Made by a program: the position numbers and the translations under genes. From the IMG/VR virus record IMGVR_UViG_3300020442_000002, positions 1 through 57,758 of that record: a stretch of DNA of 57,758 nt; one strand, given 5' to 3'. The DNA is from a virus (Duplodnaviria > Caudoviricetes). The notes under the pieces were generated by a model. The model had not been told where the DNA came from. It worked only from the letters and a program-made list of their open reading frames with translations, and did no database searches. Positions 1 to 57,758 of this stretch are shown piece after piece; position 1 is the stretch's first letter; each line of letters starts with the position of its first letter.

Positions 1-77
1 CGCACATTGCAACGGCTTCAACAACAGCAGATGCCTCCACAGGGACCGCCGGGTATGCCTCCGGGGGGTATGCCTCC
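1..77. repeat. Terminal direct repeat (copy 1), circular-assembly overlap
   Basis: Bases 1-77 are identical to 57682-57758, and an ORF reads through the junction in frame. Confidence 0.95.
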
Positions 78-147
78 CGGACCACCGCCCACGGCCCCCG
101 GACCAATGCCCACGATGCAACAGGGCATCATGCCCATGGCGGGTTAA
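1..147 (+). CDS. 3' end of the Pro/Ala-rich protein starting at 56455 (wraps the junction)
   Basis: In-frame continuation RTLQRLQQQQMPPQGPPG...MAG, stop TAA at 145-147. Confidence 0.85.
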   Translation, partial: RTLQRLQQQQMPPQGPPGMPPGGMPPGPPPTAPGPMPTMQQGIMPMAG

Positions 148-150
148 GTT

Positions 151-660
151 GTGGAATACAACCGTCCCGGTGTTGAAAAGTTTATTTCTAAGTTAGTCGG
201 CATGAAGGCCGAAGACTTAGATTGGGCGTCTAGTTTAGGCAAAAAATACGGCGAAAAAGAAGAGCTTGATGGGCGCGGAGATGCGGCGCGACATTTAGCT
301 TTGGGCTGGTTGGCCGCAAATGCGGAATCCCCCGGCACGGCAAAGAGAGCAATTCAAGCCAGAGAGTATTTAGATCTAGATTATATCCGTGAATTGATAG
401 ATGGAAAATTTGCGGGAAAAGAAATGGATCTTCGTAACAACGAGCTTGGCATGAAAATCAATGCTCAGACTAAAGAGGAAGCAGAAAGAATAATTTCTGA
501 GATGATTGGTTCGGGCGAAGCAACTTATATGTCCCCGGAACAAAGTTACGAAATGAGGGGCTATGCTAATGGAGGTGTTGCCAGCCTCGCCCCTGTAGCT
601 AAGAATATGTTTAGGACGCCGGATATTCGGCGTGGAATAGGTGGTTTTGCTAGTTCATGA
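151..660 (+). CDS. Hypothetical protein with DAxRH...MDLxNN motif and C-terminal YANGG motif
   Basis: 169 aa, GTG start; GDAARH and EMDLRNNELG resemble the DUF6973-like family. Confidence 0.6.
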   Translation: MEYNRPGVEKFISKLVGMKAEDLDWASSLGKKYGEKEELDGRGDAARHLALGWLAANAESPGTAKRAIQAREYLDLDYIRELIDGKFAGKEMDLRNNELGMKINAQTKEEAERIISEMIGSGEATYMSPEQSYEMRGYANGGVASLAPVAKNMFRTPDIRRGIGGFASS

Positions 661-1046
661 ACGATGTGCCAAAGTTAAATGACGGAACAGAGATTACGAT
701 ACCGTTGAGAAATTTAATTTCCATTGTTGCTGGTGTAGTCGTAGCTACCTACGCTTATTTCAGCATTGTTTCTCGTCTTCAAGCTATTGAGCAAGACATG
801 GCCAAAGACAAAATTATTATGGACATGAACACCGAATTTCGGATTCTGTGGCCGCGTGGCGAGCTTGGCGCATTGCCTGCTGATGCTCGTCAAGACATGC
901 TTATTGAAGGCTTGGAAAGAAAGCTGGAAGAAGTTAAGGCCGCGCCCAGCCGCGCCCAGCCTGAAGTTGATCGGCTTGCGGTTAGGGTAGATGCTTTAAT
1001 CGAAAGAATTGTTCGCTTGGAGCAGGCAGAAAATGCCAGTAACTAA
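657..1046 (+). CDS. Membrane-anchored coiled-coil protein
   Basis: N-terminal TM (LISIVAGVVVATYAYF) followed by heptad-like helix; ATGA overlap with upstream gene. Confidence 0.7.
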   Translation: MNDVPKLNDGTEITIPLRNLISIVAGVVVATYAYFSIVSRLQAIEQDMAKDKIIMDMNTEFRILWPRGELGALPADARQDMLIEGLERKLEEVKAAPSRAQPEVDRLAVRVDALIERIVRLEQAENASN

Positions 1047-1158
1047 GGCTCCAAACGGGAAATACCGTATTGGTCGGGGCAGGGCGATGTACACTAGCCG
1101 TGCCGCCGCCGAGCGGGCGTACAAAGCATATTTAGCTAAGAAGGGGAAAAAGAAGTGA
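1033..1158 (+). CDS. Small basic protein (41 aa)
   Basis: MPVTKAPNGKYRIG...AKKGKKK fills the gap and overlaps both neighbours; below the ORF-track cutoff. Confidence 0.6.
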   Translation: MPVTKAPNGKYRIGRGRAMYTSRAAAERAYKAYLAKKGKKK

Positions 1159-2018
1159 AAGCATTAGCAATAGTGGTTTTAGCGGTTTTTGTAACGGGGT
1201 GCGCTAGTTCTAGCTCACAATATTACGAAGCGGTGCAGAAGACGGCGGAAGCTAATGCTTTGGCTAGCCAAGCCAAGTTTGATGCTTTGGCCAGCATTGC
1301 TGCGGCGGGAGATGGGCAGGCGGCAAGTGCGGCGGTAATGGCATTGGCCCTGACGCAGACCCCCACGGTCACTCCGGTCCCACAGCAGTCCGAGGCTTTG
1401 CAATGGGCGAGCATATTGGCCGCGCCCGTCAGTAACTTGGGGATGATGTGGCTCCAGACGGACTCCACCAAGACAATGGCTCGGTACAACGCGCAGGTGG
1501 ATCTGGCCCGCATTTCGGCAGATGCCTCGACCCAGCAGGCGCTCTACGGGTCCTTCGTCAGCATGGGTGAGACCACTGCCGCGGTAGCTAACAGCATAGA
1601 TTACACGCCCTTCGTGGACGGGATGGTCACGCTTGGCACCACGGGCATGGATAACCTAGTTGATCTGGGTACTGCCGGATTTGATGCAAACACGACGATT
1701 GCTACTAACGGCATGAACAACTTGACCACGCTTGGGACCAACGGCATGAACAACTTGACCACGCTTGGGACCAACGGCATGAACAATTTGTACGGCCTTG
1801 GCGTTAATGGATTTACAAGCCTTGTTACGCTCGGCAACAACGGCATTGACTCGGTTGAGAATGCAGGCATCCAAGGCATGATTAACATTCGCGGCAACAC
1901 TACGGATTGGCTCGGCTACCTCAACAAGAGTGACCTGATTATGCAGGACATGCTGAAGGCAAACGGCTGTACGATCACGACAGACTCAAACAACAAAGTC
2001 GTAGTGACTTGCAACTAA
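1155..2018 (+). CDS. Predicted lipoprotein with 11-residue repeats
   Basis: Signal peptide with lipobox VTG-C; about 8 hendecad repeats (e.g. NNLTTLGTNGM). Confidence 0.75.
   Translation: MKALAIVVLAVFVTGCASSSSQYYEAVQKTAEANALASQAKFDALASIAAAGDGQAASAAVMALALTQTPTVTPVPQQSEALQWASILAAPVSNLGMMWLQTDSTKTMARYNAQVDLARISADASTQQALYGSFVSMGETTAAVANSIDYTPFVDGMVTLGTTGMDNLVDLGTAGFDANTTIATNGMNNLTTLGTNGMNNLTTLGTNGMNNLYGLGVNGFTSLVTLGNNGIDSVENAGIQGMINIRGNTTDWLGYLNKSDLIMQDMLKANGCTITTDSNNKVVVTCN
1707..1790 (+). repeat. 33-bp tandem repeat (about 2.5 copies)
   Basis: aacggcatgaacaacttgaccacgcttgggacc x2 plus a partial copy. Confidence 0.9.
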
Positions 2019-2034
2019 ATACAGGGAAAGTTAA

Positions 2035-4488
2035 ATGGCCAATGGCGACGATAAGGCACTTCTTTCATCTTTAATGGATGGGACATCAATGCAACCAGAA
2101 ATTACGGAAGAAGAAATGGAGTTGGACATAGAAATTGCCGCTCCCGGCACTTTTGTGGGGGCCATGGATGAGGTTCTTCCTGAAGGCATAGAAATTGAGG
2201 CGGAAGAAGATGGTGGCGTCACTGTTGACTTTGATCCGATGGCCCTTGCTGGCATTGATGGTGGCGATTTCTATCGCAACTTGGCAGAGGAGTTGGATGA
2301 CCGAGAGCTTGGTGAACTTTCTTCTGAGCTTTTAGGTGATTTTGAAGCCAACAAATCCTCTCGTTCTGAATGGGAAGATGCGTATTCTAAAGGCCTAGAA
2401 CTTTTGGGCTACAACTACGAAGAGCGCACAATGCCCTTTAGGGGCGCTACAGGCGTCACTCACCCTCTTTTGGCGGAAGCTGCTACGCAGTTTCAAGCTC
2501 AAGCGTTTAACGAGCTTTTGCCTCCTACTGGGCCGGTAAGAACGGCGGTTGTGGGCGAAAAGACCAAGCAAAATGAAGCGCAGGCTTACCGCGTTAAAGA
2601 GTTTATGAACTACTACATTACTAACGTAATGGAAGAGTACACGCCTGAGTTTGACCAAATGCTGTTTTATTTGCCTTTGGCGGGTTCAACGTTTAAGAAA
2701 GTTTATTACGACGAGGCCATTGACCGCGCCGTTAGTAAGTTTGTACCTGCCGAAGACATCGTAGTGCCGTATGGCGCGACAGACCTTGACTCTTGCGAAA
2801 ATATTACACAAGTAGTGAAGCTGTCTATGAATGACTTGCGCAAGCGCCAAATTATGGGCTTTTACAGAGACATCCCGGTACACCCTTCGCAAGGTTCTGA
2901 CGATGAAGTTCGTGATGAGATGAACAAGCTTGGGGGCGTAGAGCCGACCAACCTTGATTATGACTGCACGTTGTTAGAGTGCCACGTAAATTTAGATTTA
3001 CCGGGCTTTGAAGAAATTGGAGAAGATGGTGAACCAACAGGCATTAAAATACCTTATGTGGTTACGATTAGTGAGGACACTGGACAAATCCTTTCTATCC
3101 GACGTAATTACAGCGAGCAGGATGACAAAAAACAAAAGATTCAATATTTCGTCCATTACAAATTTTTGCCGGGATTCGGATTCTATGGTCTCGGTCTTAT
3201 CCATACCATTGGCGGCCTGTCCCGAACGGCCACGGCGGCTCTTCGCCAGCTTATTGATGCTGGCACTCTTTCTAACCTTCCTGCTGGCTTCAAGGCTCGG
3301 GGATTACGGGTACGGGATGATGAGGAGCCCTTACAACCCGGCGAATTCCGTGATGTGGATGCTCCGGGAGGCGCGATCCGCGACTCTTTGATGCCGTTGC
3401 CCTTTAAGGGCCCAGACGGCACCCTGATGCAGCTTCTAGGCTTTGTTGTAGAGGCGGGCCAGCGTTTTGCCACCATCACCGACATGAAGGTTGGGGATGG
3501 CAATCAGCAGGCCCCTGTGGGCACTACGGTGGCTCTACTGGAGCAAGGCTCGCGGGTCATGAGTGCAGTACATAAGCGCTTGCACTATGGCATGAAGCAA
3601 GAGTTTAAACTTCTTGCGCGGGTCATGTCAGAGTACCTGCCGCAGGAATACCCTTACGCGGTAGCAGGCGGTGATCGCACGATCATGCGCCAAGACTTTG
3701 ATGACCGTGTAGATGTTGTTCCGGTATCTAATCCCAACATTTTTTCCCAAGCTCAGAGAATTGCATTGGCGCAGTCTCAGCTTGAGATGGCGGCACAAGC
3801 TCCGCAGATGCACGATATGCACGAAGCGTACCGGCGCATGTACGAAGCGTTGGGCGTCAAGGACATTGATAAGATTTTGATTGCGCCGTCTTCAGATGAT
3901 CCGATTCCGAAAGACCCCGCGCAAGAGAACATCGACGTTATCGACAATGTTCAGTTGAAGGCGTTTGAGGGGCAGGACCATGACGCGCACATTATGGCGC
4001 ATTTAACTTTTGGAACTTCCCCCATGATGGGGGCTCTTCCGCAGGGAGCTATTGCGCTTCAAAAGCACATTATTGAGCATGTTAAGATTAAGTCTCAGGA
4101 AACAGCCACCGCACAGCTTATGCAACAGACCGGCGGACAGCCTTTGACGCCCGAGATGGAGCTTCAGTTAGAGTCCATGACGGCTCAAATTAACGCGCAA
4201 GAGTTCCAGAAGCTTAAGCAACTGTCTGCGCAAATAAGCGGCGAGGGTCAACAGGGCCCCGATCCTTTGGTACAATTGAAGCAACAAGAGCTTCAGATGG
4301 ATGCTCAGAAGCAAGAGCAAGATTTCCAAATGGACCAAGCCGAATTGCAGCTTGATCAACAGCGTATGCAAAACAAGGCTTCTGAGTTCCAGCAACGACT
4401 TGCTAGTCAGGAGCGCCAGACGCAGGCACGTATTGATGCTGCTCTGGAGCGTGAATTAATGAAACAGCGATTCGACAGGAATCAATGA
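2035..4488 (+). CDS. Portal protein (P22-like)
   Basis: 817 aa; HPLLAEAATQFQA and GSTFKKVYYD segments typical of marine podovirus portals; Q-rich C-terminal coiled coil; downstream of TerL on the circle. Confidence 0.85.
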   Translation: MANGDDKALLSSLMDGTSMQPEITEEEMELDIEIAAPGTFVGAMDEVLPEGIEIEAEEDGGVTVDFDPMALAGIDGGDFYRNLAEELDDRELGELSSELLGDFEANKSSRSEWEDAYSKGLELLGYNYEERTMPFRGATGVTHPLLAEAATQFQAQAFNELLPPTGPVRTAVVGEKTKQNEAQAYRVKEFMNYYITNVMEEYTPEFDQMLFYLPLAGSTFKKVYYDEAIDRAVSKFVPAEDIVVPYGATDLDSCENITQVVKLSMNDLRKRQIMGFYRDIPVHPSQGSDDEVRDEMNKLGGVEPTNLDYDCTLLECHVNLDLPGFEEIGEDGEPTGIKIPYVVTISEDTGQILSIRRNYSEQDDKKQKIQYFVHYKFLPGFGFYGLGLIHTIGGLSRTATAALRQLIDAGTLSNLPAGFKARGLRVRDDEEPLQPGEFRDVDAPGGAIRDSLMPLPFKGPDGTLMQLLGFVVEAGQRFATITDMKVGDGNQQAPVGTTVALLEQGSRVMSAVHKRLHYGMKQEFKLLARVMSEYLPQEYPYAVAGGDRTIMRQDFDDRVDVVPVSNPNIFSQAQRIALAQSQLEMAAQAPQMHDMHEAYRRMYEALGVKDIDKILIAPSSDDPIPKDPAQENIDVIDNVQLKAFEGQDHDAHIMAHLTFGTSPMMGALPQGAIALQKHIIEHVKIKSQETATAQLMQQTGGQPLTPEMELQLESMTAQINAQEFQKLKQLSAQISGEGQQGPDPLVQLKQQELQMDAQKQEQDFQMDQAELQLDQQRMQNKASEFQQRLASQERQTQARIDAALERELMKQRFDRNQ

Positions 4489-4489
4489 T

Positions 4490-4690
4490 ATGAAAGTTAA
4501 AGTTAATGGCGCTCCAGCGGCAAACGCGCCTAAGCCGGTAAATAAAGCTGTAATTGATGGCCAAGGATCTATTCCTTATGCTTCGGCCAAAACGGAAAAA
4601 ACGCCGGACACGGCCATCGGTAAGATCACTACCGGCAAGAAGAAAGGCATGGGTGCCGCGCTCCGCGGCTCACGGTTCACTAGCTGTTAA
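4490..4690 (+). CDS. Small basic hypothetical protein
   Basis: 66 aa ending KGMGAALRG; tightly packed. Confidence 0.7.
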   Translation: MKVKVNGAPAANAPKPVNKAVIDGQGSIPYASAKTEKTPDTAIGKITTGKKKGMGAALRGSRFTSC

Positions 4691-4708
4691 CGGCTTCGGT
4701 TAGCTGTA

Positions 4709-5110
4709 ATGCTAGATGCACTTATTGGTCCGGTAACGGGACTGTTAGATAAGTTCATTCCTGACGCTGATGAAAGAGCGAGGCTGGCCCATGAAATTGC
4801 TACAATGTCTGAGCGCCATGCGCAAGAATTGGCAAAGGGCCAGCTTGAAGTTAACCGAGCAGAAGCGGCGCATAAGTCTCTTTTTGTCGCGGGTTGGCGG
4901 CCATTTGTTGGGTGGACTTGCGGCATTGCTTTGGCTTGGCACTTTGTTGGTCAGCCTCTTGTCGTTTTTGGCATTGCAGTGGCTGGTGTTGACACCCCTG
5001 AACTTCCTACATTTGAAATGGAAAGCCTGCTAACGGTTTTACTGGGTATGCTGGGCCTTGGTGGCTTGCGCACTTTTGAAAAAACCAAAGGCGTTTCACG
5101 CGAAAAATGA
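4709..5110 (+). CDS. Holin (3TM/GTA-holin-like)
   Basis: GWRPFVGW and LLGMLGLGGLRTFEK motifs; next to the endolysin. Confidence 0.8.
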   Translation: MLDALIGPVTGLLDKFIPDADERARLAHEIATMSERHAQELAKGQLEVNRAEAAHKSLFVAGWRPFVGWTCGIALAWHFVGQPLVVFGIAVAGVDTPELPTFEMESLLTVLLGMLGLGGLRTFEKTKGVSREK

Positions 5111-5304
5111 CGCCCGCTCAACTAAATGAGTGGCGCATTGCTCCTAGAATTTTAATTTTGGCAATGACCTTTATGACCTACCGTGTTGTAGAGTGGTTTA
5201 TGACGTTGCCTGACCCCAGCCCAGAGCAAGCGGCTTTAGTTTCTGTAATGACGGGCGCACTTACCGGATCGTTTGGACTTTTTGTAAGTAAGAGCGAAAA
5301 ATGA
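5107..5304 (+). CDS. Small 2-TM membrane protein (lysis-associated?)
   Basis: Two hydrophobic segments; lies between holin and endolysin. Confidence 0.65.
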   Translation: MTPAQLNEWRIAPRILILAMTFMTYRVVEWFMTLPDPSPEQAALVSVMTGALTGSFGLFVSKSEK

Positions 5305-5648
5305 ACTACAAACATTTTACGCTAGACGAATTTAAGTGCCGAGAAACAAGTCAAAACGAAATTAAACCAGAATTTGTAGAAGCTTTAGACCAGTTGCGAG
5401 AAGACTGCGGGTTTCCGTTTATTATTAGCTCGGGGTATCGCTCCCCCACGCATTCTATTGAAGCGGCTAAAGAAAAGCCCGGAACGCACACGCAAGGCAT
5501 TGCCGCGGACATTGCGGTCTCTGATGGCGCACAAAGGCGCATTATTGTTGAAAAGGCGCTAGAGCTTGGCTTTAACGGAATAGGCGTAGCCAAGAAGTTT
5601 GTACACGTAGATATCCGCACCACCACCCCCGTTATTTGGACATATTAG
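5301..5648 (+). CDS. Endolysin, peptidase M15 family
   Basis: SGYR, H-x-x-G-x-A-A-D (HTQGIAAD) and FVHVD Zn-ligand motifs. Confidence 0.85.
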   Translation: MNYKHFTLDEFKCRETSQNEIKPEFVEALDQLREDCGFPFIISSGYRSPTHSIEAAKEKPGTHTQGIAADIAVSDGAQRRIIVEKALELGFNGIGVAKKFVHVDIRTTTPVIWTY

Positions 5649-5696
5649 TTGCTCATCTTAGATCGTCGTGTTATATAGATACGACATTCTAAGATG
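5649..5696 (+). promoter_or_regulatory. Putative sigma70 promoter overlapped by an inverted repeat, upstream of the head operon
   Basis: TTGCTC-N17-TATATA; arms CATCTTAGA (5654-5662) and TCTAAGATG (5688-5696). Confidence 0.5.
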
Positions 5697-5704
5697 GACC
5701 GCAT

Positions 5705-5902
5705 GTGGACTTTATACAGTTAGCTCAGTTTATCCAACGAGCGGTTAAAGACCGCAGAACGCACATCTCAGAATTGTTGGAAAACAACCATGTTAAATCC
5801 ATGGAGCAGTACCAAAACCTTATGGGGGAATTGTCTGCTCTGAACTACATTTCACAGGAACTCTCGGGCCTGCTTGAACAACAGGAGCAATTTAATGACT
5901 GA
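5705..5902 (+). CDS. Hypothetical protein
   Basis: 65 aa, GTG start; precedes GroES. Confidence 0.7.
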   Translation: MDFIQLAQFIQRAVKDRRTHISELLENNHVKSMEQYQNLMGELSALNYISQELSGLLEQQEQFND

Positions 5903-6341
5903 TGCCGCAGAAGCATTGGATCTTGATGCCGCCAAAGAGGGCGTCAAATCCTTGTACAAAGAACCAGAACAAAAGGTCCTTGATCCCGACGCGATGGACA
6001 AAAGCCTTTTAGATCGTATGCCCCAGCCCACTGGCTGGAGAATGCTTATCCTTCCTTATCGCGGTAAAGAAACCACTGAAGGTGGTATTTACATTCCGAA
6101 CAAAGTTCTTGACGACACCCAAATTCAAACGGTTGTGGGCTATGTCGTAAAGCAAGGTCCGCTTTGTTACAAAGACACCGATAAGTTCCCTGACGGGCCT
6201 TGGTGTGAAGAAAAACAGTGGGTAGTTTTTGCGCGATATGCCGGGTCTCGTTTCCGCATTGAAGGCGGCGAATGCCGCATTATTAATGACGACGAGATCT
6301 TGGCCGTAATTGACGATCCCGAAGACATTCTTAGCCTGTAA
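5895..6341 (+). CDS. groES: Co-chaperonin GroES-like protein
   Basis: PTGWRMLI...TEGGIYIP...VVFARYAG...IINDDEILAVI; AGGAG RBS before ATG 5895. Confidence 0.85.
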   Translation: MTDAAEALDLDAAKEGVKSLYKEPEQKVLDPDAMDKSLLDRMPQPTGWRMLILPYRGKETTEGGIYIPNKVLDDTQIQTVVGYVVKQGPLCYKDTDKFPDGPWCEEKQWVVFARYAGSRFRIEGGECRIINDDEILAVIDDPEDILSL

Positions 6342-6353
6342 GGAGGAATCAGC

Positions 6354-7265
6354 ATGAGCAGTGCTGCGGAAGAAACTCAATTTGAGTTAGAAGTGGGTGA
6401 TGCGGTAGAAACCGAAGTAGAGGTTGAAGCGCCGGATACTGAGGCGGAAGCCGCTATTGAAGACGTTTCGCAAGAACCCGAGCAAAAACAAGAGGATGAG
6501 CTAGAAAATTACAGCGAATCCGTTCAAAAGCGGATTAACCGCCTTACCAAAAAAATGCGGGACGCAGAGCGAGAGCGCGAGGAAGCGCTTCGATATGCTC
6601 AAAACGTTCAGAGCGAAGCCGAGCAAATTCGTCAGCGAATGCAGAACCTTGATCAGGGCTACATGACTGAGTATGGGAGCAGGCTATCCCTTGAGCAACA
6701 GCAAGCAGAAGCCAACCTTAAACGGGCGGTAGAGCTTGGAGATGCCGAAGCTACGGTTGCGGCGCAAAAAGAACTTAGCCGTTTAGCTATAGCAGAAAAC
6801 AACTACGCGCAGGCGCAACGGCAAGCAGAGCGACAATATCAACAACAGCCCGTCCAACAACAATACCAACAACCGGCTCCTGAACCGCAACCGCAAAAAC
6901 CAGACGCGAAAGCGGAAGAATGGGCGGGTAAAAACGCGTGGTTTGGTACTGATGAGGCCATGACGTTTGCCGCATTTGGCATTCACAAGAAATTAATTGA
7001 AGATGAAGGATTTGATCCTACGTCCGATGATTATTATAATGAGCTTGATTCTCGAATTAAGCGGGAGTTTCCGCATAAGTTTGAGCAAGAGCAAGAGCAA
7101 GATTCGTCAGCCAGCCGCAGGCCCGCCCAAAATGTAGCTGGAGTTTCACGTTCTAGTAGTACTGGGCGCAACGGAAAAAGGGTCAAACTCTCCCCGACCC
7201 AAGTAGCAATTGCTAAAAAGTTGGGAGTGCCGCTTGAAGAATACGCGAAATACGTTAAGGAGTAG
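6354..7265 (+). CDS. Capsid scaffolding protein (putative)
   Basis: Acidic coiled coil ending AKKLGVPLEEYAKY; lies between portal and MCP. Confidence 0.7.
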   Translation: MSSAAEETQFELEVGDAVETEVEVEAPDTEAEAAIEDVSQEPEQKQEDELENYSESVQKRINRLTKKMRDAEREREEALRYAQNVQSEAEQIRQRMQNLDQGYMTEYGSRLSLEQQQAEANLKRAVELGDAEATVAAQKELSRLAIAENNYAQAQRQAERQYQQQPVQQQYQQPAPEPQPQKPDAKAEEWAGKNAWFGTDEAMTFAAFGIHKKLIEDEGFDPTSDDYYNELDSRIKREFPHKFEQEQEQDSSASRRPAQNVAGVSRSSSTGRNGKRVKLSPTQVAIAKKLGVPLEEYAKYVKE

Positions 7266-7269
7266 TGTG

Positions 7270-7752
7270 ATGTCCGAAGAGAAGAAAGGCTTTGAGGGCA
7301 TTAAGCGCTCCTCACGTGATGCATCGTCAAGGGAGAAGCAAGGTAGGCGTAAGCCTTGGGCTCCCCCGTCTATGCTAGATGCACCGCCTGCACCAGAAGG
7401 CTATAAGCATCGGTGGATTCGGGCAGAAGTGCGTGGTTTTGATGACACGAAAAACATTTCTGCCAGATTGCGAGAAGGCTATGAGCTTGTTCGCCAAGAT
7501 GAATACCCCGATTTTGAGGCCCCGGTAATTGATTCAGGTAAATATGAGGGTGTGTTTGGTGTGGGTGGTCTGATGCTCGCTCGTATTCCGATTGAAACTG
7601 TGGAGGAACGCGCTGAGTACTTTGCTCAACGAAACGCGGATCAAATGGAAGCAGTTGAGTCGGATATGTTGCGAGAAAACGCTCATCCAACTATGACAAT
7701 CGGCAAGCCCGAGCGTCAAAGTCGTGTAACTTTTGGCGGCTCTAAGAAGTAG
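7270..7752 (+). CDS. Conserved head-module hypothetical protein
   Basis: ATG at 7270 after GGAG; WAPPSMLDAP, GGLMLARIP. Confidence 0.7.
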   Translation: MSEEKKGFEGIKRSSRDASSREKQGRRKPWAPPSMLDAPPAPEGYKHRWIRAEVRGFDDTKNISARLREGYELVRQDEYPDFEAPVIDSGKYEGVFGVGGLMLARIPIETVEERAEYFAQRNADQMEAVESDMLRENAHPTMTIGKPERQSRVTFGGSKK

Positions 7753-7779
7753 GGCCGCACAGAACGGAGAAACTAACTC

Positions 7780-8430
7780 ATGGCAAATCAAGAAACTGCC
7801 TTTGGTCTTCGTCCTGTTGGTCTTGTAGGAAGCGGTGTTAACAGCACTGGCGTCACTGAGTATGAAATTGCTAGTGACAACACGAATGCCATCTATAACG
7901 GTGCAATCGTTGTTCCTCTTGCGGCAGGCGTTATTGACCAAGCCGGAGATACTGCGGGCGGCACTACGCAAGCCCTTGGTGTCCTCGTAGGGGTTCAGTA
8001 CCACGATTCGACCCAGAAGAAGCCTGTTTGGCTGAACTACTGGCCCGGATCAGGTAGCGTGTCTGTAGACACTAACTACCCGGTAAAAGCTCTTGTAGCT
8101 GACAACCCCAACCAACTGTTCGTCGTAGCGGCGGACGCCACCCTTACTAACCGAGCTACTGCACTGGCTACTGTGTTTGCCAACGCAAGCCTTGGCACTT
8201 CTGCTCGTAGCGGATCTACCGACACCGGTAAGTCTAGCGCCGAGCTTTCTGTGTCTAGCGTTGCTACCACGGCCACTTTGCCGTTGCGTATCGTAGGTCT
8301 GGTTGATGATGACGCTAACAATGATTACGCGTCAGCGGGTGCGCATCTGCTTGTTCGATTGAACGCTCACTTTAACGCGGGTAGCCGTCGTTTTGATTCT
8401 CAAACGACAGCCGACTCAACTGGTATTTAA
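7780..8430 (+). CDS. Putative capsid cement/minor head protein
   Basis: 216 aa, MAN...FGLRPV start, immediately upstream of MCP. Confidence 0.6.
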   Translation: MANQETAFGLRPVGLVGSGVNSTGVTEYEIASDNTNAIYNGAIVVPLAAGVIDQAGDTAGGTTQALGVLVGVQYHDSTQKKPVWLNYWPGSGSVSVDTNYPVKALVADNPNQLFVVAADATLTNRATALATVFANASLGTSARSGSTDTGKSSAELSVSSVATTATLPLRIVGLVDDDANNDYASAGAHLLVRLNAHFNAGSRRFDSQTTADSTGI

Positions 8431-8443
8431 GGGAGATTAAGTA

Positions 8444-9349
8444 ATGGCTATTTCTCGCGCACAATTGGCGAAGGAGCTTGAGCCCGGACTGAACGCTCTC
8501 TTCGGCCTTGAGTATGATCGCTATGAAAAAGAGCACTCTGAGATCTTTGATGAAGAGTCTTCAGACCGTGCTTTTGAAGAAGAAGTAATGCTGTCTGGCT
8601 TCGGCACTGCGCCGGTTAAGTCAGAAGGCGGCGCTATCTCGTTTGATGACGCGCAGGAGACTTTCACTGCTCGTTACACTCACGAGACTATCGCTCTGGC
8701 CTTCAGCATTACTGAAGAGGCTATCGAAGACAATCTGTATGATCGTCTGGCTTCTCGCTACACCCGTGCTTTGGCACGATCTATGTCACAAACCAAGCAG
8801 ATCAAAGCAGCTTCTATCCTGAACAACGCGTTCAGCACTAGCCATCCGGTTGGTGACGGCGCTGCTCTGTGTTCTTCTGCTCACCCCTCTCTGTCAGGCA
8901 ATCAGCGTAACCAACTGTCTGTAGCGGCTGATCTCAACGAGACTTCTCTTGAGCAGATGCTAATTGACATCGCTGGTTTCACCGACGAGCGTGGTCTGAA
9001 GATCGCGGTACGTGGCATGAAGCTGATTATCCCGAAGGAACTGCAATTTATTGCAGAGCGAGTGATCAACTCCAATCTCCGTCCGGGTACGGCTGACAAC
9101 GATCTCAACGCAATGAAGTCTATGGGAATGATCCCTGATGGCGCTGTTGTGAACCACTTCTTGACCGATACGGATGCGTTCTTCCTCAAGACTGACGCTC
9201 CTAACGGCTTTAAGCTGTTCAACCGTAGCCCCATTAAGACCGCTATGGAAGGCGACTTCGACACTGGCAACATGCGCTTCAAAGCGCGTGAGCGTTACAG
9301 TTTCGGTGTTTCCGATTGGCGTTGTGTGTTTGGCTCCCCCGGAGCCTAA
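8444..9349 (+). CDS. Major capsid protein
   Basis: MAISRAQLAKELEPGLNALFG...KARERYSFG; strong codon bias; followed by a terminator. Confidence 0.9.
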   Translation: MAISRAQLAKELEPGLNALFGLEYDRYEKEHSEIFDEESSDRAFEEEVMLSGFGTAPVKSEGGAISFDDAQETFTARYTHETIALAFSITEEAIEDNLYDRLASRYTRALARSMSQTKQIKAASILNNAFSTSHPVGDGAALCSSAHPSLSGNQRNQLSVAADLNETSLEQMLIDIAGFTDERGLKIAVRGMKLIIPKELQFIAERVINSNLRPGTADNDLNAMKSMGMIPDGAVVNHFLTDTDAFFLKTDAPNGFKLFNRSPIKTAMEGDFDTGNMRFKARERYSFGVSDWRCVFGSPGA

Positions 9350-9365
9350 TAGATCTTCGGATCGG

Positions 9366-9396
9366 GAAAGGGCGGCATTTGCCGCCCTTTCTTTTT
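9366..9396 (+). terminator. Intrinsic terminator after MCP
   Basis: GAAAGGGCGGCA-tt-TGCCGCCCTTTC plus T run. Confidence 0.85.
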
Positions 9397-9465
9397 GCAT
9401 GGTAAAATAACCGAATCCTGACATCCGCATGGGGCGGGTGACACTGGCCACGACAGGAGACTCAC

Positions 9466-9867
9466 ATGGCTAACACTACTTTTAACGGACCCGTTCGATC
9501 AGAAAACGGTTTTCAGTCCGTATCTAAAAACGCGACTACTGGTGCAATCACCGTAGGCACTTCTTACAGCGATATCATCACCGGTTCAGTGCAATCTCTA
9601 AGTGGTGCGGGGGCTGTCAATCTCACAGATTTGATTACCGAAGTAACCACAACTGGTGCAGATGCACTGACGCTTGCTGACGGATCAGCCGGTCAAGTTA
9701 AGATCATCACAATGATCGCAGACGGAGGGAACGGAACGCTTACCCCAACAACTCTTGCCGGTGGTACTACAATTACCTTTAATGATGTTGGCGATGGCGT
9801 AGTTCTTGTTTACGGCACAACAGCGGGTTGGGTGGTTGTAGGCAACAACGGCGCAACAATCGCATAA
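9466..9867 (+). CDS. Virion structural protein (head fibre/decoration-like)
   Basis: MANTTFNGPVRS start; G/T-rich beta composition. Confidence 0.65.
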   Translation: MANTTFNGPVRSENGFQSVSKNATTGAITVGTSYSDIITGSVQSLSGAGAVNLTDLITEVTTTGADALTLADGSAGQVKIITMIADGGNGTLTPTTLAGGTTITFNDVGDGVVLVYGTTAGWVVVGNNGATIA

Positions 9868-9880
9868 AGAGGAGCAAAAA

Positions 9881-10153
9881 ATGGCTAACTCAGACGTAAA
9901 ATCAAAACGTCTGACCGGGACAGGCTCCGCTGGTGTGGGGCCTGCTCGCATCCGCCAGATTCAAGTCCTTTCTGCGTCAGGAACGCCCCGTCTTACTGTA
10001 ACGGACGGAAGTGGCGGAAGCACTGTGTTGGATTTGGATTTTTCTGCAAGCGAGACTCACTCGGTCAACATTCCCGATGAAGGCATTAAGGTTTCTGACA
10101 TTTACATTGGAACGCTAACCAATATTACCGCGCTGACGGTGTTTTACAGCTAG
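9881..10153 (+). CDS. Small virion-module protein
   Basis: 90 aa with GAGGAG RBS. Confidence 0.7.
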   Translation: MANSDVKSKRLTGTGSAGVGPARIRQIQVLSASGTPRLTVTDGSGGSTVLDLDFSASETHSVNIPDEGIKVSDIYIGTLTNITALTVFYS

Positions 10154-10162
10154 GTAGTTGTT

Positions 10163-10447
10163 ATGGCGACCACTAAGGACGTAAAAAGGTTACCTTCAGG
10201 ACGATTACAGTACAGAGGTGAGACATTTTCGGGTTACAACAAGCCGAAAAAAACTCCCGGAAAGTCTAAAAAGAGCGCTGTGCTGGCTAAAAAAGGCAAT
10301 GAAGTCAAACTGGTACGTTTTGGCGACCCAAATATGTCGATTAAAAAGTCTCAACCGGGGCGCAGGAGCAATTTTAGAGCGCGTCACAACTGCGATACGG
10401 CAAAAGACAAGTTCACCGCAAGATATTGGTCTTGTAAAGCGTGGTAA
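10163..10447 (+). CDS. Basic protein (DUF6321-like)
   Basis: VRFGDPNM...FRARHNC...ARYWSC motif. Confidence 0.65.
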   Translation: MATTKDVKRLPSGRLQYRGETFSGYNKPKKTPGKSKKSAVLAKKGNEVKLVRFGDPNMSIKKSQPGRRSNFRARHNCDTAKDKFTARYWSCKAW

Positions 10448-10457
10448 GGTGTTAACG

Positions 10458-10661
10458 ATGCAGGTTGAAGAGGTATTGTCTCGGTTAGAGAAACACGAGG
10501 CGGAATGCAATTTGCGATACAAGCGCATTGAAGAGCGATTAGACGACCAAAAAGAGCTTATAGCCCAAAATTCGGAGGCTTTAAGCAAATTAGATTTAAA
10601 AATTTGGGGAATTGCGGTGCTTATTGTGCTTGCACCGGTTGCGGCTAATTTTTGGGGGTAA
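10458..10661 (+). CDS. Coiled-coil protein with C-terminal TM
   Basis: HEAECNLRY...IWGIAVLIV; likely start ATG 10458. Confidence 0.65.
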   Translation: MQVEEVLSRLEKHEAECNLRYKRIEERLDDQKELIAQNSEALSKLDLKIWGIAVLIVLAPVAANFWG

Positions 10662-10662
10662 A

Positions 10663-10899
10663 ATGGGCGGTTGTGGCTCTCGGGTCAAGACAGGACCAAA
10701 AAAAACTAAGCTTCAAGTCACGTATTTGCGAAGCGGAGGAGATGCCTCTGCAAAAAGCAAAGGAAGCAAGATTTGTCCCGCTGGGAAAGCGTGGGCAAAG
10801 CGTACTTTTGACACATATCCTTCGGCATATGCCAACATGGCCGCTAGCAAATACTGCAAAGACCCAAATTACGCCAAAAAAGCCAAGGGCAAGGCGTAA
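10663..10899 (+). CDS. Small basic protein (YPSAYAN motif)
   Basis: K-rich; ATG directly after the preceding stop. Confidence 0.65.
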   Translation: MGGCGSRVKTGPKKTKLQVTYLRSGGDASAKSKGSKICPAGKAWAKRTFDTYPSAYANMAASKYCKDPNYAKKAKGKA

Positions 10900-10902
10900 C
10901 AT

Positions 10903-11223
10903 ATGGGTGAGCTTAAAAAATGGCGCGACCAACAATGGGTTCGCATTGACAGCAGTGGCAACATTGCAGGCGAATGCGGCACTTCCAAAGACAAAACAAA
11001 CCCAGATCGTTGTTTGCCCCGGTCAAAAGCGCAAAGCCTGAGTAAATCCGAAAGAGCTTCTACCGCAAGAAAGAAAAAGCGAGAGGGAGCAAAAGGTAAA
11101 CAAGTAGTAGCCAACACCAAAGCAGCCAAAGTTAGCTTTAAATCCGGCGGCGAGGTGCGTAAGCTGAATAAAGGCTGCGGAGCAGTCCTGTCAAACAGAA
11201 GAAAGCGAACGCGGTATGCCTAA
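10903..11223 (+). CDS. Basic protein (DUF5872-like)
   Basis: LKKWRDQQWV...CLP...RKK; carries FKSGG motif. Confidence 0.6.
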   Translation: MGELKKWRDQQWVRIDSSGNIAGECGTSKDKTNPDRCLPRSKAQSLSKSERASTARKKKREGAKGKQVVANTKAAKVSFKSGGEVRKLNKGCGAVLSNRRKRTRYA

Positions 11224-11792
11224 TGCTAGAGCTAGAACAACAAATTCAGCAGGAAATACGAGGCTGGTCTAGCCACGCCCTTGAAACTCCTCACCCTTTC
11301 TTTAACGACCTTCCGGCGTGTCCGTATGCCAAAAAGGCATGGACTGATGATCGTGTAGGCTTTTCGTTTAGCTATTCCGACGAAAAACAAGGCTTGTACA
11401 CGGCTTTATCGCAGTTTGACGACACGTTTGACGTAGTTTGTTACGTTGAGTTGTTTTACGAACAAGACCCCGAGAAATATCACGAGTATTTGGACGGCAT
11501 CAATGACGCCATATCTATGGGCATTTTTATCCAAAAAGACCTGTGGGTTATGGGATTCCATCCGGAAGATGATCAAGACGAAGAGGTTTTTGACCAAACG
11601 TTTCCACATTTAGTGGAAGATTTGTATGCAATTACGTTTGTTCAAAGGCTTTCTAAGCTGGAAATAGCGGCAGAAAAGCTAAGAGAAAAAGGGTATTATG
11701 AGCAGTACATGAAAGAAGTTTCAACTGCAAACCTTTGGAACAAAAGACAATCGTTATACAGGAGATTATGCGATGGGCGGAGTCAAACCTAA
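11223..11792 (+). CDS. Hypothetical protein (DUF1415-like)
   Basis: CPYAK and FHP motifs. Confidence 0.55.
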   Translation: MLELEQQIQQEIRGWSSHALETPHPFFNDLPACPYAKKAWTDDRVGFSFSYSDEKQGLYTALSQFDDTFDVVCYVELFYEQDPEKYHEYLDGINDAISMGIFIQKDLWVMGFHPEDDQDEEVFDQTFPHLVEDLYAITFVQRLSKLEIAAEKLREKGYYEQYMKEVSTANLWNKRQSLYRRLCDGRSQT

Positions 11793-12024
11793 AGTAGGGC
11801 CGAAGAAGATGCGCAAAGGCGGGGCAGCCAAGAAAAAGCCTGAAAACAAAAGGGGGCCAACCCCAGTACCGTTTCAAGCAAAGCCCTTTCCCGAAAAACG
11901 TGGAGTTAACGCGCCCCCTAAAGCAAAAGTAAAACCAAAAAGAATGCGTAGTGGTGGCGCTGTGAAGAAAATGGCCAAAGGCGGCGCGGCAGTGCGTAGT
12001 TCTTGTCCCTCTAAGAGCTTGTAA
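11773..12024 (+). CDS. Very basic protein with three MxxGG motifs
   Basis: MRKGG, MRSGG, MAKGG; K-rich. Confidence 0.7.
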   Translation: MGGVKPKVGPKKMRKGGAAKKKPENKRGPTPVPFQAKPFPEKRGVNAPPKAKVKPKRMRSGGAVKKMAKGGAAVRSSCPSKSL

Positions 12025-12026
12025 TA

Positions 12027-12692
12027 ATGGCAGTTTCTGGTTCTACAGACTTTGAACTAGATGTAAGCGATTACATCGAAGAGGCCTATGAGCGGTGTGG
12101 ACTAGAGGTCCGCACCGGCTACGACCTTAAAACAGCTAAAAGATCACTTAACCTAATGCTGGGGGATTGGGCAAACCGTGGCCTTAATCAATGGACTATT
12201 GAACAGGCCACGGTGACCCTTACACAGGGGACCGGAAACTATGCTTTAGGCGCGTCTACGATTGATATTTTGAATGCGGTTGTTCGTCGCAGTAATACGG
12301 ATTATGCCCTTGATCGCATTAGTCGTAGTGACTACATCAACATTCCTAGTAAAACTCAGCAGGCGCGTCCGTCACAATTTTTTGTGGATCGTCAAATTAA
12401 TCCTACGTTGAAGTTGTGGCCGATCCCTGAAAACAGCACGGATACGGTCATCATTGACAAGCTTGTGCGCATGGACGATGCGGACACGTACACCAACACC
12501 ATGGATATTCCCTTCCGGTTTTATCCTTGTTTGGCGGCGGGGTTGGCTTATTACCTTGCCATAAAAAAAGCCCCGGATCGTGTTCAGCTTTTAAAGGCGG
12601 TGTACGAAGAAGAGTTTGAAAGAGCGGCTTCAGAAGACCGGGACCGAGCGTCTTTTAATGTCCAACCGACAATGGCTTACCAGAGACCATAG
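12027..12692 (+). CDS. Head-tail adaptor / tail tubular protein (putative)
   Basis: 221 aa, AKRSLNLM...WANRG...LWP; start of the tail module. Confidence 0.6.
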   Translation: MAVSGSTDFELDVSDYIEEAYERCGLEVRTGYDLKTAKRSLNLMLGDWANRGLNQWTIEQATVTLTQGTGNYALGASTIDILNAVVRRSNTDYALDRISRSDYINIPSKTQQARPSQFFVDRQINPTLKLWPIPENSTDTVIIDKLVRMDDADTYTNTMDIPFRFYPCLAAGLAYYLAIKKAPDRVQLLKAVYEEEFERAASEDRDRASFNVQPTMAYQRP

Positions 12693-12694
12693 CC

Positions 12695-13342
12695 GTGGGT
12701 AATTTTGCATCAGGTAAATTTGCTTACGGTATTTCTGATCGCTCGGGACAGCGCTACAAGCTTAACGAGATGAAAAGAGAGTGGACGGGCATGTTGGTGG
12801 GTCCAGATGAGTATGACCCCAAGCAACCGCAGCTTGAGCCTCGCCGCAAAGCCATAGATCCACAGGCGCTGCAAAACCCTCGCCCGGACAGGGTTGAGCC
12901 TTTAGACGTTTTTGTGGGGGTTCCTCTTGTTGAAAATCCCAATTTAAATACTCCGCAAGCATTTGGTAAAGTAGGGGTTGGCGATGTTTCAGTGAGTGTA
13001 GGTGTTACAACTTACGCGATAACGGTGGCCAATCCCGGTTCTGGCAACAAATATTATCAAGCGGGGGTATTGCCGGGAGCAGGCGGGGTAGACGTTAATG
13101 AGGGCCAAACGTATCGATTCGATCAGTCGGATAGCAGTAACGCTGGCCATCCCCTGCGATTTTCAACCACATCTGACGGCACACACGGCGGCGGCAGTGA
13201 GTATACAACGGGTGTAACAACCACCGGAACGCCGGGGAGCGCAGGGGCCTATACCGAAATTACCGTAGCTTCGGGGGCACCAACGCTTTACACATACTGC
13301 ACTAACCACAGCGGCATGGGCTATAAGGTAAATACGGTATGA
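12695..13342 (+). CDS. Virion protein with C-terminal cupredoxin-like domain
   Basis: GHP...YCTNHSGMG His/Cys/His/Met pattern. Confidence 0.6.
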   Translation: MGNFASGKFAYGISDRSGQRYKLNEMKREWTGMLVGPDEYDPKQPQLEPRRKAIDPQALQNPRPDRVEPLDVFVGVPLVENPNLNTPQAFGKVGVGDVSVSVGVTTYAITVANPGSGNKYYQAGVLPGAGGVDVNEGQTYRFDQSDSSNAGHPLRFSTTSDGTHGGGSEYTTGVTTTGTPGSAGAYTEITVASGAPTLYTYCTNHSGMGYKVNTV

Positions 13343-13986
13343 GCTTTACATACGCACAACTAAAAACCGCTATCCAAGATTACACGGAGAACGATGAGTC
13401 TACGTTCGTAACTAACTTACCCGTATTTATTAGAAATGCCGAAGAAAAAATCCTCAAGCTGGTTCAGTTGACGGATTTTCGCAAAAACGCGTCAGGAAAC
13501 CTGACATCCAGCAACCCGTATTTGAACTGCCCCTCGGACTTTTTAGCTCCCTTTTCCTTGTCGTTTACGGCATCCGGGTCTAAAACTTTCCTTGATTATA
13601 AGGACGTAAACTTTGTGCAAGAGTTTGCCCCCGCTTCGGCAACCACGGGATCGCCTAAATATTATGCGTATTTTGATCGGGATAATTTCCTTATTGGCCC
13701 CACGCCAGACGCCGATTACGCGGTAGAGCTTCATTATTACTATCGCCCCGCTAGTCTTACATCTTTGGCGGAAAGTGGCACTTCTTGGCTTAGTGAAAAT
13801 GCTCCATTGGCTCTTTTGTATGGATCTTTAGTGGAGGCCAATATTTTTATGAAAGGAGAGCCCGACACTATGGCGTCTTATCAGCAAAGCTTTGACATGG
13901 CCCTTGCTGGCATGAAGCAGTTTGGAGAGTCTAAAGAGGTGACCGATAATTATCGCACAGGAATGCTCGTAAGACCTAAACAATGA
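13339..13986 (+). CDS. Tail adaptor-like protein
   Basis: TYAQLKTAIQDY...GSPKYY...PTPD...LLYGSL. Confidence 0.6.
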   Translation: MSFTYAQLKTAIQDYTENDESTFVTNLPVFIRNAEEKILKLVQLTDFRKNASGNLTSSNPYLNCPSDFLAPFSLSFTASGSKTFLDYKDVNFVQEFAPASATTGSPKYYAYFDRDNFLIGPTPDADYAVELHYYYRPASLTSLAESGTSWLSENAPLALLYGSLVEANIFMKGEPDTMASYQQSFDMALAGMKQFGESKEVTDNYRTGMLVRPKQ

Positions 13987-14273
13987 TGACGCAAGAGGGT
14001 AAAATACTAGGTGGTGTTGTAGATGTAATGACTACCGATCATCGTGGCTTTACCCCGGAAGAGGTTGCCGAGCGATGCTTAGACAAGATTGTAAGTGTCT
14101 CAGACTCAGCCGCCCCTGAAATACGCGAGCAGGCTAGAGCGTTTAAAGACGGACTTAGGGCCGTCCTTGTGTATTACATGCGAGAAGCAATTCGCAGCGA
14201 CAGAACAAGCGTTTATAACGCTTTGGTTGATGCGGGGCAAAAAGATTTAGCCGATATGATCAGGAGACTTTGA
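13983..14273 (+). CDS. Hypothetical tail-module protein
   Basis: 96 aa, translationally coupled. Confidence 0.7.
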   Translation: MMTQEGKILGGVVDVMTTDHRGFTPEEVAERCLDKIVSVSDSAAPEIREQARAFKDGLRAVLVYYMREAIRSDRTSVYNALVDAGQKDLADMIRRL

Positions 14274-14274
14274 A

Positions 14275-14721
14275 ATGGCTTTTACTGGCAACTACATGTG
14301 TACTTCCTTCAAGAAGGAATTGATGGAAGCTAAACACGACTTTACCAATAGTTCGGGCGACACGTTTAAGTTAGCGTTGTATACCAACAGCGCCAGCTTT
14401 ACTGCGAGTACCACCGCCTACACGGCAACTAATGAGATCAGCGGTACGGGGTACAGCGCTGGGGGCGGCACACTTACGAATGTGACGCCCACTACTTCCT
14501 CTACCACGGCATTTACTGATTTCGCGGACCTAACCTTTAGTACCGCTACGATTACTGCGCGTGGCGCGTTAATCTACAACACCACTGCGGGTTCAGGCTC
14601 TGGAACAACCAATTCGGTGATTGTTCTGGACTTTGGTTCTGACAAAACATCCAGTGCAGGTGATTTCACGATCATCTTCCCTACCGCAGATGCATCTAAC
14701 GCGATTATTAGGATTGCATAA
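14275..14721 (+). CDS. Tail structural protein
   Basis: FKLALYT...GYSAGG...LDFG; S/T-rich. Confidence 0.65.
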   Translation: MAFTGNYMCTSFKKELMEAKHDFTNSSGDTFKLALYTNSASFTASTTAYTATNEISGTGYSAGGGTLTNVTPTTSSTTAFTDFADLTFSTATITARGALIYNTTAGSGSGTTNSVIVLDFGSDKTSSAGDFTIIFPTADASNAIIRIA

Positions 14722-14723
14722 AC

Positions 14724-16094
14724 ATGGCACTTGTTGTCAAAGATCGGGTAAAGGAGACAACCTCCAGTACCGGCACCGGGGCAATCACGCTGGGGGGTGC
14801 CCCAGCTAATTTCGTTACGTTTTCCTCGGTGTTGTCTAATGCCGATACGACGTATTACGCGATTGTTGATAATACCAACATAGCTTTTGAGGTTGGATTA
14901 GGGACCTACGCTAGTTCTGGAAACACGTTGACAAGAACCACCGTGCTGGCCAGTTCAAATTCCGGCTCTGCTGTTGACTTTGCCGCGGGATCAAAAGATG
15001 TATTCATTACCTATCCTGCTGACAAGTCATTGAAACTTGACGCCAACGGCAAAATCGCGGGCGATCAGACATTCTCAGGAGCGGTGACACTGAATGCAGA
15101 TCCATCTTCTGGATTGCAGGCGGCAACTAAGCAATACGTTGATGACACTGCGGCAGAAGGCATTCAGTACCATAGCCCGGTTCGTGTGGAGGAAGATGGT
15201 AACCTCAATGCTACCTACAGTAACGGCTCTTCCGGAGTAGGTGCTACGCTTACCAATGCAGGGACGCAGGCGGCGCTTGTTATTGACGGCATCACAATGG
15301 CGGTTAGTAACCGTGTGCTGGTTTTCGCGCAGACGGACGCCAAGCAAAACGGCGTGTACACCGTTACTAATATAGGCTCTGGGTCCACTAACTGGGTGCT
15401 GACGCGTTCGACAGATACTGATAGTTATGCTCCCTCCGACCCCAATGCTTTGGCGCAGGGATCTGGTTTCTTTGTTGAAGAAGGGGCAACCGGGGCAGGC
15501 CGGAAGTACGTCTGCAACACTGTTGGCACGATCACGTTTGGCACAACTAACATTACATTCGTGCAGGTGGCCACCGCGCAGATCTACACGGCTGGCACCG
15601 GAATCAATGTCACCGGAAGCGTTATTACTTGTGATGCGACCTTGGCGGAGATCACGGCGTCTGGTGCGACTACCGGTGACACGGTTACCGTTGGAGGATT
15701 GGTCGCGGCAAGTCTGACGTACCCCTCCTCAGACGGATCGGCGGACCAGTTCCTCAAGACGAACGGCTCTGGGACGCTAGCGTTCGCAGATGTTCCCGCG
15801 GGCATTGAATCTAACTTCACGGTCCGCACGGCAAACTTCAGTGGCTCTGCTGGCGTTAGATATTACTTGAATACCTCTGGCGGCTCATTTACGTTGACGT
15901 TGCCCGCATCCCCGACTGCTGGAGATCAGGTGGCGTTTGTAGACTACGGTGGCAACTTTGCCACTAACGCGGCGGTGCTGGATAGAAACGGCAGTAAGAT
16001 TATGGGATCTGCCGCTAACATGAACTTGGACGTAGATTATTTTTCTGGGACAGTGGAGTATGTTGACGCCACACAAGGCTGGGTGCTGATATGA
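14724..16094 (+). CDS. Tail fibre protein
   Basis: DRVKET N-terminus, ATKQYVD, NGVY...LTR and LTLPASP modules typical of fibres. Confidence 0.75.
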   Translation: MALVVKDRVKETTSSTGTGAITLGGAPANFVTFSSVLSNADTTYYAIVDNTNIAFEVGLGTYASSGNTLTRTTVLASSNSGSAVDFAAGSKDVFITYPADKSLKLDANGKIAGDQTFSGAVTLNADPSSGLQAATKQYVDDTAAEGIQYHSPVRVEEDGNLNATYSNGSSGVGATLTNAGTQAALVIDGITMAVSNRVLVFAQTDAKQNGVYTVTNIGSGSTNWVLTRSTDTDSYAPSDPNALAQGSGFFVEEGATGAGRKYVCNTVGTITFGTTNITFVQVATAQIYTAGTGINVTGSVITCDATLAEITASGATTGDTVTVGGLVAASLTYPSSDGSADQFLKTNGSGTLAFADVPAGIESNFTVRTANFSGSAGVRYYLNTSGGSFTLTLPASPTAGDQVAFVDYGGNFATNAAVLDRNGSKIMGSAANMNLDVDYFSGTVEYVDATQGWVLI

Positions 16095-16696
16095 GTAACT
16101 TAAAAGATTTTTTAGGCGGCCTTGATCCGTCCGTTTGGACGGATGCAAAGGCGGGTTATTTAGACGCCGCCATAACTTCCCGAGCAGCGGCTGCTACTGC
16201 GCTATCCACGGCAACTTGGACGGGCACCCGAGCGGGTTATTTAGACAACCTTGACGCCACTGTAAGTTCTCGCGCCCCGTCATCTACGGCGCTTTCTTCT
16301 AACGTTTGGACAACAGCCTATAGAGATCGAATTGACGCCAATATTTCTAGTCGCTTAAGTTCGTGCAGTGTGCAACGCCTGTCTACCAGAACATCCGTTA
16401 ACAGCGACAATGACTACGACACGTGGTCAATTAGCTCTGTTAACACAAGTAAGACGTTTTTAACCTGCTCCGCCGGGGGAATTAGCCACGGCGCTTGGGG
16501 CAGCAACGCGGGAGATGCGCATATCTATGCTGGGATAACCGCCAGATTTATTGATAGTACGGACGTTCGTTATGTCATGGGGAGTGTGGAGACGGGATAT
16601 AGTATTTATATCTATTATTTCTCCAGTTGGAGAGCGCCGGGTTTGATGAACAACAACCAGTTTTATAACGAAATAACTACGGTCCAAATATCTTAG
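16091..16696 (+). CDS. Fibre-associated protein with three W..LDA.ISSR repeats
   Basis: Three imperfect ~28-aa repeats in the N-terminal half. Confidence 0.6.
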   Translation: MSNLKDFLGGLDPSVWTDAKAGYLDAAITSRAAAATALSTATWTGTRAGYLDNLDATVSSRAPSSTALSSNVWTTAYRDRIDANISSRLSSCSVQRLSTRTSVNSDNDYDTWSISSVNTSKTFLTCSAGGISHGAWGSNAGDAHIYAGITARFIDSTDVRYVMGSVETGYSIYIYYFSSWRAPGLMNNNQFYNEITTVQIS

Positions 16697-16705
16697 GAAT
16701 TAACG

Positions 16706-17185
16706 ATGCCGTTTTTTTACATTATTGAACCAGATGGGTTGGTGAAGGCAATTACAGAGTGTTATGATGACACCGTGCTGGACATAGACTCGCGCTATAC
16801 GCCCATATCAACAATAACGGCGATAGACGCAGAAGCTGCCGCAGACCCCCATAGCGCTTTAGATAAAATTTATCTTGACGGAGTCTTGTCCCCGGCACCC
16901 GAACCTGAACCCGAACCCGCAAGAGAGACTAGCATATACAGCGTCAATGAATATAAGACGTTGTTTACCCTAGCGGAAAAAGGGGCCCTTTACGGTTCTG
17001 AAGACCCCATAGCTAGGGCTTTAATCGATGAAATGAATACGGCGACATATATAGACACCGCGGACCCAAGAACTATAGCCGGGGTGGACTATTTGATTTC
17101 CGCTGGAATTGTTGATGCTAGCCGCCGAAGTGAAATACTAAGGACGCATCCTGAAGGAGAGGTGGTGTATCCACCTGCGGAATAA
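16706..17185 (+). CDS. Putative tail fibre assembly protein
   Basis: PEPEPEP linker, FTLAE, IDTADP...GVDYL...G...RRSEIL; follows the fibre genes. Confidence 0.5.
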   Translation: MPFFYIIEPDGLVKAITECYDDTVLDIDSRYTPISTITAIDAEAAADPHSALDKIYLDGVLSPAPEPEPEPARETSIYSVNEYKTLFTLAEKGALYGSEDPIARALIDEMNTATYIDTADPRTIAGVDYLISAGIVDASRRSEILRTHPEGEVVYPPAE

Positions 17186-17189
17186 GGGC

Positions 17190-17822
17190 ATGGTCAGCAA
17201 ACCTTCTCGTGGAATAACTCCTGAAGAGGGCACCGAAACGTTTGCCATGCTTGTGCCAATTACGGATAAAAGCATCAAGCTGTATCGCGAATTGTCCGAA
17301 GATGTGTGGGCAATTCAAGAATTTGATCAGGAAGGGCCATACCGAGAAGCGGAAGTAATTCCAATTGTTGCGCCCACTCAAGAGATTACAGAAGAGGGCA
17401 AGTATCGCACATACATTACGGATGCGGCGGACCAAACTTTTCAGCATTTATTAGAATCGTTAGAGGCTACGCTTTCTTTGCACGGAGAGTATTGCGAAAT
17501 ACTTCGGTGCATATTAGTTAGGGTAAAACGCGGGTGCAAGATTTACCCGCACATTGACGAAACTTTTGGCGATTTATCGGTAAAGAAGTATCGAATGCAA
17601 ATTGTAAGATCTAGCAATGAGCCGTTTTTTAACTTGTGCAACCGCACTACGGGGGAAGATACTTTTATTGCTCCGAGAGTAAAGGAGTTAAGAGAAATTC
17701 CTTTTGGGTCCCTTGTTGCGGAAGAAAATATGGGGCTAGACGATAACATCCACATGTTGGCATACGTGCAACCAAAAACAGGACAACAAGCTTTAAAAGA
17801 GGTTGTGGCGGGATGGAGATAA
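17190..17822 (+). CDS. Asp/Asn beta-hydroxylase-like 2OG-Fe(II) oxygenase (degenerate?)
   Basis: GCKIYPHID HxD motif; distal His not clearly placed. Confidence 0.45.
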   Translation: MVSKPSRGITPEEGTETFAMLVPITDKSIKLYRELSEDVWAIQEFDQEGPYREAEVIPIVAPTQEITEEGKYRTYITDAADQTFQHLLESLEATLSLHGEYCEILRCILVRVKRGCKIYPHIDETFGDLSVKKYRMQIVRSSNEPFFNLCNRTTGEDTFIAPRVKELREIPFGSLVAEENMGLDDNIHMLAYVQPKTGQQALKEVVAGWR

Positions 17823-18079
17823 CAAAGGGAGCGGTAGTACGTTATTTAATAAGATTTGGCGACGCAACTAGCCAATGGATCAATGTAGTTTTTTTGTTTG
17901 CCAACAATCCTAATGAATCCATTTCGGGACGCGCATATCGCCAAAGAAACGCCCGCGCATGGCATTACACACAAAAAGCATTAGACCTTATTTTTTGGGT
18001 TTTTGAGAAAGAGCATTGCCGGTTGTCATATGAGGCCGATTTAGATCGCGCCCGAGAGACATTGGAGAAAGCTAACTAA
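17813..18079 (+). CDS. Hypothetical protein
   Basis: SQWINV...NESISGR...HC motif. Confidence 0.65.
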   Translation: MEITKGAVVRYLIRFGDATSQWINVVFLFANNPNESISGRAYRQRNARAWHYTQKALDLIFWVFEKEHCRLSYEADLDRARETLEKAN

Positions 18080-18717
18080 TGGCTTTCGGCATAACTGCTT
18101 TTTCTGAACAGCCTTTTTCAACAACCGTTGAAGGCCCAATTTCTGCGATTGGTGTACAAGGCACCACTAGCGTAGGGACCGTCACAATTGACGGTTTCGC
18201 TGACATTCCAGTTACGGGGCTTGCTGCCACGGGAGGCGTCGGTTCCGTAACAGTGACCGGCACTGCCGATGTGACTGTCACTGGGCTTTCTGGCACTGCT
18301 TCGGTGGGCGATGCGGTAGCTAAGGCAAATGCCGACGTTGGGGTAACCGGTCTGGCGGCCACTGCGTCTGTAAACGCCGCCGCGCCTAGTGTAACGGGAG
18401 ACGCTAACGCCTCTCCTGACGGGGTCAGTGCGTCAGGAGAAGTAGGCTCTGTAACAGTGACCGGCATTGCCGATGTGACTGTCACGGGTCTAGGAAGCAC
18501 GGCATCGGTGGGTAGCGTAGCTGTTAAAGCTGACGCTAATCACGTTGCCGCTTCGTTCTTGCTTCAGGCCAACGTTGGAGTAGTTTCTACTGAAGTAGAG
18601 ACAAACGTTACGGTGACCGGAGTAGAAGCAACGGGGCAAGTGGGATCAGTAAGCCAACAAATTTGGACGGAAATTACGCCTTCTCAGAACGCAAACTGGC
18701 TTGAGATAGCGGCATAA
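18079..18717 (+). CDS. Tail structural protein, V/T/G-rich repeats
   Basis: MAFGITAFSEQPFS start; VTG...VG.V repeats. Confidence 0.7.
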   Translation: MAFGITAFSEQPFSTTVEGPISAIGVQGTTSVGTVTIDGFADIPVTGLAATGGVGSVTVTGTADVTVTGLSGTASVGDAVAKANADVGVTGLAATASVNAAAPSVTGDANASPDGVSASGEVGSVTVTGIADVTVTGLGSTASVGSVAVKADANHVAASFLLQANVGVVSTEVETNVTVTGVEATGQVGSVSQQIWTEITPSQNANWLEIAA

Positions 18718-18726
18718 GGGGACGAC

Positions 18727-19698
18727 ATGGCCAGTACATATACCACGAATCTTGGGATAGAAAAACCAGCAACCGGAGACAGGGATGGCACATGGGGAAC
18801 CATGACCAACACCAACATGGACTTGTTGGATCAGGCCGTAAGCGGCGTGGCGCAAGTAACCTTGTCTGCTGCCGGAAGCTCTGGTTCTCCTACCGATCTT
18901 CCGATTACAAACTTTTCGGTCACTAATGGCCGTAACAAGTTTATAGAGTTTGTAGATGGCGGAGACCTTGGCGGCACTGCCTATGTTCAGCTAACCCCCA
19001 ATGACGCTGAAAAAATTGCGTACATTCGCAACAGTCTTTCAGGAAGCCGCTCAATCATTTTGTTTCAAGGCACGTATAACGCCAGTAATGACATAGAGAT
19101 CGCAAATGGCAAAGACGTAGTCGTTAAATTTAACGGTGGCGGAGCCTCTGCAACGGTAACCAATGTTTTTGCGGACCTTGCGCCAGACGCAATTACCGCG
19201 CCATTAACCGGAAACGTCACTGGGAATCTAACCGGAAATGTCACGGGAAACGTTACTGGGAATCTAACCGGAAATGTCACGGGAAACGTTACTGGGAATC
19301 TAACCGGAAATGTCACGGGAAATGTGACTTCTACCGGTGCATCTTCTTTTTCTAATGTCACGTTAAGTGGCGGCACTATCAATGACATGCAGATCGGCGC
19401 TTCCACTGCGGCGGCAGGCACGTTTACGGGCGTTACGGTTACCGGTACGGCCACATTAACCACCGTAGACATCAACGCAGGCAACATCGACGGCACCACG
19501 GTAGGGGGCACTACCCCGGGCGCGGGCACGTTTACTGCGCTAGAAACCACGGGTGATCACGTTTTAATTCAAACTTCGCAAACCCCTGCCAGCGCAAGCG
19601 CCTCCGGGACAGCGGGAGAGATTGCATGGGATGCAAATTACATCTATGTGTGCGTAGCAACAAACACGTGGAAAAGAGCGGCCATCTCTACTTGGTAA
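18727..19698 (+). CDS. Tail fibre/spike protein
   Basis: GTWG.TN.N N-terminus, GNVTGNLT repeats, C-terminal GEIAWDANYIYVC...WKR. Confidence 0.75.
   Translation: MASTYTTNLGIEKPATGDRDGTWGTMTNTNMDLLDQAVSGVAQVTLSAAGSSGSPTDLPITNFSVTNGRNKFIEFVDGGDLGGTAYVQLTPNDAEKIAYIRNSLSGSRSIILFQGTYNASNDIEIANGKDVVVKFNGGGASATVTNVFADLAPDAITAPLTGNVTGNLTGNVTGNVTGNLTGNVTGNVTGNLTGNVTGNVTSTGASSFSNVTLSGGTINDMQIGASTAAAGTFTGVTVTGTATLTTVDINAGNIDGTTVGGTTPGAGTFTALETTGDHVLIQTSQTPASASASGTAGEIAWDANYIYVCVATNTWKRAAISTW
19207..19329 (+). repeat. 12/36-bp coding tandem repeat (TGN[V/L])
   Basis: accggaaatgtcacgggaaacgttactgggaatcta repeated. Confidence 0.85.
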
Positions 19699-19704
19699 AA
19701 CAAC

Positions 19705-21588
19705 ATGCCACTGACTAAGCTCCAGTTTAGGCCCGGGATCAACAGAGAAACCACCTCGTATGCTAACGAGGGGGGCTGGTTTGATGGGGATAAGATTCGT
19801 TTTCGCTTCGGCGTACCCGAAAAAATCGGGGGCTGGGAATCGGTCACAGCAAACACTTTTTTAGGCACATGCCGTGCGCTTAAGCCTTTTGTGGCGTTGA
19901 GCGGTAGTCAGTACCTTGGCGTAGGGACCAACCTTAAATACTACATTGAATCGGGTGGGGACTATAACGACATTACTCCAATCCGAAGCACGACTTCCGC
20001 AGGAGATGTTACTTTTTCTGCTTCCAACGGGTCTTCGGTTCTGACAATAAGCGACACGGCCCACGGTGCAGTGGCAAACGATTTTGTAACTTTTTCTGGC
20101 GCAGTGAGCCTTGGCGGAAACGTAACAGCAGACGTACTAAACCAAGAGTACCAAATCGCTACTATTGTGAACGCCAATAGCTATACCGTTATTGCAAAAG
20201 ATACCAGTGGCGCTGTGGTAACCGCTAATTCCAGCGACACCGGTAACGGGGGCTCTTCTGTAGTAGGCGCATACCAAATCAACACAGGCCTAGACACTGC
20301 AATTGTCGGCACTGGCTGGGGTACGGGAACATGGGGACGTAGCACGTGGGGATCGTCGTCGGCGCTGTCTACTACTAACACTTTGCGACTGTGGTCTCAC
20401 GACAACTTTGGCGAGGACCTAATCATAAATGTCCGCGACGGGGGCATTTATTATTGGGATAAGACTTCGGGCTTGTCTGCACGAGCCGTGGCCCTAGACA
20501 CTTTGGCCGGGGCGGATAGCACAACGCCTACTATTGCCAAACAGGTACTGGTTTCTGACAGAGACCGGCACATCATCGCTTTTGGGTGTGATCCTGAAAA
20601 CAACATTGGGGTTCAAGACCCCTTGTTAATTAGATTTAGCGATCAAGAGAGCCCAACTACGTGGCAGGCGTTGCCCACTAATACTGCGGGCGACCTTAGA
20701 CTTGGTTCTGGATCAGAGATTGTTGCGGCAGTAGAAACACGCCAGCAGGTGCTGGTATTTACTGATGTTTCTTTGCACACGATGCAGTTCTTGGGGCCGC
20801 CCTTTACGTTTGGTATCAACATGGTGTCTGAGAACACCAGCATCATTTCGCCTATGGCGGCGGCTGCCCACGACGACACTGTGTTCTGGATGGGGCAGGA
20901 AGAGTTTTATATGTACACCGGTCAGGTGCAACGAATCCCCTGTTCTGTGCGCTCTTATGTTTTCGATGATTTCAACAAGGGTCAGCAAGAAAAGGTATTC
21001 GCCGCCCTGAACTCCTCTTTTAGTGAGGTTTGGTGGTTTTATCCGTCCGCGGATTCAAACGAAATTGACCGCTATGTGGTCTTTAATTTCCAAGAGCAAG
21101 CGTGGTACTACGGCACGATGTCGCGCACGGCATGGATTGACCGTAGCCCGATCAGTGATTACCCGATTGCCACCTACACGGACGGCAAGCAATATTTTCA
21201 TGAGCTTGGGTTAGATGACGGGACCACGAGCCCCGCTTCTGCCATTTCGGCATACATTCAATCTAGTCAAGTGGATTTAGGAGAAGGGGATCAGTTTGCG
21301 TTGATTAAGCGAATTATTCCGGATTTGACGTTTGAAAACTCCACAGCAGGTTCTCCTACAGCCACCTTTACGGTAAAAGTCAGGAATTTCCCCGGGGCTA
21401 ATTACGACGACGAAAATGACGCTTCCGTTAGCCGGACCGCAACCGTTCCGGTGGAGCAGTTTACCAATCAGGTGCATTTACGCCTGCGAGGGCGAAGTTT
21501 CGCCCTAAAAGTTGCCTCTGAAGAGGTTGAAACACAATGGAGGTTAGGTGCGCCAAGGCTAGACGTTAGGCCGGACGGTAGAAGATGA
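19705..21588 (+). CDS. Tail nozzle / DNA stabilisation protein (P22 gp10-like)
   Basis: 627 aa, beta-rich; IRFSDQE, EVWWFYPS; precedes the ejection proteins. Confidence 0.65.
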   Translation: MPLTKLQFRPGINRETTSYANEGGWFDGDKIRFRFGVPEKIGGWESVTANTFLGTCRALKPFVALSGSQYLGVGTNLKYYIESGGDYNDITPIRSTTSAGDVTFSASNGSSVLTISDTAHGAVANDFVTFSGAVSLGGNVTADVLNQEYQIATIVNANSYTVIAKDTSGAVVTANSSDTGNGGSSVVGAYQINTGLDTAIVGTGWGTGTWGRSTWGSSSALSTTNTLRLWSHDNFGEDLIINVRDGGIYYWDKTSGLSARAVALDTLAGADSTTPTIAKQVLVSDRDRHIIAFGCDPENNIGVQDPLLIRFSDQESPTTWQALPTNTAGDLRLGSGSEIVAAVETRQQVLVFTDVSLHTMQFLGPPFTFGINMVSENTSIISPMAAAAHDDTVFWMGQEEFYMYTGQVQRIPCSVRSYVFDDFNKGQQEKVFAALNSSFSEVWWFYPSADSNEIDRYVVFNFQEQAWYYGTMSRTAWIDRSPISDYPIATYTDGKQYFHELGLDDGTTSPASAISAYIQSSQVDLGEGDQFALIKRIIPDLTFENSTAGSPTATFTVKVRNFPGANYDDENDASVSRTATVPVEQFTNQVHLRLRGRSFALKVASEEVETQWRLGAPRLDVRPDGRR

Positions 21589-21884
21589 GTGGACGTAGGC
21601 TTGTATTACCACAGTTCCCTAACGCACCGGAGAATTACGATTCACGGTACATGACGGAAATTATCCGTTCGTTTGCCGTGTTTCTTGATTTGTTTAACAA
21701 CCCCGGTGATGCACGGCACACGGCCCTAACCCTTACGAACTTGCAGGAAAACGATTACAACCTTGAAACAGGGGCCGTTTTTCAGCAAGACGGGAATTTA
21801 AAAATAGTGATCGCGTATAAGCCTCATCCTGCTGGGGTCTCTGGCACAAGTGGTGTTGGATCGGTCACAGTATCAACCCCATAG
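21585..21884 (+). CDS. Hypothetical tail-module protein
   Basis: 99 aa, translationally coupled. Confidence 0.7.
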   Translation: MSGRRLVLPQFPNAPENYDSRYMTEIIRSFAVFLDLFNNPGDARHTALTLTNLQENDYNLETGAVFQQDGNLKIVIAYKPHPAGVSGTSGVGSVTVSTP

Positions 21885-21938
21885 ATAGCTTGAAAACAGG
21901 GGGTTTGATACAATAATGCATTACTATGGGATAGCTAC

Positions 21939-23507
21939 ATGAACGCAGCAGTCGCACAAAAACCCTATGAGGTCCCTAATGGGGGCCTAGCGTCGTTTTT
22001 GACCGCCACAACTGGGGATTGGTCGGACGAAGCATTAAACGGCCTTGATTACGAGATTATTCGCCCCACTGCCGATCAACTGGCGGAGTTTGGGCGAGAG
22101 GGCGATAACCGAATTGCACACGTAGCGGACGGTGAAACCGTCATCCCTATGGAAGTTTTTCAGGAAGACCCCGCGCTAAAAGAGGCGTTGTTTGACCGTA
22201 TGCGAGAAATGGGCATTGACCCTGAACGCTATGTGGTCGGCAACCAGCTAAACAGCATCAACCCGGTTACGGGTCAGCCCGAGTTCTTCCTGAAAAAGCT
22301 TTTTAAGGGCGTTAAAAAGGCCGTTAAGGGCGTCGTTAAGGTCTTCAAGAAGATCGCGCCGATTGTTCTTTCTGTTGGCCTGAACTTCCTGTTTCCGGGC
22401 CTTGGGGCCATTGCGGCGGGTGCGCTAGGTAGCGGCATCGGCACCTTGGTTCAAGGCGGAAACCTTAAAGACGCCTTCAAGGCCGCGCTGATTGGTGGTG
22501 CCGTGGGCGGTATTTCGTCCGGTATTGGTAGCGTCATGAAGGGCGGCGACTTTATGTCGGGCGTCAAAGGCGCTCTACCGGGCGGCGCTCCGGGCGCTCC
22601 TGTTCCAATTGAGAAAGGCGTACCCGATTTTGTTGCCCCAGAAGCGGCAGGGGCTGAAGTTATGCCTCCTCAAAACGTTGCGGAAGCGGCGGTTCAAGAG
22701 AGTATGCAGGCCGCAGGCGGCGTTCCAGACATGTCGGGTCCAACAAACTTAAATATGGCGGGCCCAACAAACCTAGATATGTCGCCCATTCCCGGAGCAA
22801 AACAAGCTCAACTTGCGCAACAAGCTAAAACTGCGGCGGGTGCGGAAGAGGCTCTTGCATCGGGGGCAGATGCCGCCTCTACATCGGGTGCCGATGCCGC
22901 CGCAGCAGAAGTCGCAGATAAAAGCTTTGTTAGCAAAGCATTTGATTTTATTAAAGGCGCATCCGACCCAACAAACGCAGAAATATTTGCAAGTGCAGAA
23001 TACAAAGAACTTATTGCCAACGGGTTTAGCCCCGCGGAAGCATTTGCGCAGGCTCAAAAAACGCTTGCCCCCGGACTGCTGGCAAAATACGGCCCAATGG
23101 CGGCGGTGGGACTTGGGGCAATGGGCTTGGCCGGTGGATTTAAAGCCCAAGACCCAGTACAGCCCTACGACGCCTTTGGCGGCATGACCGGATTTGATCT
23201 ATTGCGAATGTACCCCGATCGTTACGCCATCTCTCAACCCGGATCTAATTACGCGCAAGTGATGGGCTTGGCTCCCGGAGGTGCGGCAAATGGCGGCGAC
23301 ATTAGCTCTTTCCCTCGCCGTAACGGCGCGATTCGGGGCCCCGGGACAGAGACCTCTGACGATATCCCCGCGATGTTGTCCGATGGTGAGTTTGTAATGA
23401 CCGCACGAGCAGTTCGTGGCGCTGGTAACGGTAGCCGTCAAGAGGGAATGCAAAAAATGTATGACATGATGAGAACTTTTGAGGGGAGGGCTCCTCGTGG
23501 CAACTGA
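21939..23507 (+). CDS. Internal virion (ejection) protein
   Basis: INPVTGQPEF, Gly-rich hydrophobic segment, C-terminal GPGTETSDDIPAMLSDGEFV domain. Confidence 0.7.
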   Translation: MNAAVAQKPYEVPNGGLASFLTATTGDWSDEALNGLDYEIIRPTADQLAEFGREGDNRIAHVADGETVIPMEVFQEDPALKEALFDRMREMGIDPERYVVGNQLNSINPVTGQPEFFLKKLFKGVKKAVKGVVKVFKKIAPIVLSVGLNFLFPGLGAIAAGALGSGIGTLVQGGNLKDAFKAALIGGAVGGISSGIGSVMKGGDFMSGVKGALPGGAPGAPVPIEKGVPDFVAPEAAGAEVMPPQNVAEAAVQESMQAAGGVPDMSGPTNLNMAGPTNLDMSPIPGAKQAQLAQQAKTAAGAEEALASGADAASTSGADAAAAEVADKSFVSKAFDFIKGASDPTNAEIFASAEYKELIANGFSPAEAFAQAQKTLAPGLLAKYGPMAAVGLGAMGLAGGFKAQDPVQPYDAFGGMTGFDLLRMYPDRYAISQPGSNYAQVMGLAPGGAANGGDISSFPRRNGAIRGPGTETSDDIPAMLSDGEFVMTARAVRGAGNGSRQEGMQKMYDMMRTFEGRAPRGN

Positions 23508-24915
23508 AACCACAACTCAGATTATTCGCGAAGATCCCGCGATTGAGGCGTATCGCCTTGGGTTACTGGAAAGCGTAAGGCAATTTATTGATCAGAACTT
23601 AGCTTCTGCTCCGCCCCCTCCGGTATTGCCGCCAAGTTATCAAGTTGCGGGGCTCACGGATCTTCAACAAGAAGCGTCTATGTTGGCGCAAGAGGGCGTT
23701 GGCGCGTATCTTCCTTACCTTCAACACGGAACCGCCCTTCGCCAATCCGGCCAGAGTTATTTAGAGGATTATGGCTTTGGCGGCCTTAGCGAGGCGCTTG
23801 GCGCAACTCGTGAGGGGCAAGAAATGCTGTCTCAGGCCGCGGGACGGGCCAACGAATACCGCAATCGGCCCTACACTTATCAAACTGGGGCAAGGGATCT
23901 TTTGCAAGGTGCCATGGGCACCGGGCAACAGGCGCTGGGGGCGGGCCGGACGGACATTGAAAACGCCCTAACCCGAGGCATGGGCGGCGCACAGACGGCT
24001 CAATCAATGCTGTCGGGCACGGGCGCACAATTCCAGCCCACACAAATTCAAGCCTTTATGAGCCCTTACGAAGATGAGGTCGTTCAGCAAACACTGGCGG
24101 ACATTCGTCGCGAGGGGGACATCCGAGAGCAGGGGCTACAAGCCCAAGCCGCCGCAACAGGCGCGTTCGGTGGTTCTCGACAGGCCGTAGCGGAGCAAGA
24201 GTTGGCTAGAAACGTGGCTGATCAGCAAGCTAAGGTTGCCGGGCAACTGCGCATGGGCGGATATACTCAAGCCGGACAGCAAGCACAAGAAGCCTTTGAG
24301 CGGGCCAAGCAACGAGAGCAAGCCGCCGCAAGCCAGTTTGGTCAATTAGGTTTACAAGGCGGTCAACTTGGTCTTCAGGGTGCGCAAACAGGCGCACAGC
24401 TTGGGATGCAACAGGCAGGCATGGAAGCGGACATTGGCCAAGCCATGGGCGGCCTTGGGATGCAGTACGGTCAGCTTGAGCAGGCTAACCTCCAGCAGAT
24501 GATGGACATGGCGCAAGCTTCTGGCCAGCTTGGGCAACAGCTTGGCGGTCTGGCGAACATCGGTGGTGCGCTTGGCCAGCAAATGAGTCAGATGGGTGTG
24601 CAAGAGGCGGGTATCGGTCAGCTTGTTCAGCAAATGCTGGGTCAGGACGTTAAAGGGCTAGAAGCATTTGGTGCTAGGGATCAAGCTCTTCAGCAGGCTA
24701 TTTTGGACGCCCAGAGAATGAGCAACATGCAACTTTATCAACAGCCTTATCAGCAATACAGCTTCTTGAGTGACATCTACAAAGGTGTTCCGGGATCACA
24801 GCAATCTGTATCGGTTAGTTCAACCCAAGATCCGTCGCCCTTCCAACAAGTGGCGGGTTTAGGTATCGCCGGACTTAGCGCACTGGGTGGCGCTAAGTCC
24901 GCCTTTGGCTTTTAA
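23497..24915 (+). CDS. Internal virion (ejection) protein, Q/G-rich
   Basis: GTG start after GGAGG; FMSPY, GAFGGSR motifs; C-terminal hydrophobic Gly-rich tail. Confidence 0.7.
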   Translation: MATETTTQIIREDPAIEAYRLGLLESVRQFIDQNLASAPPPPVLPPSYQVAGLTDLQQEASMLAQEGVGAYLPYLQHGTALRQSGQSYLEDYGFGGLSEALGATREGQEMLSQAAGRANEYRNRPYTYQTGARDLLQGAMGTGQQALGAGRTDIENALTRGMGGAQTAQSMLSGTGAQFQPTQIQAFMSPYEDEVVQQTLADIRREGDIREQGLQAQAAATGAFGGSRQAVAEQELARNVADQQAKVAGQLRMGGYTQAGQQAQEAFERAKQREQAAASQFGQLGLQGGQLGLQGAQTGAQLGMQQAGMEADIGQAMGGLGMQYGQLEQANLQQMMDMAQASGQLGQQLGGLANIGGALGQQMSQMGVQEAGIGQLVQQMLGQDVKGLEAFGARDQALQQAILDAQRMSNMQLYQQPYQQYSFLSDIYKGVPGSQQSVSVSSTQDPSPFQQVAGLGIAGLSALGGAKSAFGF

Positions 24916-24926
24916 GGATTATTTTA

Positions 24927-26852
24927 ATGACTATATTGAATAGACCCATGTTCTTGCAGGCCGGTGGCGAAACAAGCCCCGAGGCCGCAATGTTGCAGGA
25001 AGCAGAAGCCGGGGCCATGGCTCAAGGCCAACAGCTAGGCGAACAATACGCCCAACAAATGATGCAGGGTATTGATCAGGCTCAATCCACCGAGGATCTG
25101 ATCAATGCGTTGCGCGGTAACGAGAAGCCTTTGGACGCTCGCAGAAGCGAGCTTGCTGGGTTTGTCGGCCAGAATGACGCAAACGAGACACCAGAGTCCG
25201 TTCTCGCGATGGTCCAGCCTGTCATTATGATGACGGAAGAGGGCGTAATGGACAGTGGGATCGGGGGTCTGGTTCAGCAGATCGTGGGTGACGTAGAAAT
25301 GACTACGGACAGCGGCGCTCCTACTGATATGGGAATGGGCGTGGGTAGTCTGATGGCCGCAGGAGCGCAGGAGGCTCCCACCCCACAAAATTTTAGACAA
25401 GGCGGTGAGGTAGCCCATCTTTTTGGAGGCAGTGGTCCACTGACCACGGCCCCCGCCGCCATGTCTATGTCCCCCATGGAAATCGTTACAGGGCCCACGG
25501 ACCTCGCTTCAGAAAACATGATGAGTTTTGGCGACACCGTTAAAGGCTACTACGACGAGATGCTTCCCTTGTATAAAGAAATACTGGGGCAAGATGATGC
25601 GTCCCGAGAAGCCACCAAGTCGCAAATGTTGTTTGACATTGCGCAGGGCGGCTTGGCTTTAGCCGCAGGCGTACCCGGAGCGGGCAGTTCGTTTGCTTCA
25701 CAGCTAGCGGGTGCCGCGGCACCTGTTGCGGCGAAGGTTCAAGAGCGCGGCGCGGCGCTCCGAGATCGCGAAGACCGACTGAAGGCGGGCGCGTTGGAAA
25801 CAGCGCTAGGCCGAGCGGCAAAAGACGCGGAGTATGAGCAGATGATGGACTTGGCAGAAGCCAAGGCGGGACGAACCAAGCCAGAACTACGCATCATCAC
25901 GGACCTCGGGACCGGCAAAAAAGTCTTTGTGGACATCAATACCCCAAAAGGCGCGGCGGCGGTACAGCAGGCCGGAGAGGCAAATGCCGCAGCCCCCGAA
26001 GGGAATTTGTTTTCTGTCAACACGGTTAGCTCTGACTCTCAGCGAGGCGCAAAAGCCTTCATGATTGACGGTGTTCCGCGCCTTAGCTTGGAGCCCGGAA
26101 TGTATCTTGATACGGAAGGCATGAACCAAAAACTGCCGCCGAATGCGATACCGTTGCCTGACGAAAGAGCTTACGACATCATCTCCACACAAGCACGGCG
26201 CGATGCCGCGGCAGAGCAGTTGCGCACCGCTTTGGGCGGAGAAGGGTCAACGGACGCCATCATAGCCGCAACAGTAAAAGGTGGAGATCGGGGCGCTCCG
26301 ACAGCACTGACCGAAGATGATAAAACCGCTTTGACGCAATTGCTTGTAGAAGCTCCAGACCCCACGAATCCTGTAACCGCGGCTCAAGAAGGAACGGGCC
26401 TTGCTGCTCGCTTTGGCGCGGCGCTTGATGATATCTATGGCGGTGCAACTGGGACGGACATTTTCCAAGACCTTCAGTCTAATAGGCAGTATTTAAAGGG
26501 AATTAGGGTTCTTGGTCGTTCTGCCTTGGTGGTAAACCCACGGTTCCCAGTTGCTGAAATGGAAAACGTGGCGGAGTTGTTCCCAGACCCAGATAGCTGG
26601 TGGGTAAACCCGACTACGCAAGCCAACAAGCTGATTGAAATGAAGCGATTAGCGCAGCAAGTATTGCTTCAAAATCTGGAATACATTTCAAACTCGGCCC
26701 CATCTGAGATGATTGCGGACATTGAAGCAAACAACCGAGAGCTTGAGCGCCTTCTGAGCATATTAAAGCGTGTTCCAGATACCTATGATACTAATGAGCG
26801 ACAAACTGAAGTCACAACTGCGCTTAGGAATGCTTTAAAAAACAAGAGGTAA
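24927..26852 (+). CDS. Internal virion protein
   Basis: 641 aa helical; LNRPMF start; xxGG motifs. Confidence 0.65.
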   Translation: MTILNRPMFLQAGGETSPEAAMLQEAEAGAMAQGQQLGEQYAQQMMQGIDQAQSTEDLINALRGNEKPLDARRSELAGFVGQNDANETPESVLAMVQPVIMMTEEGVMDSGIGGLVQQIVGDVEMTTDSGAPTDMGMGVGSLMAAGAQEAPTPQNFRQGGEVAHLFGGSGPLTTAPAAMSMSPMEIVTGPTDLASENMMSFGDTVKGYYDEMLPLYKEILGQDDASREATKSQMLFDIAQGGLALAAGVPGAGSSFASQLAGAAAPVAAKVQERGAALRDREDRLKAGALETALGRAAKDAEYEQMMDLAEAKAGRTKPELRIITDLGTGKKVFVDINTPKGAAAVQQAGEANAAAPEGNLFSVNTVSSDSQRGAKAFMIDGVPRLSLEPGMYLDTEGMNQKLPPNAIPLPDERAYDIISTQARRDAAAEQLRTALGGEGSTDAIIAATVKGGDRGAPTALTEDDKTALTQLLVEAPDPTNPVTAAQEGTGLAARFGAALDDIYGGATGTDIFQDLQSNRQYLKGIRVLGRSALVVNPRFPVAEMENVAELFPDPDSWWVNPTTQANKLIEMKRLAQQVLLQNLEYISNSAPSEMIADIEANNRELERLLSILKRVPDTYDTNERQTEVTTALRNALKNKR

Positions 26853-26856
26853 TAAA

Positions 26857-29800
26857 GTGGCCGAAGAAACGGGCTTTCAGATAGAGCCTTTGGTCTTTTC
26901 CAAAGACGAACTAGATGCTTATTTTGATCAAATGCGTGAGGCGGGGATTGATTCCCCGTCAAACGTTTTTGCCAAGGAAATAGCGGACCTTATTTCGTCT
27001 GAAAACCCGGAGTTAGTCACTTATGACGGGCTCCGGGCCGGTACTGCCCCCCTCTTTGATATGATCCCTGAGTTAAAGGACATTGCGCCACAAGATCGTC
27101 GCATTGACGATGTGGGAATCATGGAAACCTTTTTGGTTAACCCAGACGGTCAGCCCATGCGGCGGGGAGACTTTTGGAAAGGATTCCGCGGCGAGATTGT
27201 CCCTCAAGGGGGCAGCTTTGCTGGAGCAGTGTATGGAGCAAAAGCTGGCGCGGCTTTAGCCGCCCCAATTCCGCCCGTAAGCCCTCCCACGGTGGCCGCC
27301 AAAGCGGTCATTCCGTTCGCAACCACTATACTGGGTGCTGTGTTGGGGCAAGAAGGTGTTCGCAAAGTTCAAGAAATGATCACCGGAGAGCCTGACCTAA
27401 TTGTCCCGGGAACCACTCCTGAAGAGGAAGCAGGCAAAACAGCGGCCACCGTTGCAGGGTTTCTAGCCACCCCTTGGGCGATCTCTAAAAACATCGACCT
27501 TGGTGCGGCAACGTACCTTAACAATGTCCGCAGTATGGTCGGCCCTAGAACACAAGCTGAAATGGCTTCCAAGGTAGGGCAAGAGCGGTCTATGCGCTTT
27601 ATTGCGGGCATTGAAAGATTGCTTAAAGGTCAGGCCGAGGCGGCACAAAGCAGCCGAGCCGGAGCAATTGTTGCCGGATTAGGCGAAGTAGGCGCGGGAG
27701 TGGGCCAAACGGGAGCGGCATACCTTGCCGAAACGGTTGACCCCGATGATATGGCCACCCGTATTGGGCTAGAAACAATAGGCGCTATTGGCGGAGGAAC
27801 TACCGGACAACTTCTTGGCCCGATTGCTAACGCTTTAGGAGACATCAAATCTTCTTTGACCAATGTCGCAAAAAAAATCGATGAAGAAGGTCTACCTAGC
27901 TTATTTCCAAGCGGCGACAAGGCTAAAGAAAGAAGGTTAGAAGAGGCCACGGACAAAATCCGTGAATTAATAGAGGCCGCCCCAGAGGAAGATCTGGAGC
28001 AAGTAATTCGGCGGCTAGCGGAGCTAGATCCGAATTTAGAAGGCATTGAATTAACGGCAGGAGCCAAGACGGGCAGTCCAGTGTTGTTGGCCGTCGAAGA
28101 GGCCCTTAATTCAATGGTTCCTAGTGTAGGAGCGCAACGAGACCAAGCTACCGATCAGGCTATTGATGCCTTACGGAACTCACTTGTTCTAGCTATGCGC
28201 TCGGGTAGCCGTGAAGCGTTACGCGACAGCGCAGAATTGCTGAATACCACGTTCCAGACGGCACTGGCTAATCGTTTGTCCGACAGAACAGAAGCTGTAG
28301 TAGAGGCCTTCAACCGCGTTGGTACTGAACGATCAAATCAAGAGCTTTCGCAAGCCCTTTTTGACACGGTTGATCAGCAGTTAGATTTAGCGCGAGGACG
28401 GGAGCGAGAGCTATGGAATGCCGTAGAAAGTTACGACATTGACCTTGCCCCCGGAGAAGTGCCATCTGTAATCGAATCTTGGCAAGGAAATTTGCCAAGC
28501 ACACCCGAAGCGGCACAGCCCATTGAAAGTGCGCTCGCGCCGCTGACCCGATTTATAAAGCGTAAGGTAGATGAGTTAGGGTTGGGCGAAGCTGCCGAGG
28601 GCGAAGCATTATCTCCGTCTCTTCAACAGGCTTTAGATGGTATAGAGCCCGGTTCTCTGACTTCTACAGAACTAATCGACATGCGGTCTACTGCGCTGTC
28701 TTTGGCGAGAAAATTAAGCTCCGATGGGGATTTTACCGCGGCCCGCATTGCAGGCGATTTTGCAGGCGCGGCTTTGGCAGACCTTGAAAAAATTGCCGAT
28801 CCTACCGTAACCGCAGCATATCAGGGCGCAAGAGAGTACAGCCGAGCGCTTAATGATGTCTTTACACGGGGATTAGCCGGTGATCTTTTAGCCACCAGCA
28901 AAACGGGCGCACAGCGCAAGCCCCCAGAGCTTTTGGCGCAAGAGTTACTTAGGGGCGGCTCCGACCCGGTTCAGCTTCGATTCAATCAGATTCAAGAGAT
29001 TGGACGCTTTGGCCTCGACAATGAGTTTGCTGGCGCGGCGGAAACGGTTCAAGACTTAAACACCGTTTACGAAGCAATTCTTCGTAGCGCTCGCCAATCT
29101 GCGCTCATACCGGGAAAGCCTATTGAAGAGGGTGGCAAAATTAATGTCGCCGCACTGAACCGGTGGATGGAACAAAACGCTGATTTGCTAGATCAGTTCC
29201 CGGCTTTGCGGAGTGATTTGAGCAACCTTAATACGGCGCAAACGCTTCTTACGCGAACCGAAGTTTATAACCGCAAAAAAGCGCAAGAGATCAAGAACAC
29301 GATCAACTTTCAAAACCTACTGGGCAAAAATGCAGACAGTCCCGCCTTTGTGGTGGCTCGTGCGTTGTCTAGTGGAAATGCCAAGCCGTTAACCTCTCTA
29401 AACAACCTTGCTCGGGTAGCGAACAACGCCCCCGCAGATATTCGCGAGAGTGCGCAAGCTGGCCTTCGTTCCGCTGTCATGCAATGGGCTATGGAAAGTG
29501 CCGGAGTGAGCGGGGCAAAGTTTGACCCGGAAGTTATGAACCTAAAATTATTCGGGCCGATCCCAAAGTCAGACTCTGGCGTGTCCGTTATGGATTGGAT
29601 GAAAAAATCGGGCTTGATTAGCGCAGAAGAAGCGCAAAGAACTCAGCAAATTTTGGTTCAAATGACTCGGTATAAGCGGGCCGCAAACTCCGGTGCATTA
29701 GACGCAATAGCAGAAGAAAGTGGTCCGTTGTTCGACCTATTCTTACGTATTGCTGGTGCAAAAATAGGTACATTAGGTTCTGAAGCTTTAGGCGGCGGCA

Positions 29801-30825
29801 GTCAATCGTTGATTGCGGCGGGCGCAGGCTCAAGGGCGATACGAAACATTTTTTCCAACATGCCTAATGCCTTAAACATGGATGTTATGGCCGAGCTTAT
29901 CCGTGATCCTAAGCTTTTGGCGGATATGCTGGCTAAACCACCTAAAAATAAAAAGGCGCAACAGAGTTGGTTTGCTAAAAAAGGCCAGAGTATTCTGGAT
30001 TGGTTTAAGGGCCAAGGTATTTCCATATCTCGCCGCCCCGCACCTACCGCTATTCGTGAATACACGGAAGAGCTTTTCCAAGAAACTATTCCGATGCCCG
30101 AGGAACAAGAAGCGGCTCCCGAGGTTATGCCGCCAGAAGCGGTGCCTTCAGAGCCCACGGCTCCCGAGCCACGGACCACGGTTCCCGAACAAGATGCTTT
30201 GTGGAGTCGAGTTCTTCAACAAGAGTCTGGAAATCGACAAGTAGATGATCAAGGCCAAGTTGTAACGTCAAAAAAAGGCGCGTTAGGGGTTGCGCAAGTT
30301 ATGCCCCCTACGGCGGCAAGACCGGGATATGGTGCGCCAAGTATTTTTGACGTTGCAAGAAAAATTGGTGTTGAGGTTAAAGATGTCGCAGAGCCTTCTG
30401 AAGGAGGTATCCCCGCACCTACGATTAGAGAGGCCTCCAGACTATTAGGCATGGAAGAAGTTAATGAAGCTTTTGGCCGAGAATATTTTGACGCAATGTA
30501 TTCTTATTTTGGTGGAGATCCGGTACGCACCTTAATTGCTTACAACGCCGGACCTACTGTGGCACAACAATATGACGGCGACATATCTTCATTACCCGCT
30601 GAAACACAAAACTATCTGGTTAAGATACTAGGCGTAGCACAAGCTCCGGCTCCCAAAGAAACGCCGCCATTGGCGCAAGCGGCTCCGCCGCCAATGCCTC
30701 CCGCGGCCCCGGCCCCCGCACCGATTACCCCACAGTCGCTACAGCGAACTGCGCAGGTGTTGGGGCCAAACGATGAGATTGGAATGCTGGCATCAGAGTT
30801 GATGATGCGACAAGGACCTGCCTAA
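26857..30825 (+). CDS. Large internal virion protein with C-terminal lytic transglycosylase domain
   Basis: QQESG, GALGVAQVMP.TA, AYNAGP, ETQNY are SLT motifs. Confidence 0.8.
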   Translation: MAEETGFQIEPLVFSKDELDAYFDQMREAGIDSPSNVFAKEIADLISSENPELVTYDGLRAGTAPLFDMIPELKDIAPQDRRIDDVGIMETFLVNPDGQPMRRGDFWKGFRGEIVPQGGSFAGAVYGAKAGAALAAPIPPVSPPTVAAKAVIPFATTILGAVLGQEGVRKVQEMITGEPDLIVPGTTPEEEAGKTAATVAGFLATPWAISKNIDLGAATYLNNVRSMVGPRTQAEMASKVGQERSMRFIAGIERLLKGQAEAAQSSRAGAIVAGLGEVGAGVGQTGAAYLAETVDPDDMATRIGLETIGAIGGGTTGQLLGPIANALGDIKSSLTNVAKKIDEEGLPSLFPSGDKAKERRLEEATDKIRELIEAAPEEDLEQVIRRLAELDPNLEGIELTAGAKTGSPVLLAVEEALNSMVPSVGAQRDQATDQAIDALRNSLVLAMRSGSREALRDSAELLNTTFQTALANRLSDRTEAVVEAFNRVGTERSNQELSQALFDTVDQQLDLARGRERELWNAVESYDIDLAPGEVPSVIESWQGNLPSTPEAAQPIESALAPLTRFIKRKVDELGLGEAAEGEALSPSLQQALDGIEPGSLTSTELIDMRSTALSLARKLSSDGDFTAARIAGDFAGAALADLEKIADPTVTAAYQGAREYSRALNDVFTRGLAGDLLATSKTGAQRKPPELLAQELLRGGSDPVQLRFNQIQEIGRFGLDNEFAGAAETVQDLNTVYEAILRSARQSALIPGKPIEEGGKINVAALNRWMEQNADLLDQFPALRSDLSNLNTAQTLLTRTEVYNRKKAQEIKNTINFQNLLGKNADSPAFVVARALSSGNAKPLTSLNNLARVANNAPADIRESAQAGLRSAVMQWAMESAGVSGAKFDPEVMNLKLFGPIPKSDSGVSVMDWMKKSGLISAEEAQRTQQILVQMTRYKRAANSGALDAIAEESGPLFDLFLRIAGAKIGTLGSEALGGGSQSLIAAGAGSRAIRNIFSNMPNALNMDVMAELIRDPKLLADMLAKPPKNKKAQQSWFAKKGQSILDWFKGQGISISRRPAPTAIREYTEELFQETIPMPEEQEAAPEVMPPEAVPSEPTAPEPRTTVPEQDALWSRVLQQESGNRQVDDQGQVVTSKKGALGVAQVMPPTAARPGYGAPSIFDVARKIGVEVKDVAEPSEGGIPAPTIREASRLLGMEEVNEAFGREYFDAMYSYFGGDPVRTLIAYNAGPTVAQQYDGDISSLPAETQNYLVKILGVAQAPAPKETPPLAQAAPPPMPPAAPAPAPITPQSLQRTAQVLGPNDEIGMLASELMMRQGPA

Positions 30826-32273
30826 ATAAGCCAATCTTTAGCGCTTTCGCCTAAAACGTCCCCGGCAATATTTATCTTGTCGCGTAAAGCGGCTAAAATA
30901 CGCTCATCAATTGTCCCGGGACTGACCAGATCAACGTAAGTCACGTTGTCTTTCTGGCCAATTCGGTGTGCGCGATCCTCTGATTGCAGCCTGATTTCTA
31001 AATCGTAGCTGTTGCTGAAGTAAATCACTGTGTTTGCTTCGGTCAGAGTAATGCCGTATCCACCTGTCCGGGGCTGTCCAACAAAGAAGCGTAGCTCGGA
31101 GTCGGGATCTTGGAATCTTTCGATAATATTTTGTCTGTCATCTTGGTCAGTCTCACCGTAGTAGGATGCTACTACGCCACTGCCCCACTTTTTCTTTAGG
31201 GCTTTTTCTATCCTGTGGATGTCATAAGTCCACGTGGCCCAGATGATGGCTTTACCATTAACCTCTTCGATGACATCCATCAGTTCATCAAGGCGGTTAT
31301 TTTTAACTTCTTGGATCGGCCCTTCGTCAGGTTGAAGGTGGCCGCAACAGATTTGCTGTAGCCGCATAATCTGTGTCAGCACCGACGCCGTCGTTGCCAG
31401 CTTACCCTGCTCCAACTGAGCCAGCGCTAAGTCCTTCATTTGCTTATATAAAACCACCTGCTCTTTGCTCAAGTTTACCTCGCGCCGCTGGTAAACCTTT
31501 TCGGGCAAGTCCAAGCAATCCTCTTTCAAAATTCGGGTGCTGAAACGGTCCAGCTTTTCGCCCAACTCATCCAGCCTGCGGTAACCCGTCACGTGATTAA
31601 AACTGTGCGCTCCCATGCTCCTGCGCTGTACGACGGCGTATCGGCCCTGAAAAGAGTAGTAGCTGGCAAAGCCAAGCGCGTCCTGATCTAAAAACATGCA
31701 CTGACTGAACAAGTCCATGGGGCTTTTTGTGATAGGTGAACCGGTCAGAATGCGTCGATACTTTGACGCCTGCCCCACCTTGATCAAGTTCTTGGTCCGC
31801 TGTGCGCTCTTGTTCTTGATGCTGGTGCTTTCGTCCAAGATCGTCAGGCAGTTCGGGTTGAGCTTTACAAACTTCTGTGCGGCAGACGCGCCCTTCTGCG
31901 TAGAGAAGGCTTCGGTGTTCATAACCAGAATGTGCAAGAACCCCGGCTCACGGTCCTTGGGGTCCGCAATGGCTTGAATTTGGGTACGGAATTTTTGCGT
32001 GAAGTTGGGTTGCCACTTCACCAGTTTGTTTTGAACCCGGTCCGGTAAGTGGACCGGTATTTCTTTTTTGACCCAGTTATCAAAGACCCCCTTCGGGGCA
32101 ATGATCAGTGCGGTGTCTATTTCGCCCGCCTCAAACAAAGCCCCCATCGTGTCGATTGCGACTTTGGATTTACCGGTGCCCATTTCCATGAACAACCCGT
32201 AGTACGGGCGCTGCCAAGAATCCTCAAACGTTACGCGTTGATGTTCGTAAGGCTCAGTCTTGTATTGGTACAT
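30822..32273 (-). CDS. SNF2-family helicase
   Basis: MGTGKS, DEST, LTGSP, RLQQ and QSEDRAHRIGQ motifs; likely start ATG 32273 after CTTTGGGGGA. Confidence 0.9.
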   Translation of the reverse strand: MYQYKTEPYEHQRVTFEDSWQRPYYGLFMEMGTGKSKVAIDTMGALFEAGEIDTALIIAPKGVFDNWVKKEIPVHLPDRVQNKLVKWQPNFTQKFRTQIQAIADPKDREPGFLHILVMNTEAFSTQKGASAAQKFVKLNPNCLTILDESTSIKNKSAQRTKNLIKVGQASKYRRILTGSPITKSPMDLFSQCMFLDQDALGFASYYSFQGRYAVVQRRSMGAHSFNHVTGYRRLDELGEKLDRFSTRILKEDCLDLPEKVYQRREVNLSKEQVVLYKQMKDLALAQLEQGKLATTASVLTQIMRLQQICCGHLQPDEGPIQEVKNNRLDELMDVIEEVNGKAIIWATWTYDIHRIEKALKKKWGSGVVASYYGETDQDDRQNIIERFQDPDSELRFFVGQPRTGGYGITLTEANTVIYFSNSYDLEIRLQSEDRAHRIGQKDNVTYVDLVSPGTIDERILAALRDKINIAGDVLGESAKDWLI

Positions 32274-32289
32274 AAATTCCCCCAAAGGC

Positions 32290-32319
32290 TTGACATGCGA
32301 TCATATAGGACCCTACACT
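32290..32319 (+). promoter_or_regulatory. sigma70-like promoter of the replication operon
   Basis: TTGACA-N18-TACACT in a divergent intergenic region. Confidence 0.6.
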
Positions 32320-32364
32320 GGCCGTCCAGCCCTCATCAAGGGCTTGAACATGAAAGGAGAACGT

Positions 32365-32937
32365 ATGAGCGAATTGCTCTTTGATATGGAAGCGGATCAA
32401 GCCACCGCCTCCTCCATCGAACAGATGGATAACACCGGCTTATCTAGCGTGGCAGAAATTGCTCGCGCTGTTCGCAACCACGAAGACTTGGTTAACAAAC
32501 TTGAAGACCAGTTGAAGGCGGCGAAGCGAGAACTGCTAAAACTCACCGACGAAGACCTCCCCGCGATGCTCCAAGAGCTTGGCCTCAATTCTTTTGAACT
32601 TGAGGACGGCTCCAAGGTGACTGTGCGTCCGACATTCGGCGCTCACATCAAGGCGGAAAACCGTGAAACAGCCTTCGGCTGGCTACGTGCTAACGGGTTT
32701 GATGACATCATCAAGAACACTGTTAGCTGTAACTTTGGCCGGGGCGAGGACCAAGAAGCCGCAGAGTTTATCGACTATGCGCAGGGCCTCGGTTACGCGG
32801 CGGAGCAAAAGACCGAAGTCCATCCCAGTACGTTGAAGGCTTGGGTCAAAGAGCGGGTACAAAACGGGGAGACCTTCCCCATGGAACTTTTCGGGGCCTT
32901 TGTCGGGCAACGAGCAACAATTGCGAGGAAAAAATAA
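32365..32937 (+). CDS. Replication-module hypothetical protein
   Basis: AAGGAG RBS; WLRANG.DDIIK, VHPSTLKAWVKE. Confidence 0.75.
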   Translation: MSELLFDMEADQATASSIEQMDNTGLSSVAEIARAVRNHEDLVNKLEDQLKAAKRELLKLTDEDLPAMLQELGLNSFELEDGSKVTVRPTFGAHIKAENRETAFGWLRANGFDDIIKNTVSCNFGRGEDQEAAEFIDYAQGLGYAAEQKTEVHPSTLKAWVKERVQNGETFPMELFGAFVGQRATIARKK

Positions 32938-33710
32938 TGGGTAAAGCAGTAGCAGAAAAGGAATCAAACAATGGGATCGTCACGTTTGACGCGAGCATCT
33001 TTGAGCAAGACGCTGGTAAAGGATTGGAGAACATGGGCCAAGACGACTTGGCTTTGCCTTTCCTCAAAGTTCTTAGCCGCCAAGACCCAACTCTGGACGA
33101 TTTGGATGGGGCTAAAGCGGGCGACATTCTCAATACCGTATCGAATCAGGTCTATACTGGTAAGACAGGTATTCGTGTCGTACCTTGCCATTATCAGCGG
33201 CGTTTTGTTGAGTGGGCTCCTCGGGGCTCTGGTAACGGCGCTCCTTTGAACATCTATACGCCGGAGGACAGCCGTCCAAACACAGAGCGTGGCGATGACA
33301 ACAAGGACTATGTGGTTGGCGGTAACGGCACCTATCTTGAAGAGACACACCAGCACTTCGTGTTGATTCTTGAGCCTGACGGAACCACCACTACCGCGCT
33401 GATCCCAATGAAAGCCACTCAGCTTAAAAAGAGCCGCAAGTGGAACAGCACGATTGCCCAGCGAACCCTTGTCGGCAAGAACGGGCCGTTCACGCCGCCA
33501 CGGTTTAGCCATGTCTATCTTCTGAAGACCGTGTCTGAGGAAAATTCAAAAGGCTCATGGCATGGGTGGGACATTACCCTTGAGGGCGTCGTAGACGACG
33601 CCGCTGTATACGGACAAGCCAAGCAGTTTGCAGAGAGCATCCAAGCTGGCGATGTCGAAGTGAAGCACACCAAAGAGGGCGACGACGCATCTGACGACGC
33701 GCCGTTTTAA
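32937..33710 (+). CDS. Single-stranded DNA-binding protein (putative)
   Basis: Acidic C-terminal tail DDASDDAPF; position before the primase. Confidence 0.65.
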   Translation: MGKAVAEKESNNGIVTFDASIFEQDAGKGLENMGQDDLALPFLKVLSRQDPTLDDLDGAKAGDILNTVSNQVYTGKTGIRVVPCHYQRRFVEWAPRGSGNGAPLNIYTPEDSRPNTERGDDNKDYVVGGNGTYLEETHQHFVLILEPDGTTTTALIPMKATQLKKSRKWNSTIAQRTLVGKNGPFTPPRFSHVYLLKTVSEENSKGSWHGWDITLEGVVDDAAVYGQAKQFAESIQAGDVEVKHTKEGDDASDDAPF

Positions 33711-33717
33711 GTGTTAC

Positions 33718-33739
33718 GGGGGCCGCAAGGCCCCCTTTT
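33718..33739 (+). terminator. Intrinsic terminator with GCAA tetraloop
   Basis: GGGGGCC-GCAA-GGCCCCC-TTTT. Confidence 0.75.
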
Positions 33740-33753
33740 CTGGTTTATAAAAA

Positions 33754-35292
33754 ATGTCTGATGCAAAAAGATTTGCGGCTATCTTCGATGGCCTCAAGCA
33801 AGCCTACGGCACGTTTGAAATCGACAGCACAAAAGCAAGTGGCAAGAACACCGGTAAAGCAAGAGTAGTTCGTGAACCACGGACCACGGAGCATTTTGAG
33901 CAGCATTTAGCCGGTTCTGGGGCGGGGATTGGGATCATCCCAATCAACGAAGACGACTCCTGTAAGTGGGGTTGTATCGACATTGACGAATACCCGTTAG
34001 ACCTCACGCGGCTGGTTGAGAAAATTCGCCGTAGCAAGATGCCTTTGGTAGTATGTCGTTCAAAGTCGGGGGGCGCACATTGTTTTCTTTTCTGTAGCGA
34101 ATGGGTAACTGCAAAGACAATGCAGTCCACGTTACAGCATTTAGCTAGTGGTCTGGGGTACGGCGGAAGCGAGATCTTCCCCAAACAAATCAAACTCTTT
34201 TTAGATCGTGGCGACATAGGCAACTTCCTCAATATGCCGTACTTCAATGCGGAGGACGGGTTGAGGTATGCCTTGAATGATGACGGCAGTGCGGCGACGT
34301 TACATGAGTTTTTTGCGTTACATGAAACGCACGTACAAACGCCAGAACAACTCCAAGCAATCACGCATCAAAAAGTTGAAGACACCGCAATTGTGGACGG
34401 TCCGCCCTGTCTCCAAACCCTATGCGCCCAAAAAATTAGCGAAGGGGGACGAAACAACGGACTCTTCAGCATAGGCGTTTATCTTCGCAAGGCGTACCCG
34501 GATACGTGGCAGGACGAAATCCTGCATCACAACATGGCGTACATTGATCCGCCGTTGCCTCTTAACGAGGTCAACCTCGTGGTTAAGCAGTTGGACAAGA
34601 AAGACTACGCTTATCGGTGCAGTGATGCGCCTATTCAGCCGTACTGTAACCGCGAGTTGTGTCAAACCCGAAAGTTTGGGATTGGTGCGGCGGTCAGTGA
34701 CATGGCTGTGGCTAACCTACGAAAGTACAACTCTATCCCGCCCGTGTGGTTTCTGGACGTTAACGGTGTGCCGTTAGAGCTAGACACCGACGCGCTGCAA
34801 AACCAGACGGTGTTCCAGAAGGCGTGTATTGAGCAACTTAACTTCATGCCTCAGACCATGCCGAAGCGCGGCTGGGAAGGCCGCATCAATCAGTTGATGA
34901 AAGAGATGTCTGAGACCGACGGGTCTATCATGGAGGTGTCAGAAGACGCCAGCATCAACGGCCAGTTCTACGAGTATCTTGACGAGTTCTGCACTTCGAC
35001 CCAGAAGGCGGAAGACCGTGAAGAGATTTTGTTGCGCAGGCCATGGGTAGATGACGAAACAAACGCCGTGCATTTCCGGCTGAAAGACTTTGAAGGTTTT
35101 CTGCGGAAGAACCGCTTTAGCGAGTTTAAAACCCACAAGGTGGCACAGCGGCTACGAGACATTAACGGCGAGTCTACGGTATTAAAGGTGAAGGGTAAGC
35201 CCATAAGAGTTTGGCGAGTGCCGATCAGTGACATCCCGCACGATCAAGTGGAGTCCAAAAACTTTGAAACACGGTCCACGGACCCGTTCTAA
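33754..35292 (+). CDS. Primase (AEP/prim-pol-like with PriCT domain)
   Basis: IDID, SKSGGAH, PPC and EGGRNNGLF motifs. Confidence 0.8.
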   Translation: MSDAKRFAAIFDGLKQAYGTFEIDSTKASGKNTGKARVVREPRTTEHFEQHLAGSGAGIGIIPINEDDSCKWGCIDIDEYPLDLTRLVEKIRRSKMPLVVCRSKSGGAHCFLFCSEWVTAKTMQSTLQHLASGLGYGGSEIFPKQIKLFLDRGDIGNFLNMPYFNAEDGLRYALNDDGSAATLHEFFALHETHVQTPEQLQAITHQKVEDTAIVDGPPCLQTLCAQKISEGGRNNGLFSIGVYLRKAYPDTWQDEILHHNMAYIDPPLPLNEVNLVVKQLDKKDYAYRCSDAPIQPYCNRELCQTRKFGIGAAVSDMAVANLRKYNSIPPVWFLDVNGVPLELDTDALQNQTVFQKACIEQLNFMPQTMPKRGWEGRINQLMKEMSETDGSIMEVSEDASINGQFYEYLDEFCTSTQKAEDREEILLRRPWVDDETNAVHFRLKDFEGFLRKNRFSEFKTHKVAQRLRDINGESTVLKVKGKPIRVWRVPISDIPHDQVESKNFETRSTDPF

Positions 35293-36794
35293 TGTTTCGT
35301 ATTTTTGGGCCACCCGGGACCGGGAAGACAACCACTTTGCTGAACATGGTAGAAAAGTCTTTAGACAGCGGAATAACCCCATCACAAGTGGGGTTTTTTG
35401 CATTCACTAAAAAAGCCGCTAACGAGGCCAAAGAGCGGGCGGCAAAGCGTTTTGATTTAGACCCAGACAAGGATCTTCCGTACTTTCGCACCATTCATTC
35501 CTTGGCCTACCGCCTGATGGGAGTCAAGGAAAACCAAATGATGGGGCCGCAAAACTACAAAGAGTTGTCGGCGGCCATCGGTTTTAATTTGAGCGGCGCT
35601 ATGAGCGAAGAAGAGGATGTGTCGTTTAAGGCGACAGATCACCCGATCCTTCAGCTAATTAACCTTGCAAAAACCAAAAAAACATCGTTGCGAACAGAGT
35701 ATAACCACAGTGAAGTTAACTTTACGTGGGTGGAAGTAAAGTATGTGGCCGACTCTTACGCAAATTATAAAAAGGCATTTGGCTTAATCGACTTCACAGA
35801 CATGCTGGAAATGTTTGTAGAGCAGGCCGACCACCTTGTCCCGCACATGAAGATTTGTTTCTTGGACGAGGCTCAAGATCTTTCTCCGCTGCAATGGGAC
35901 ATTGCTCATAAGTTAGATGGGCGGTCAGAGCGCATGTTCGTGGCGGGCGATGACGACCAAGCCATTTACCGGTGGGCGGGAGCGGACGTAGATCACTTCA
36001 TCAATCTCCCCGGCGGCGCAGAGGTCTTGGAACAAAGCTACCGGGTTCCTGCGGCGATTCATGAGCTTGCAGAAAAAATTGCGGGGCGCATTCAAAACCG
36101 GTTTCCCAAGGTGTATCGCCCTCGGCAAGAGCGCGGACAAATACTGCGCGTGCCGGACATCCGCTCCATAGATATGTCGCAAGGCACTTGGCTCGTTATG
36201 GCACAAGCCCGATTCATGCTTTACCCAATAGAGCAGGAATTAAAAAACGGCGGCTATCTGTTTGAGCGCCAAAACGGCGGAAGATCTATACCGGAAAAAA
36301 TGTCGCTGGCTATCAATGGCTGGGAGGCCATGCGAAAAGGGCGGGTGATTACCTGCGGCACGGCGCAGGCCATCTACTCTTATATGTCTGGCAACGGGGT
36401 GCGTATCAAACGGGGCCATAAAAAGATAGAGGCCCACGATAACGAAATGTTTGGACTAACCGATTTACAAGAACATTTTGGTCTATTGGCTACGAATGAG
36501 ATGATCTGGCACGAGGCCATGGATAAAATACCAGAGGGGGACAGGGCATACATCACGGCTCTTCTCCGGCGAGGCGAGAAGTTCAACGCCAAGCCCCGAA
36601 TAAGATTGTCCACGATCCACGGAACAAAAGGTGGAGAGGCAGAAAACGTTGTAATCCTACCGGATTTGACCGCCGCGGCGTTAGACACGCCGGGGGACGA
36701 TCTTCACCGCGTTTTTTACGTGGGGGTGACGCGGGCCCTTCAGAACCTTTACATCTTAGAACCTGAAGACTATTTAAGAGCATACGCTTTATGA
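35292..36794 (+). CDS. UvrD/Rep-like SF1 helicase
   Basis: GPPGTGKT, DEAQD, GDDDQAIY, TIHGTKGGE, YVGVTRA. Confidence 0.92.
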   Translation: MFRIFGPPGTGKTTTLLNMVEKSLDSGITPSQVGFFAFTKKAANEAKERAAKRFDLDPDKDLPYFRTIHSLAYRLMGVKENQMMGPQNYKELSAAIGFNLSGAMSEEEDVSFKATDHPILQLINLAKTKKTSLRTEYNHSEVNFTWVEVKYVADSYANYKKAFGLIDFTDMLEMFVEQADHLVPHMKICFLDEAQDLSPLQWDIAHKLDGRSERMFVAGDDDQAIYRWAGADVDHFINLPGGAEVLEQSYRVPAAIHELAEKIAGRIQNRFPKVYRPRQERGQILRVPDIRSIDMSQGTWLVMAQARFMLYPIEQELKNGGYLFERQNGGRSIPEKMSLAINGWEAMRKGRVITCGTAQAIYSYMSGNGVRIKRGHKKIEAHDNEMFGLTDLQEHFGLLATNEMIWHEAMDKIPEGDRAYITALLRRGEKFNAKPRIRLSTIHGTKGGEAENVVILPDLTAAALDTPGDDLHRVFYVGVTRALQNLYILEPEDYLRAYAL

Positions 36795-36949
36795 AAAAGG
36801 AAACAGAAATGAGTCGAATACCCTGTCCAAAATGTGCCAACAAGGCAGAAGAAGTCATTAACGCTGAAAAGCAATTACGTTTAGGCTGGTGGTGCCCGGT
36901 GTGCAACCACTTTGAGCAAGCAATCTATCGCGAGCGAAAGGTGGCCTAA
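36791..36949 (+). CDS. Small zinc-ribbon protein (52 aa)
   Basis: CPKC...CPVC; overlaps both neighbours. Confidence 0.65.
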   Translation: MKKETEMSRIPCPKCANKAEEVINAEKQLRLGWWCPVCNHFEQAIYRERKVA

Positions 36950-38856
36950 TGACAACCGGTAAACTGCAAATGGCTATGTTCCCGCCGAAGAGCGATTGGG
37001 TGCCCCCTGTTGAGCTTCCCGACATTTTTGACGCGGACGAAATTGCCATCGACGTAGAAACCCGCGACCCGAATCTAAAGCAGAAGGGACCGGGCTGGCC
37101 CACAGGCGATGGTGAAGTGGTGGGCTATGCCATCGCAGTTTCCGGGTGGAAATGCTACATCCCCGTCGGCCATGCTGGCGGGGGTAACCTCGACAAACGC
37201 ATTGTGAGCAAGTGGCTTAAAAAAGTTTTTGAGTCACCTGCTGACAAGATCATGCACAACGCCCAGTACGACCTTGGCTGGATTCGCGCCATGGGGTTTG
37301 AAGTTAAGGGCCGCGTAATCGACACAATGATTACCGCTAGCCTGATTGATGAGAACCGGTTCAGCTACAGCCTGAATGCGCTTTGCTACGACCATCTGGG
37401 CAAGACAAAATCCGAAAAAACTCTGGTGGAGGCGGCCAAGGAGTTTGGCGTCGATCCCAAGGGCGAGATGTGGAAGCTGCCCGCGATGTATGTGGGGCCC
37501 TACGCAGAGACTGATGCCGAGATCACACTGGAGCTTTGGAGCCACTTCAAGACCCTGCTCAACCGGGAAGATCTTTGGGACGTTTGGCGGCTAGAGATAG
37601 ACCTGCTCCCGCATCTGGTAGAAATGACCATGCGCGGAATACGAGTAGACATTGACCGCGCTGAACGGACCAAGCAAGTCTTGATGAAGCAAGAAAAGGA
37701 AGTCATCAAAAAAATCAAAGCGCTGACAGGAAGCAACGTTGAGATCTGGGCGGCCCAATCCATAGCCAAGGCGTTTGACGGGTTGGGATTGCCCTACCCC
37801 AAGACAGACAAAGGCTCGCCCAGCTTCACAAAACAGTTCCTGATGGAACACCAGCACGAGCTTGCACAGCTAATTATGAAGGCTCGTAACCTCAACAAGA
37901 CCAACGGTAACTTTATTGACGGCATACTAAAGTTCACCCACGACGGAAGAATACACAGTCATATCAATCAGTTACGCTCAGATGATGGCGGCACAGTATC
38001 TGGCCGCATTTCCATGAACTCGCCCAACCTCCAACAGATCCCGGCCCGCGACCCAGAGCTTGGCCCTATGATCCGCTCTTTGTTCCTCCCGGAAGAAGGT
38101 CAGCAGTGGGCGGCAATTGACTTCTCGCAACAGGAGCCACGGATCTTGGTCCACTTTGCCAAGAACTACGGCGACTACAAAAACATGCCTATGCCCGGGG
38201 TAGAGGATTTCGTAGACGGCTATCGCAACGACCCCAACATGGACTTCCACAGTATGGTGAGTGAAATGGCGGCCATCCCGCGGAAACAAGCTAAGGTTAT
38301 CAACCTCGGCATGATGTACGGCATGGGCGTGAACAAACTGTCCGACCAACTCGACCTCAGTGTCGAAGAAGCAAAGGCCCTGACTCAGCAATACCACAAG
38401 AAGGTTCCTTTCGTTAAAGGCCTGATGCGCGGCGTACAGAACAAGCTTGACGACCCACGGTCCTCGGGCAGTCTCCGATCTTTGCGTGGCCGCAAGTGCC
38501 GCTTCGATCTATGGGAGCCGGACAGCTTTGAAATGCACAAGGCCCTCCCCCGGGAAGAAGCAATCGCGGTCCACGGGCCTACTACCCGGCTTCGACGCGC
38601 ATACACGTACAAGGCCCTCAATCGGCTCATACAGGCTTCGGCGGCGGACATGACCAAGCAGGCGATGGTGAACGTTTGTTCCGCAGGGAGCGTCCCAATG
38701 CTTCAGGTACACGATGAGCTTGCTTTCTCAGTCGAGAATGCAGAGCAGGCAAAAGAATTGGCAGAAATAATGGAACAGGCCGTTCCGTTACAGGTGCCAA
38801 ACAAATGCGATGTGGATCTGGGGCCTAGCTGGGGCGAGTGTGAAGAGCTTGAATAG
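36949..38856 (+). CDS. polA: DNA polymerase family A with 3'-5' exonuclease (Leu762 type)
   Basis: DVET exo I, DFSQQEPR motif A, KVINLGMMYG motif B, VHDEL motif C. Confidence 0.95.
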   Translation: MTTGKLQMAMFPPKSDWVPPVELPDIFDADEIAIDVETRDPNLKQKGPGWPTGDGEVVGYAIAVSGWKCYIPVGHAGGGNLDKRIVSKWLKKVFESPADKIMHNAQYDLGWIRAMGFEVKGRVIDTMITASLIDENRFSYSLNALCYDHLGKTKSEKTLVEAAKEFGVDPKGEMWKLPAMYVGPYAETDAEITLELWSHFKTLLNREDLWDVWRLEIDLLPHLVEMTMRGIRVDIDRAERTKQVLMKQEKEVIKKIKALTGSNVEIWAAQSIAKAFDGLGLPYPKTDKGSPSFTKQFLMEHQHELAQLIMKARNLNKTNGNFIDGILKFTHDGRIHSHINQLRSDDGGTVSGRISMNSPNLQQIPARDPELGPMIRSLFLPEEGQQWAAIDFSQQEPRILVHFAKNYGDYKNMPMPGVEDFVDGYRNDPNMDFHSMVSEMAAIPRKQAKVINLGMMYGMGVNKLSDQLDLSVEEAKALTQQYHKKVPFVKGLMRGVQNKLDDPRSSGSLRSLRGRKCRFDLWEPDSFEMHKALPREEAIAVHGPTTRLRRAYTYKALNRLIQASAADMTKQAMVNVCSAGSVPMLQVHDELAFSVENAEQAKELAEIMEQAVPLQVPNKCDVDLGPSWGECEELE

Positions 38857-38904
38857 GGCGTAAAATAGCCCTATACTGTCCCATACCTGTGTAGGAGATA
38901 TCCC

Positions 38905-39138
38905 ATGGATACAACAAAATGGAAGTCGGTTTTGCTGCCGAGAGATGTGTACGAGGAAGTTGTTGTAATTGCTCGTGTAGAAGGCCGAACCATTAGTGGT
39001 CAACTTCGCTACATTGTTGAAGCGTGGAAGCAAGAAAATTTATCTAACCGCGATCAAGAATACATCGTGGAGCAAATCACCGAGTTCAAAAAAGAAACGG
39101 GCACCGAAGCATTGACTTCAAAAAGTTATTCGATATGA
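38905..39138 (+). CDS. Ribbon-helix-helix-like DNA-binding protein (putative)
   Basis: KSVLLPRDVY...A..EGRTISGQL pattern. Confidence 0.55.
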   Translation: MDTTKWKSVLLPRDVYEEVVVIARVEGRTISGQLRYIVEAWKQENLSNRDQEYIVEQITEFKKETGTEALTSKSYSI

Positions 39139-39305
39139 CGTTTAGTGTTATGCAGGCCGAGTTCGACAAGGCCTTGAAAAAATTAGAGAAGGGTTACGAA
39201 GAAGGCAAAGTAGAAAAGTCTGACTTCGACAAGTTGCACATTTGGCATGAATTTCTCAAGGCAAAGATTGACGCAGAGCGAGAAAAGAATGCCAAAGAAC
39301 TTTGA
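39135..39305 (+). CDS. Small hypothetical protein (56 aa)
   Basis: MTFSVMQAEF...; ATGA overlap with upstream gene. Confidence 0.55.
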   Translation: MTFSVMQAEFDKALKKLEKGYEEGKVEKSDFDKLHIWHEFLKAKIDAEREKNAKEL

Positions 39306-39528
39306 CAACGTAACCTGCCCTTCGCATTACAACCAAGGTGATGTCGAGTGTATCGACGGCATCAAGGCCAGTATGTCCCCTGAAAGTTTTCAGGGGTATC
39401 TCAAGGGGAACATCCAAAAGTACGTATGGAGATACGAGATAAAAAAAGAGCCTGTAGAGGACCTGCGGAAGGCCCGTTGGTACTTGGACCGTCTTATTAT
39501 GGAGCTAGTAAATGGCACCATGGAGTAG
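39289..39528 (+). CDS. DUF3310 (SaV-like) protein
   Basis: PSHY...ECID...GN..KY.WR...EDLRKARWYL. Confidence 0.85.
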   Translation: MPKNFDNVTCPSHYNQGDVECIDGIKASMSPESFQGYLKGNIQKYVWRYEIKKEPVEDLRKARWYLDRLIMELVNGTME

Positions 39529-39689
39529 ACTCCCGGGATGCCCAGCTAGCCGTGCAGGCGGCGCACCAGATGGCGGATCGGTTTAACCGCAACATGGCGA
39601 TCCAGCACGACTTGTCTGTGGTGCCTGAAGCCGACGCAACAAAAGAGATTCTTGAGGTAGTAAGGCCCGATTGGTATACTACGCCTTGA
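39426..39689 (+). CDS. Hypothetical protein, start uncertain
   Basis: 3' half looks protein-like; no clear start codon near 39525. Confidence 0.35.
   Translation: MEIRDKKRACRGPAEGPLVLGPSYYGASKWHHGVDSRDAQLAVQAAHQMADRFNRNMAIQHDLSVVPEADATKEILEVVRPDWYTTP
39652..39680 (+). promoter_or_regulatory. sigma70-like promoter of the candidate sRNA
   Basis: TTGAGG (39652-57)-N17-TATACT (39675-80) with extended -10 TGn. Confidence 0.65.
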
Positions 39690-39791
39690 CGGTCACTCCG
39701 TCGAATCAAACGTTTTAGGATTCAAGTAGGCTTTTCTCCCAAAGTGAGTTGAACTGAATCCGACCAACCCCCCGCAACGGGGGGTTTTTTT
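39687..39791 (+). ncRNA. Candidate trans-acting sRNA antisense to the early-gene RBS
   Basis: Own promoter; 5' hairpin GACGG/CCGTC; stem GGATTCA/TGAATCC with TCTCCCAAAGTG in the loop; terminator. Confidence 0.65.
39766..39791 (+). terminator. Intrinsic terminator
   Basis: AACCCCCCG-caa-CGGGGGGTT plus T run. Confidence 0.85.
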
Positions 39792-39792
39792 A

Positions 39793-40056
39793 TTAATGGA
39801 TGGTGTCTCCATCGCCGGGCGAAAGATTACCCACCTGCAAAAAGCAGGGCCCGGTTTCCCCCAAGTAAATCCCAAGAATATTGAACTCAACGAACTCTTT
39901 TGCTTCGTCCCATGACATGTCGATGCTGTCGTCCATGACAATTTTGATCATCTTCTGAACGTCGTAGACCAACACTTCTTCATCGCCGTCTTTTGTGGAA
40001 ACCGTGCCAATTCCAAGAATGGCTTCGTCAAACCCCTCTGGCCCCATCATTTGCAT
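39793..40056 (-). CDS. Hypothetical protein
   Basis: GFDEAILG...VYD...EAKEFVEFNILG.Y.G..P motif seen in marine phage proteins. Confidence 0.75.
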   Translation of the reverse strand: MQMMGPEGFDEAILGIGTVSTKDGDEEVLVYDVQKMIKIVMDDSIDMSWDEAKEFVEFNILGIYLGETGPCFLQVGNLSPGDGDTIH

Positions 40057-40117
40057 TCAACCTCGACCTATATTATCGTATACAACATATTTTGCTGCCC
40101 ACGAATCGGATTTTAAC

Positions 40118-40933
40118 ATGGACCTGATTAAAGCCATTGACGTTGGGACAGAAAACAACTCAGAAAGCGAGCGCCGTTGTTACATTGGTGCAAGTAACGT
40201 CGGCCATCCTTGCCGGGCCTTCCTTCAGTTTAGCCTTCGTGGCTACCCGCAGAAAAAAGTTCCCCCCGCGGTAAAAAGAATTTTTGAGATAGGCCACATC
40301 ATCGAAGACCTCGTGGTCAAGGACCTCAAAAAAGGTGGGGCCACCGTCTACGAAGTCGATCCTAAAACCAAAGAGCAGTTTGAATACACCTCGTTTGGCG
40401 GACACTTGCGCGGTCACGCCGACGGTATCATCGCGTTTGGCGAAGATAAGGTCATCCCCGAGATCCTTGAGATCAAATCCATGAACGATAAAAAGTGGAT
40501 GATGTTTCGGGACAAAGGCATCCATAAAAGCCACCCCATCTACTACTACCAAACGCAATTGCTAATGGGGTTATCCGGGGCAAAGGGCGCATGGATGGTG
40601 GCATACAACAAAAACAACTCTACCTATCACGCGGAACACGTTCCCTATAATCATAACGATTATGTTTTCCTAATCTACAAGGTTATGTCCGTGGTCCGGG
40701 ACTTGTCGGCAAAGAAGATATCGAGCGACCCCCGAAACTTCCATTGCCGTTATTGCAATTACCGTCCGCATTGCTGGCCCGAGGGGGAAGTATCCCTACC
40801 CCTCCCCGTGGAGTGCCGAACGTGTAAGCACAGCAAACCAGTTGGTAAGCGCAAGTGGTTTTGCACGTTGCACAAGTCACGGGCCACGGACCCCTGTTCA
40901 CAGTGGTACAAAGTGGAGTCTACGGAAGAATGA
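40118..40933 (+). CDS. Cas4-like PD-(D/E)XK exonuclease
   Basis: GHADG...LEIKS, Y..Q and C..C.Y...C Fe-S/Zn ligands. Confidence 0.8.
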   Translation: MDLIKAIDVGTENNSESERRCYIGASNVGHPCRAFLQFSLRGYPQKKVPPAVKRIFEIGHIIEDLVVKDLKKGGATVYEVDPKTKEQFEYTSFGGHLRGHADGIIAFGEDKVIPEILEIKSMNDKKWMMFRDKGIHKSHPIYYYQTQLLMGLSGAKGAWMVAYNKNNSTYHAEHVPYNHNDYVFLIYKVMSVVRDLSAKKISSDPRNFHCRYCNYRPHCWPEGEVSLPLPVECRTCKHSKPVGKRKWFCTLHKSRATDPCSQWYKVESTEE

Positions 40934-41133
40934 GTATGCGCGACGTTTCACGGCCCACGGTCCAATCTGGGGATGTTTGTTGGTGGTGTCGGGGCCGCTT
41001 GATCTGGGGCGGCGATCACGACATTTCGGAAGAAGAAGAGTTCTTTGACATGTCTACTAACCTCACCTGTTCGGACTGCGGCGCACACGTTATCTACTAT
41101 CGCCTAAAGGAAGAAGAAGTGGAGATCTGTTGA
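40930..41133 (+). CDS. Small zinc-ribbon protein
   Basis: CWWC...LIWGGDHD...CSDC. Confidence 0.7.
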   Translation: MSMRDVSRPTVQSGDVCWWCRGRLIWGGDHDISEEEEFFDMSTNLTCSDCGAHVIYYRLKEEEVEIC

Positions 41134-41219
41134 TGGACGAAGAAGACAAGCGCATCCAGCCCGATTGGAAGGATTACTTCATCATAGGGTTGCTTTTATT
41201 AATTATGACCCTAGTATGA
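41133..41219 (+). CDS. Tiny TM peptide (28 aa)
   Basis: MDEEDKRIQPDWKDYFIIGLLLLIMTLV; TGATG coupling. Confidence 0.45.
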   Translation: MDEEDKRIQPDWKDYFIIGLLLLIMTLV

Positions 41220-41249
41220 AGGCACCTAATCGCGTGTGGGGGCAGGCGG

Positions 41250-41765
41250 TTGAAAAAATACCCATGCCATTGGTGTGGCGAAGAAAAATTATATAGAGAC
41301 TTTGCGGCCCGCTTCAAAAAGGGCGGCAAGCTAGTTCGCTATCGAAGCCAAGCGCCAAGCTGCTCTGCTTGCGACGTTAAACGTCAAAGCGAAAGCATCC
41401 ACAAAAACCGTATCAACTTCCTTAACACAAAGTTGCGGGACATCGAACGCCGGGCAAAAAAAGACGGCCACAAGATCTCCGTCAAATGCACCGTCGATTT
41501 TTTCTTGGAGTTGTTTGAGGCGCAACAAGGGCTGTGCGCCATCACCGGGCTACCCATGACATGGGGCCACGAAAACCAACACGGCAACAGCGGCAACCGG
41601 CGCGGCACCAACATATCAATAGACCGGATAAACTCAGACCAGATGTACAGCCCGGACAACGTCCGCCTAGTCTGTGACCGCGTCAACAAGATACGATCCA
41701 ACATGGACGACACCGACCTCTACTTCTGGTGCGCCCAAATTGCAGCAAGTATCCGAAGAATCTAA
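41250..41765 (+). CDS. HNH-like endonuclease
   Basis: CAITG...SIDRI.S..Y..DNVRLVC..VN. Confidence 0.7.
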   Translation: MKKYPCHWCGEEKLYRDFAARFKKGGKLVRYRSQAPSCSACDVKRQSESIHKNRINFLNTKLRDIERRAKKDGHKISVKCTVDFFLELFEAQQGLCAITGLPMTWGHENQHGNSGNRRGTNISIDRINSDQMYSPDNVRLVCDRVNKIRSNMDDTDLYFWCAQIAASIRRI

Positions 41766-41923
41766 CGCTTGCGAAGCTTCTTGGCCGCGTCTTCGATTAG
41801 CTTGAGCCGCTTCTCGTAAAACGACAACGACTCTTCACCGACCTCGGCCATCGGATCTTCGTCAACGTAATTCTCTGCCTCTTCCAACGCGTCTTCCCAC
41901 TCGTCCCCCGGATCACGGTTCAC
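41762..41923 (-). CDS. Small acidic protein (53 aa)
   Basis: GTG start overlapping the upstream stop (GTGA), GGAG RBS. Confidence 0.55.
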   Translation of the reverse strand: MNRDPGDEWEDALEEAENYVDEDPMAEVGEESLSFYEKRLKLIEDAAKKLRKR

Positions 41924-42177
41924 GGGTCTAACTCCGTGATACTCATGACCCAGCCCATGGGAATGGCAATCTCAGCATCGCCCTCGACTACGTTTCCGTC
42001 GGCATCTGGAATGATGTGCGGACAGACAATCAAGCGCTCTTCATCTATATGAATCACTGCGCCACAAGACAGGATCGTCGCTTCACGGATCTGCTTTAGA
42101 TCTTCTAGCGGCCTCCAGCCCTCTTTTGTTCCCCCACATGCATCGCGCCACTCAACTAAATAAAGCTTGGTGTTCAT
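41920..42177 (-). CDS. Hypothetical protein (VEWxDA family)
   Basis: LVEWRDA...GW...IP.G.V..I. Confidence 0.7.
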   Translation of the reverse strand: MNTKLYLVEWRDACGGTKEGWRPLEDLKQIREATILSCGAVIHIDEERLIVCPHIIPDADGNVVEGDAEIAIPMGWVMSITELDP

Positions 42178-42249
42178 CTTGTATACGACTCGTGTATGCG
42201 ATAAAGTATTGTTCTACCTTTAAGCCTACTACATAACCGAGGAAAAAGA

Positions 42250-42531
42250 ATGAAATTCAACCCCATGCTACGCATTACCCGGAAAGCTGACCGCGTCGAA
42301 GCGGCTAAATCTTTTGAAGACAACGAAGGCTTCCGGGAGTACGTGATGGACATGCTGGAGAAGCGGGCTAAAGAATCCCCGGCGTCAGAAGAGTATAAGC
42401 TTATGGAGTCTTTGAGCTATGCCTCCACCGATGAGGACTTTGTGTTCAAGTTGTGCCAGATGGGCTACATCATCTACACCGACTTCCTCATGGATGCTTA
42501 TGCGGGGTTTGAAAAGAAGCATTTGCACTAA
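42250..42531 (+). CDS. Hypothetical protein
   Basis: GAGG RBS; GTATGCGATA upstream at 42194. Confidence 0.7.
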   Translation: MKFNPMLRITRKADRVEAAKSFEDNEGFREYVMDMLEKRAKESPASEEYKLMESLSYASTDEDFVFKLCQMGYIIYTDFLMDAYAGFEKKHLH

Positions 42532-42752
42532 TGCGCCATTGTTACGTTTGTAACAAATCCGGCGTCCCAATCAAAAACGCTTTATGCGAGAGGTGTTCTA
42601 GTGACCTTTATGGAATGGGCCCTGACCATGTCCCTGCTTTCCAACGTAATCCTGTTCGCTGCGCTTCAGCAACAGAAACATCAATTGACCGTCTTGAAAG
42701 ACAACGCCAAGAGGTTCGCGAAATATTAATGGCTAAATGGGGAGATTCATGA
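42531..42752 (+). CDS. Small Cys-containing protein
   Basis: CYVC...CERC; coupled on both sides. Confidence 0.55.
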   Translation: MRHCYVCNKSGVPIKNALCERCSSDLYGMGPDHVPAFQRNPVRCASATETSIDRLERQRQEVREILMAKWGDS

Positions 42753-43456
42753 GCTTGTTCAAAAAGCGTCCATTAGAGTTAAAGGCTTATTGTTCAGATA
42801 TAGCTGTCGTAGATTTTTACCCGATTGCTCCCGCGCAAAAGCACATTCCAAAGTGGTGGAAAAATTTAAAAACGCCGAGCTGGGAAGAGGCTATCCCGGA
42901 TGGGGTGGACTCGGTGACAAGCATGAAAAGTTGCCCGGGGTTTGTCGGCCTATACAAACAAGGCTTTATCGTCCCGGCCCCTTGTGACCTTGGGATAATG
43001 ATTAGGAATGACGAAATTTATATTCAAGCGGCGTCGGACATTCCAGCCGCTTTTCATTCAAAAACCCAACATCGCGGCTGGTTGGACAGTGGTTATCAAA
43101 ACGCAAAAGTGTATTTGCCGTGGCACCTTGTCTGCAATGACCCCAGTGTGGAGTTTTTACTGACGGCCCCGCAGTATTTAGACGAAGAGTATTACGATGA
43201 TTTTTTTATCCCTTCTGGCGTCACTAACTTTAGGTATTCCCGAAGTATTCATTGGCACCTCATGTTGAGGTTAGGCAAAGACAAGGAAATTCTAATCCCC
43301 GCGGGCAGGCCCTTGTGGCACATCATCCCTTTGACAAATAAAAAAATTAATTTATCTGTTCATCACGAAACAGAAGAAAATATTAAAAAATTAGCCCCTG
43401 CCTACCAAAACGCCGGAAAATTCTTTTACGGTGGTTTCTCAAAACCAAGGAGATAA
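42749..43456 (+). CDS. Hypothetical protein of a family often found beside phage 2OG oxygenases
   Basis: PKWWK...MKSCPG...G....PW...G.PL..IIP. Confidence 0.6.
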   Translation: MSLFKKRPLELKAYCSDIAVVDFYPIAPAQKHIPKWWKNLKTPSWEEAIPDGVDSVTSMKSCPGFVGLYKQGFIVPAPCDLGIMIRNDEIYIQAASDIPAAFHSKTQHRGWLDSGYQNAKVYLPWHLVCNDPSVEFLLTAPQYLDEEYYDDFFIPSGVTNFRYSRSIHWHLMLRLGKDKEILIPAGRPLWHIIPLTNKKINLSVHHETEENIKKLAPAYQNAGKFFYGGFSKPRR

Positions 43457-43458
43457 TT

Positions 43459-44127
43459 ATGGAAATTACTGACGTTAAGATTGAGGATTTTGTAGGTGTT
43501 TTCGACACTACCTTTGACACGCAGCCGCTATTGGATTACTACGCCTATGCGGAAAAAACAGGCATGTGCGTTACCCGTAGATCTTTGCCTACGTCGGATC
43601 AAGCCGGAAACATAGTGCAAGAAGATGCGCCTTTTTATCCCAATACCAGAACCGACTCCGGGCTGACTACGGCGTATTGGGCAGAGAGACATAGGAACCT
43701 GTCCCCAGCCAGTGAATACATGCTTGCTTTAGATGAGCATATGGATTATGTCCGAGGCTATTGCGGCGCACTTTCTAAGGGGTTTGAGGTGTATTGCGAA
43801 AGTTATGAGGGGCTGACGAACATGCATCTTCAACATTCGTATTTTAACCTCCAGAAGACGTTGCCCAAGCAGGGATATCACACGTGGCATTGTGAGAACA
43901 CTGGAAAGCATTGTACGCGCCGGGTTCTAGTGACCATGATGTATTTAAACGATGATTTTGAGGGAGGCGAGACCGAGTTTTTATATCAGTCACTACGCAT
44001 TCAGCCTAAAAAAGGCCGAATGTTGATCTGGCCCGCAGGCTTTACCCACACGCACAGAGGCAATCCGCCTCTCTCCGGGGACGGGAAATACATCGCAACG
44101 GGGTGGATAGAGGCGGTTCCGTTATGA
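43459..44127 (+). CDS. 2OG-Fe(II) oxygenase (prolyl-4-hydroxylase-like)
   Basis: WHCE, YLND.FEGGETEF, WPA.FTH.HRG, KY.ATGW. Confidence 0.85.
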   Translation: MEITDVKIEDFVGVFDTTFDTQPLLDYYAYAEKTGMCVTRRSLPTSDQAGNIVQEDAPFYPNTRTDSGLTTAYWAERHRNLSPASEYMLALDEHMDYVRGYCGALSKGFEVYCESYEGLTNMHLQHSYFNLQKTLPKQGYHTWHCENTGKHCTRRVLVTMMYLNDDFEGGETEFLYQSLRIQPKKGRMLIWPAGFTHTHRGNPPLSGDGKYIATGWIEAVPL

Positions 44128-44858
44128 GCAAAATTTTTCAAAGCATAACAGACGTTCCGACGACGCCGTTGTTTGGGGAATTAATCAATCCGTTAAGCCC
44201 AACATATCGTGAGTTTAAATCATGGCTAATGGACAAGCGTTCCACGCCCAAGTTGTACATAGTGGAGCCCACGGCTGACGAAACTCCCGAATGGTATTTA
44301 AGCCCGGATTTTCGTTACGTTTTTAGTCGCAGCTTCCATAAACGAGACGTTGTGGGAGCGAAGTGGGGAGACGAAGAGCTTTGGTCCAAGGGCTATGAAG
44401 CGAAAGAGACGGACCCCAAAGCACCCATGCTACGGGAGATCATAGCGGAGATTTTGCAACACAACGGGTTGGAGCTAGACACGCTTTATCGTTCAGCTTT
44501 TAACGTAACGCTGCCCCGGGCCAACGTCCCCGGCACTCCAAAAGGAATTGCGCTTCCCCATGTTGACGATAATTTTCCGCACTTGGTTATGCTGATTTAT
44601 TTAAATACGTGTAGTGGGGATACCATCCTCACGGATCGACTCCTTAACAACAATGAAGGAACGTACCGCTGGCCATTTAAAGACTTCGTGCAAAACTCTC
44701 CACAACACGAGAGCGAGTGCGAAATCTTGGAAAGAATTCCACCAGTAGCCGACAAGGTGGTTATTTTTGATGGGAAGCGCTACCACTACAACGAGTGCCC
44801 TCTTCCCGGGGAGCCCCACCGCCTAGCACTCGTCGCTACCTTCTCTTTAAAGCGCTAA
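44124..44858 (+). CDS. 2OG-Fe(II) oxygenase-like protein
   Basis: PHVD, IYLN..GDT, FDG.RYH, distal R. Confidence 0.7.
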   Translation: MSKIFQSITDVPTTPLFGELINPLSPTYREFKSWLMDKRSTPKLYIVEPTADETPEWYLSPDFRYVFSRSFHKRDVVGAKWGDEELWSKGYEAKETDPKAPMLREIIAEILQHNGLELDTLYRSAFNVTLPRANVPGTPKGIALPHVDDNFPHLVMLIYLNTCSGDTILTDRLLNNNEGTYRWPFKDFVQNSPQHESECEILERIPPVADKVVIFDGKRYHYNECPLPGEPHRLALVATFSLKR

Positions 44859-44934
44859 GTTTTTATTTCCTTTTGATATAAGCTTATATCAAACTCTGAT
44901 TGATCCTGCCCCCGGGGTATGCGATACTATGGGG

Positions 44935-44950
44935 TGTTCCACGTGGAACA
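44935..44950. promoter_or_regulatory. parS-like palindrome TGTTCCACGTGGAACA (copy 1)
   Basis: Perfect 16-bp palindrome matching chromosomal parS. Confidence 0.8.
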
Positions 44951-44977
44951 CTCTTTTAACTACTTTGGGATTTAATC

Positions 44978-45235
44978 ATGAAACCAGAAACCACTAACGA
45001 CGTACCGCTGACCCAAGCGGAAACGCAATACGGCAAACCCCAAGACCGCATCGTCAAGCTGCTCCAGCTAGGATTCAGCCGGGATGAAGTCTTTTACGAC
45101 ATCTGCGAAAAATGCTCCATGTCTACCACCCACAGCCGGTCACCCAAAAAGCGTAAGCAGGAACTCGCTAACCTCATCGCCCAAATAGACAGCATGAGCG
45201 TCTTCGCCACCGGCACCATCCCGGAGGGCGCGTGA
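44978..45235 (+). CDS. Hypothetical protein with a variant early-type leader
   Basis: TTGATC-N17-GATACT, GTATGCGATA and ACTTTGGGA upstream. Confidence 0.7.
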   Translation: MKPETTNDVPLTQAETQYGKPQDRIVKLLQLGFSRDEVFYDICEKCSMSTTHSRSPKKRKQELANLIAQIDSMSVFATGTIPEGA

Positions 45236-45396
45236 AAGACAAAGAAAGGGGCTGGGTGGAGATTATGGATAGCACCCTGAGAATCCGGGAGGATGGCCGC
45301 GTGGACTGCTACAGCCCCGCAGGCTACCGCATCCTCGACCTCGACAACCTTCCCGAGGAAACACAACAAAAGCTCAAGGACGCGGCAGGTGAGTAA
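45232..45396 (+). CDS. Small hypothetical protein (54 aa)
   Basis: GTGA coupling, GGAGG RBS. Confidence 0.55.
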   Translation: MKDKERGWVEIMDSTLRIREDGRVDCYSPAGYRILDLDNLPEETQQKLKDAAGE

Positions 45397-45484
45397 CCGA
45401 ATAGGTGAACTGCTCGTCGCCGCGGCTATCGCCGTAGCCGGGATAAGCGTCATCATCGGCGTACTATTCCTCTTGATCCTTTGA
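45389..45484 (+). CDS. Tiny TM peptide
   Basis: MSNRIGELLVAAAIAVAGISVIIGVLFLLIL. Confidence 0.4.
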   Translation: MSNRIGELLVAAAIAVAGISVIIGVLFLLIL

Positions 45485-45488
45485 TCGT

Positions 45489-45542
45489 GACCCGGGGTCC
45501 GTGAATAGGTCATTTCTGGCCACGGTTCACGGACCTCGGGTC
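45489..45542. repeat. 17-bp inverted repeat
   Basis: GACCCGGGGTCCGTGAA / TTCACGGACCTCGGGTC, one mismatch. Confidence 0.75.
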
Positions 45543-45555
45543 TTAATTTCGCTAT

Positions 45556-45790
45556 CTATATAGTGTTTTCCCAGAGAAATAAAAAAATAAAAAATAAATT
45601 AAAAATAGGCGTAACCGGCGTAACCGCGTAACCATGGCCTGAAAGCCGCACAAACACTGGGTTTTTGTGGTTACAGCGGGTTACACGGGTATACGCCATT
45701 ATGTGCAGAGTTTGTTAATCAGGCTATTGCTATTGAGGTTTTTCAGTTTTGAAAAAAATTATTTTTATTTTTCTGGGAAATATATATAGG
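45556..45790. other. Putative replication origin: AT-rich inverted arms enclosing opposed GTAACC iterons
   Basis: Arms ctatatagtgttttcccagagaaataaaa / ttttatttttctgggaaatatatatag; CGTAACC x3, GGTTAC x2. Confidence 0.55.
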
Positions 45791-45844
45791 GAGGGCAAAA
45801 TTAAGGTATGGTTATGCTGACTTACTCACATATAGGGGCCTTCC

Positions 45845-46462
45845 ATGCCTAAACAGAAAAGCCGCTATGCCAAGGTGCTGGACACCAAAGCGGCATCCCT
45901 TCCCGAAGCCAAGCGCCAGAAGCGCAATCGACCTCCGCTGGCCGAAAAGCGCCTGACCCGAAAGCAGGAGCTTTTTGTCCGGGAACTCGTGTCAAAAGAT
46001 GGACAGATCACCATGCGGGAAGCGGCAATCAACGCAGGCTATCCCGAACGGTCTGCCCATGTCCGAGCCTCTGAATTAACTAACCCCAAGATTAGCCCGC
46101 ACGTTTGCCGTGCGATCCGCGAATATCGACAGGAGCTTGATCAAAAGTACGGCGTGGAATACCAGCGCCACCTGCGGGATCTTCAAGTCATCCGAGATGC
46201 AGCGCTAGAGAACGGTGCGTTTTCTGCCGCAGTGCAGGCCGAGTATCGGCGGGGTCAGGCGCAGGGGGACATCTACGTCAACAAGACGGAAATCCGGCAC
46301 GGCACGATTGAGCAGATGAGCAAAGAAGAAGTCTTGAAAGCTCTGGAAGAACTCAAGCAGGTGTATGCGCCCTTGACACACGATGCCGGAGTGGAGGATG
46401 CTGGTAATAGAAAAAAAGCAAGAGAACGTCTGGGAGATCAAGCAGTAGATGTTTCTGATTAG
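45845..46462 (+). CDS. terS: Terminase small subunit
   Basis: LTRKQELFV...EAAINAGY...A...ASEL..P.V: HTH pattern of the Terminase_2 family. Confidence 0.7.
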   Translation: MPKQKSRYAKVLDTKAASLPEAKRQKRNRPPLAEKRLTRKQELFVRELVSKDGQITMREAAINAGYPERSAHVRASELTNPKISPHVCRAIREYRQELDQKYGVEYQRHLRDLQVIRDAALENGAFSAAVQAEYRRGQAQGDIYVNKTEIRHGTIEQMSKEEVLKALEELKQVYAPLTHDAGVEDAGNRKKARERLGDQAVDVSD

Positions 46463-46604
46463 ATTCTTTGGCCGCCTTTGGTTTGGCCGTGAGAAGTGGG
46501 CGATCATGAATGAAGAGCAGACGCCCATTGTGTATCGACCCAAGGCATTTATGTCTGAGTTAGAGCGGTTAGACTTTGAAGGCCTGATGAAACAGGATGA
46601 TTAA
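46449..46604 (+). CDS. Small hypothetical protein (51 aa)
   Basis: Fills the gap and overlaps neighbours. Confidence 0.4.
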   Translation: MFLIRFFGRLWFGREKWAIMNEEQTPIVYRPKAFMSELERLDFEGLMKQDD

Positions 46605-47046
46605 AGTAAAGAACCTACCACACACGGTGACTGATATTTTAGACACGCCGGTTAAGGCGAAGCGCCCTCGCGAAGCCAGCTTTTGGCAGGCCATGAAACA
46701 GGCCATGAAAACACATCACCCTGATTGGAGTGCCACGCGATTAGAGTCTCGTGCCACGCAGGGTGTGCCCGACGCTTTAATTTTGGACAGCGACGGTAAT
46801 TGGCATCTGGTGGAGTTGAAGACCACTCAAAACAATTCTGTCCGCATCTCGCCTCATCAGGTAGCTTTTGCTACCAAACACGCCCACGGCAGTTGCTGGA
46901 TCGCAGTTAAGCACCCTGCGGGGGTGTCCCTGTACCGTGGCGATTGCGTGATGGATCTGCGCCTAGATGGATTGGACTCTGAGCCCACCGCGCTTTTCCC
47001 CACGCCCGTAGATTGGGCGGCCTTTTTCAAAACACTTGCCACATAA
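46597..47046 (+). CDS. VRR-NUC / Holliday-junction-resolvase-like PD-(D/E)XK nuclease
   Basis: E..F...GVPD...VELK...ISPHQ. Confidence 0.75.
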   Translation: MIKVKNLPHTVTDILDTPVKAKRPREASFWQAMKQAMKTHHPDWSATRLESRATQGVPDALILDSDGNWHLVELKTTQNNSVRISPHQVAFATKHAHGSCWIAVKHPAGVSLYRGDCVMDLRLDGLDSEPTALFPTPVDWAAFFKTLAT

Positions 47047-47105
47047 CTAATCAATCGCATACACTCGGTGTAGGCAATGATGCCTGCACATATTGGGAGG
47101 TGTGT

Positions 47106-47324
47106 ATGAGTATGTTGTGTGAGTTGTGGACCGTGGAGTCTGGTGAAAAGGTCCGGTGGTTTGAAACTGAGAAAAGCGCTCGGGAGTTTGCGCGGGATAT
47201 GTTCAATGTCCACGAGGATGGGGTGCCTTTCGTCAACTGGATCACGTTGGTAGACAAAGCGGATTTGTGTTGGCAGTTAAACCATCTGGAACAATTTACG
47301 CCAGACCACTGGGAGGATGCGTGA
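47106..47324 (+). CDS. Early-region hypothetical protein
   Basis: GGGAGG RBS, 9-bp leader hairpin and promoter TTGCCA-N18-TACACT upstream. Confidence 0.7.
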   Translation: MSMLCELWTVESGEKVRWFETEKSAREFARDMFNVHEDGVPFVNWITLVDKADLCWQLNHLEQFTPDHWEDA

Positions 47325-47530
47325 TGACAAGAGGTGAAGCTGCGGAACAGCGGTATGCTGGATTGAACTATGACCACTCCTTGCCGCAGGGTTGGGTAGA
47401 CGCCTGCAGTGAGAAGGGCATGGACCCGAGGGGTCATTTCGTTTGGCTGTTTGATGATTATGTCGGACGGCCCGCCCCGATCACCGAGGAGGGCGACCGG
47501 ATCGTTAGCCTGCTGGCTCGCACCCCATGA
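47324..47530 (+). CDS. Early-region hypothetical protein
   Basis: GGAGG RBS; TGATG coupling. Confidence 0.7.
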   Translation: MTRGEAAEQRYAGLNYDHSLPQGWVDACSEKGMDPRGHFVWLFDDYVGRPAPITEEGDRIVSLLARTP

Positions 47531-47694
47531 TCACTCATGCGTTTGATCTGGGCTTTGATATTGAGTGCGGCCTGTCCGATCCCGAAGACATTCCTGCCGA
47601 GGTTTTGAGGGCCGCGATTCAGCAATTGGTAGACAGCCTGTCCGACGAAGAATTATTGAACGCCTGCGCCATCGTAGACAGCGTTGCGCACTGA
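47527..47694 (+). CDS. Small acidic early protein (55 aa)
   Basis: MITHAFDLGFDIECG...; ATGA coupling; terminator follows. Confidence 0.6.
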   Translation: MITHAFDLGFDIECGLSDPEDIPAEVLRAAIQQLVDSLSDEELLNACAIVDSVAH

Positions 47695-47714
47695 CCCCGC
47701 TCCGGCGGGGTTTT
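47695..47714 (+). terminator. Intrinsic terminator (identical to 48371)
   Basis: CCCCGC-tccg-GCGGGG-TTTT. Confidence 0.75.
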
Positions 47715-47821
47715 CCTTGTCAAGCTTTTTTTTCGCGCCCCGCAAACCCGCACCGTTATTGAACCCGCCTTTTCAAATCGCCCCGATTTGGCCTGTTTTT
47801 GAAATTTTAAAAAATACCGTA

Positions 47822-47830
47822 TGTTATAAT
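47822..47830 (+). promoter_or_regulatory. Extended -10 promoter element
   Basis: TGTTATAAT (TGn-TATAAT) with AT-rich upstream sequence. Confidence 0.65.
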
Positions 47831-47857
47831 ATGCGCATCAAGTCCAAGCGACTTCGA

Positions 47858-47869
47858 TGCTCTTTAACA
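47858..47869 (+). promoter_or_regulatory. boxA antitermination element
   Basis: TGCTCTTTAACA equals the rrn boxA consensus and follows a hairpin (47835-47860). Confidence 0.7.
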
Positions 47870-47951
47870 GCGCTGGCCTAGCACCGAGACGCGAGTCCGC
47901 TATCGGATGGCAACTTCTCAAAAACTTCATTTTCACTTTGGGAGACAAGCA

Positions 47952-48359
47952 ATGGATAATTCACTTTACGTTGTAATCGCGGCTAACCACTGTTGGGGTG
48001 CGGCAGAGTCTTTAACCGAGGCACTGAGCAACGCTCACTTGAGAGAGCAAACCCGTCTGAGTCATTTTGATTGGGTGTTTGATCAAGAGGAGTTAGAGGA
48101 ACGGTGGGATAGCTGGAAAGAATACGGCGAGCAGGATTGGCGAGAAGAGATTGAGTTCTCTGATGAAAAGCCAACCGAGTGCCTGATCTACCGGTTAGAT
48201 TGCGAGGTCTGGAAAAGCTACCGGATCTGCGACATGTCGGGAGGGATAAGTGCCGAGCCTCTTGATCCTAAGATGACCGGCGCGGAGGCCAGCAAAAAGC
48301 TGGCTGAAATCCAGATCAGGGCGCTGTTCGATAACGGGGTACTAAAACCCCTCAAGTGA
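47952..48359 (+). CDS. Early-array acidic protein
   Basis: ACTTTGGGAGA RBS at 47935. Confidence 0.8.
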   Translation: MDNSLYVVIAANHCWGAAESLTEALSNAHLREQTRLSHFDWVFDQEELEERWDSWKEYGEQDWREEIEFSDEKPTECLIYRLDCEVWKSYRICDMSGGISAEPLDPKMTGAEASKKLAEIQIRALFDNGVLKPLK

Positions 48360-48370
48360 ATCCAAACCAA

Positions 48371-48455
48371 CCCCGCTCCGGCGGGGTTTTTTTTGGCCCG
48401 CGTATGCGATACTCTCCCCCTGCGGAATCCACCGCATCACTTTGGGAGAGTGAAC
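48371..48455 (+). promoter_or_regulatory. Array leader unit: terminator, GTATGCGATA, hairpin, RBS
   Basis: Motif 48402, hairpin TGCGG/CCGCA 48421-36, RBS 48439. Confidence 0.8.
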
Positions 48456-48950
48456 ATGACAACACTGGAACACGGGCAGGACCCTGCCACCGTGACCAAC
48501 CCCGATTACTGGGATTGCGAATGCAAGACTAATTACATCCGGCCCAAACAAAGCTTGGGTGCGGACCAATCAAAATTTGAGTGCCGCCTCTGCGGGGCGA
48601 GTGAAGACGAACAGCCGGACAGCCGAGCCGACGAAGTCGCGGCGGCACTGGCGGACGTTGAGTTGTGGCCTGCGATTGAAATGCGAGATCACTATCAGGT
48701 TCACGGTTGGGTTTCGATGGATACGAAGATTGACATCTTGGCGTCCTCGGAAGAGGAAGCGATAAAGATTGCCGAGCGTGTTTTTAATCAGCGCGTTATC
48801 GATATGTATAACGCCAGCATTGGAGCCGACGAACGGGTGCATGACGATTGGTATGAACCCGGATGCGACCAAATGGAAATTGTGGACATTCGCGAGTATG
48901 ACGGCGATTCCTGCTGGACTCTGAAATCCAGCGAAGAATTTACCGATTGA
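48456..48950 (+). CDS. Early-array protein with N-terminal zinc ribbon
   Basis: YWDCEC...CRLC; acidic. Confidence 0.8.
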   Translation: MTTLEHGQDPATVTNPDYWDCECKTNYIRPKQSLGADQSKFECRLCGASEDEQPDSRADEVAAALADVELWPAIEMRDHYQVHGWVSMDTKIDILASSEEEAIKIAERVFNQRVIDMYNASIGADERVHDDWYEPGCDQMEIVDIREYDGDSCWTLKSSEEFTD

Positions 48951-48967
48951 AATTTTAAAAAGAGGAC

Positions 48968-49037
48968 TTGCCGCCCCACCGCCGGTATGCGATAGTTCGG
49001 GTGCGGCAATTCGCCGCCTACTTTGGGAGAAGTAACC
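48968..49037 (+). promoter_or_regulatory. Array leader unit
   Basis: TTGCCG-N17-GATAGT, motif 48985, hairpin GCGGC/GCCGC 49003-17, RBS 49020. Confidence 0.8.
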
Positions 49038-50171
49038 ATGCAACATACGATTGAAAATTCAGACAACACCCTGACCCGCTTGCTTCAACAGGTGCAGGAT
49101 CAAGCCGCCAGATCGCAGGATTTTCTGGCCCCCACTAATCAACTTCAACTGATGACCGGTGATCGGGGCGATGGCAGTAAGGTCAGCCAGATCATCATGG
49201 AGCAGTCTGGCGGGGCACCGACTCAGATTCTCGCCGCTAATGAGGTGGCGTTTGATCAGATCAGCCAGCGGGCGGGTATCGACGTTCGGACTGCTCGCCG
49301 GTTACAACAGGATTACTCCACTGAGTTCGATGGACTGATCAATGCTATCTGGCAAAAAGAGCCCGCCGTCAGAATGATCCGTTCGTTCCAGCACTCTGAC
49401 CGCGCAGGCACTGCCCGCGCATTTGTCAGCGACAAATTTAAAACGTTCGATAACGTTCACCTGTTGCAGTCCGCACTGCCCGAACTGCTGGAAAGCGATG
49501 CCCAGTGGAAAGTGGTGAACGGTCAGGTGACTGATAAGCGGCTGTACCTCCGACTCAAGTCGGAAGTAATCACGGGGGAAGGCGCGGCTGTTGGCGACAT
49601 CATGGCGCTGGGCATTGGGATGTCTAACAGCGAAGTCGGTTGCGGTAGCGTGAACGTGTTCCAAATGTTCTGGACGCTGGCCTGTTTGAACGGGATGCAG
49701 ACCGAGAAGCGGACCCGCAAGTCTCACATTACTGGGGCGCGGGGCGATGCCGATACTTGGGGCCTGCTGACTGACGAAGCCAAGGATGCGGATAACCATG
49801 CGCTGGCGCTTCAAATGCGGGATGTCACGAGAGCGTATGCTAGTCGCGAGGCGTTCGATGAAGTGCTGGAAAAAATGAAAGCTGCTCACGACGATAAAGT
49901 CGAGGGCTCGCCGCAGTCTGCTGTCGAGGCTATGGGCAAGGTGCTGGCACTCACCAAAAAAGATACCGCCAGTTTGATGGACGGCCTGCTCGCCACTATC
50001 GGTCAGGCGGGCTACGCCGGTCAGCCGGTAACCCGCGCCACAATGGTGAACGCGGTGACGGCGGTAGCGCATCAGGCGGACCCCGATACGGTTGACGATT
50101 GGCAGAAACTGGGCGGGCGCGTTCTGGACCTGCCCCGCTCCGATTGGCAACGTGTAGCGATGGCGGCATAA
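49038..50171 (+). CDS. DUF932-family protein
   Basis: SNSEVG.GS......L.C.NGM and NAVT motifs. Confidence 0.7.
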   Translation: MQHTIENSDNTLTRLLQQVQDQAARSQDFLAPTNQLQLMTGDRGDGSKVSQIIMEQSGGAPTQILAANEVAFDQISQRAGIDVRTARRLQQDYSTEFDGLINAIWQKEPAVRMIRSFQHSDRAGTARAFVSDKFKTFDNVHLLQSALPELLESDAQWKVVNGQVTDKRLYLRLKSEVITGEGAAVGDIMALGIGMSNSEVGCGSVNVFQMFWTLACLNGMQTEKRTRKSHITGARGDADTWGLLTDEAKDADNHALALQMRDVTRAYASREAFDEVLEKMKAAHDDKVEGSPQSAVEAMGKVLALTKKDTASLMDGLLATIGQAGYAGQPVTRATMVNAVTAVAHQADPDTVDDWQKLGGRVLDLPRSDWQRVAMAA

Positions 50172-50187
50172 CTCGGTCCCCAAAGTG

Positions 50188-50287
50188 CCCCCCGTATGGT
50201 TTGCCCTGCGGGGGGTTTTCTTTTTCTGGGGTATGCGATAAATTCCCCAGTGCGGTAATTCTGCCGCACACTTTGGGAGAAAGTTTC
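50188..50287 (+). promoter_or_regulatory. Array leader unit with terminator
   Basis: Terminator 50188-50225, motif 50231, hairpin 50250-69, RBS 50270. Confidence 0.8.
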
Positions 50288-50491
50288 ATGGAAACCACAG
50301 CAGAAAAACGCCTCGCCTCTGGGGCATTACATTCCGATTATTTCAGCAGTCTGGACGCGCTCCGAGAGTCGGGCGTCATGAATATGTTTGGCGCTCCGCG
50401 TTGGCTTCAAGACAATTTTGATCTGAACCGCAACGAAGCGCGGGCGGTGTTTGTATCTTGGACCGAATCATTTCAAGGGGGTGACGAGTAA
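50288..50491 (+). CDS. Small early protein (LRESG.NMFG family)
   Basis: LDALRESGVMNMFGAP motif. Confidence 0.75.
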   Translation: METTAEKRLASGALHSDYFSSLDALRESGVMNMFGAPRWLQDNFDLNRNEARAVFVSWTESFQGGDE

Positions 50492-50847
50492 TGGCAACCC
50501 TCAATATTTATTTGCAAGATTACGAAGTCGAGCCCTCCGAGCTATCCATTAGCGTTTGGGAGGCCCCCGCTTTTTTAGAAGATAATTCTATTAGCCCCGA
50601 AGATCTTCACGGCGAGTGGACTGCGCTTGATCTTTACATCCGCGAAGAATGCACCCCCGATTTAAACGCGGACAAAATTGCGGAGTTAATTGCGGGCGGC
50701 GGCTGGGAGCCAGACGATTTAGACCGGTTTATTATAAATTGCGTCCGGTGTTTAAAACTGCAAATTATTGGTGAGAAACAAAGGGCGGCGAGCGCGATGC
50801 GCGATCTTAAATTCGGCCCCCCATTGGAAACCGCTGAAGCGGGATAG
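50491..50847 (+). CDS. Early-array acidic protein
   Basis: TAATG coupling; 118 aa. Confidence 0.7.
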   Translation: MATLNIYLQDYEVEPSELSISVWEAPAFLEDNSISPEDLHGEWTALDLYIREECTPDLNADKIAELIAGGGWEPDDLDRFIINCVRCLKLQIIGEKQRAASAMRDLKFGPPLETAEAG

Positions 50848-50864
50848 CCCGCACCCGATCCGAT

Positions 50865-50953
50865 AGCCCGCCACACTGGCGGGCTTTTTTTTGCCCGCAT
50901 GGTATGCGATAGTGATCGGGCCGCGATTGGCGGCGACACTTTGGGAGATTGTC
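50865..50953 (+). promoter_or_regulatory. Array leader unit with terminator
   Basis: Terminator 50865-92, motif 50902, hairpin GCCGC/GCGGC 50920-34, RBS 50938. Confidence 0.8.
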
Positions 50954-51646
50954 ATGAAATTACTTGATACCCGTGGAGGGAATACCAAACTCAGAAAAAC
51001 GGGCGAGGCCGCCCCGTTTCGATATGCTGGGCTATCGCTCTACCCTGATCCGGTTTTATGCCCGGGCGCGAAGGCCGCTGGGTGCATGGCGGATTGTCTA
51101 GCCGAGCAGGGCCGCGGACGGTTTACCAGTGTCCGGCGGGCCCGAATCAGCAAGGCGGATTTTTTGCGGGAAGATCGTGCGGGTTTTCTGGATCAATTGC
51201 ACCGAGAGCTGCTGAACTTTTCAAAGCTTTGCGAGCGCAATGGGGAGCGGGGCGCGGTGCGGCTTAATGTTTTATCGGATCAGCACTGGGAGCGCGATGG
51301 CGTACCCCAAGCGCACCCTGATCTGTTGTTTATTGACTACACCAAACGGGCGGCGCGGCTGGGGAAAACCCCAGAAAATTACCGGTTGATTTTCAGCTAT
51401 AGCGGGCGGCCCCAGTACCGGAACCAAAACCGGCGAGCATTCCGAACGGGTGCCCCCGTGGCGGTAGTGTTTCGCGGCGGGTTTCCGCGCACGTTTCTCG
51501 GGCGGCCCGTTATAGATGGGGATCGGGATGATATTGCGAACGCATTCGCGGCGGGGCAAATCGTGGCGCTAACCCCGAAAGGATCGGCGGCCCGTGATCG
51601 CTCCGGCTTTGTTATTGATAATCCCGACTTGATCGGGTCCGCGTGA
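50954..51646 (+). CDS. GP88-like Cys-cluster protein
   Basis: N.KL.K, CP.A...C...CL, RLN..SD, DYTK, FS.SG. Confidence 0.65.
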   Translation: MKLLDTRGGNTKLRKTGEAAPFRYAGLSLYPDPVLCPGAKAAGCMADCLAEQGRGRFTSVRRARISKADFLREDRAGFLDQLHRELLNFSKLCERNGERGAVRLNVLSDQHWERDGVPQAHPDLLFIDYTKRAARLGKTPENYRLIFSYSGRPQYRNQNRRAFRTGAPVAVVFRGGFPRTFLGRPVIDGDRDDIANAFAAGQIVALTPKGSAARDRSGFVIDNPDLIGSA

Positions 51647-51697
51647 TATGCGATAAATGTCTGGCGGCAATGTTGCCGCGCACTTTGGGAGATTGAC
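51629..51697 (+). promoter_or_regulatory. Array leader unit
   Basis: TTGATC 51629, ATATGCGATA 51646, hairpin GCGGCAA/TTGCCGC 51664-79, RBS 51682. Confidence 0.75.
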
Positions 51698-52147
51698 ATG
51701 GAAACAAAAACGCTAGTTGTCCGCCCGTCCGAATTGATACTTGATCGGGTTTTAAATCCTGCTGGTGATGCGGATCTGAACCGCGTTCAACCCGCCCAGC
51801 TTTTAGAGGCTTGCGGGATCATTCCTGATTTTTTCGTGGAGGCTTGCATTACTGCCGAAACGGAAAACCCTGACGGCGTGAATCTCGACGCCATAGCGGA
51901 CGCGATGGACAACGTTTACCAGTTCGGCGGGTTCCAGTATCCACTGGGGGGCGATCTCGACGCGGACGGGGTTTACCGATCCCAATACGCCGAAGATCCC
52001 GATATGTCGCCGCTAGTCCGGTTTACCTACGCGGTGACCATGGGCGGGATCGTTTCACAGGCTTTTGAGTGTTTTGTCTATCAGTACGGGATCACGGCGA
52101 TCCGCGAGCGCGGGAGAGAAGCCGCTAAGGTTGCGCGTTTCGATTAA
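51698..52147 (+). CDS. Early-array acidic protein
   Basis: CG.IP.F...Y.FG...G.Y....DP...P...Y.YG. Confidence 0.8.
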   Translation: METKTLVVRPSELILDRVLNPAGDADLNRVQPAQLLEACGIIPDFFVEACITAETENPDGVNLDAIADAMDNVYQFGGFQYPLGGDLDADGVYRSQYAEDPDMSPLVRFTYAVTMGGIVSQAFECFVYQYGITAIRERGREAAKVARFD

Positions 52148-52167
52148 CCCGCCCGCTGCCGAAACCC

Positions 52168-52255
52168 GCCCGCCACATGGCGGGCTTTTTTTTGGGCGCG
52201 GTATGCGATACCCTCGACGGGCCGCAATGACGCGGTGACACTTTGGGAGATTGAC
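52168..52255 (+). promoter_or_regulatory. Array leader unit with terminator
   Basis: Terminator 52168-93, motif 52201, hairpin 52221-36, RBS 52240. Confidence 0.8.
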
Positions 52256-52507
52256 ATGATCAAAATTGCACCACTGGATCAGATACACGGCGACATGGTT
52301 TTGTGGCGTTGTGTGAAGCGTTTGGGAGACTTCACGCCCATCGATGGCGCGGAGTATGTGGTTCAGAAAACGCGCAACGCCGCGCCGCTGATCTACCGCG
52401 CCGCGAACGGTAAGCTCCGCTCTACTGGGGACACGCTCGCGCGGTGGGGATTCTTTGACGATCCGTCAGATCTGATCCGCGTACCGTCACGGGGGCGCGA
52501 GTCATGA
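52256..52507 (+). CDS. Early-array hypothetical protein
   Basis: ATG after ACTTTGGGAGA. Confidence 0.75.
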   Translation: MIKIAPLDQIHGDMVLWRCVKRLGDFTPIDGAEYVVQKTRNAAPLIYRAANGKLRSTGDTLARWGFFDDPSDLIRVPSRGRES

Positions 52508-52662
52508 GCGGCACCCAGCTTGAGCAGGTTCAATTTCACTTGCAGTTTATGGGGGTGCTGGCGATGGCAGGCCGAGCGGATGAGGCCGACGAGCAGTACC
52601 GCGAAGCCCAAAAGCTACTGGCGGAAATGATCGAAGCCGAGCGGGCTCGCGCCGAAAGTTAG
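52504..52662 (+). CDS. Small helical protein (52 aa)
   Basis: MSGTQLEQVQFHLQFMG...; ATGA coupling. Confidence 0.6.
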   Translation: MSGTQLEQVQFHLQFMGVLAMAGRADEADEQYREAQKLLAEMIEAERARAES

Positions 52663-52684
52663 CCCGCAGCCGAAACCCCAACCC

Positions 52685-52709
52685 AACCCGCCCCCGTGGC
52701 GGGTTTTTT
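52685..52709 (+). terminator. Intrinsic terminator closing the array
   Basis: AACCCGCC-cccgt-GGCGGGTT-TTTT. Confidence 0.8.
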
Positions 52710-52948
52710 GTGCCCGCTGTTTGTCCGTTTTCACTTCCCACAAATCGTAAGGTTATTCACTCCGCCCCCGAAAAAAAGTGATTTGCGCCAGGGTATGCGA
52801 TAATGGCTCAACCATGCGGGCTAGACGTTCAAGTGATTTGTTAAGTATGGGCCGCAACCGTAACAGCAGGGGCGGGGGCCGCGCCCCCTGTTCCCCCTAA
52901 AACGTACCGCGGGCCGCGGGCCGTGGCACTGGGCCCGCGGGCCGCGTT

Positions 52949-52968
52949 GCAATCGTCATGACGATTGC
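52949..52968. repeat. Perfect 20-bp palindrome
   Basis: GCAATCGTCATGACGATTGC. Confidence 0.85.
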
Positions 52969-53143
52969 GGGTCAACTGACGTAAACACACATTTAAGGAA
53001 GTTACGGGGCCCGTGGCCGGATCGCGTCAAACGCCGCCACAGCGCTGGATCTGGGCCGCCGCGCCGCGGGCCGCGGGCGGGGCCAGCAAGCGGGCTCAAG
53101 GTGCATGTTTTTCACAAACAACACAGTTGTGAAACCATATCGA

Positions 53144-53159
53144 TGTTCCACGTGGAACA
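53144..53159. promoter_or_regulatory. parS-like palindrome TGTTCCACGTGGAACA (copy 2)
   Basis: Identical to 44935-44950; intergenic. Confidence 0.8.
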
Positions 53160-53327
53160 AAAAAGTCGATAAAAAAGGGTAAGCCGAGAAGAAAAGGTCA
53201 TTTATGGCCAGATAAATAAAAAAACTAGCCGTAGGAGTCACATGTGGCCAAAAATTTTGTAAAAATTTTCAAACCTACGGTATCCTATATGCTTTAATAC
53301 CCTGAAGTAATTAAAAGGCCATCTCAT

Positions 53328-54797
53328 ATGTCGATTGAATTGGGGTCAGAAGAAGAGTTAGAAGAGAAGTTTCTGAAACTTCAGTACCGCTTGGCTCAGA
53401 TTGAAAAGGTCGAATCGTGCCAAAACAGCTTCCTAAGCTTTGTCCGCTCCATGTGGCCCGAGTTCATTGCAGGGCGACACCACAAGATCATGGCCGAGAA
53501 GCTTGAAAGGGTGGCCAACGGCGAGTTAAAGCGCCTGATCATCAACATGCCGCCGCGACATACCAAGTCTGAATTTGCCAGCTTCCTGTTCCCTGCGTGG
53601 ATGATCGGGAAGAAGCCTGCGATGAAAATTATTCAGGCAACACACACCACCGAACTGGCGGTCAACTTTGGCCGAAAGGTGAAAAACCTTCTGGAGCGCG
53701 AGGATTATCTTGAGATGTTCCCGGACGCCGCCCTGTCGGCGGATTCCAAGGCATCGGGCAGATGGGACACGGCCCGTGGTGGCATGTACTACGGCGTGGG
53801 GGTTGGCTCAAACTTGGCGGGCCGAGGTGGTGATTTGATCATTATTGACGATCCGCACTCGGAGCAGACGGCGATGTCGCTGAGTGGTTTTGATGATGCG
53901 TGGGATTGGTACACGGGTGGTCCTCGACAGCGTTTGCAACCGGGCGGAGCCATTATTGTGGTGATGACGCGGTGGTCGGAAAAGGATCTGACGGGTCAGT
54001 TGATCCGGGCACAGGGCCGGGATGAGTTAGCGGACAAGTGGGAAGTCATCGAATTTCCTATGGAGATGCCGTCTGGCGAGCCGTTGTGGCCGGAGTTTTG
54101 GTCGTTTGAGGAAATGCTGGCGGTCAAGGCGTCTATCCCGGGTCCGAAGTGGAATGCGCAGTACCAGCAGAATCCGACGGGTGATGAGAACGCGATTATC
54201 AAGCGCGAGTGGTGGCAGATCTGGGACAAGGAGACGGTTCCGCAGCTTCAGTATGTTATTCAGAGCTACGATACGGCGTTTTCCAAGAGTACCCGGGCGG
54301 ACTACAGTGCGATTACTACGTGGGGTGTTTTCTATCCTGATGAGGGTACGGTGGCCAATTTGATCCTTTTGGACTCAAAAAAGGGCCGTTGGGACTTTCC
54401 AGAGCTAAAACAGATGGCGTTGGATATGTATAAGTTTTGGGAGCCTGAAACGGTCATCATTGAGGCCAAGGCGAGCGGTTTGCCGCTGACGCACGAACTG
54501 CGAAATATGGGTATTCCTGTGGTAAACTTTACCCCTAGTCGAGGAAATGACAAGGTGTCAAGGGTGTTCAGTGTTTCTCCGTTGTTTGAAAGCGGAATGA
54601 TCTGGGCCCCCGACGAATCTTGGGCGGAAGAAGTTATTGAAGAATGTGCCGCGTTTCCTAATGGCGAACATGACGACTTGGTGGACAGTACCACGCAGGC
54701 GTTAATGCGATATAGGCAGGGTAATTTTGTTCAATTGCCCTCTGATTATTGGGAAGATGAAACTGCAAACCTTAAACCTATGCAGTATTACGGATAA
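53328..54797 (+). CDS. terL: Terminase large subunit
   Basis: MPPRHTKS, IIIDDP, MTRW, YQQNP, HDDLVD motifs. Confidence 0.95.
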   Translation: MSIELGSEEELEEKFLKLQYRLAQIEKVESCQNSFLSFVRSMWPEFIAGRHHKIMAEKLERVANGELKRLIINMPPRHTKSEFASFLFPAWMIGKKPAMKIIQATHTTELAVNFGRKVKNLLEREDYLEMFPDAALSADSKASGRWDTARGGMYYGVGVGSNLAGRGGDLIIIDDPHSEQTAMSLSGFDDAWDWYTGGPRQRLQPGGAIIVVMTRWSEKDLTGQLIRAQGRDELADKWEVIEFPMEMPSGEPLWPEFWSFEEMLAVKASIPGPKWNAQYQQNPTGDENAIIKREWWQIWDKETVPQLQYVIQSYDTAFSKSTRADYSAITTWGVFYPDEGTVANLILLDSKKGRWDFPELKQMALDMYKFWEPETVIIEAKASGLPLTHELRNMGIPVVNFTPSRGNDKVSRVFSVSPLFESGMIWAPDESWAEEVIEECAAFPNGEHDDLVDSTTQALMRYRQGNFVQLPSDYWEDETANLKPMQYYG

Positions 54798-54802
54798 CAT
54801 TC

Positions 54803-56455
54803 ATGGCTAGCTCTTACCAAGACCTTATAAATGCACTCGTTAATCCCTACGCCTCTGAAATCATGCAGGCTTATGGGTACACGCCTTCTTCCGGCACTCC
54901 TTCGCTCACGGACCCCGGAACATACACCGATCCCGGCGGCCCGGGACCGGGGACATACATTCCTCCCAGCGGTTCTCCCGGCACGGTAATTAATCCGTAT
55001 GACACCCCCGGTGGTACTTCTCCGGGCGGCACTTCTCCGGGCGGCACTTCTCCGGGCGGCACTTCTCCGGGTGGTACTTCTCCGGGTGGTACTTCTCCGG
55101 GGGGCACTTCCCCCGGCGGCACTTCCCCCGGCGGCACTTCCCCCGGCGGCACTCCGTATGAGGGCCCGTACAACCAATCCCCAGAATTTTTAGCCGCGGT
55201 CGAAGCAGACATTCAAAACAGGTTTGGGGGCGACCGGTTCTTGCACAGCAAGAGAAACATTGTGGGCGGAGATGAGCTTGGGGCGCGTCAAACATACTCC
55301 ATAGAAGAGTTTGCCAGCGGCATATTGCCTTATGCTAAAGGCAAGTACGGCTCGGGCGTGACTTACGACCCCAAAACCGGCTTGATGTACAACAACATTA
55401 CTCAAGAAGAACTCGCACGGCGGCGAGGTGATAGTAAATATGCCCGTATTTTTGGCGTTCATCCCGACGCCCTGACTGACCGCGAAAGAAATCTTCTTAA
55501 ACTTGGCGGCCATGGCGAGATGACGCCCGGGACTCACTATATTCGTATTGGCGGACCAACCACTGGTACGCATTATTTTATTCAAGGCGATCAGGTTTAT
55601 GCCTATGACTATAAGTCAGGGGACACGCTGGGCTTTGGCGGCATGGGTCCAAAATATGGTGAGAACAACTTCCAAACGACCCCGGTTGAGTTTGACCAGT
55701 GGATAGATGATTTAAAGCCCAGTGCTTCCGAATCAACGTCTGGAGCCGACACGGCACAGGCGGAACAAAAAGAAGTGGGGCCAAGCCTTGCCTCCGAGTT
55801 GGTCATGGAAGCAGAAGAAAAACCCGGACAACTCACCGTTGCAGCGCCATCGACCCGTAAAAAGAAACCCGCTGATGCTAATACAATGGGCCAATTTTCT
55901 GGTCCAATAAACCTGCCGAGTGCTTCTGAAATGTTCCAGAGCAATTTTGATGTTTTTCGGAACATGACTGAAGAAGAGCTTATGGAAATGAACCGTGGTC
56001 GCGTTCCTCCACCAAGGATATCTTCTGCGGCCCCCGCGGCCCCTGCGGCCCCTGCGGGGCTTATAGGCAATATACAACCGTCGCCTCCGGGTGTTCTATC
56101 TGCCCCCCTTATGGGCAGTGCGCAACCCACGCGTCGTGAGCCCCCGGCAGGGCCACGCACAATAATTGAACCGACACCAACGGTGCCAACGACGACAGTT
56201 TTACCGCCCCCGGGAACTCCGAGGCCAGATACAGGCAGGTTGTCTTTTGAAGATTTTGGTGGTGGAGGTGGCCCGGCTACCCCACCACCGCCTCAAGTTA
56301 CTCCACAACCGCCTCAATTTACACCAGAGCAACAGGAAGCTATTGATCGGGTTATGGCGCAAGTTCAATCGGGCAATTTCCGCCTCCCCTTCAGGAATGG
56401 CGGACCAGTAACTTCGGGCATTGGCGGATTGTTTAGAAAAGAGGTAATGCGATAA
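54803..56455 (+). CDS. Pro/Gly-rich protein with PGGTS repeats and C-terminal FRNGG motif
   Basis: 550 aa, low complexity; lies between terL and portal. Confidence 0.75.
   Translation: MASSYQDLINALVNPYASEIMQAYGYTPSSGTPSLTDPGTYTDPGGPGPGTYIPPSGSPGTVINPYDTPGGTSPGGTSPGGTSPGGTSPGGTSPGGTSPGGTSPGGTSPGGTSPGGTPYEGPYNQSPEFLAAVEADIQNRFGGDRFLHSKRNIVGGDELGARQTYSIEEFASGILPYAKGKYGSGVTYDPKTGLMYNNITQEELARRRGDSKYARIFGVHPDALTDRERNLLKLGGHGEMTPGTHYIRIGGPTTGTHYFIQGDQVYAYDYKSGDTLGFGGMGPKYGENNFQTTPVEFDQWIDDLKPSASESTSGADTAQAEQKEVGPSLASELVMEAEEKPGQLTVAAPSTRKKKPADANTMGQFSGPINLPSASEMFQSNFDVFRNMTEEELMEMNRGRVPPPRISSAAPAAPAAPAGLIGNIQPSPPGVLSAPLMGSAQPTRREPPAGPRTIIEPTPTVPTTTVLPPPGTPRPDTGRLSFEDFGGGGGPATPPPPQVTPQPPQFTPEQQEAIDRVMAQVQSGNFRLPFRNGGPVTSGIGGLFRKEVMR
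55007..55153 (+). repeat. 15-bp coding tandem repeat (PGGTS x about 10)
   Basis: Variants of ccgggcggcacttct. Confidence 0.9.
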
Positions 56456-57758
56456 TGCCTGTACCGCCCAATTTTAGAGGTTTCCCTCCCGGCTACATGG
56501 GGCCCGGAACAAATCCTTATACCCCAACCACCCCCGGATCTTCGTACATGCCGCTCTTCCCGGATTATTTAACACGTAATTCTGACGGCACGTACACCTT
56601 TGCAGAAGGCACGACTAACCGACAGGTGGTAGATGTTTTGCGGGACATGGGCGTCCTGAACGATGACGACTACAACTGGTTTTTAGATTGGTTTAGCGAG
56701 TCGGCAAAGCAAGGCAACGACGTTGCCAACGGAACTTGGATGGTTGCGGGGGCAGGCGGACTAAGCTCGGAAGGCCAAGATTGGGCCCCTGAAAGCCTAC
56801 GCCGCATAAATGCGGCTTACGATTGGTTAAACAATTACGGAGAAACCGGTTCGTTTACGCCATCGCAACCTTTTTCGGAAAAGTATGGCGTTTCTTCTAA
56901 ACCTATTTCTACGCCCGGAAGCGCCTCTGGGACAAGCGACATGGGCCCGGGGTATACCGCCTCCGGTCGGCCCGTCTTTGCGGGGGCTCCGCCCACAGGT
57001 GGTGATCCACGGGCCCCGTACTACACGCAAGAGGATGTTTTAGTCAAGAGTGATGAGGCCCCCGATCTATATGCGGATACGCCTCCTCCGCCTCCGCCCC
57101 CGCCCCCTCCGCCCCCAAAAGATCTTACGTCGGACACCCCTGCGCCAGAGGATGTGCCGCCCCCGCCCCCAGAAACCCCGCCTTCGGACACTACGCCCTC
57201 ACCTCCGGCAGAAGGAATAGCCGCTGCTTTGGGCGTGGATCTTCCCGACTTTGGCGATTTTGGGGCCTTTATGGCTCAACGGGGCCAACAACGCGAGGCG
57301 GAGCCTGATTTTGAGAATGAGGTAGAGCGAGAAATTGAACGCCGCGCCGCACAGCGAGCCGCCGCGTCAGGCACCTCTACCGCCTCCACTTCACCCCTTA
57401 CTGGCTCGGGTATTTTTGGCACGGGTTTTATGGGGATTAGTCCTGAAGTAATTCAAGCCGCGATTGCCGCCGCCCGTGAACGGGAGGCAGCGGCTGCCGC
57501 AGCGGCAGCAGCGGCAACAGCCGCAGGTACTCCGCCGCCCGAGCAAATGGCAAATGGCGGTATTGTGGGCTTGATGAAAAAAGATAACACGGGACCTACG
57601 GGCGACGGTATTGAGTCGTTTCTGATGAAGTACGAATCCCCGGGCACCGTGTCCCGTGAGCGAAAGGCCGCGGCTCTAAAACGCACATTGCAACGGCTTC
57701 AACAACAGCAGATGCCTCCACAGGGACCGCCGGGTATGCCTCCGGGGGGTATGCCTCC
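56455..57758 (+). CDS. Pro/Ala-rich protein (457 aa across the junction) with MANGG motif
   Basis: TAATG coupling; no stop before the window end; continues to 147; 12 consecutive Pro codons at 57082-57117. Confidence 0.8.
   Translation, partial: MPVPPNFRGFPPGYMGPGTNPYTPTTPGSSYMPLFPDYLTRNSDGTYTFAEGTTNRQVVDVLRDMGVLNDDDYNWFLDWFSESAKQGNDVANGTWMVAGAGGLSSEGQDWAPESLRRINAAYDWLNNYGETGSFTPSQPFSEKYGVSSKPISTPGSASGTSDMGPGYTASGRPVFAGAPPTGGDPRAPYYTQEDVLVKSDEAPDLYADTPPPPPPPPPPPPKDLTSDTPAPEDVPPPPPETPPSDTTPSPPAEGIAAALGVDLPDFGDFGAFMAQRGQQREAEPDFENEVEREIERRAAQRAAASGTSTASTSPLTGSGIFGTGFMGISPEVIQAAIAAAREREAAAAAAAAAATAAGTPPPEQMANGGIVGLMKKDNTGPTGDGIESFLMKYESPGTVSRERKAAALKRTLQRLQQQQMPPQGPPGMPPGGMP
57682..57758. repeat. 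Terminal direct repeat (copy 2), circular-assembly overlap
   Basis: Identical to 1-77; 77 is a common assembler k-mer size. Confidence 0.95.

Follow-up and report, generated by a model that had tools for sequence, protein, structure and literature searches.

The window (the whole 57,758-nt stretch of viral DNA that was analyzed) carries at 39652–39791 on the + strand a short non-coding unit bounded by its own promoter and an intrinsic terminator. The promoter is of the sigma-70 type (39652–39680), with TTGAGG at 39652–39657, a 17-nt spacer and an extended –10 element, TGg-TATACT, at 39672–39680. It sits in the 3' end of a + strand gene for a small protein of 39 aa (39570–39689), and the unit is preceded, at a distance of 0.5 kb, by a gene for an RHH-type regulator (38905–39138; RHH_5, 25.2 bits, just below the cutoff of 26). 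The 39-aa protein gave tblastn matches at 48–63% identity in six related loci (L023, L025, L026, L027, L031 and L032), and the alignment of its gene shows changes at third codon positions. A scan for promoters and terminators recovered the identical sRNA promoter (9/12, with TG before the –10 box) and + strand terminator. The predicted RNA is about 105 nt long (39687–39791, + strand); the position of the –10 box was used to infer its 5' end, and the T run forms its 3' end.

The 105-nt RNA is predicted to fold into three hairpins with a free energy of –36.9 kcal/mol (z = –3.0 against 200 shuffles). The 5' hairpin (GACGG/CCGTC, 39688–39702) holds a conserved CACUCC motif at 39694–39699. The main hairpin (39718–39761) has an outer stem GGAUUCA/UGAAUCC, with arms GGATTCA at 39718–39724 and TGAATCC at 39755–39761, and an inner stem GGCUU/GAGUU. 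It displays a seed loop, UUUUCUCCCAAAGUGA (39732–39747), whose core TCTCCCAAAGTG at 39735–39746 is the reverse complement of CACUUUGGGAGA. The terminator (39766–39791) is oriented for the + strand and comprises a hairpin at 39766–39786 followed by the T run to 39791. A preliminary description, made without database searches, had placed the promoter, hairpins, loop core and terminator at these coordinates, and all of them held base for base. According to the folding model, the seed is open only in part in the window's lineage (lineage A): the mean unpaired probability of the loop core is 0.42–0.71, and the fold puts 2–3 pairs inside the loop. We found no conserved open reading frame on either strand within the unit. 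In the absence of transcript data, we consider it highly probable that 39652–39791 is a real sRNA gene.

The complement of the loop recurs in front of a set of phage genes. Allowing at most one mismatch, CACTTTGGGAGA has eight matches in the window, seven on the + strand and one on the minus strand. Six of the + strand copies are exact (47934, 48438, 50269, 50937, 51681 and 52239) and the copy at 49019 has one mismatch, while the sole minus-strand copy is the sRNA loop core itself, 39735–39746. Shuffled sequences gave a mean of 0.30 matches and a maximum of 2, never 8, in 100 shuffles. All seven + strand tags stop 5–7 nt upstream of an ATG. The claim that the loop is antisense to a tag at seven genes thus held, with six exact copies and one carrying a single mismatch, and the accompanying figure of 0.007 expected copies per 12-mer held as plain arithmetic (2 x 57758 / 4^12).

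Cofolding of the sRNA with these leaders gave net gains of –10.6 to –18.4 kcal/mol at the seven targets; the median over 110 ORF starts was –3.7. Ranks 1–4 and 6 among the 110 go to starts of the array, with two (a1 and a4) scored separately. The leader of the first array gene (47933–47954, + strand, ATG at 47952) had the best gain of all starts tested, –18.4, and contains the longest match to the sRNA, 13 nt plus 4 nt beyond one mismatch. Its homologue in L023 has a 17-nt match to that locus's own loop, as judged by comparing the sequences by eye. A duplexfold ranking was crude, since it moved in 3-nt steps and ignored accessibility, and we relied on it solely for the long match at 47929–47952. 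The second target (CACTTTGGGAGA with ATG 48456; 48438–48458, + strand; –14.3) is preceded by GTATGCGATA and a GC hairpin. The third (TACTTTGGGAGA with ATG 49038; 49019–49040, + strand; –14.0) belongs to a 377-aa gene matching phrog_1362. The remaining four, all on the + strand, carry CACTTTGGGAGA before ATG 50288 (50269–50290; –12.4), before ATG 50954 of a Pfam GP88 protein (50937–50956; –16.1), before ATG 51698 (51681–51700; –15.1) and before ATG 52256 (52239–52258; –10.6). Partial targets had also been proposed at 44978 and at the ribosome-binding site (RBS) of an SNF2-type helicase gene. Both weaker sites are real: ACTTTGGGA with ATG 44978 (44962–44980, + strand) lies behind another GTATGCGATA cassette and has a cofold gain of –8.5, and CCTTTGGGGGAatttATG of the helicase gene (32270–32287, minus strand) has a gain of about –7.0.

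Six cassette units each contain a terminator, GTATGCGATA, a GC hairpin and an RBS. The GTATGCGATA cassettes at 42197 and 52796 bear other RBSs, without the tag, and the gene content of the array differs among relatives.

The sRNA unit is present in the window and in 29 of the 32 closer loci (L002–L033). In each unit-bearing locus, a TTGAnn-N16/17-TAnnnT promoter is followed by a 5' hairpin that varies, by a stem enclosing a loop that is invariant, and by a terminator. At L020 the homologous promoter is TTGAAG-N17-TATTAT, though the pattern search chose another site. A covariance model, R1, recovers the sRNA in the window and the 29 loci at E <= 0.0011 (81 sources searched). In L023 the unit sits between two + strand genes, so the orientation of the sRNA agrees with local transcription. 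RNAalifold run on a plain MAFFT alignment gave the terminator alone because the other stems stood unaligned, and the covariance-model alignment was used instead. Across 24 distinct sequences, 93.3% of cells pair compared with 75.5% in shuffles, and 20 of the 26 base pairs have changed on both sides. Covariation in this alignment scores 0.396; shuffles give 0.121, with 0/500 reaching 0.396, and slid controls score no higher than 0.045. These covariation figures carry the caveat that the alignment had been fitted to R1's own structure. Both-side changes occur at 5/5 pairs of helix 1 (the 5' hairpin), at 7/7 pairs of helix 2 (the main hairpin, in which 96.2% of cells pair) and at 5/7 pairs of helix 4 (the terminator, 99.4%). 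The 11-nt loop core, CTCCCAAAGTG, is invariant across 19 aligned relatives while its flanks vary, and the CTCC of the 5' hairpin motif is likewise invariant in 19 sequences. In the loci examined, no RBS was complementary to this other conserved motif, CACUCC(U)AAA.

Scanning viral contigs with the 15-nt loop of a second lineage (lineage B) gave at least 118 stretches, mostly chance matches; R1 confirmed only five of 80 loci (L096, L121, L124, L148 and L150). Separately, L045 13087–13197 (R1 E = 0.028) may be another variant, as may low-complexity pairs in L052/L053 and L037/L038; all are too weak to count.

If the loop acts on the tag, the two should change together, and the preliminary description had set this as a test on related genomes. 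We ran the test, and it was positive in lineages B, D, E and F and neutral in lineage C. Loop and tag read CUCCCAAAG/CUUUGGGAG in lineage A, CUCCAAAG/CUUUGGAG in the second lineage, UUCCCGUAG/CUACGGGAA in a distant lineage and UCCCGUAAU/AUUACGGGA in a fourth. Lineage B (L025, L026 and the complete record G001) has the loop UCUCCAAAG, with one C fewer, and its cassette RBSs read CUUUGGAG, with one G fewer (4/4 in G001 and three in L025); CTTTGGGAG is absent from the whole of G001. The polymerase of lineage D (L043, L059, L061, L062, L068–L070, L072, L074 and L081) is about 73% identical. At the equivalent genome position these loci have a predicted RNA of about 70 nt, a hairpin-seed-terminator unit whose seed, UUCCCGUAGU, sits in a single-stranded linker with an unpaired probability of 0.91–0.95. 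The RBS tags of lineage D are CUA(C/U)GGGAA/G, so that three compensatory substitutions distinguish it from lineage A. Lineage E (L078) has the seed UCCCGUAAU and UUACGGGAG at both of its two RBSs. In lineage F (L042) the anti-site is a 3'-UTR copy without an sRNA unit. The loop of lineage C (L031/L032) is UUUUCCAAAGUG; no site before a start codon in L032 has nine or more Watson-Crick pairs to this loop, where the lineage-A seed would have three such sites, and the loop attains 11–12 pairs only if G-U is counted (paired by hand). Lineage C is neutral on co-variation of seed and tag.

Loop and array tag thus differ in step in four of the five other lineages. In a seed-by-genome matrix, RBS sites with at least 9 nt of complementarity were found only to the genome's own seed type: own-type sites numbered 3–8 per genome in A, 3–4 in B, 1–5 in D and 3 in F, with 0–2 off the diagonal. 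The co-varying sites stand 8–12 kb apart, and the co-change reaches positions upstream of the Shine-Dalgarno (SD) core (CUUU, CUAC, UUAC and AAAC versus AAAG, GUAG, GUAA and GUUU). A relative keeping the RBS tag without a complementary loop would have refuted the proposal; no such relative was found. The many contigs that show the co-variation inherited it within about five lineages, so that few independent events in evolution lie behind it. Moreover, lineages D, E and F came to light in a search for complements of RBS motifs, a procedure that favors matches. Counting against such a bias, most matches share one syntenic promoter-to-terminator unit (9/11, with 2/11 elsewhere). Because tag and mirror co-change between lineages, the sRNA probably controls the whole gene set at once.

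By polymerase, the named phages closest to it are DSL-LC04, which was assembled from a metagenome (55.7%), and HTVC023P-type pelagiphages (about 50%), not T4-like phages. Megablast of 30000–50000 against named phages returned no match, and sensitive blastn of 38900–40200 matched only the DUF3310 gene of unrelated phages. IMG/VR holds more than 599 related polymerase loci. The polymerase was found at nine loci in genome contigs, all of them metagenome bins (Verrucomicrobiales, Flavobacteriaceae, Maricaulis, Planctomycetes and others), and these inconsistent taxa mean that no host can be named. In pelagiphage HTVC023P, four array genes have a common leader, ACTAACAAAG; no anti-copy of it could be called there, the sequence being so AT-rich.

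The sRNA matches no described Rfam family, C4 included. At gathering scores, Rfam 15 matched only Mu-gpT-DE (9416–9468) in the whole window. A cmscan of 39500–39900 at E <= 10 gave six weak, chance-level matches, C4 not among them; the best was Phe_leader, whose 25.7 bits (E = 0.034) fall short of its gathering score, 55. The c4 RNA of phages P1 and P7 (immI) is a trans-acting phage sRNA whose exposed loops pair around the RBS of its own mRNA and block translation, and variants of loop and target set specificity between related phages (PMC12197685). The CI RNA of satellite phage P4 is related to c4 and works likewise. The proposed action of the window sRNA, loop pairing over an RBS, is alike, but there is no sequence or structure relationship. 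Whereas c4 acts on one operon (icd-ant) in the immunity circuit of a temperate phage, the window seed matches at least seven separately promoted genes, and neither an integrase nor an immunity region is evident in the window. In addition, c4 is cut from a longer transcript, whereas the window unit has its own promoter.

Bacterial sRNAs offer a second parallel. RsaE/RoxS, RNAIII (Staphylococcus) and the "cuckoo" family alpha-r14/CcsR use UCCC-type loop motifs to repress several targets with G-rich RBSs. The likeness lies in a UCCC-type hairpin-loop motif set against the G-rich ribosome sites of multiple mRNAs. Those RNAs, however, are host-chromosome genes with generic SD targets, whereas the targets in the window are the phage's own cassette genes, and the pairing of the window sRNA runs 4–6 nt past the SD into a lineage-specific tag, unlike theirs. 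The window sRNA has a U-tailed terminator and may or may not depend on Hfq, its host being unidentified. The target cassettes themselves resemble the PeSLs of T4-like phages, units of terminator, early promoter and stem-loop between small variable ORFs (PMC4122927; cf. PMC2839356), in their composite layout of terminator, early-type promoter and stem-loop and in their variable gene content. PeSLs occur in T4-like phages, however, whereas the window is a genome of about 58 kb from another phage type, and the PeSL abstract (PMC4122927) mentions no matching antisense RNA. The RegA protein of T4 represses many early mRNAs by occupying ribosome-binding regions; the repressor proposed here would be an RNA that recognizes its targets through base pairing. 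The sRNAs of PAK_P3, including sRNA2, were considered as a precedent and rejected, as they are not of the shared-RBS-tag kind (PMC4933390). In the literature searched, we saw no account of a phage sRNA that targets an RBS tag common to many genes of its own phage.

On balance, and by a modest margin, we favor a model in which a trans-acting sRNA blocks translation of the cassette set. Host RNA polymerase would make the RNA (39687–39791) from its sigma-70-type promoter and stop at the intrinsic terminator, and the main hairpin would display UUUUCUCCCAAAGUG. This stretch would pair over 12–17 nt with the SD leader CACUUUGGGAGA of seven single-gene promoter cassettes at 47.9–52.3 kb, and more weakly at the 44978 and SNF2-type helicase sites. 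Pairing would mask the ribosome-binding site, so that translation of the entire cassette set falls together; by analogy with T4 RegA, the phage may in this way shut off or dose a set of early genes. The unit with its parts, the compensatory conservation of its stems, the complementarity and the co-variation of seed and tag by lineage are shown. That the sRNA is made, that pairing represses and that it serves to shut off or dose early genes are inferred. The sRNA and its proposed targets alike carry sigma-70-type promoters, and no temporal separation is therefore visible in the sequence. With respect to the preliminary description, the trans-acting interpretation is supported, repression rather than activation remains an inference, and so do the "early" label for the array and a role as a timing switch or in superinfection control.

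Four other explanations were weighed. The one that survives best, though we think it unlikely, is that the sRNA is real and its main job is something other than repressing the array, either acting on host mRNAs or acting positively through leader protection or processing. In the host-mRNA version, the match to the array merely reflects strong SD-like and anti-SD-like sequence in the two partners. A C-rich anti-SD loop would indeed pair widely with G-rich ribosome sites, no phage target was found for CACUCC(U)AAA, and the sign of regulation is undetermined by sequence; host targets also stay possible because the host is unidentified. Against this explanation, the co-variation reaches upstream past the SD core, to positions unconnected with 16S rRNA, and pairing directly on the SD, 5–7 nt from the ATG, is the usual geometry of repression.

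A second alternative is that a phage or host DNA-binding protein reads CACTTTGG(G)AG either way and that the copies co-evolve with the protein. Both orientations do occur, counting a third site that lies in the 377-aa gene's 3' UTR, and the cassettes also bear the operator-like GTATGCGATA, with the RHH-type regulator gene close to the sRNA unit. A duplex site, however, needs no covarying stems, promoter or terminator, yet all are conserved. Both inverted copies lie on the strand that is transcribed, no more than about 50 nt from a + strand T run, the seed of lineage D is placed in a single-stranded linker, and the gene-strand copies all lie at a fixed distance from start codons. We regard a DNA-level motif as very improbable.

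We give as little credence to a purely cis-acting element, a stabilizing hairpin and terminator that end the operon running from the polymerase to the 39-aa gene, with functionless complementarity to the array. The unit does directly follow this + strand operon and ends in its terminator, and because the promoter sits inside coding sequence, part of its conservation could come from the protein. An invariant 11-nt loop amid varying stems is nevertheless unexpected for a mere stabilizer, the loop changes in step with distant RBSs, and L029 and L030 keep a promoter, TTGACT-N16-TATCAT, although the 39-aa gene is undetected there. Finally, the idea that the 39735–39746 copy is a working RBS for a minus-strand gene can be all but set aside, and with it the refutation that such a gene would have supplied: a TTG follows the motif in the window and a real minus-strand gene (39793–40056; phrog_13182, E = 3.8e-16) lies just upstream on that strand, but the TTG opens just 10 codons, 14 of 24 distinct sRNA loci lack a start codon 3–13 nt past the motif, the other 10 open 1–51 unconserved codons, L023 has no nearby minus-strand gene, and the intervening terminator is oriented for the + strand.

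Should the repression model be correct, one short RNA and a private RBS tag would coordinate many separately transcribed phage genes post-transcriptionally, and the RNA would be the equivalent of a protein translational repressor like T4 RegA. The seed/tag system occurs family-wide in these uncultured marine phages, which are abundant, and lineages A, B, D and E constitute natural compensatory variants whose cross-specificity could be tested in a heterologous host, with no need for phage culture. Annotation of phage genomes also gains a rule: where genes share a leader, its reverse complement should be sought directly before terminators. A bolder reading, which we consider unlikely, is that seed/tag pairs are lineage-specific codes of "translational immunity". 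The sRNA of a resident replicating phage would then silence the early cassettes of a superinfecting phage with the same tag, and joint escape of tag and seed would drive diversification (CUUUGGGAG, CUUUGGAG, CUACGGGAA, UUACGGGAG and AAACGGGA). If so, this would be RNA-based heteroimmunity in apparently virulent marine phages, resembling P1/P7 c4 but covering a multi-promoter regulon.

The window also holds a possible sister anti-tag, UCCCCAAAGUG, at 50177–50187 on the + strand, in the 3' UTR of the 377-aa gene and directly before its terminator. A copy occupies the equivalent place in all 12 related loci compared; the copies of lineage B (L025 and G001) are shorter by one C.

The preliminary description had proposed a + strand sRNA unit with its own promoter, hairpins and terminator, and all of its coordinates held, with each element found in its proposed place. 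Consensus scans identified a promoter from 39652 (TTGAGG-17-TATACT, its -10 preceded by TG) and a + strand terminator at 39766-39786 with a T run behind it. Folding the 105-nt RNA (39687-39791) gives three hairpins (-36.9 kcal/mol, z = -3.0), and no Rfam family matched the unit. The promoters of related units keep TTGAnn, a spacer of 16 or 17 nt and TAnnnT, often with the TG. In most relatives this promoter overlaps the 3' end of a conserved 39-aa gene, but L029 and L030 carry TTGACT-N16-TATCAT although that gene was not detected.

The same description had read the loop as antisense to a ribosome-binding site common to seven early genes. On the gene strand, CACTTTGGGAGA occurs seven times, six of them exact and one near-exact, in every case 5-7 nt ahead of an ATG; the sRNA loop holds one inverted copy. 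Shuffled sequence contains a mean of 0.30 copies. Six of the seven sites of this shared Shine-Dalgarno leader, or tag, lie in repeated units with the order terminator, GTATGCGATA, short GC hairpin, tag and ATG, and the hairpin arms swap between units with pairing kept. The first site (47934) has a longer leader and the longest match (13 + 4 nt). Net cofold gains over the -40 to +20 region were -10.6 to -18.4 kcal/mol at the array starts, -8.5 at the 44978 site and about -7.0 at the helicase start, against a median of -3.7 kcal/mol over 110 ORF starts. Array starts took ranks 1-4 and 6 in this list, with array genes a1 and a4 scored apart from it. The array proteins are of unknown function except for a Pfam GP88 protein (50954-51646) and a phrog_1362 protein (49038-50171).

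The gene content of the array also varies. Genes a1, a2, a4, a7 and a8 come and go between close relatives (47952-52507 compared with L023, L025 and L027), and it is possible that this reflects cassette-mediated shuffling. A 377-aa array gene is 93-95% identical in the same three loci, making it better conserved than the polymerase.

The analyzed sequence, 57,758 bp long and with direct repeats at its termini, is a complete virus record in IMG/VR, and its + strand holds nearly all of the genes. Among named phages, those closest to it in DNA polymerase are the metagenome-assembled DSL-LC04 (55.7%) and, at ~50%, Pelagibacter phages HTVC023P and HTVC027P. IMG/VR contains at least 599 related polymerase loci, and the best 80 (L002-L081) were analyzed. 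Covariance model R1, built on an alignment of five close relatives (A2), was searched against 81 sources and matched the unit in this phage and 29 other loci (E <= 0.0011), always 1-2.4 kb downstream of the polymerase gene. Only three of L002-L033 lack a match: L006 stops inside the unit, and L031 and L032 hold a diverged version recognised by eye. In a larger alignment (A4, 24 distinct sequences), standard pairs filled 93.3% of cells (shuffles, 75.5%). Both sides have changed in 20 of the 26 pairs. The covariation score was 0.396 (0.121 in shuffles), a value reached by none of 500 shuffles. A4 was fitted to the structure of the model and thus favors it. Despite this, we argue that the signal is real because the score stayed at or below 0.045 once partners were slid by 1-3 columns. 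The loop core CTCCCAAAGTG is unchanged across 19 aligned relatives while its flanks vary, and each relative's fold presents it, with a mean unpaired probability of 0.42-0.71.

If the pairing is functional, loop and ribosome site should co-vary in relatives, as the preliminary description had suggested checking, and we found that seed and tag do change together, with one neutral lineage. Lineage A, to which this phage and most loci belong, combines a (U)CUCCCAAAG loop with CUUUGGGAG(A) tags. Lineage B (L025, L026, L124, L148 and L150; polymerase ~89%) has one C fewer in its loop, UUUUCUCCAAAGUGAC. The four cassette sites of G001, a complete lineage-B record of 57,767 bp, and three in L025 are CUUUGGAG, and CTTTGGGAG is absent from the entire G001 record. 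Lineage D (L043, L059, L061, L062, L068, L069, L070, L072, L074 and L081; polymerase ~73%) carries a ~70-nt unit in the equivalent position. In this unit, promoter TTGCAA-N16-TATATT and a 5' hairpin precede a seed, (A/C)UUCCCGUAGU, that is left single-stranded (unpaired probability 0.91-0.95), and a terminator follows. The lineage-D cassette genes carry CUA(C/U)GGGA(A/G) at four sites in L072, five in L061 and four in L043, so that three positions differ from lineage A on both partners. Lineage E (L078) shows one additional compensatory change relative to D, with seed UCCCGUAAU and UUACGGGAG at both available sites. Lineage F (L042) has AAACGGGA in three cassette sites and UCCCGUUUU in a 3' UTR ahead of a terminator.

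We then counted sites before start codons with at least 9 Watson-Crick pairs to each seed core. Every genome matched its own seed type (A, 3-8 sites; B, 3-4; D, 1-5; E, 1; F, 3), with off-diagonal counts of 0-2. Lineage C (L031/L032) is the exception and is treated as neutral. L032 offers its loop, UUUUCCAAAGUG, no such site, whereas the A seed would have three there; paired by hand, the loop reaches 11-12 positions with ACUUUGGGAAAA, CACUUUGGGAAU and CACUUUGGGAGG only when G-U pairs are counted. The changes represent few events, each inherited by many contigs, and lineages D, E and F were found through a complement search. However, a single syntenic unit running from promoter to terminator accounted for nine of the 11 complement hits, the other two lying elsewhere.

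The loop motif could instead be the ribosome site of a minus-strand gene, which would have refuted the sRNA reading. A minus-strand gene at 39793-40056 is indeed real (phrog_13182). However, 14 of 24 distinct loci lack a start codon 3-13 nt beyond the motif on that strand, and the frames in the other 10 are unconserved and span 1-51 codons. In L023 the phrog_13182-type gene is not beside the unit, which has + strand genes on both flanks. We reject this alternative.

Under the sRNA reading, the RNA would pair across the Shine-Dalgarno sequence of the array leaders, 5-7 nt from the ATG, and occlude the ribosome site. Translational repression by occlusion is read from this pairing geometry, and we lean toward it; the transcript, the sign of the effect, its timing and any host factors have not been shown. 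The sequence gives no temporal order, since sRNA and cassettes both have sigma-70-type promoters, and the sRNA could set a threshold or produce a pulse instead of acting as a late switch.

The GTATGCGATA motif (48402-52210, also 44917, 42194 and 52793) is readable as an extended -10, TGcGATAnn, and lineage D cassettes (L043, L061 and L072) carry TATGGGATAAA in its place. In lineage D and L029/L030, the sRNA promoter spacer contains the cassette motif in reverse complement (TCCCATA or TCGCATA versus TATGGGA or TATGCGA). This inversion hints at a common transcriptional regulator, and linked control of array and sRNA is a possibility inferred from sequence alone. One candidate regulator of the cassettes is an RHH-type protein (38905-39138), whose RHH_5 match (E = 1.3e-5) scores 25.2 bits where the cutoff is 26. 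Its gene directly follows that of the polymerase and lies 0.5 kb ahead of the sRNA, and the protein is conserved in lineages A-D at 54-82% identity (tblastn).

The sRNAs of PAK_P3 are not of the same kind (PMC4933390). Among published systems, the nearest analogue is c4 RNA of P1 and P7: its loops base-pair around a ribosome site in mRNA of the phage itself, and the specificities differ between the two phages (PMC12197685). The sRNA described here does not pass the Rfam test for membership of the c4 family. On the target side, the array cassettes are similar to PeSL units known from T4-like phages (PMC4122927). Our full-text search of a limited library found no paper on a single phage sRNA targeting a tag common to many of its own genes.

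Two further pieces of the sRNA are conserved. CACUCC(U)AAA (39694-39699) resembles another anti-Shine-Dalgarno sequence and lies in a hairpin loop in several sub-lineages, but no complementary ribosome site was found in the related loci examined. The other, at 39707-39716, is the palindrome AAACGUUU.

The 3' UTR behind the 377-aa array gene holds a second anti-tag copy, (U/C)CCCAAAGUG (50177-50187), ~27-43 nt ahead of a T run. Each of the 12 related loci compared also has it (among them L009 9553, L015 15892, L025 18891 and L032 18149), with one C fewer in lineage B, and its variants match the ribosome-site subtypes of their own genomes (for example, CUCCCCAAAGUG with CACUUUGGGGA in L016). The copy can self-fold (ACACUU/AAGUGU) and might give rise to a 3'-UTR-derived sister RNA.

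Other phages also have shared leaders. Four genes between terS and terL of HTVC023P (MN698239.1, 13077-16161) share ACTAACAAAG; no antisense copy could be called in this AT-rich genome. DSL-LC04 (OR003939.1, 61.5 kb) has ACATAC(A/T)GGAGAAA at four sites (31048-32781) and a single inverted copy of ATACAGGA genome-wide, at 32669, within a 3' UTR and immediately followed by a terminator. It may follow the same principle with a different tag, a tentative reading given a match of only 9 nt. L045, a relative with 74% polymerase identity, has a weak R1 match (13087-13197, E = 0.028) with ACUCUCCUUGAA and UUUUCCUUUU stretches ahead of a terminator, perhaps another type of anti-Shine-Dalgarno RNA. Finally, a Mu-gpT-DE RNA (RF03012; 63.7 bits against a gathering score of 49) lies at 9416-9468 in the present phage, downstream of the likely major capsid gene.
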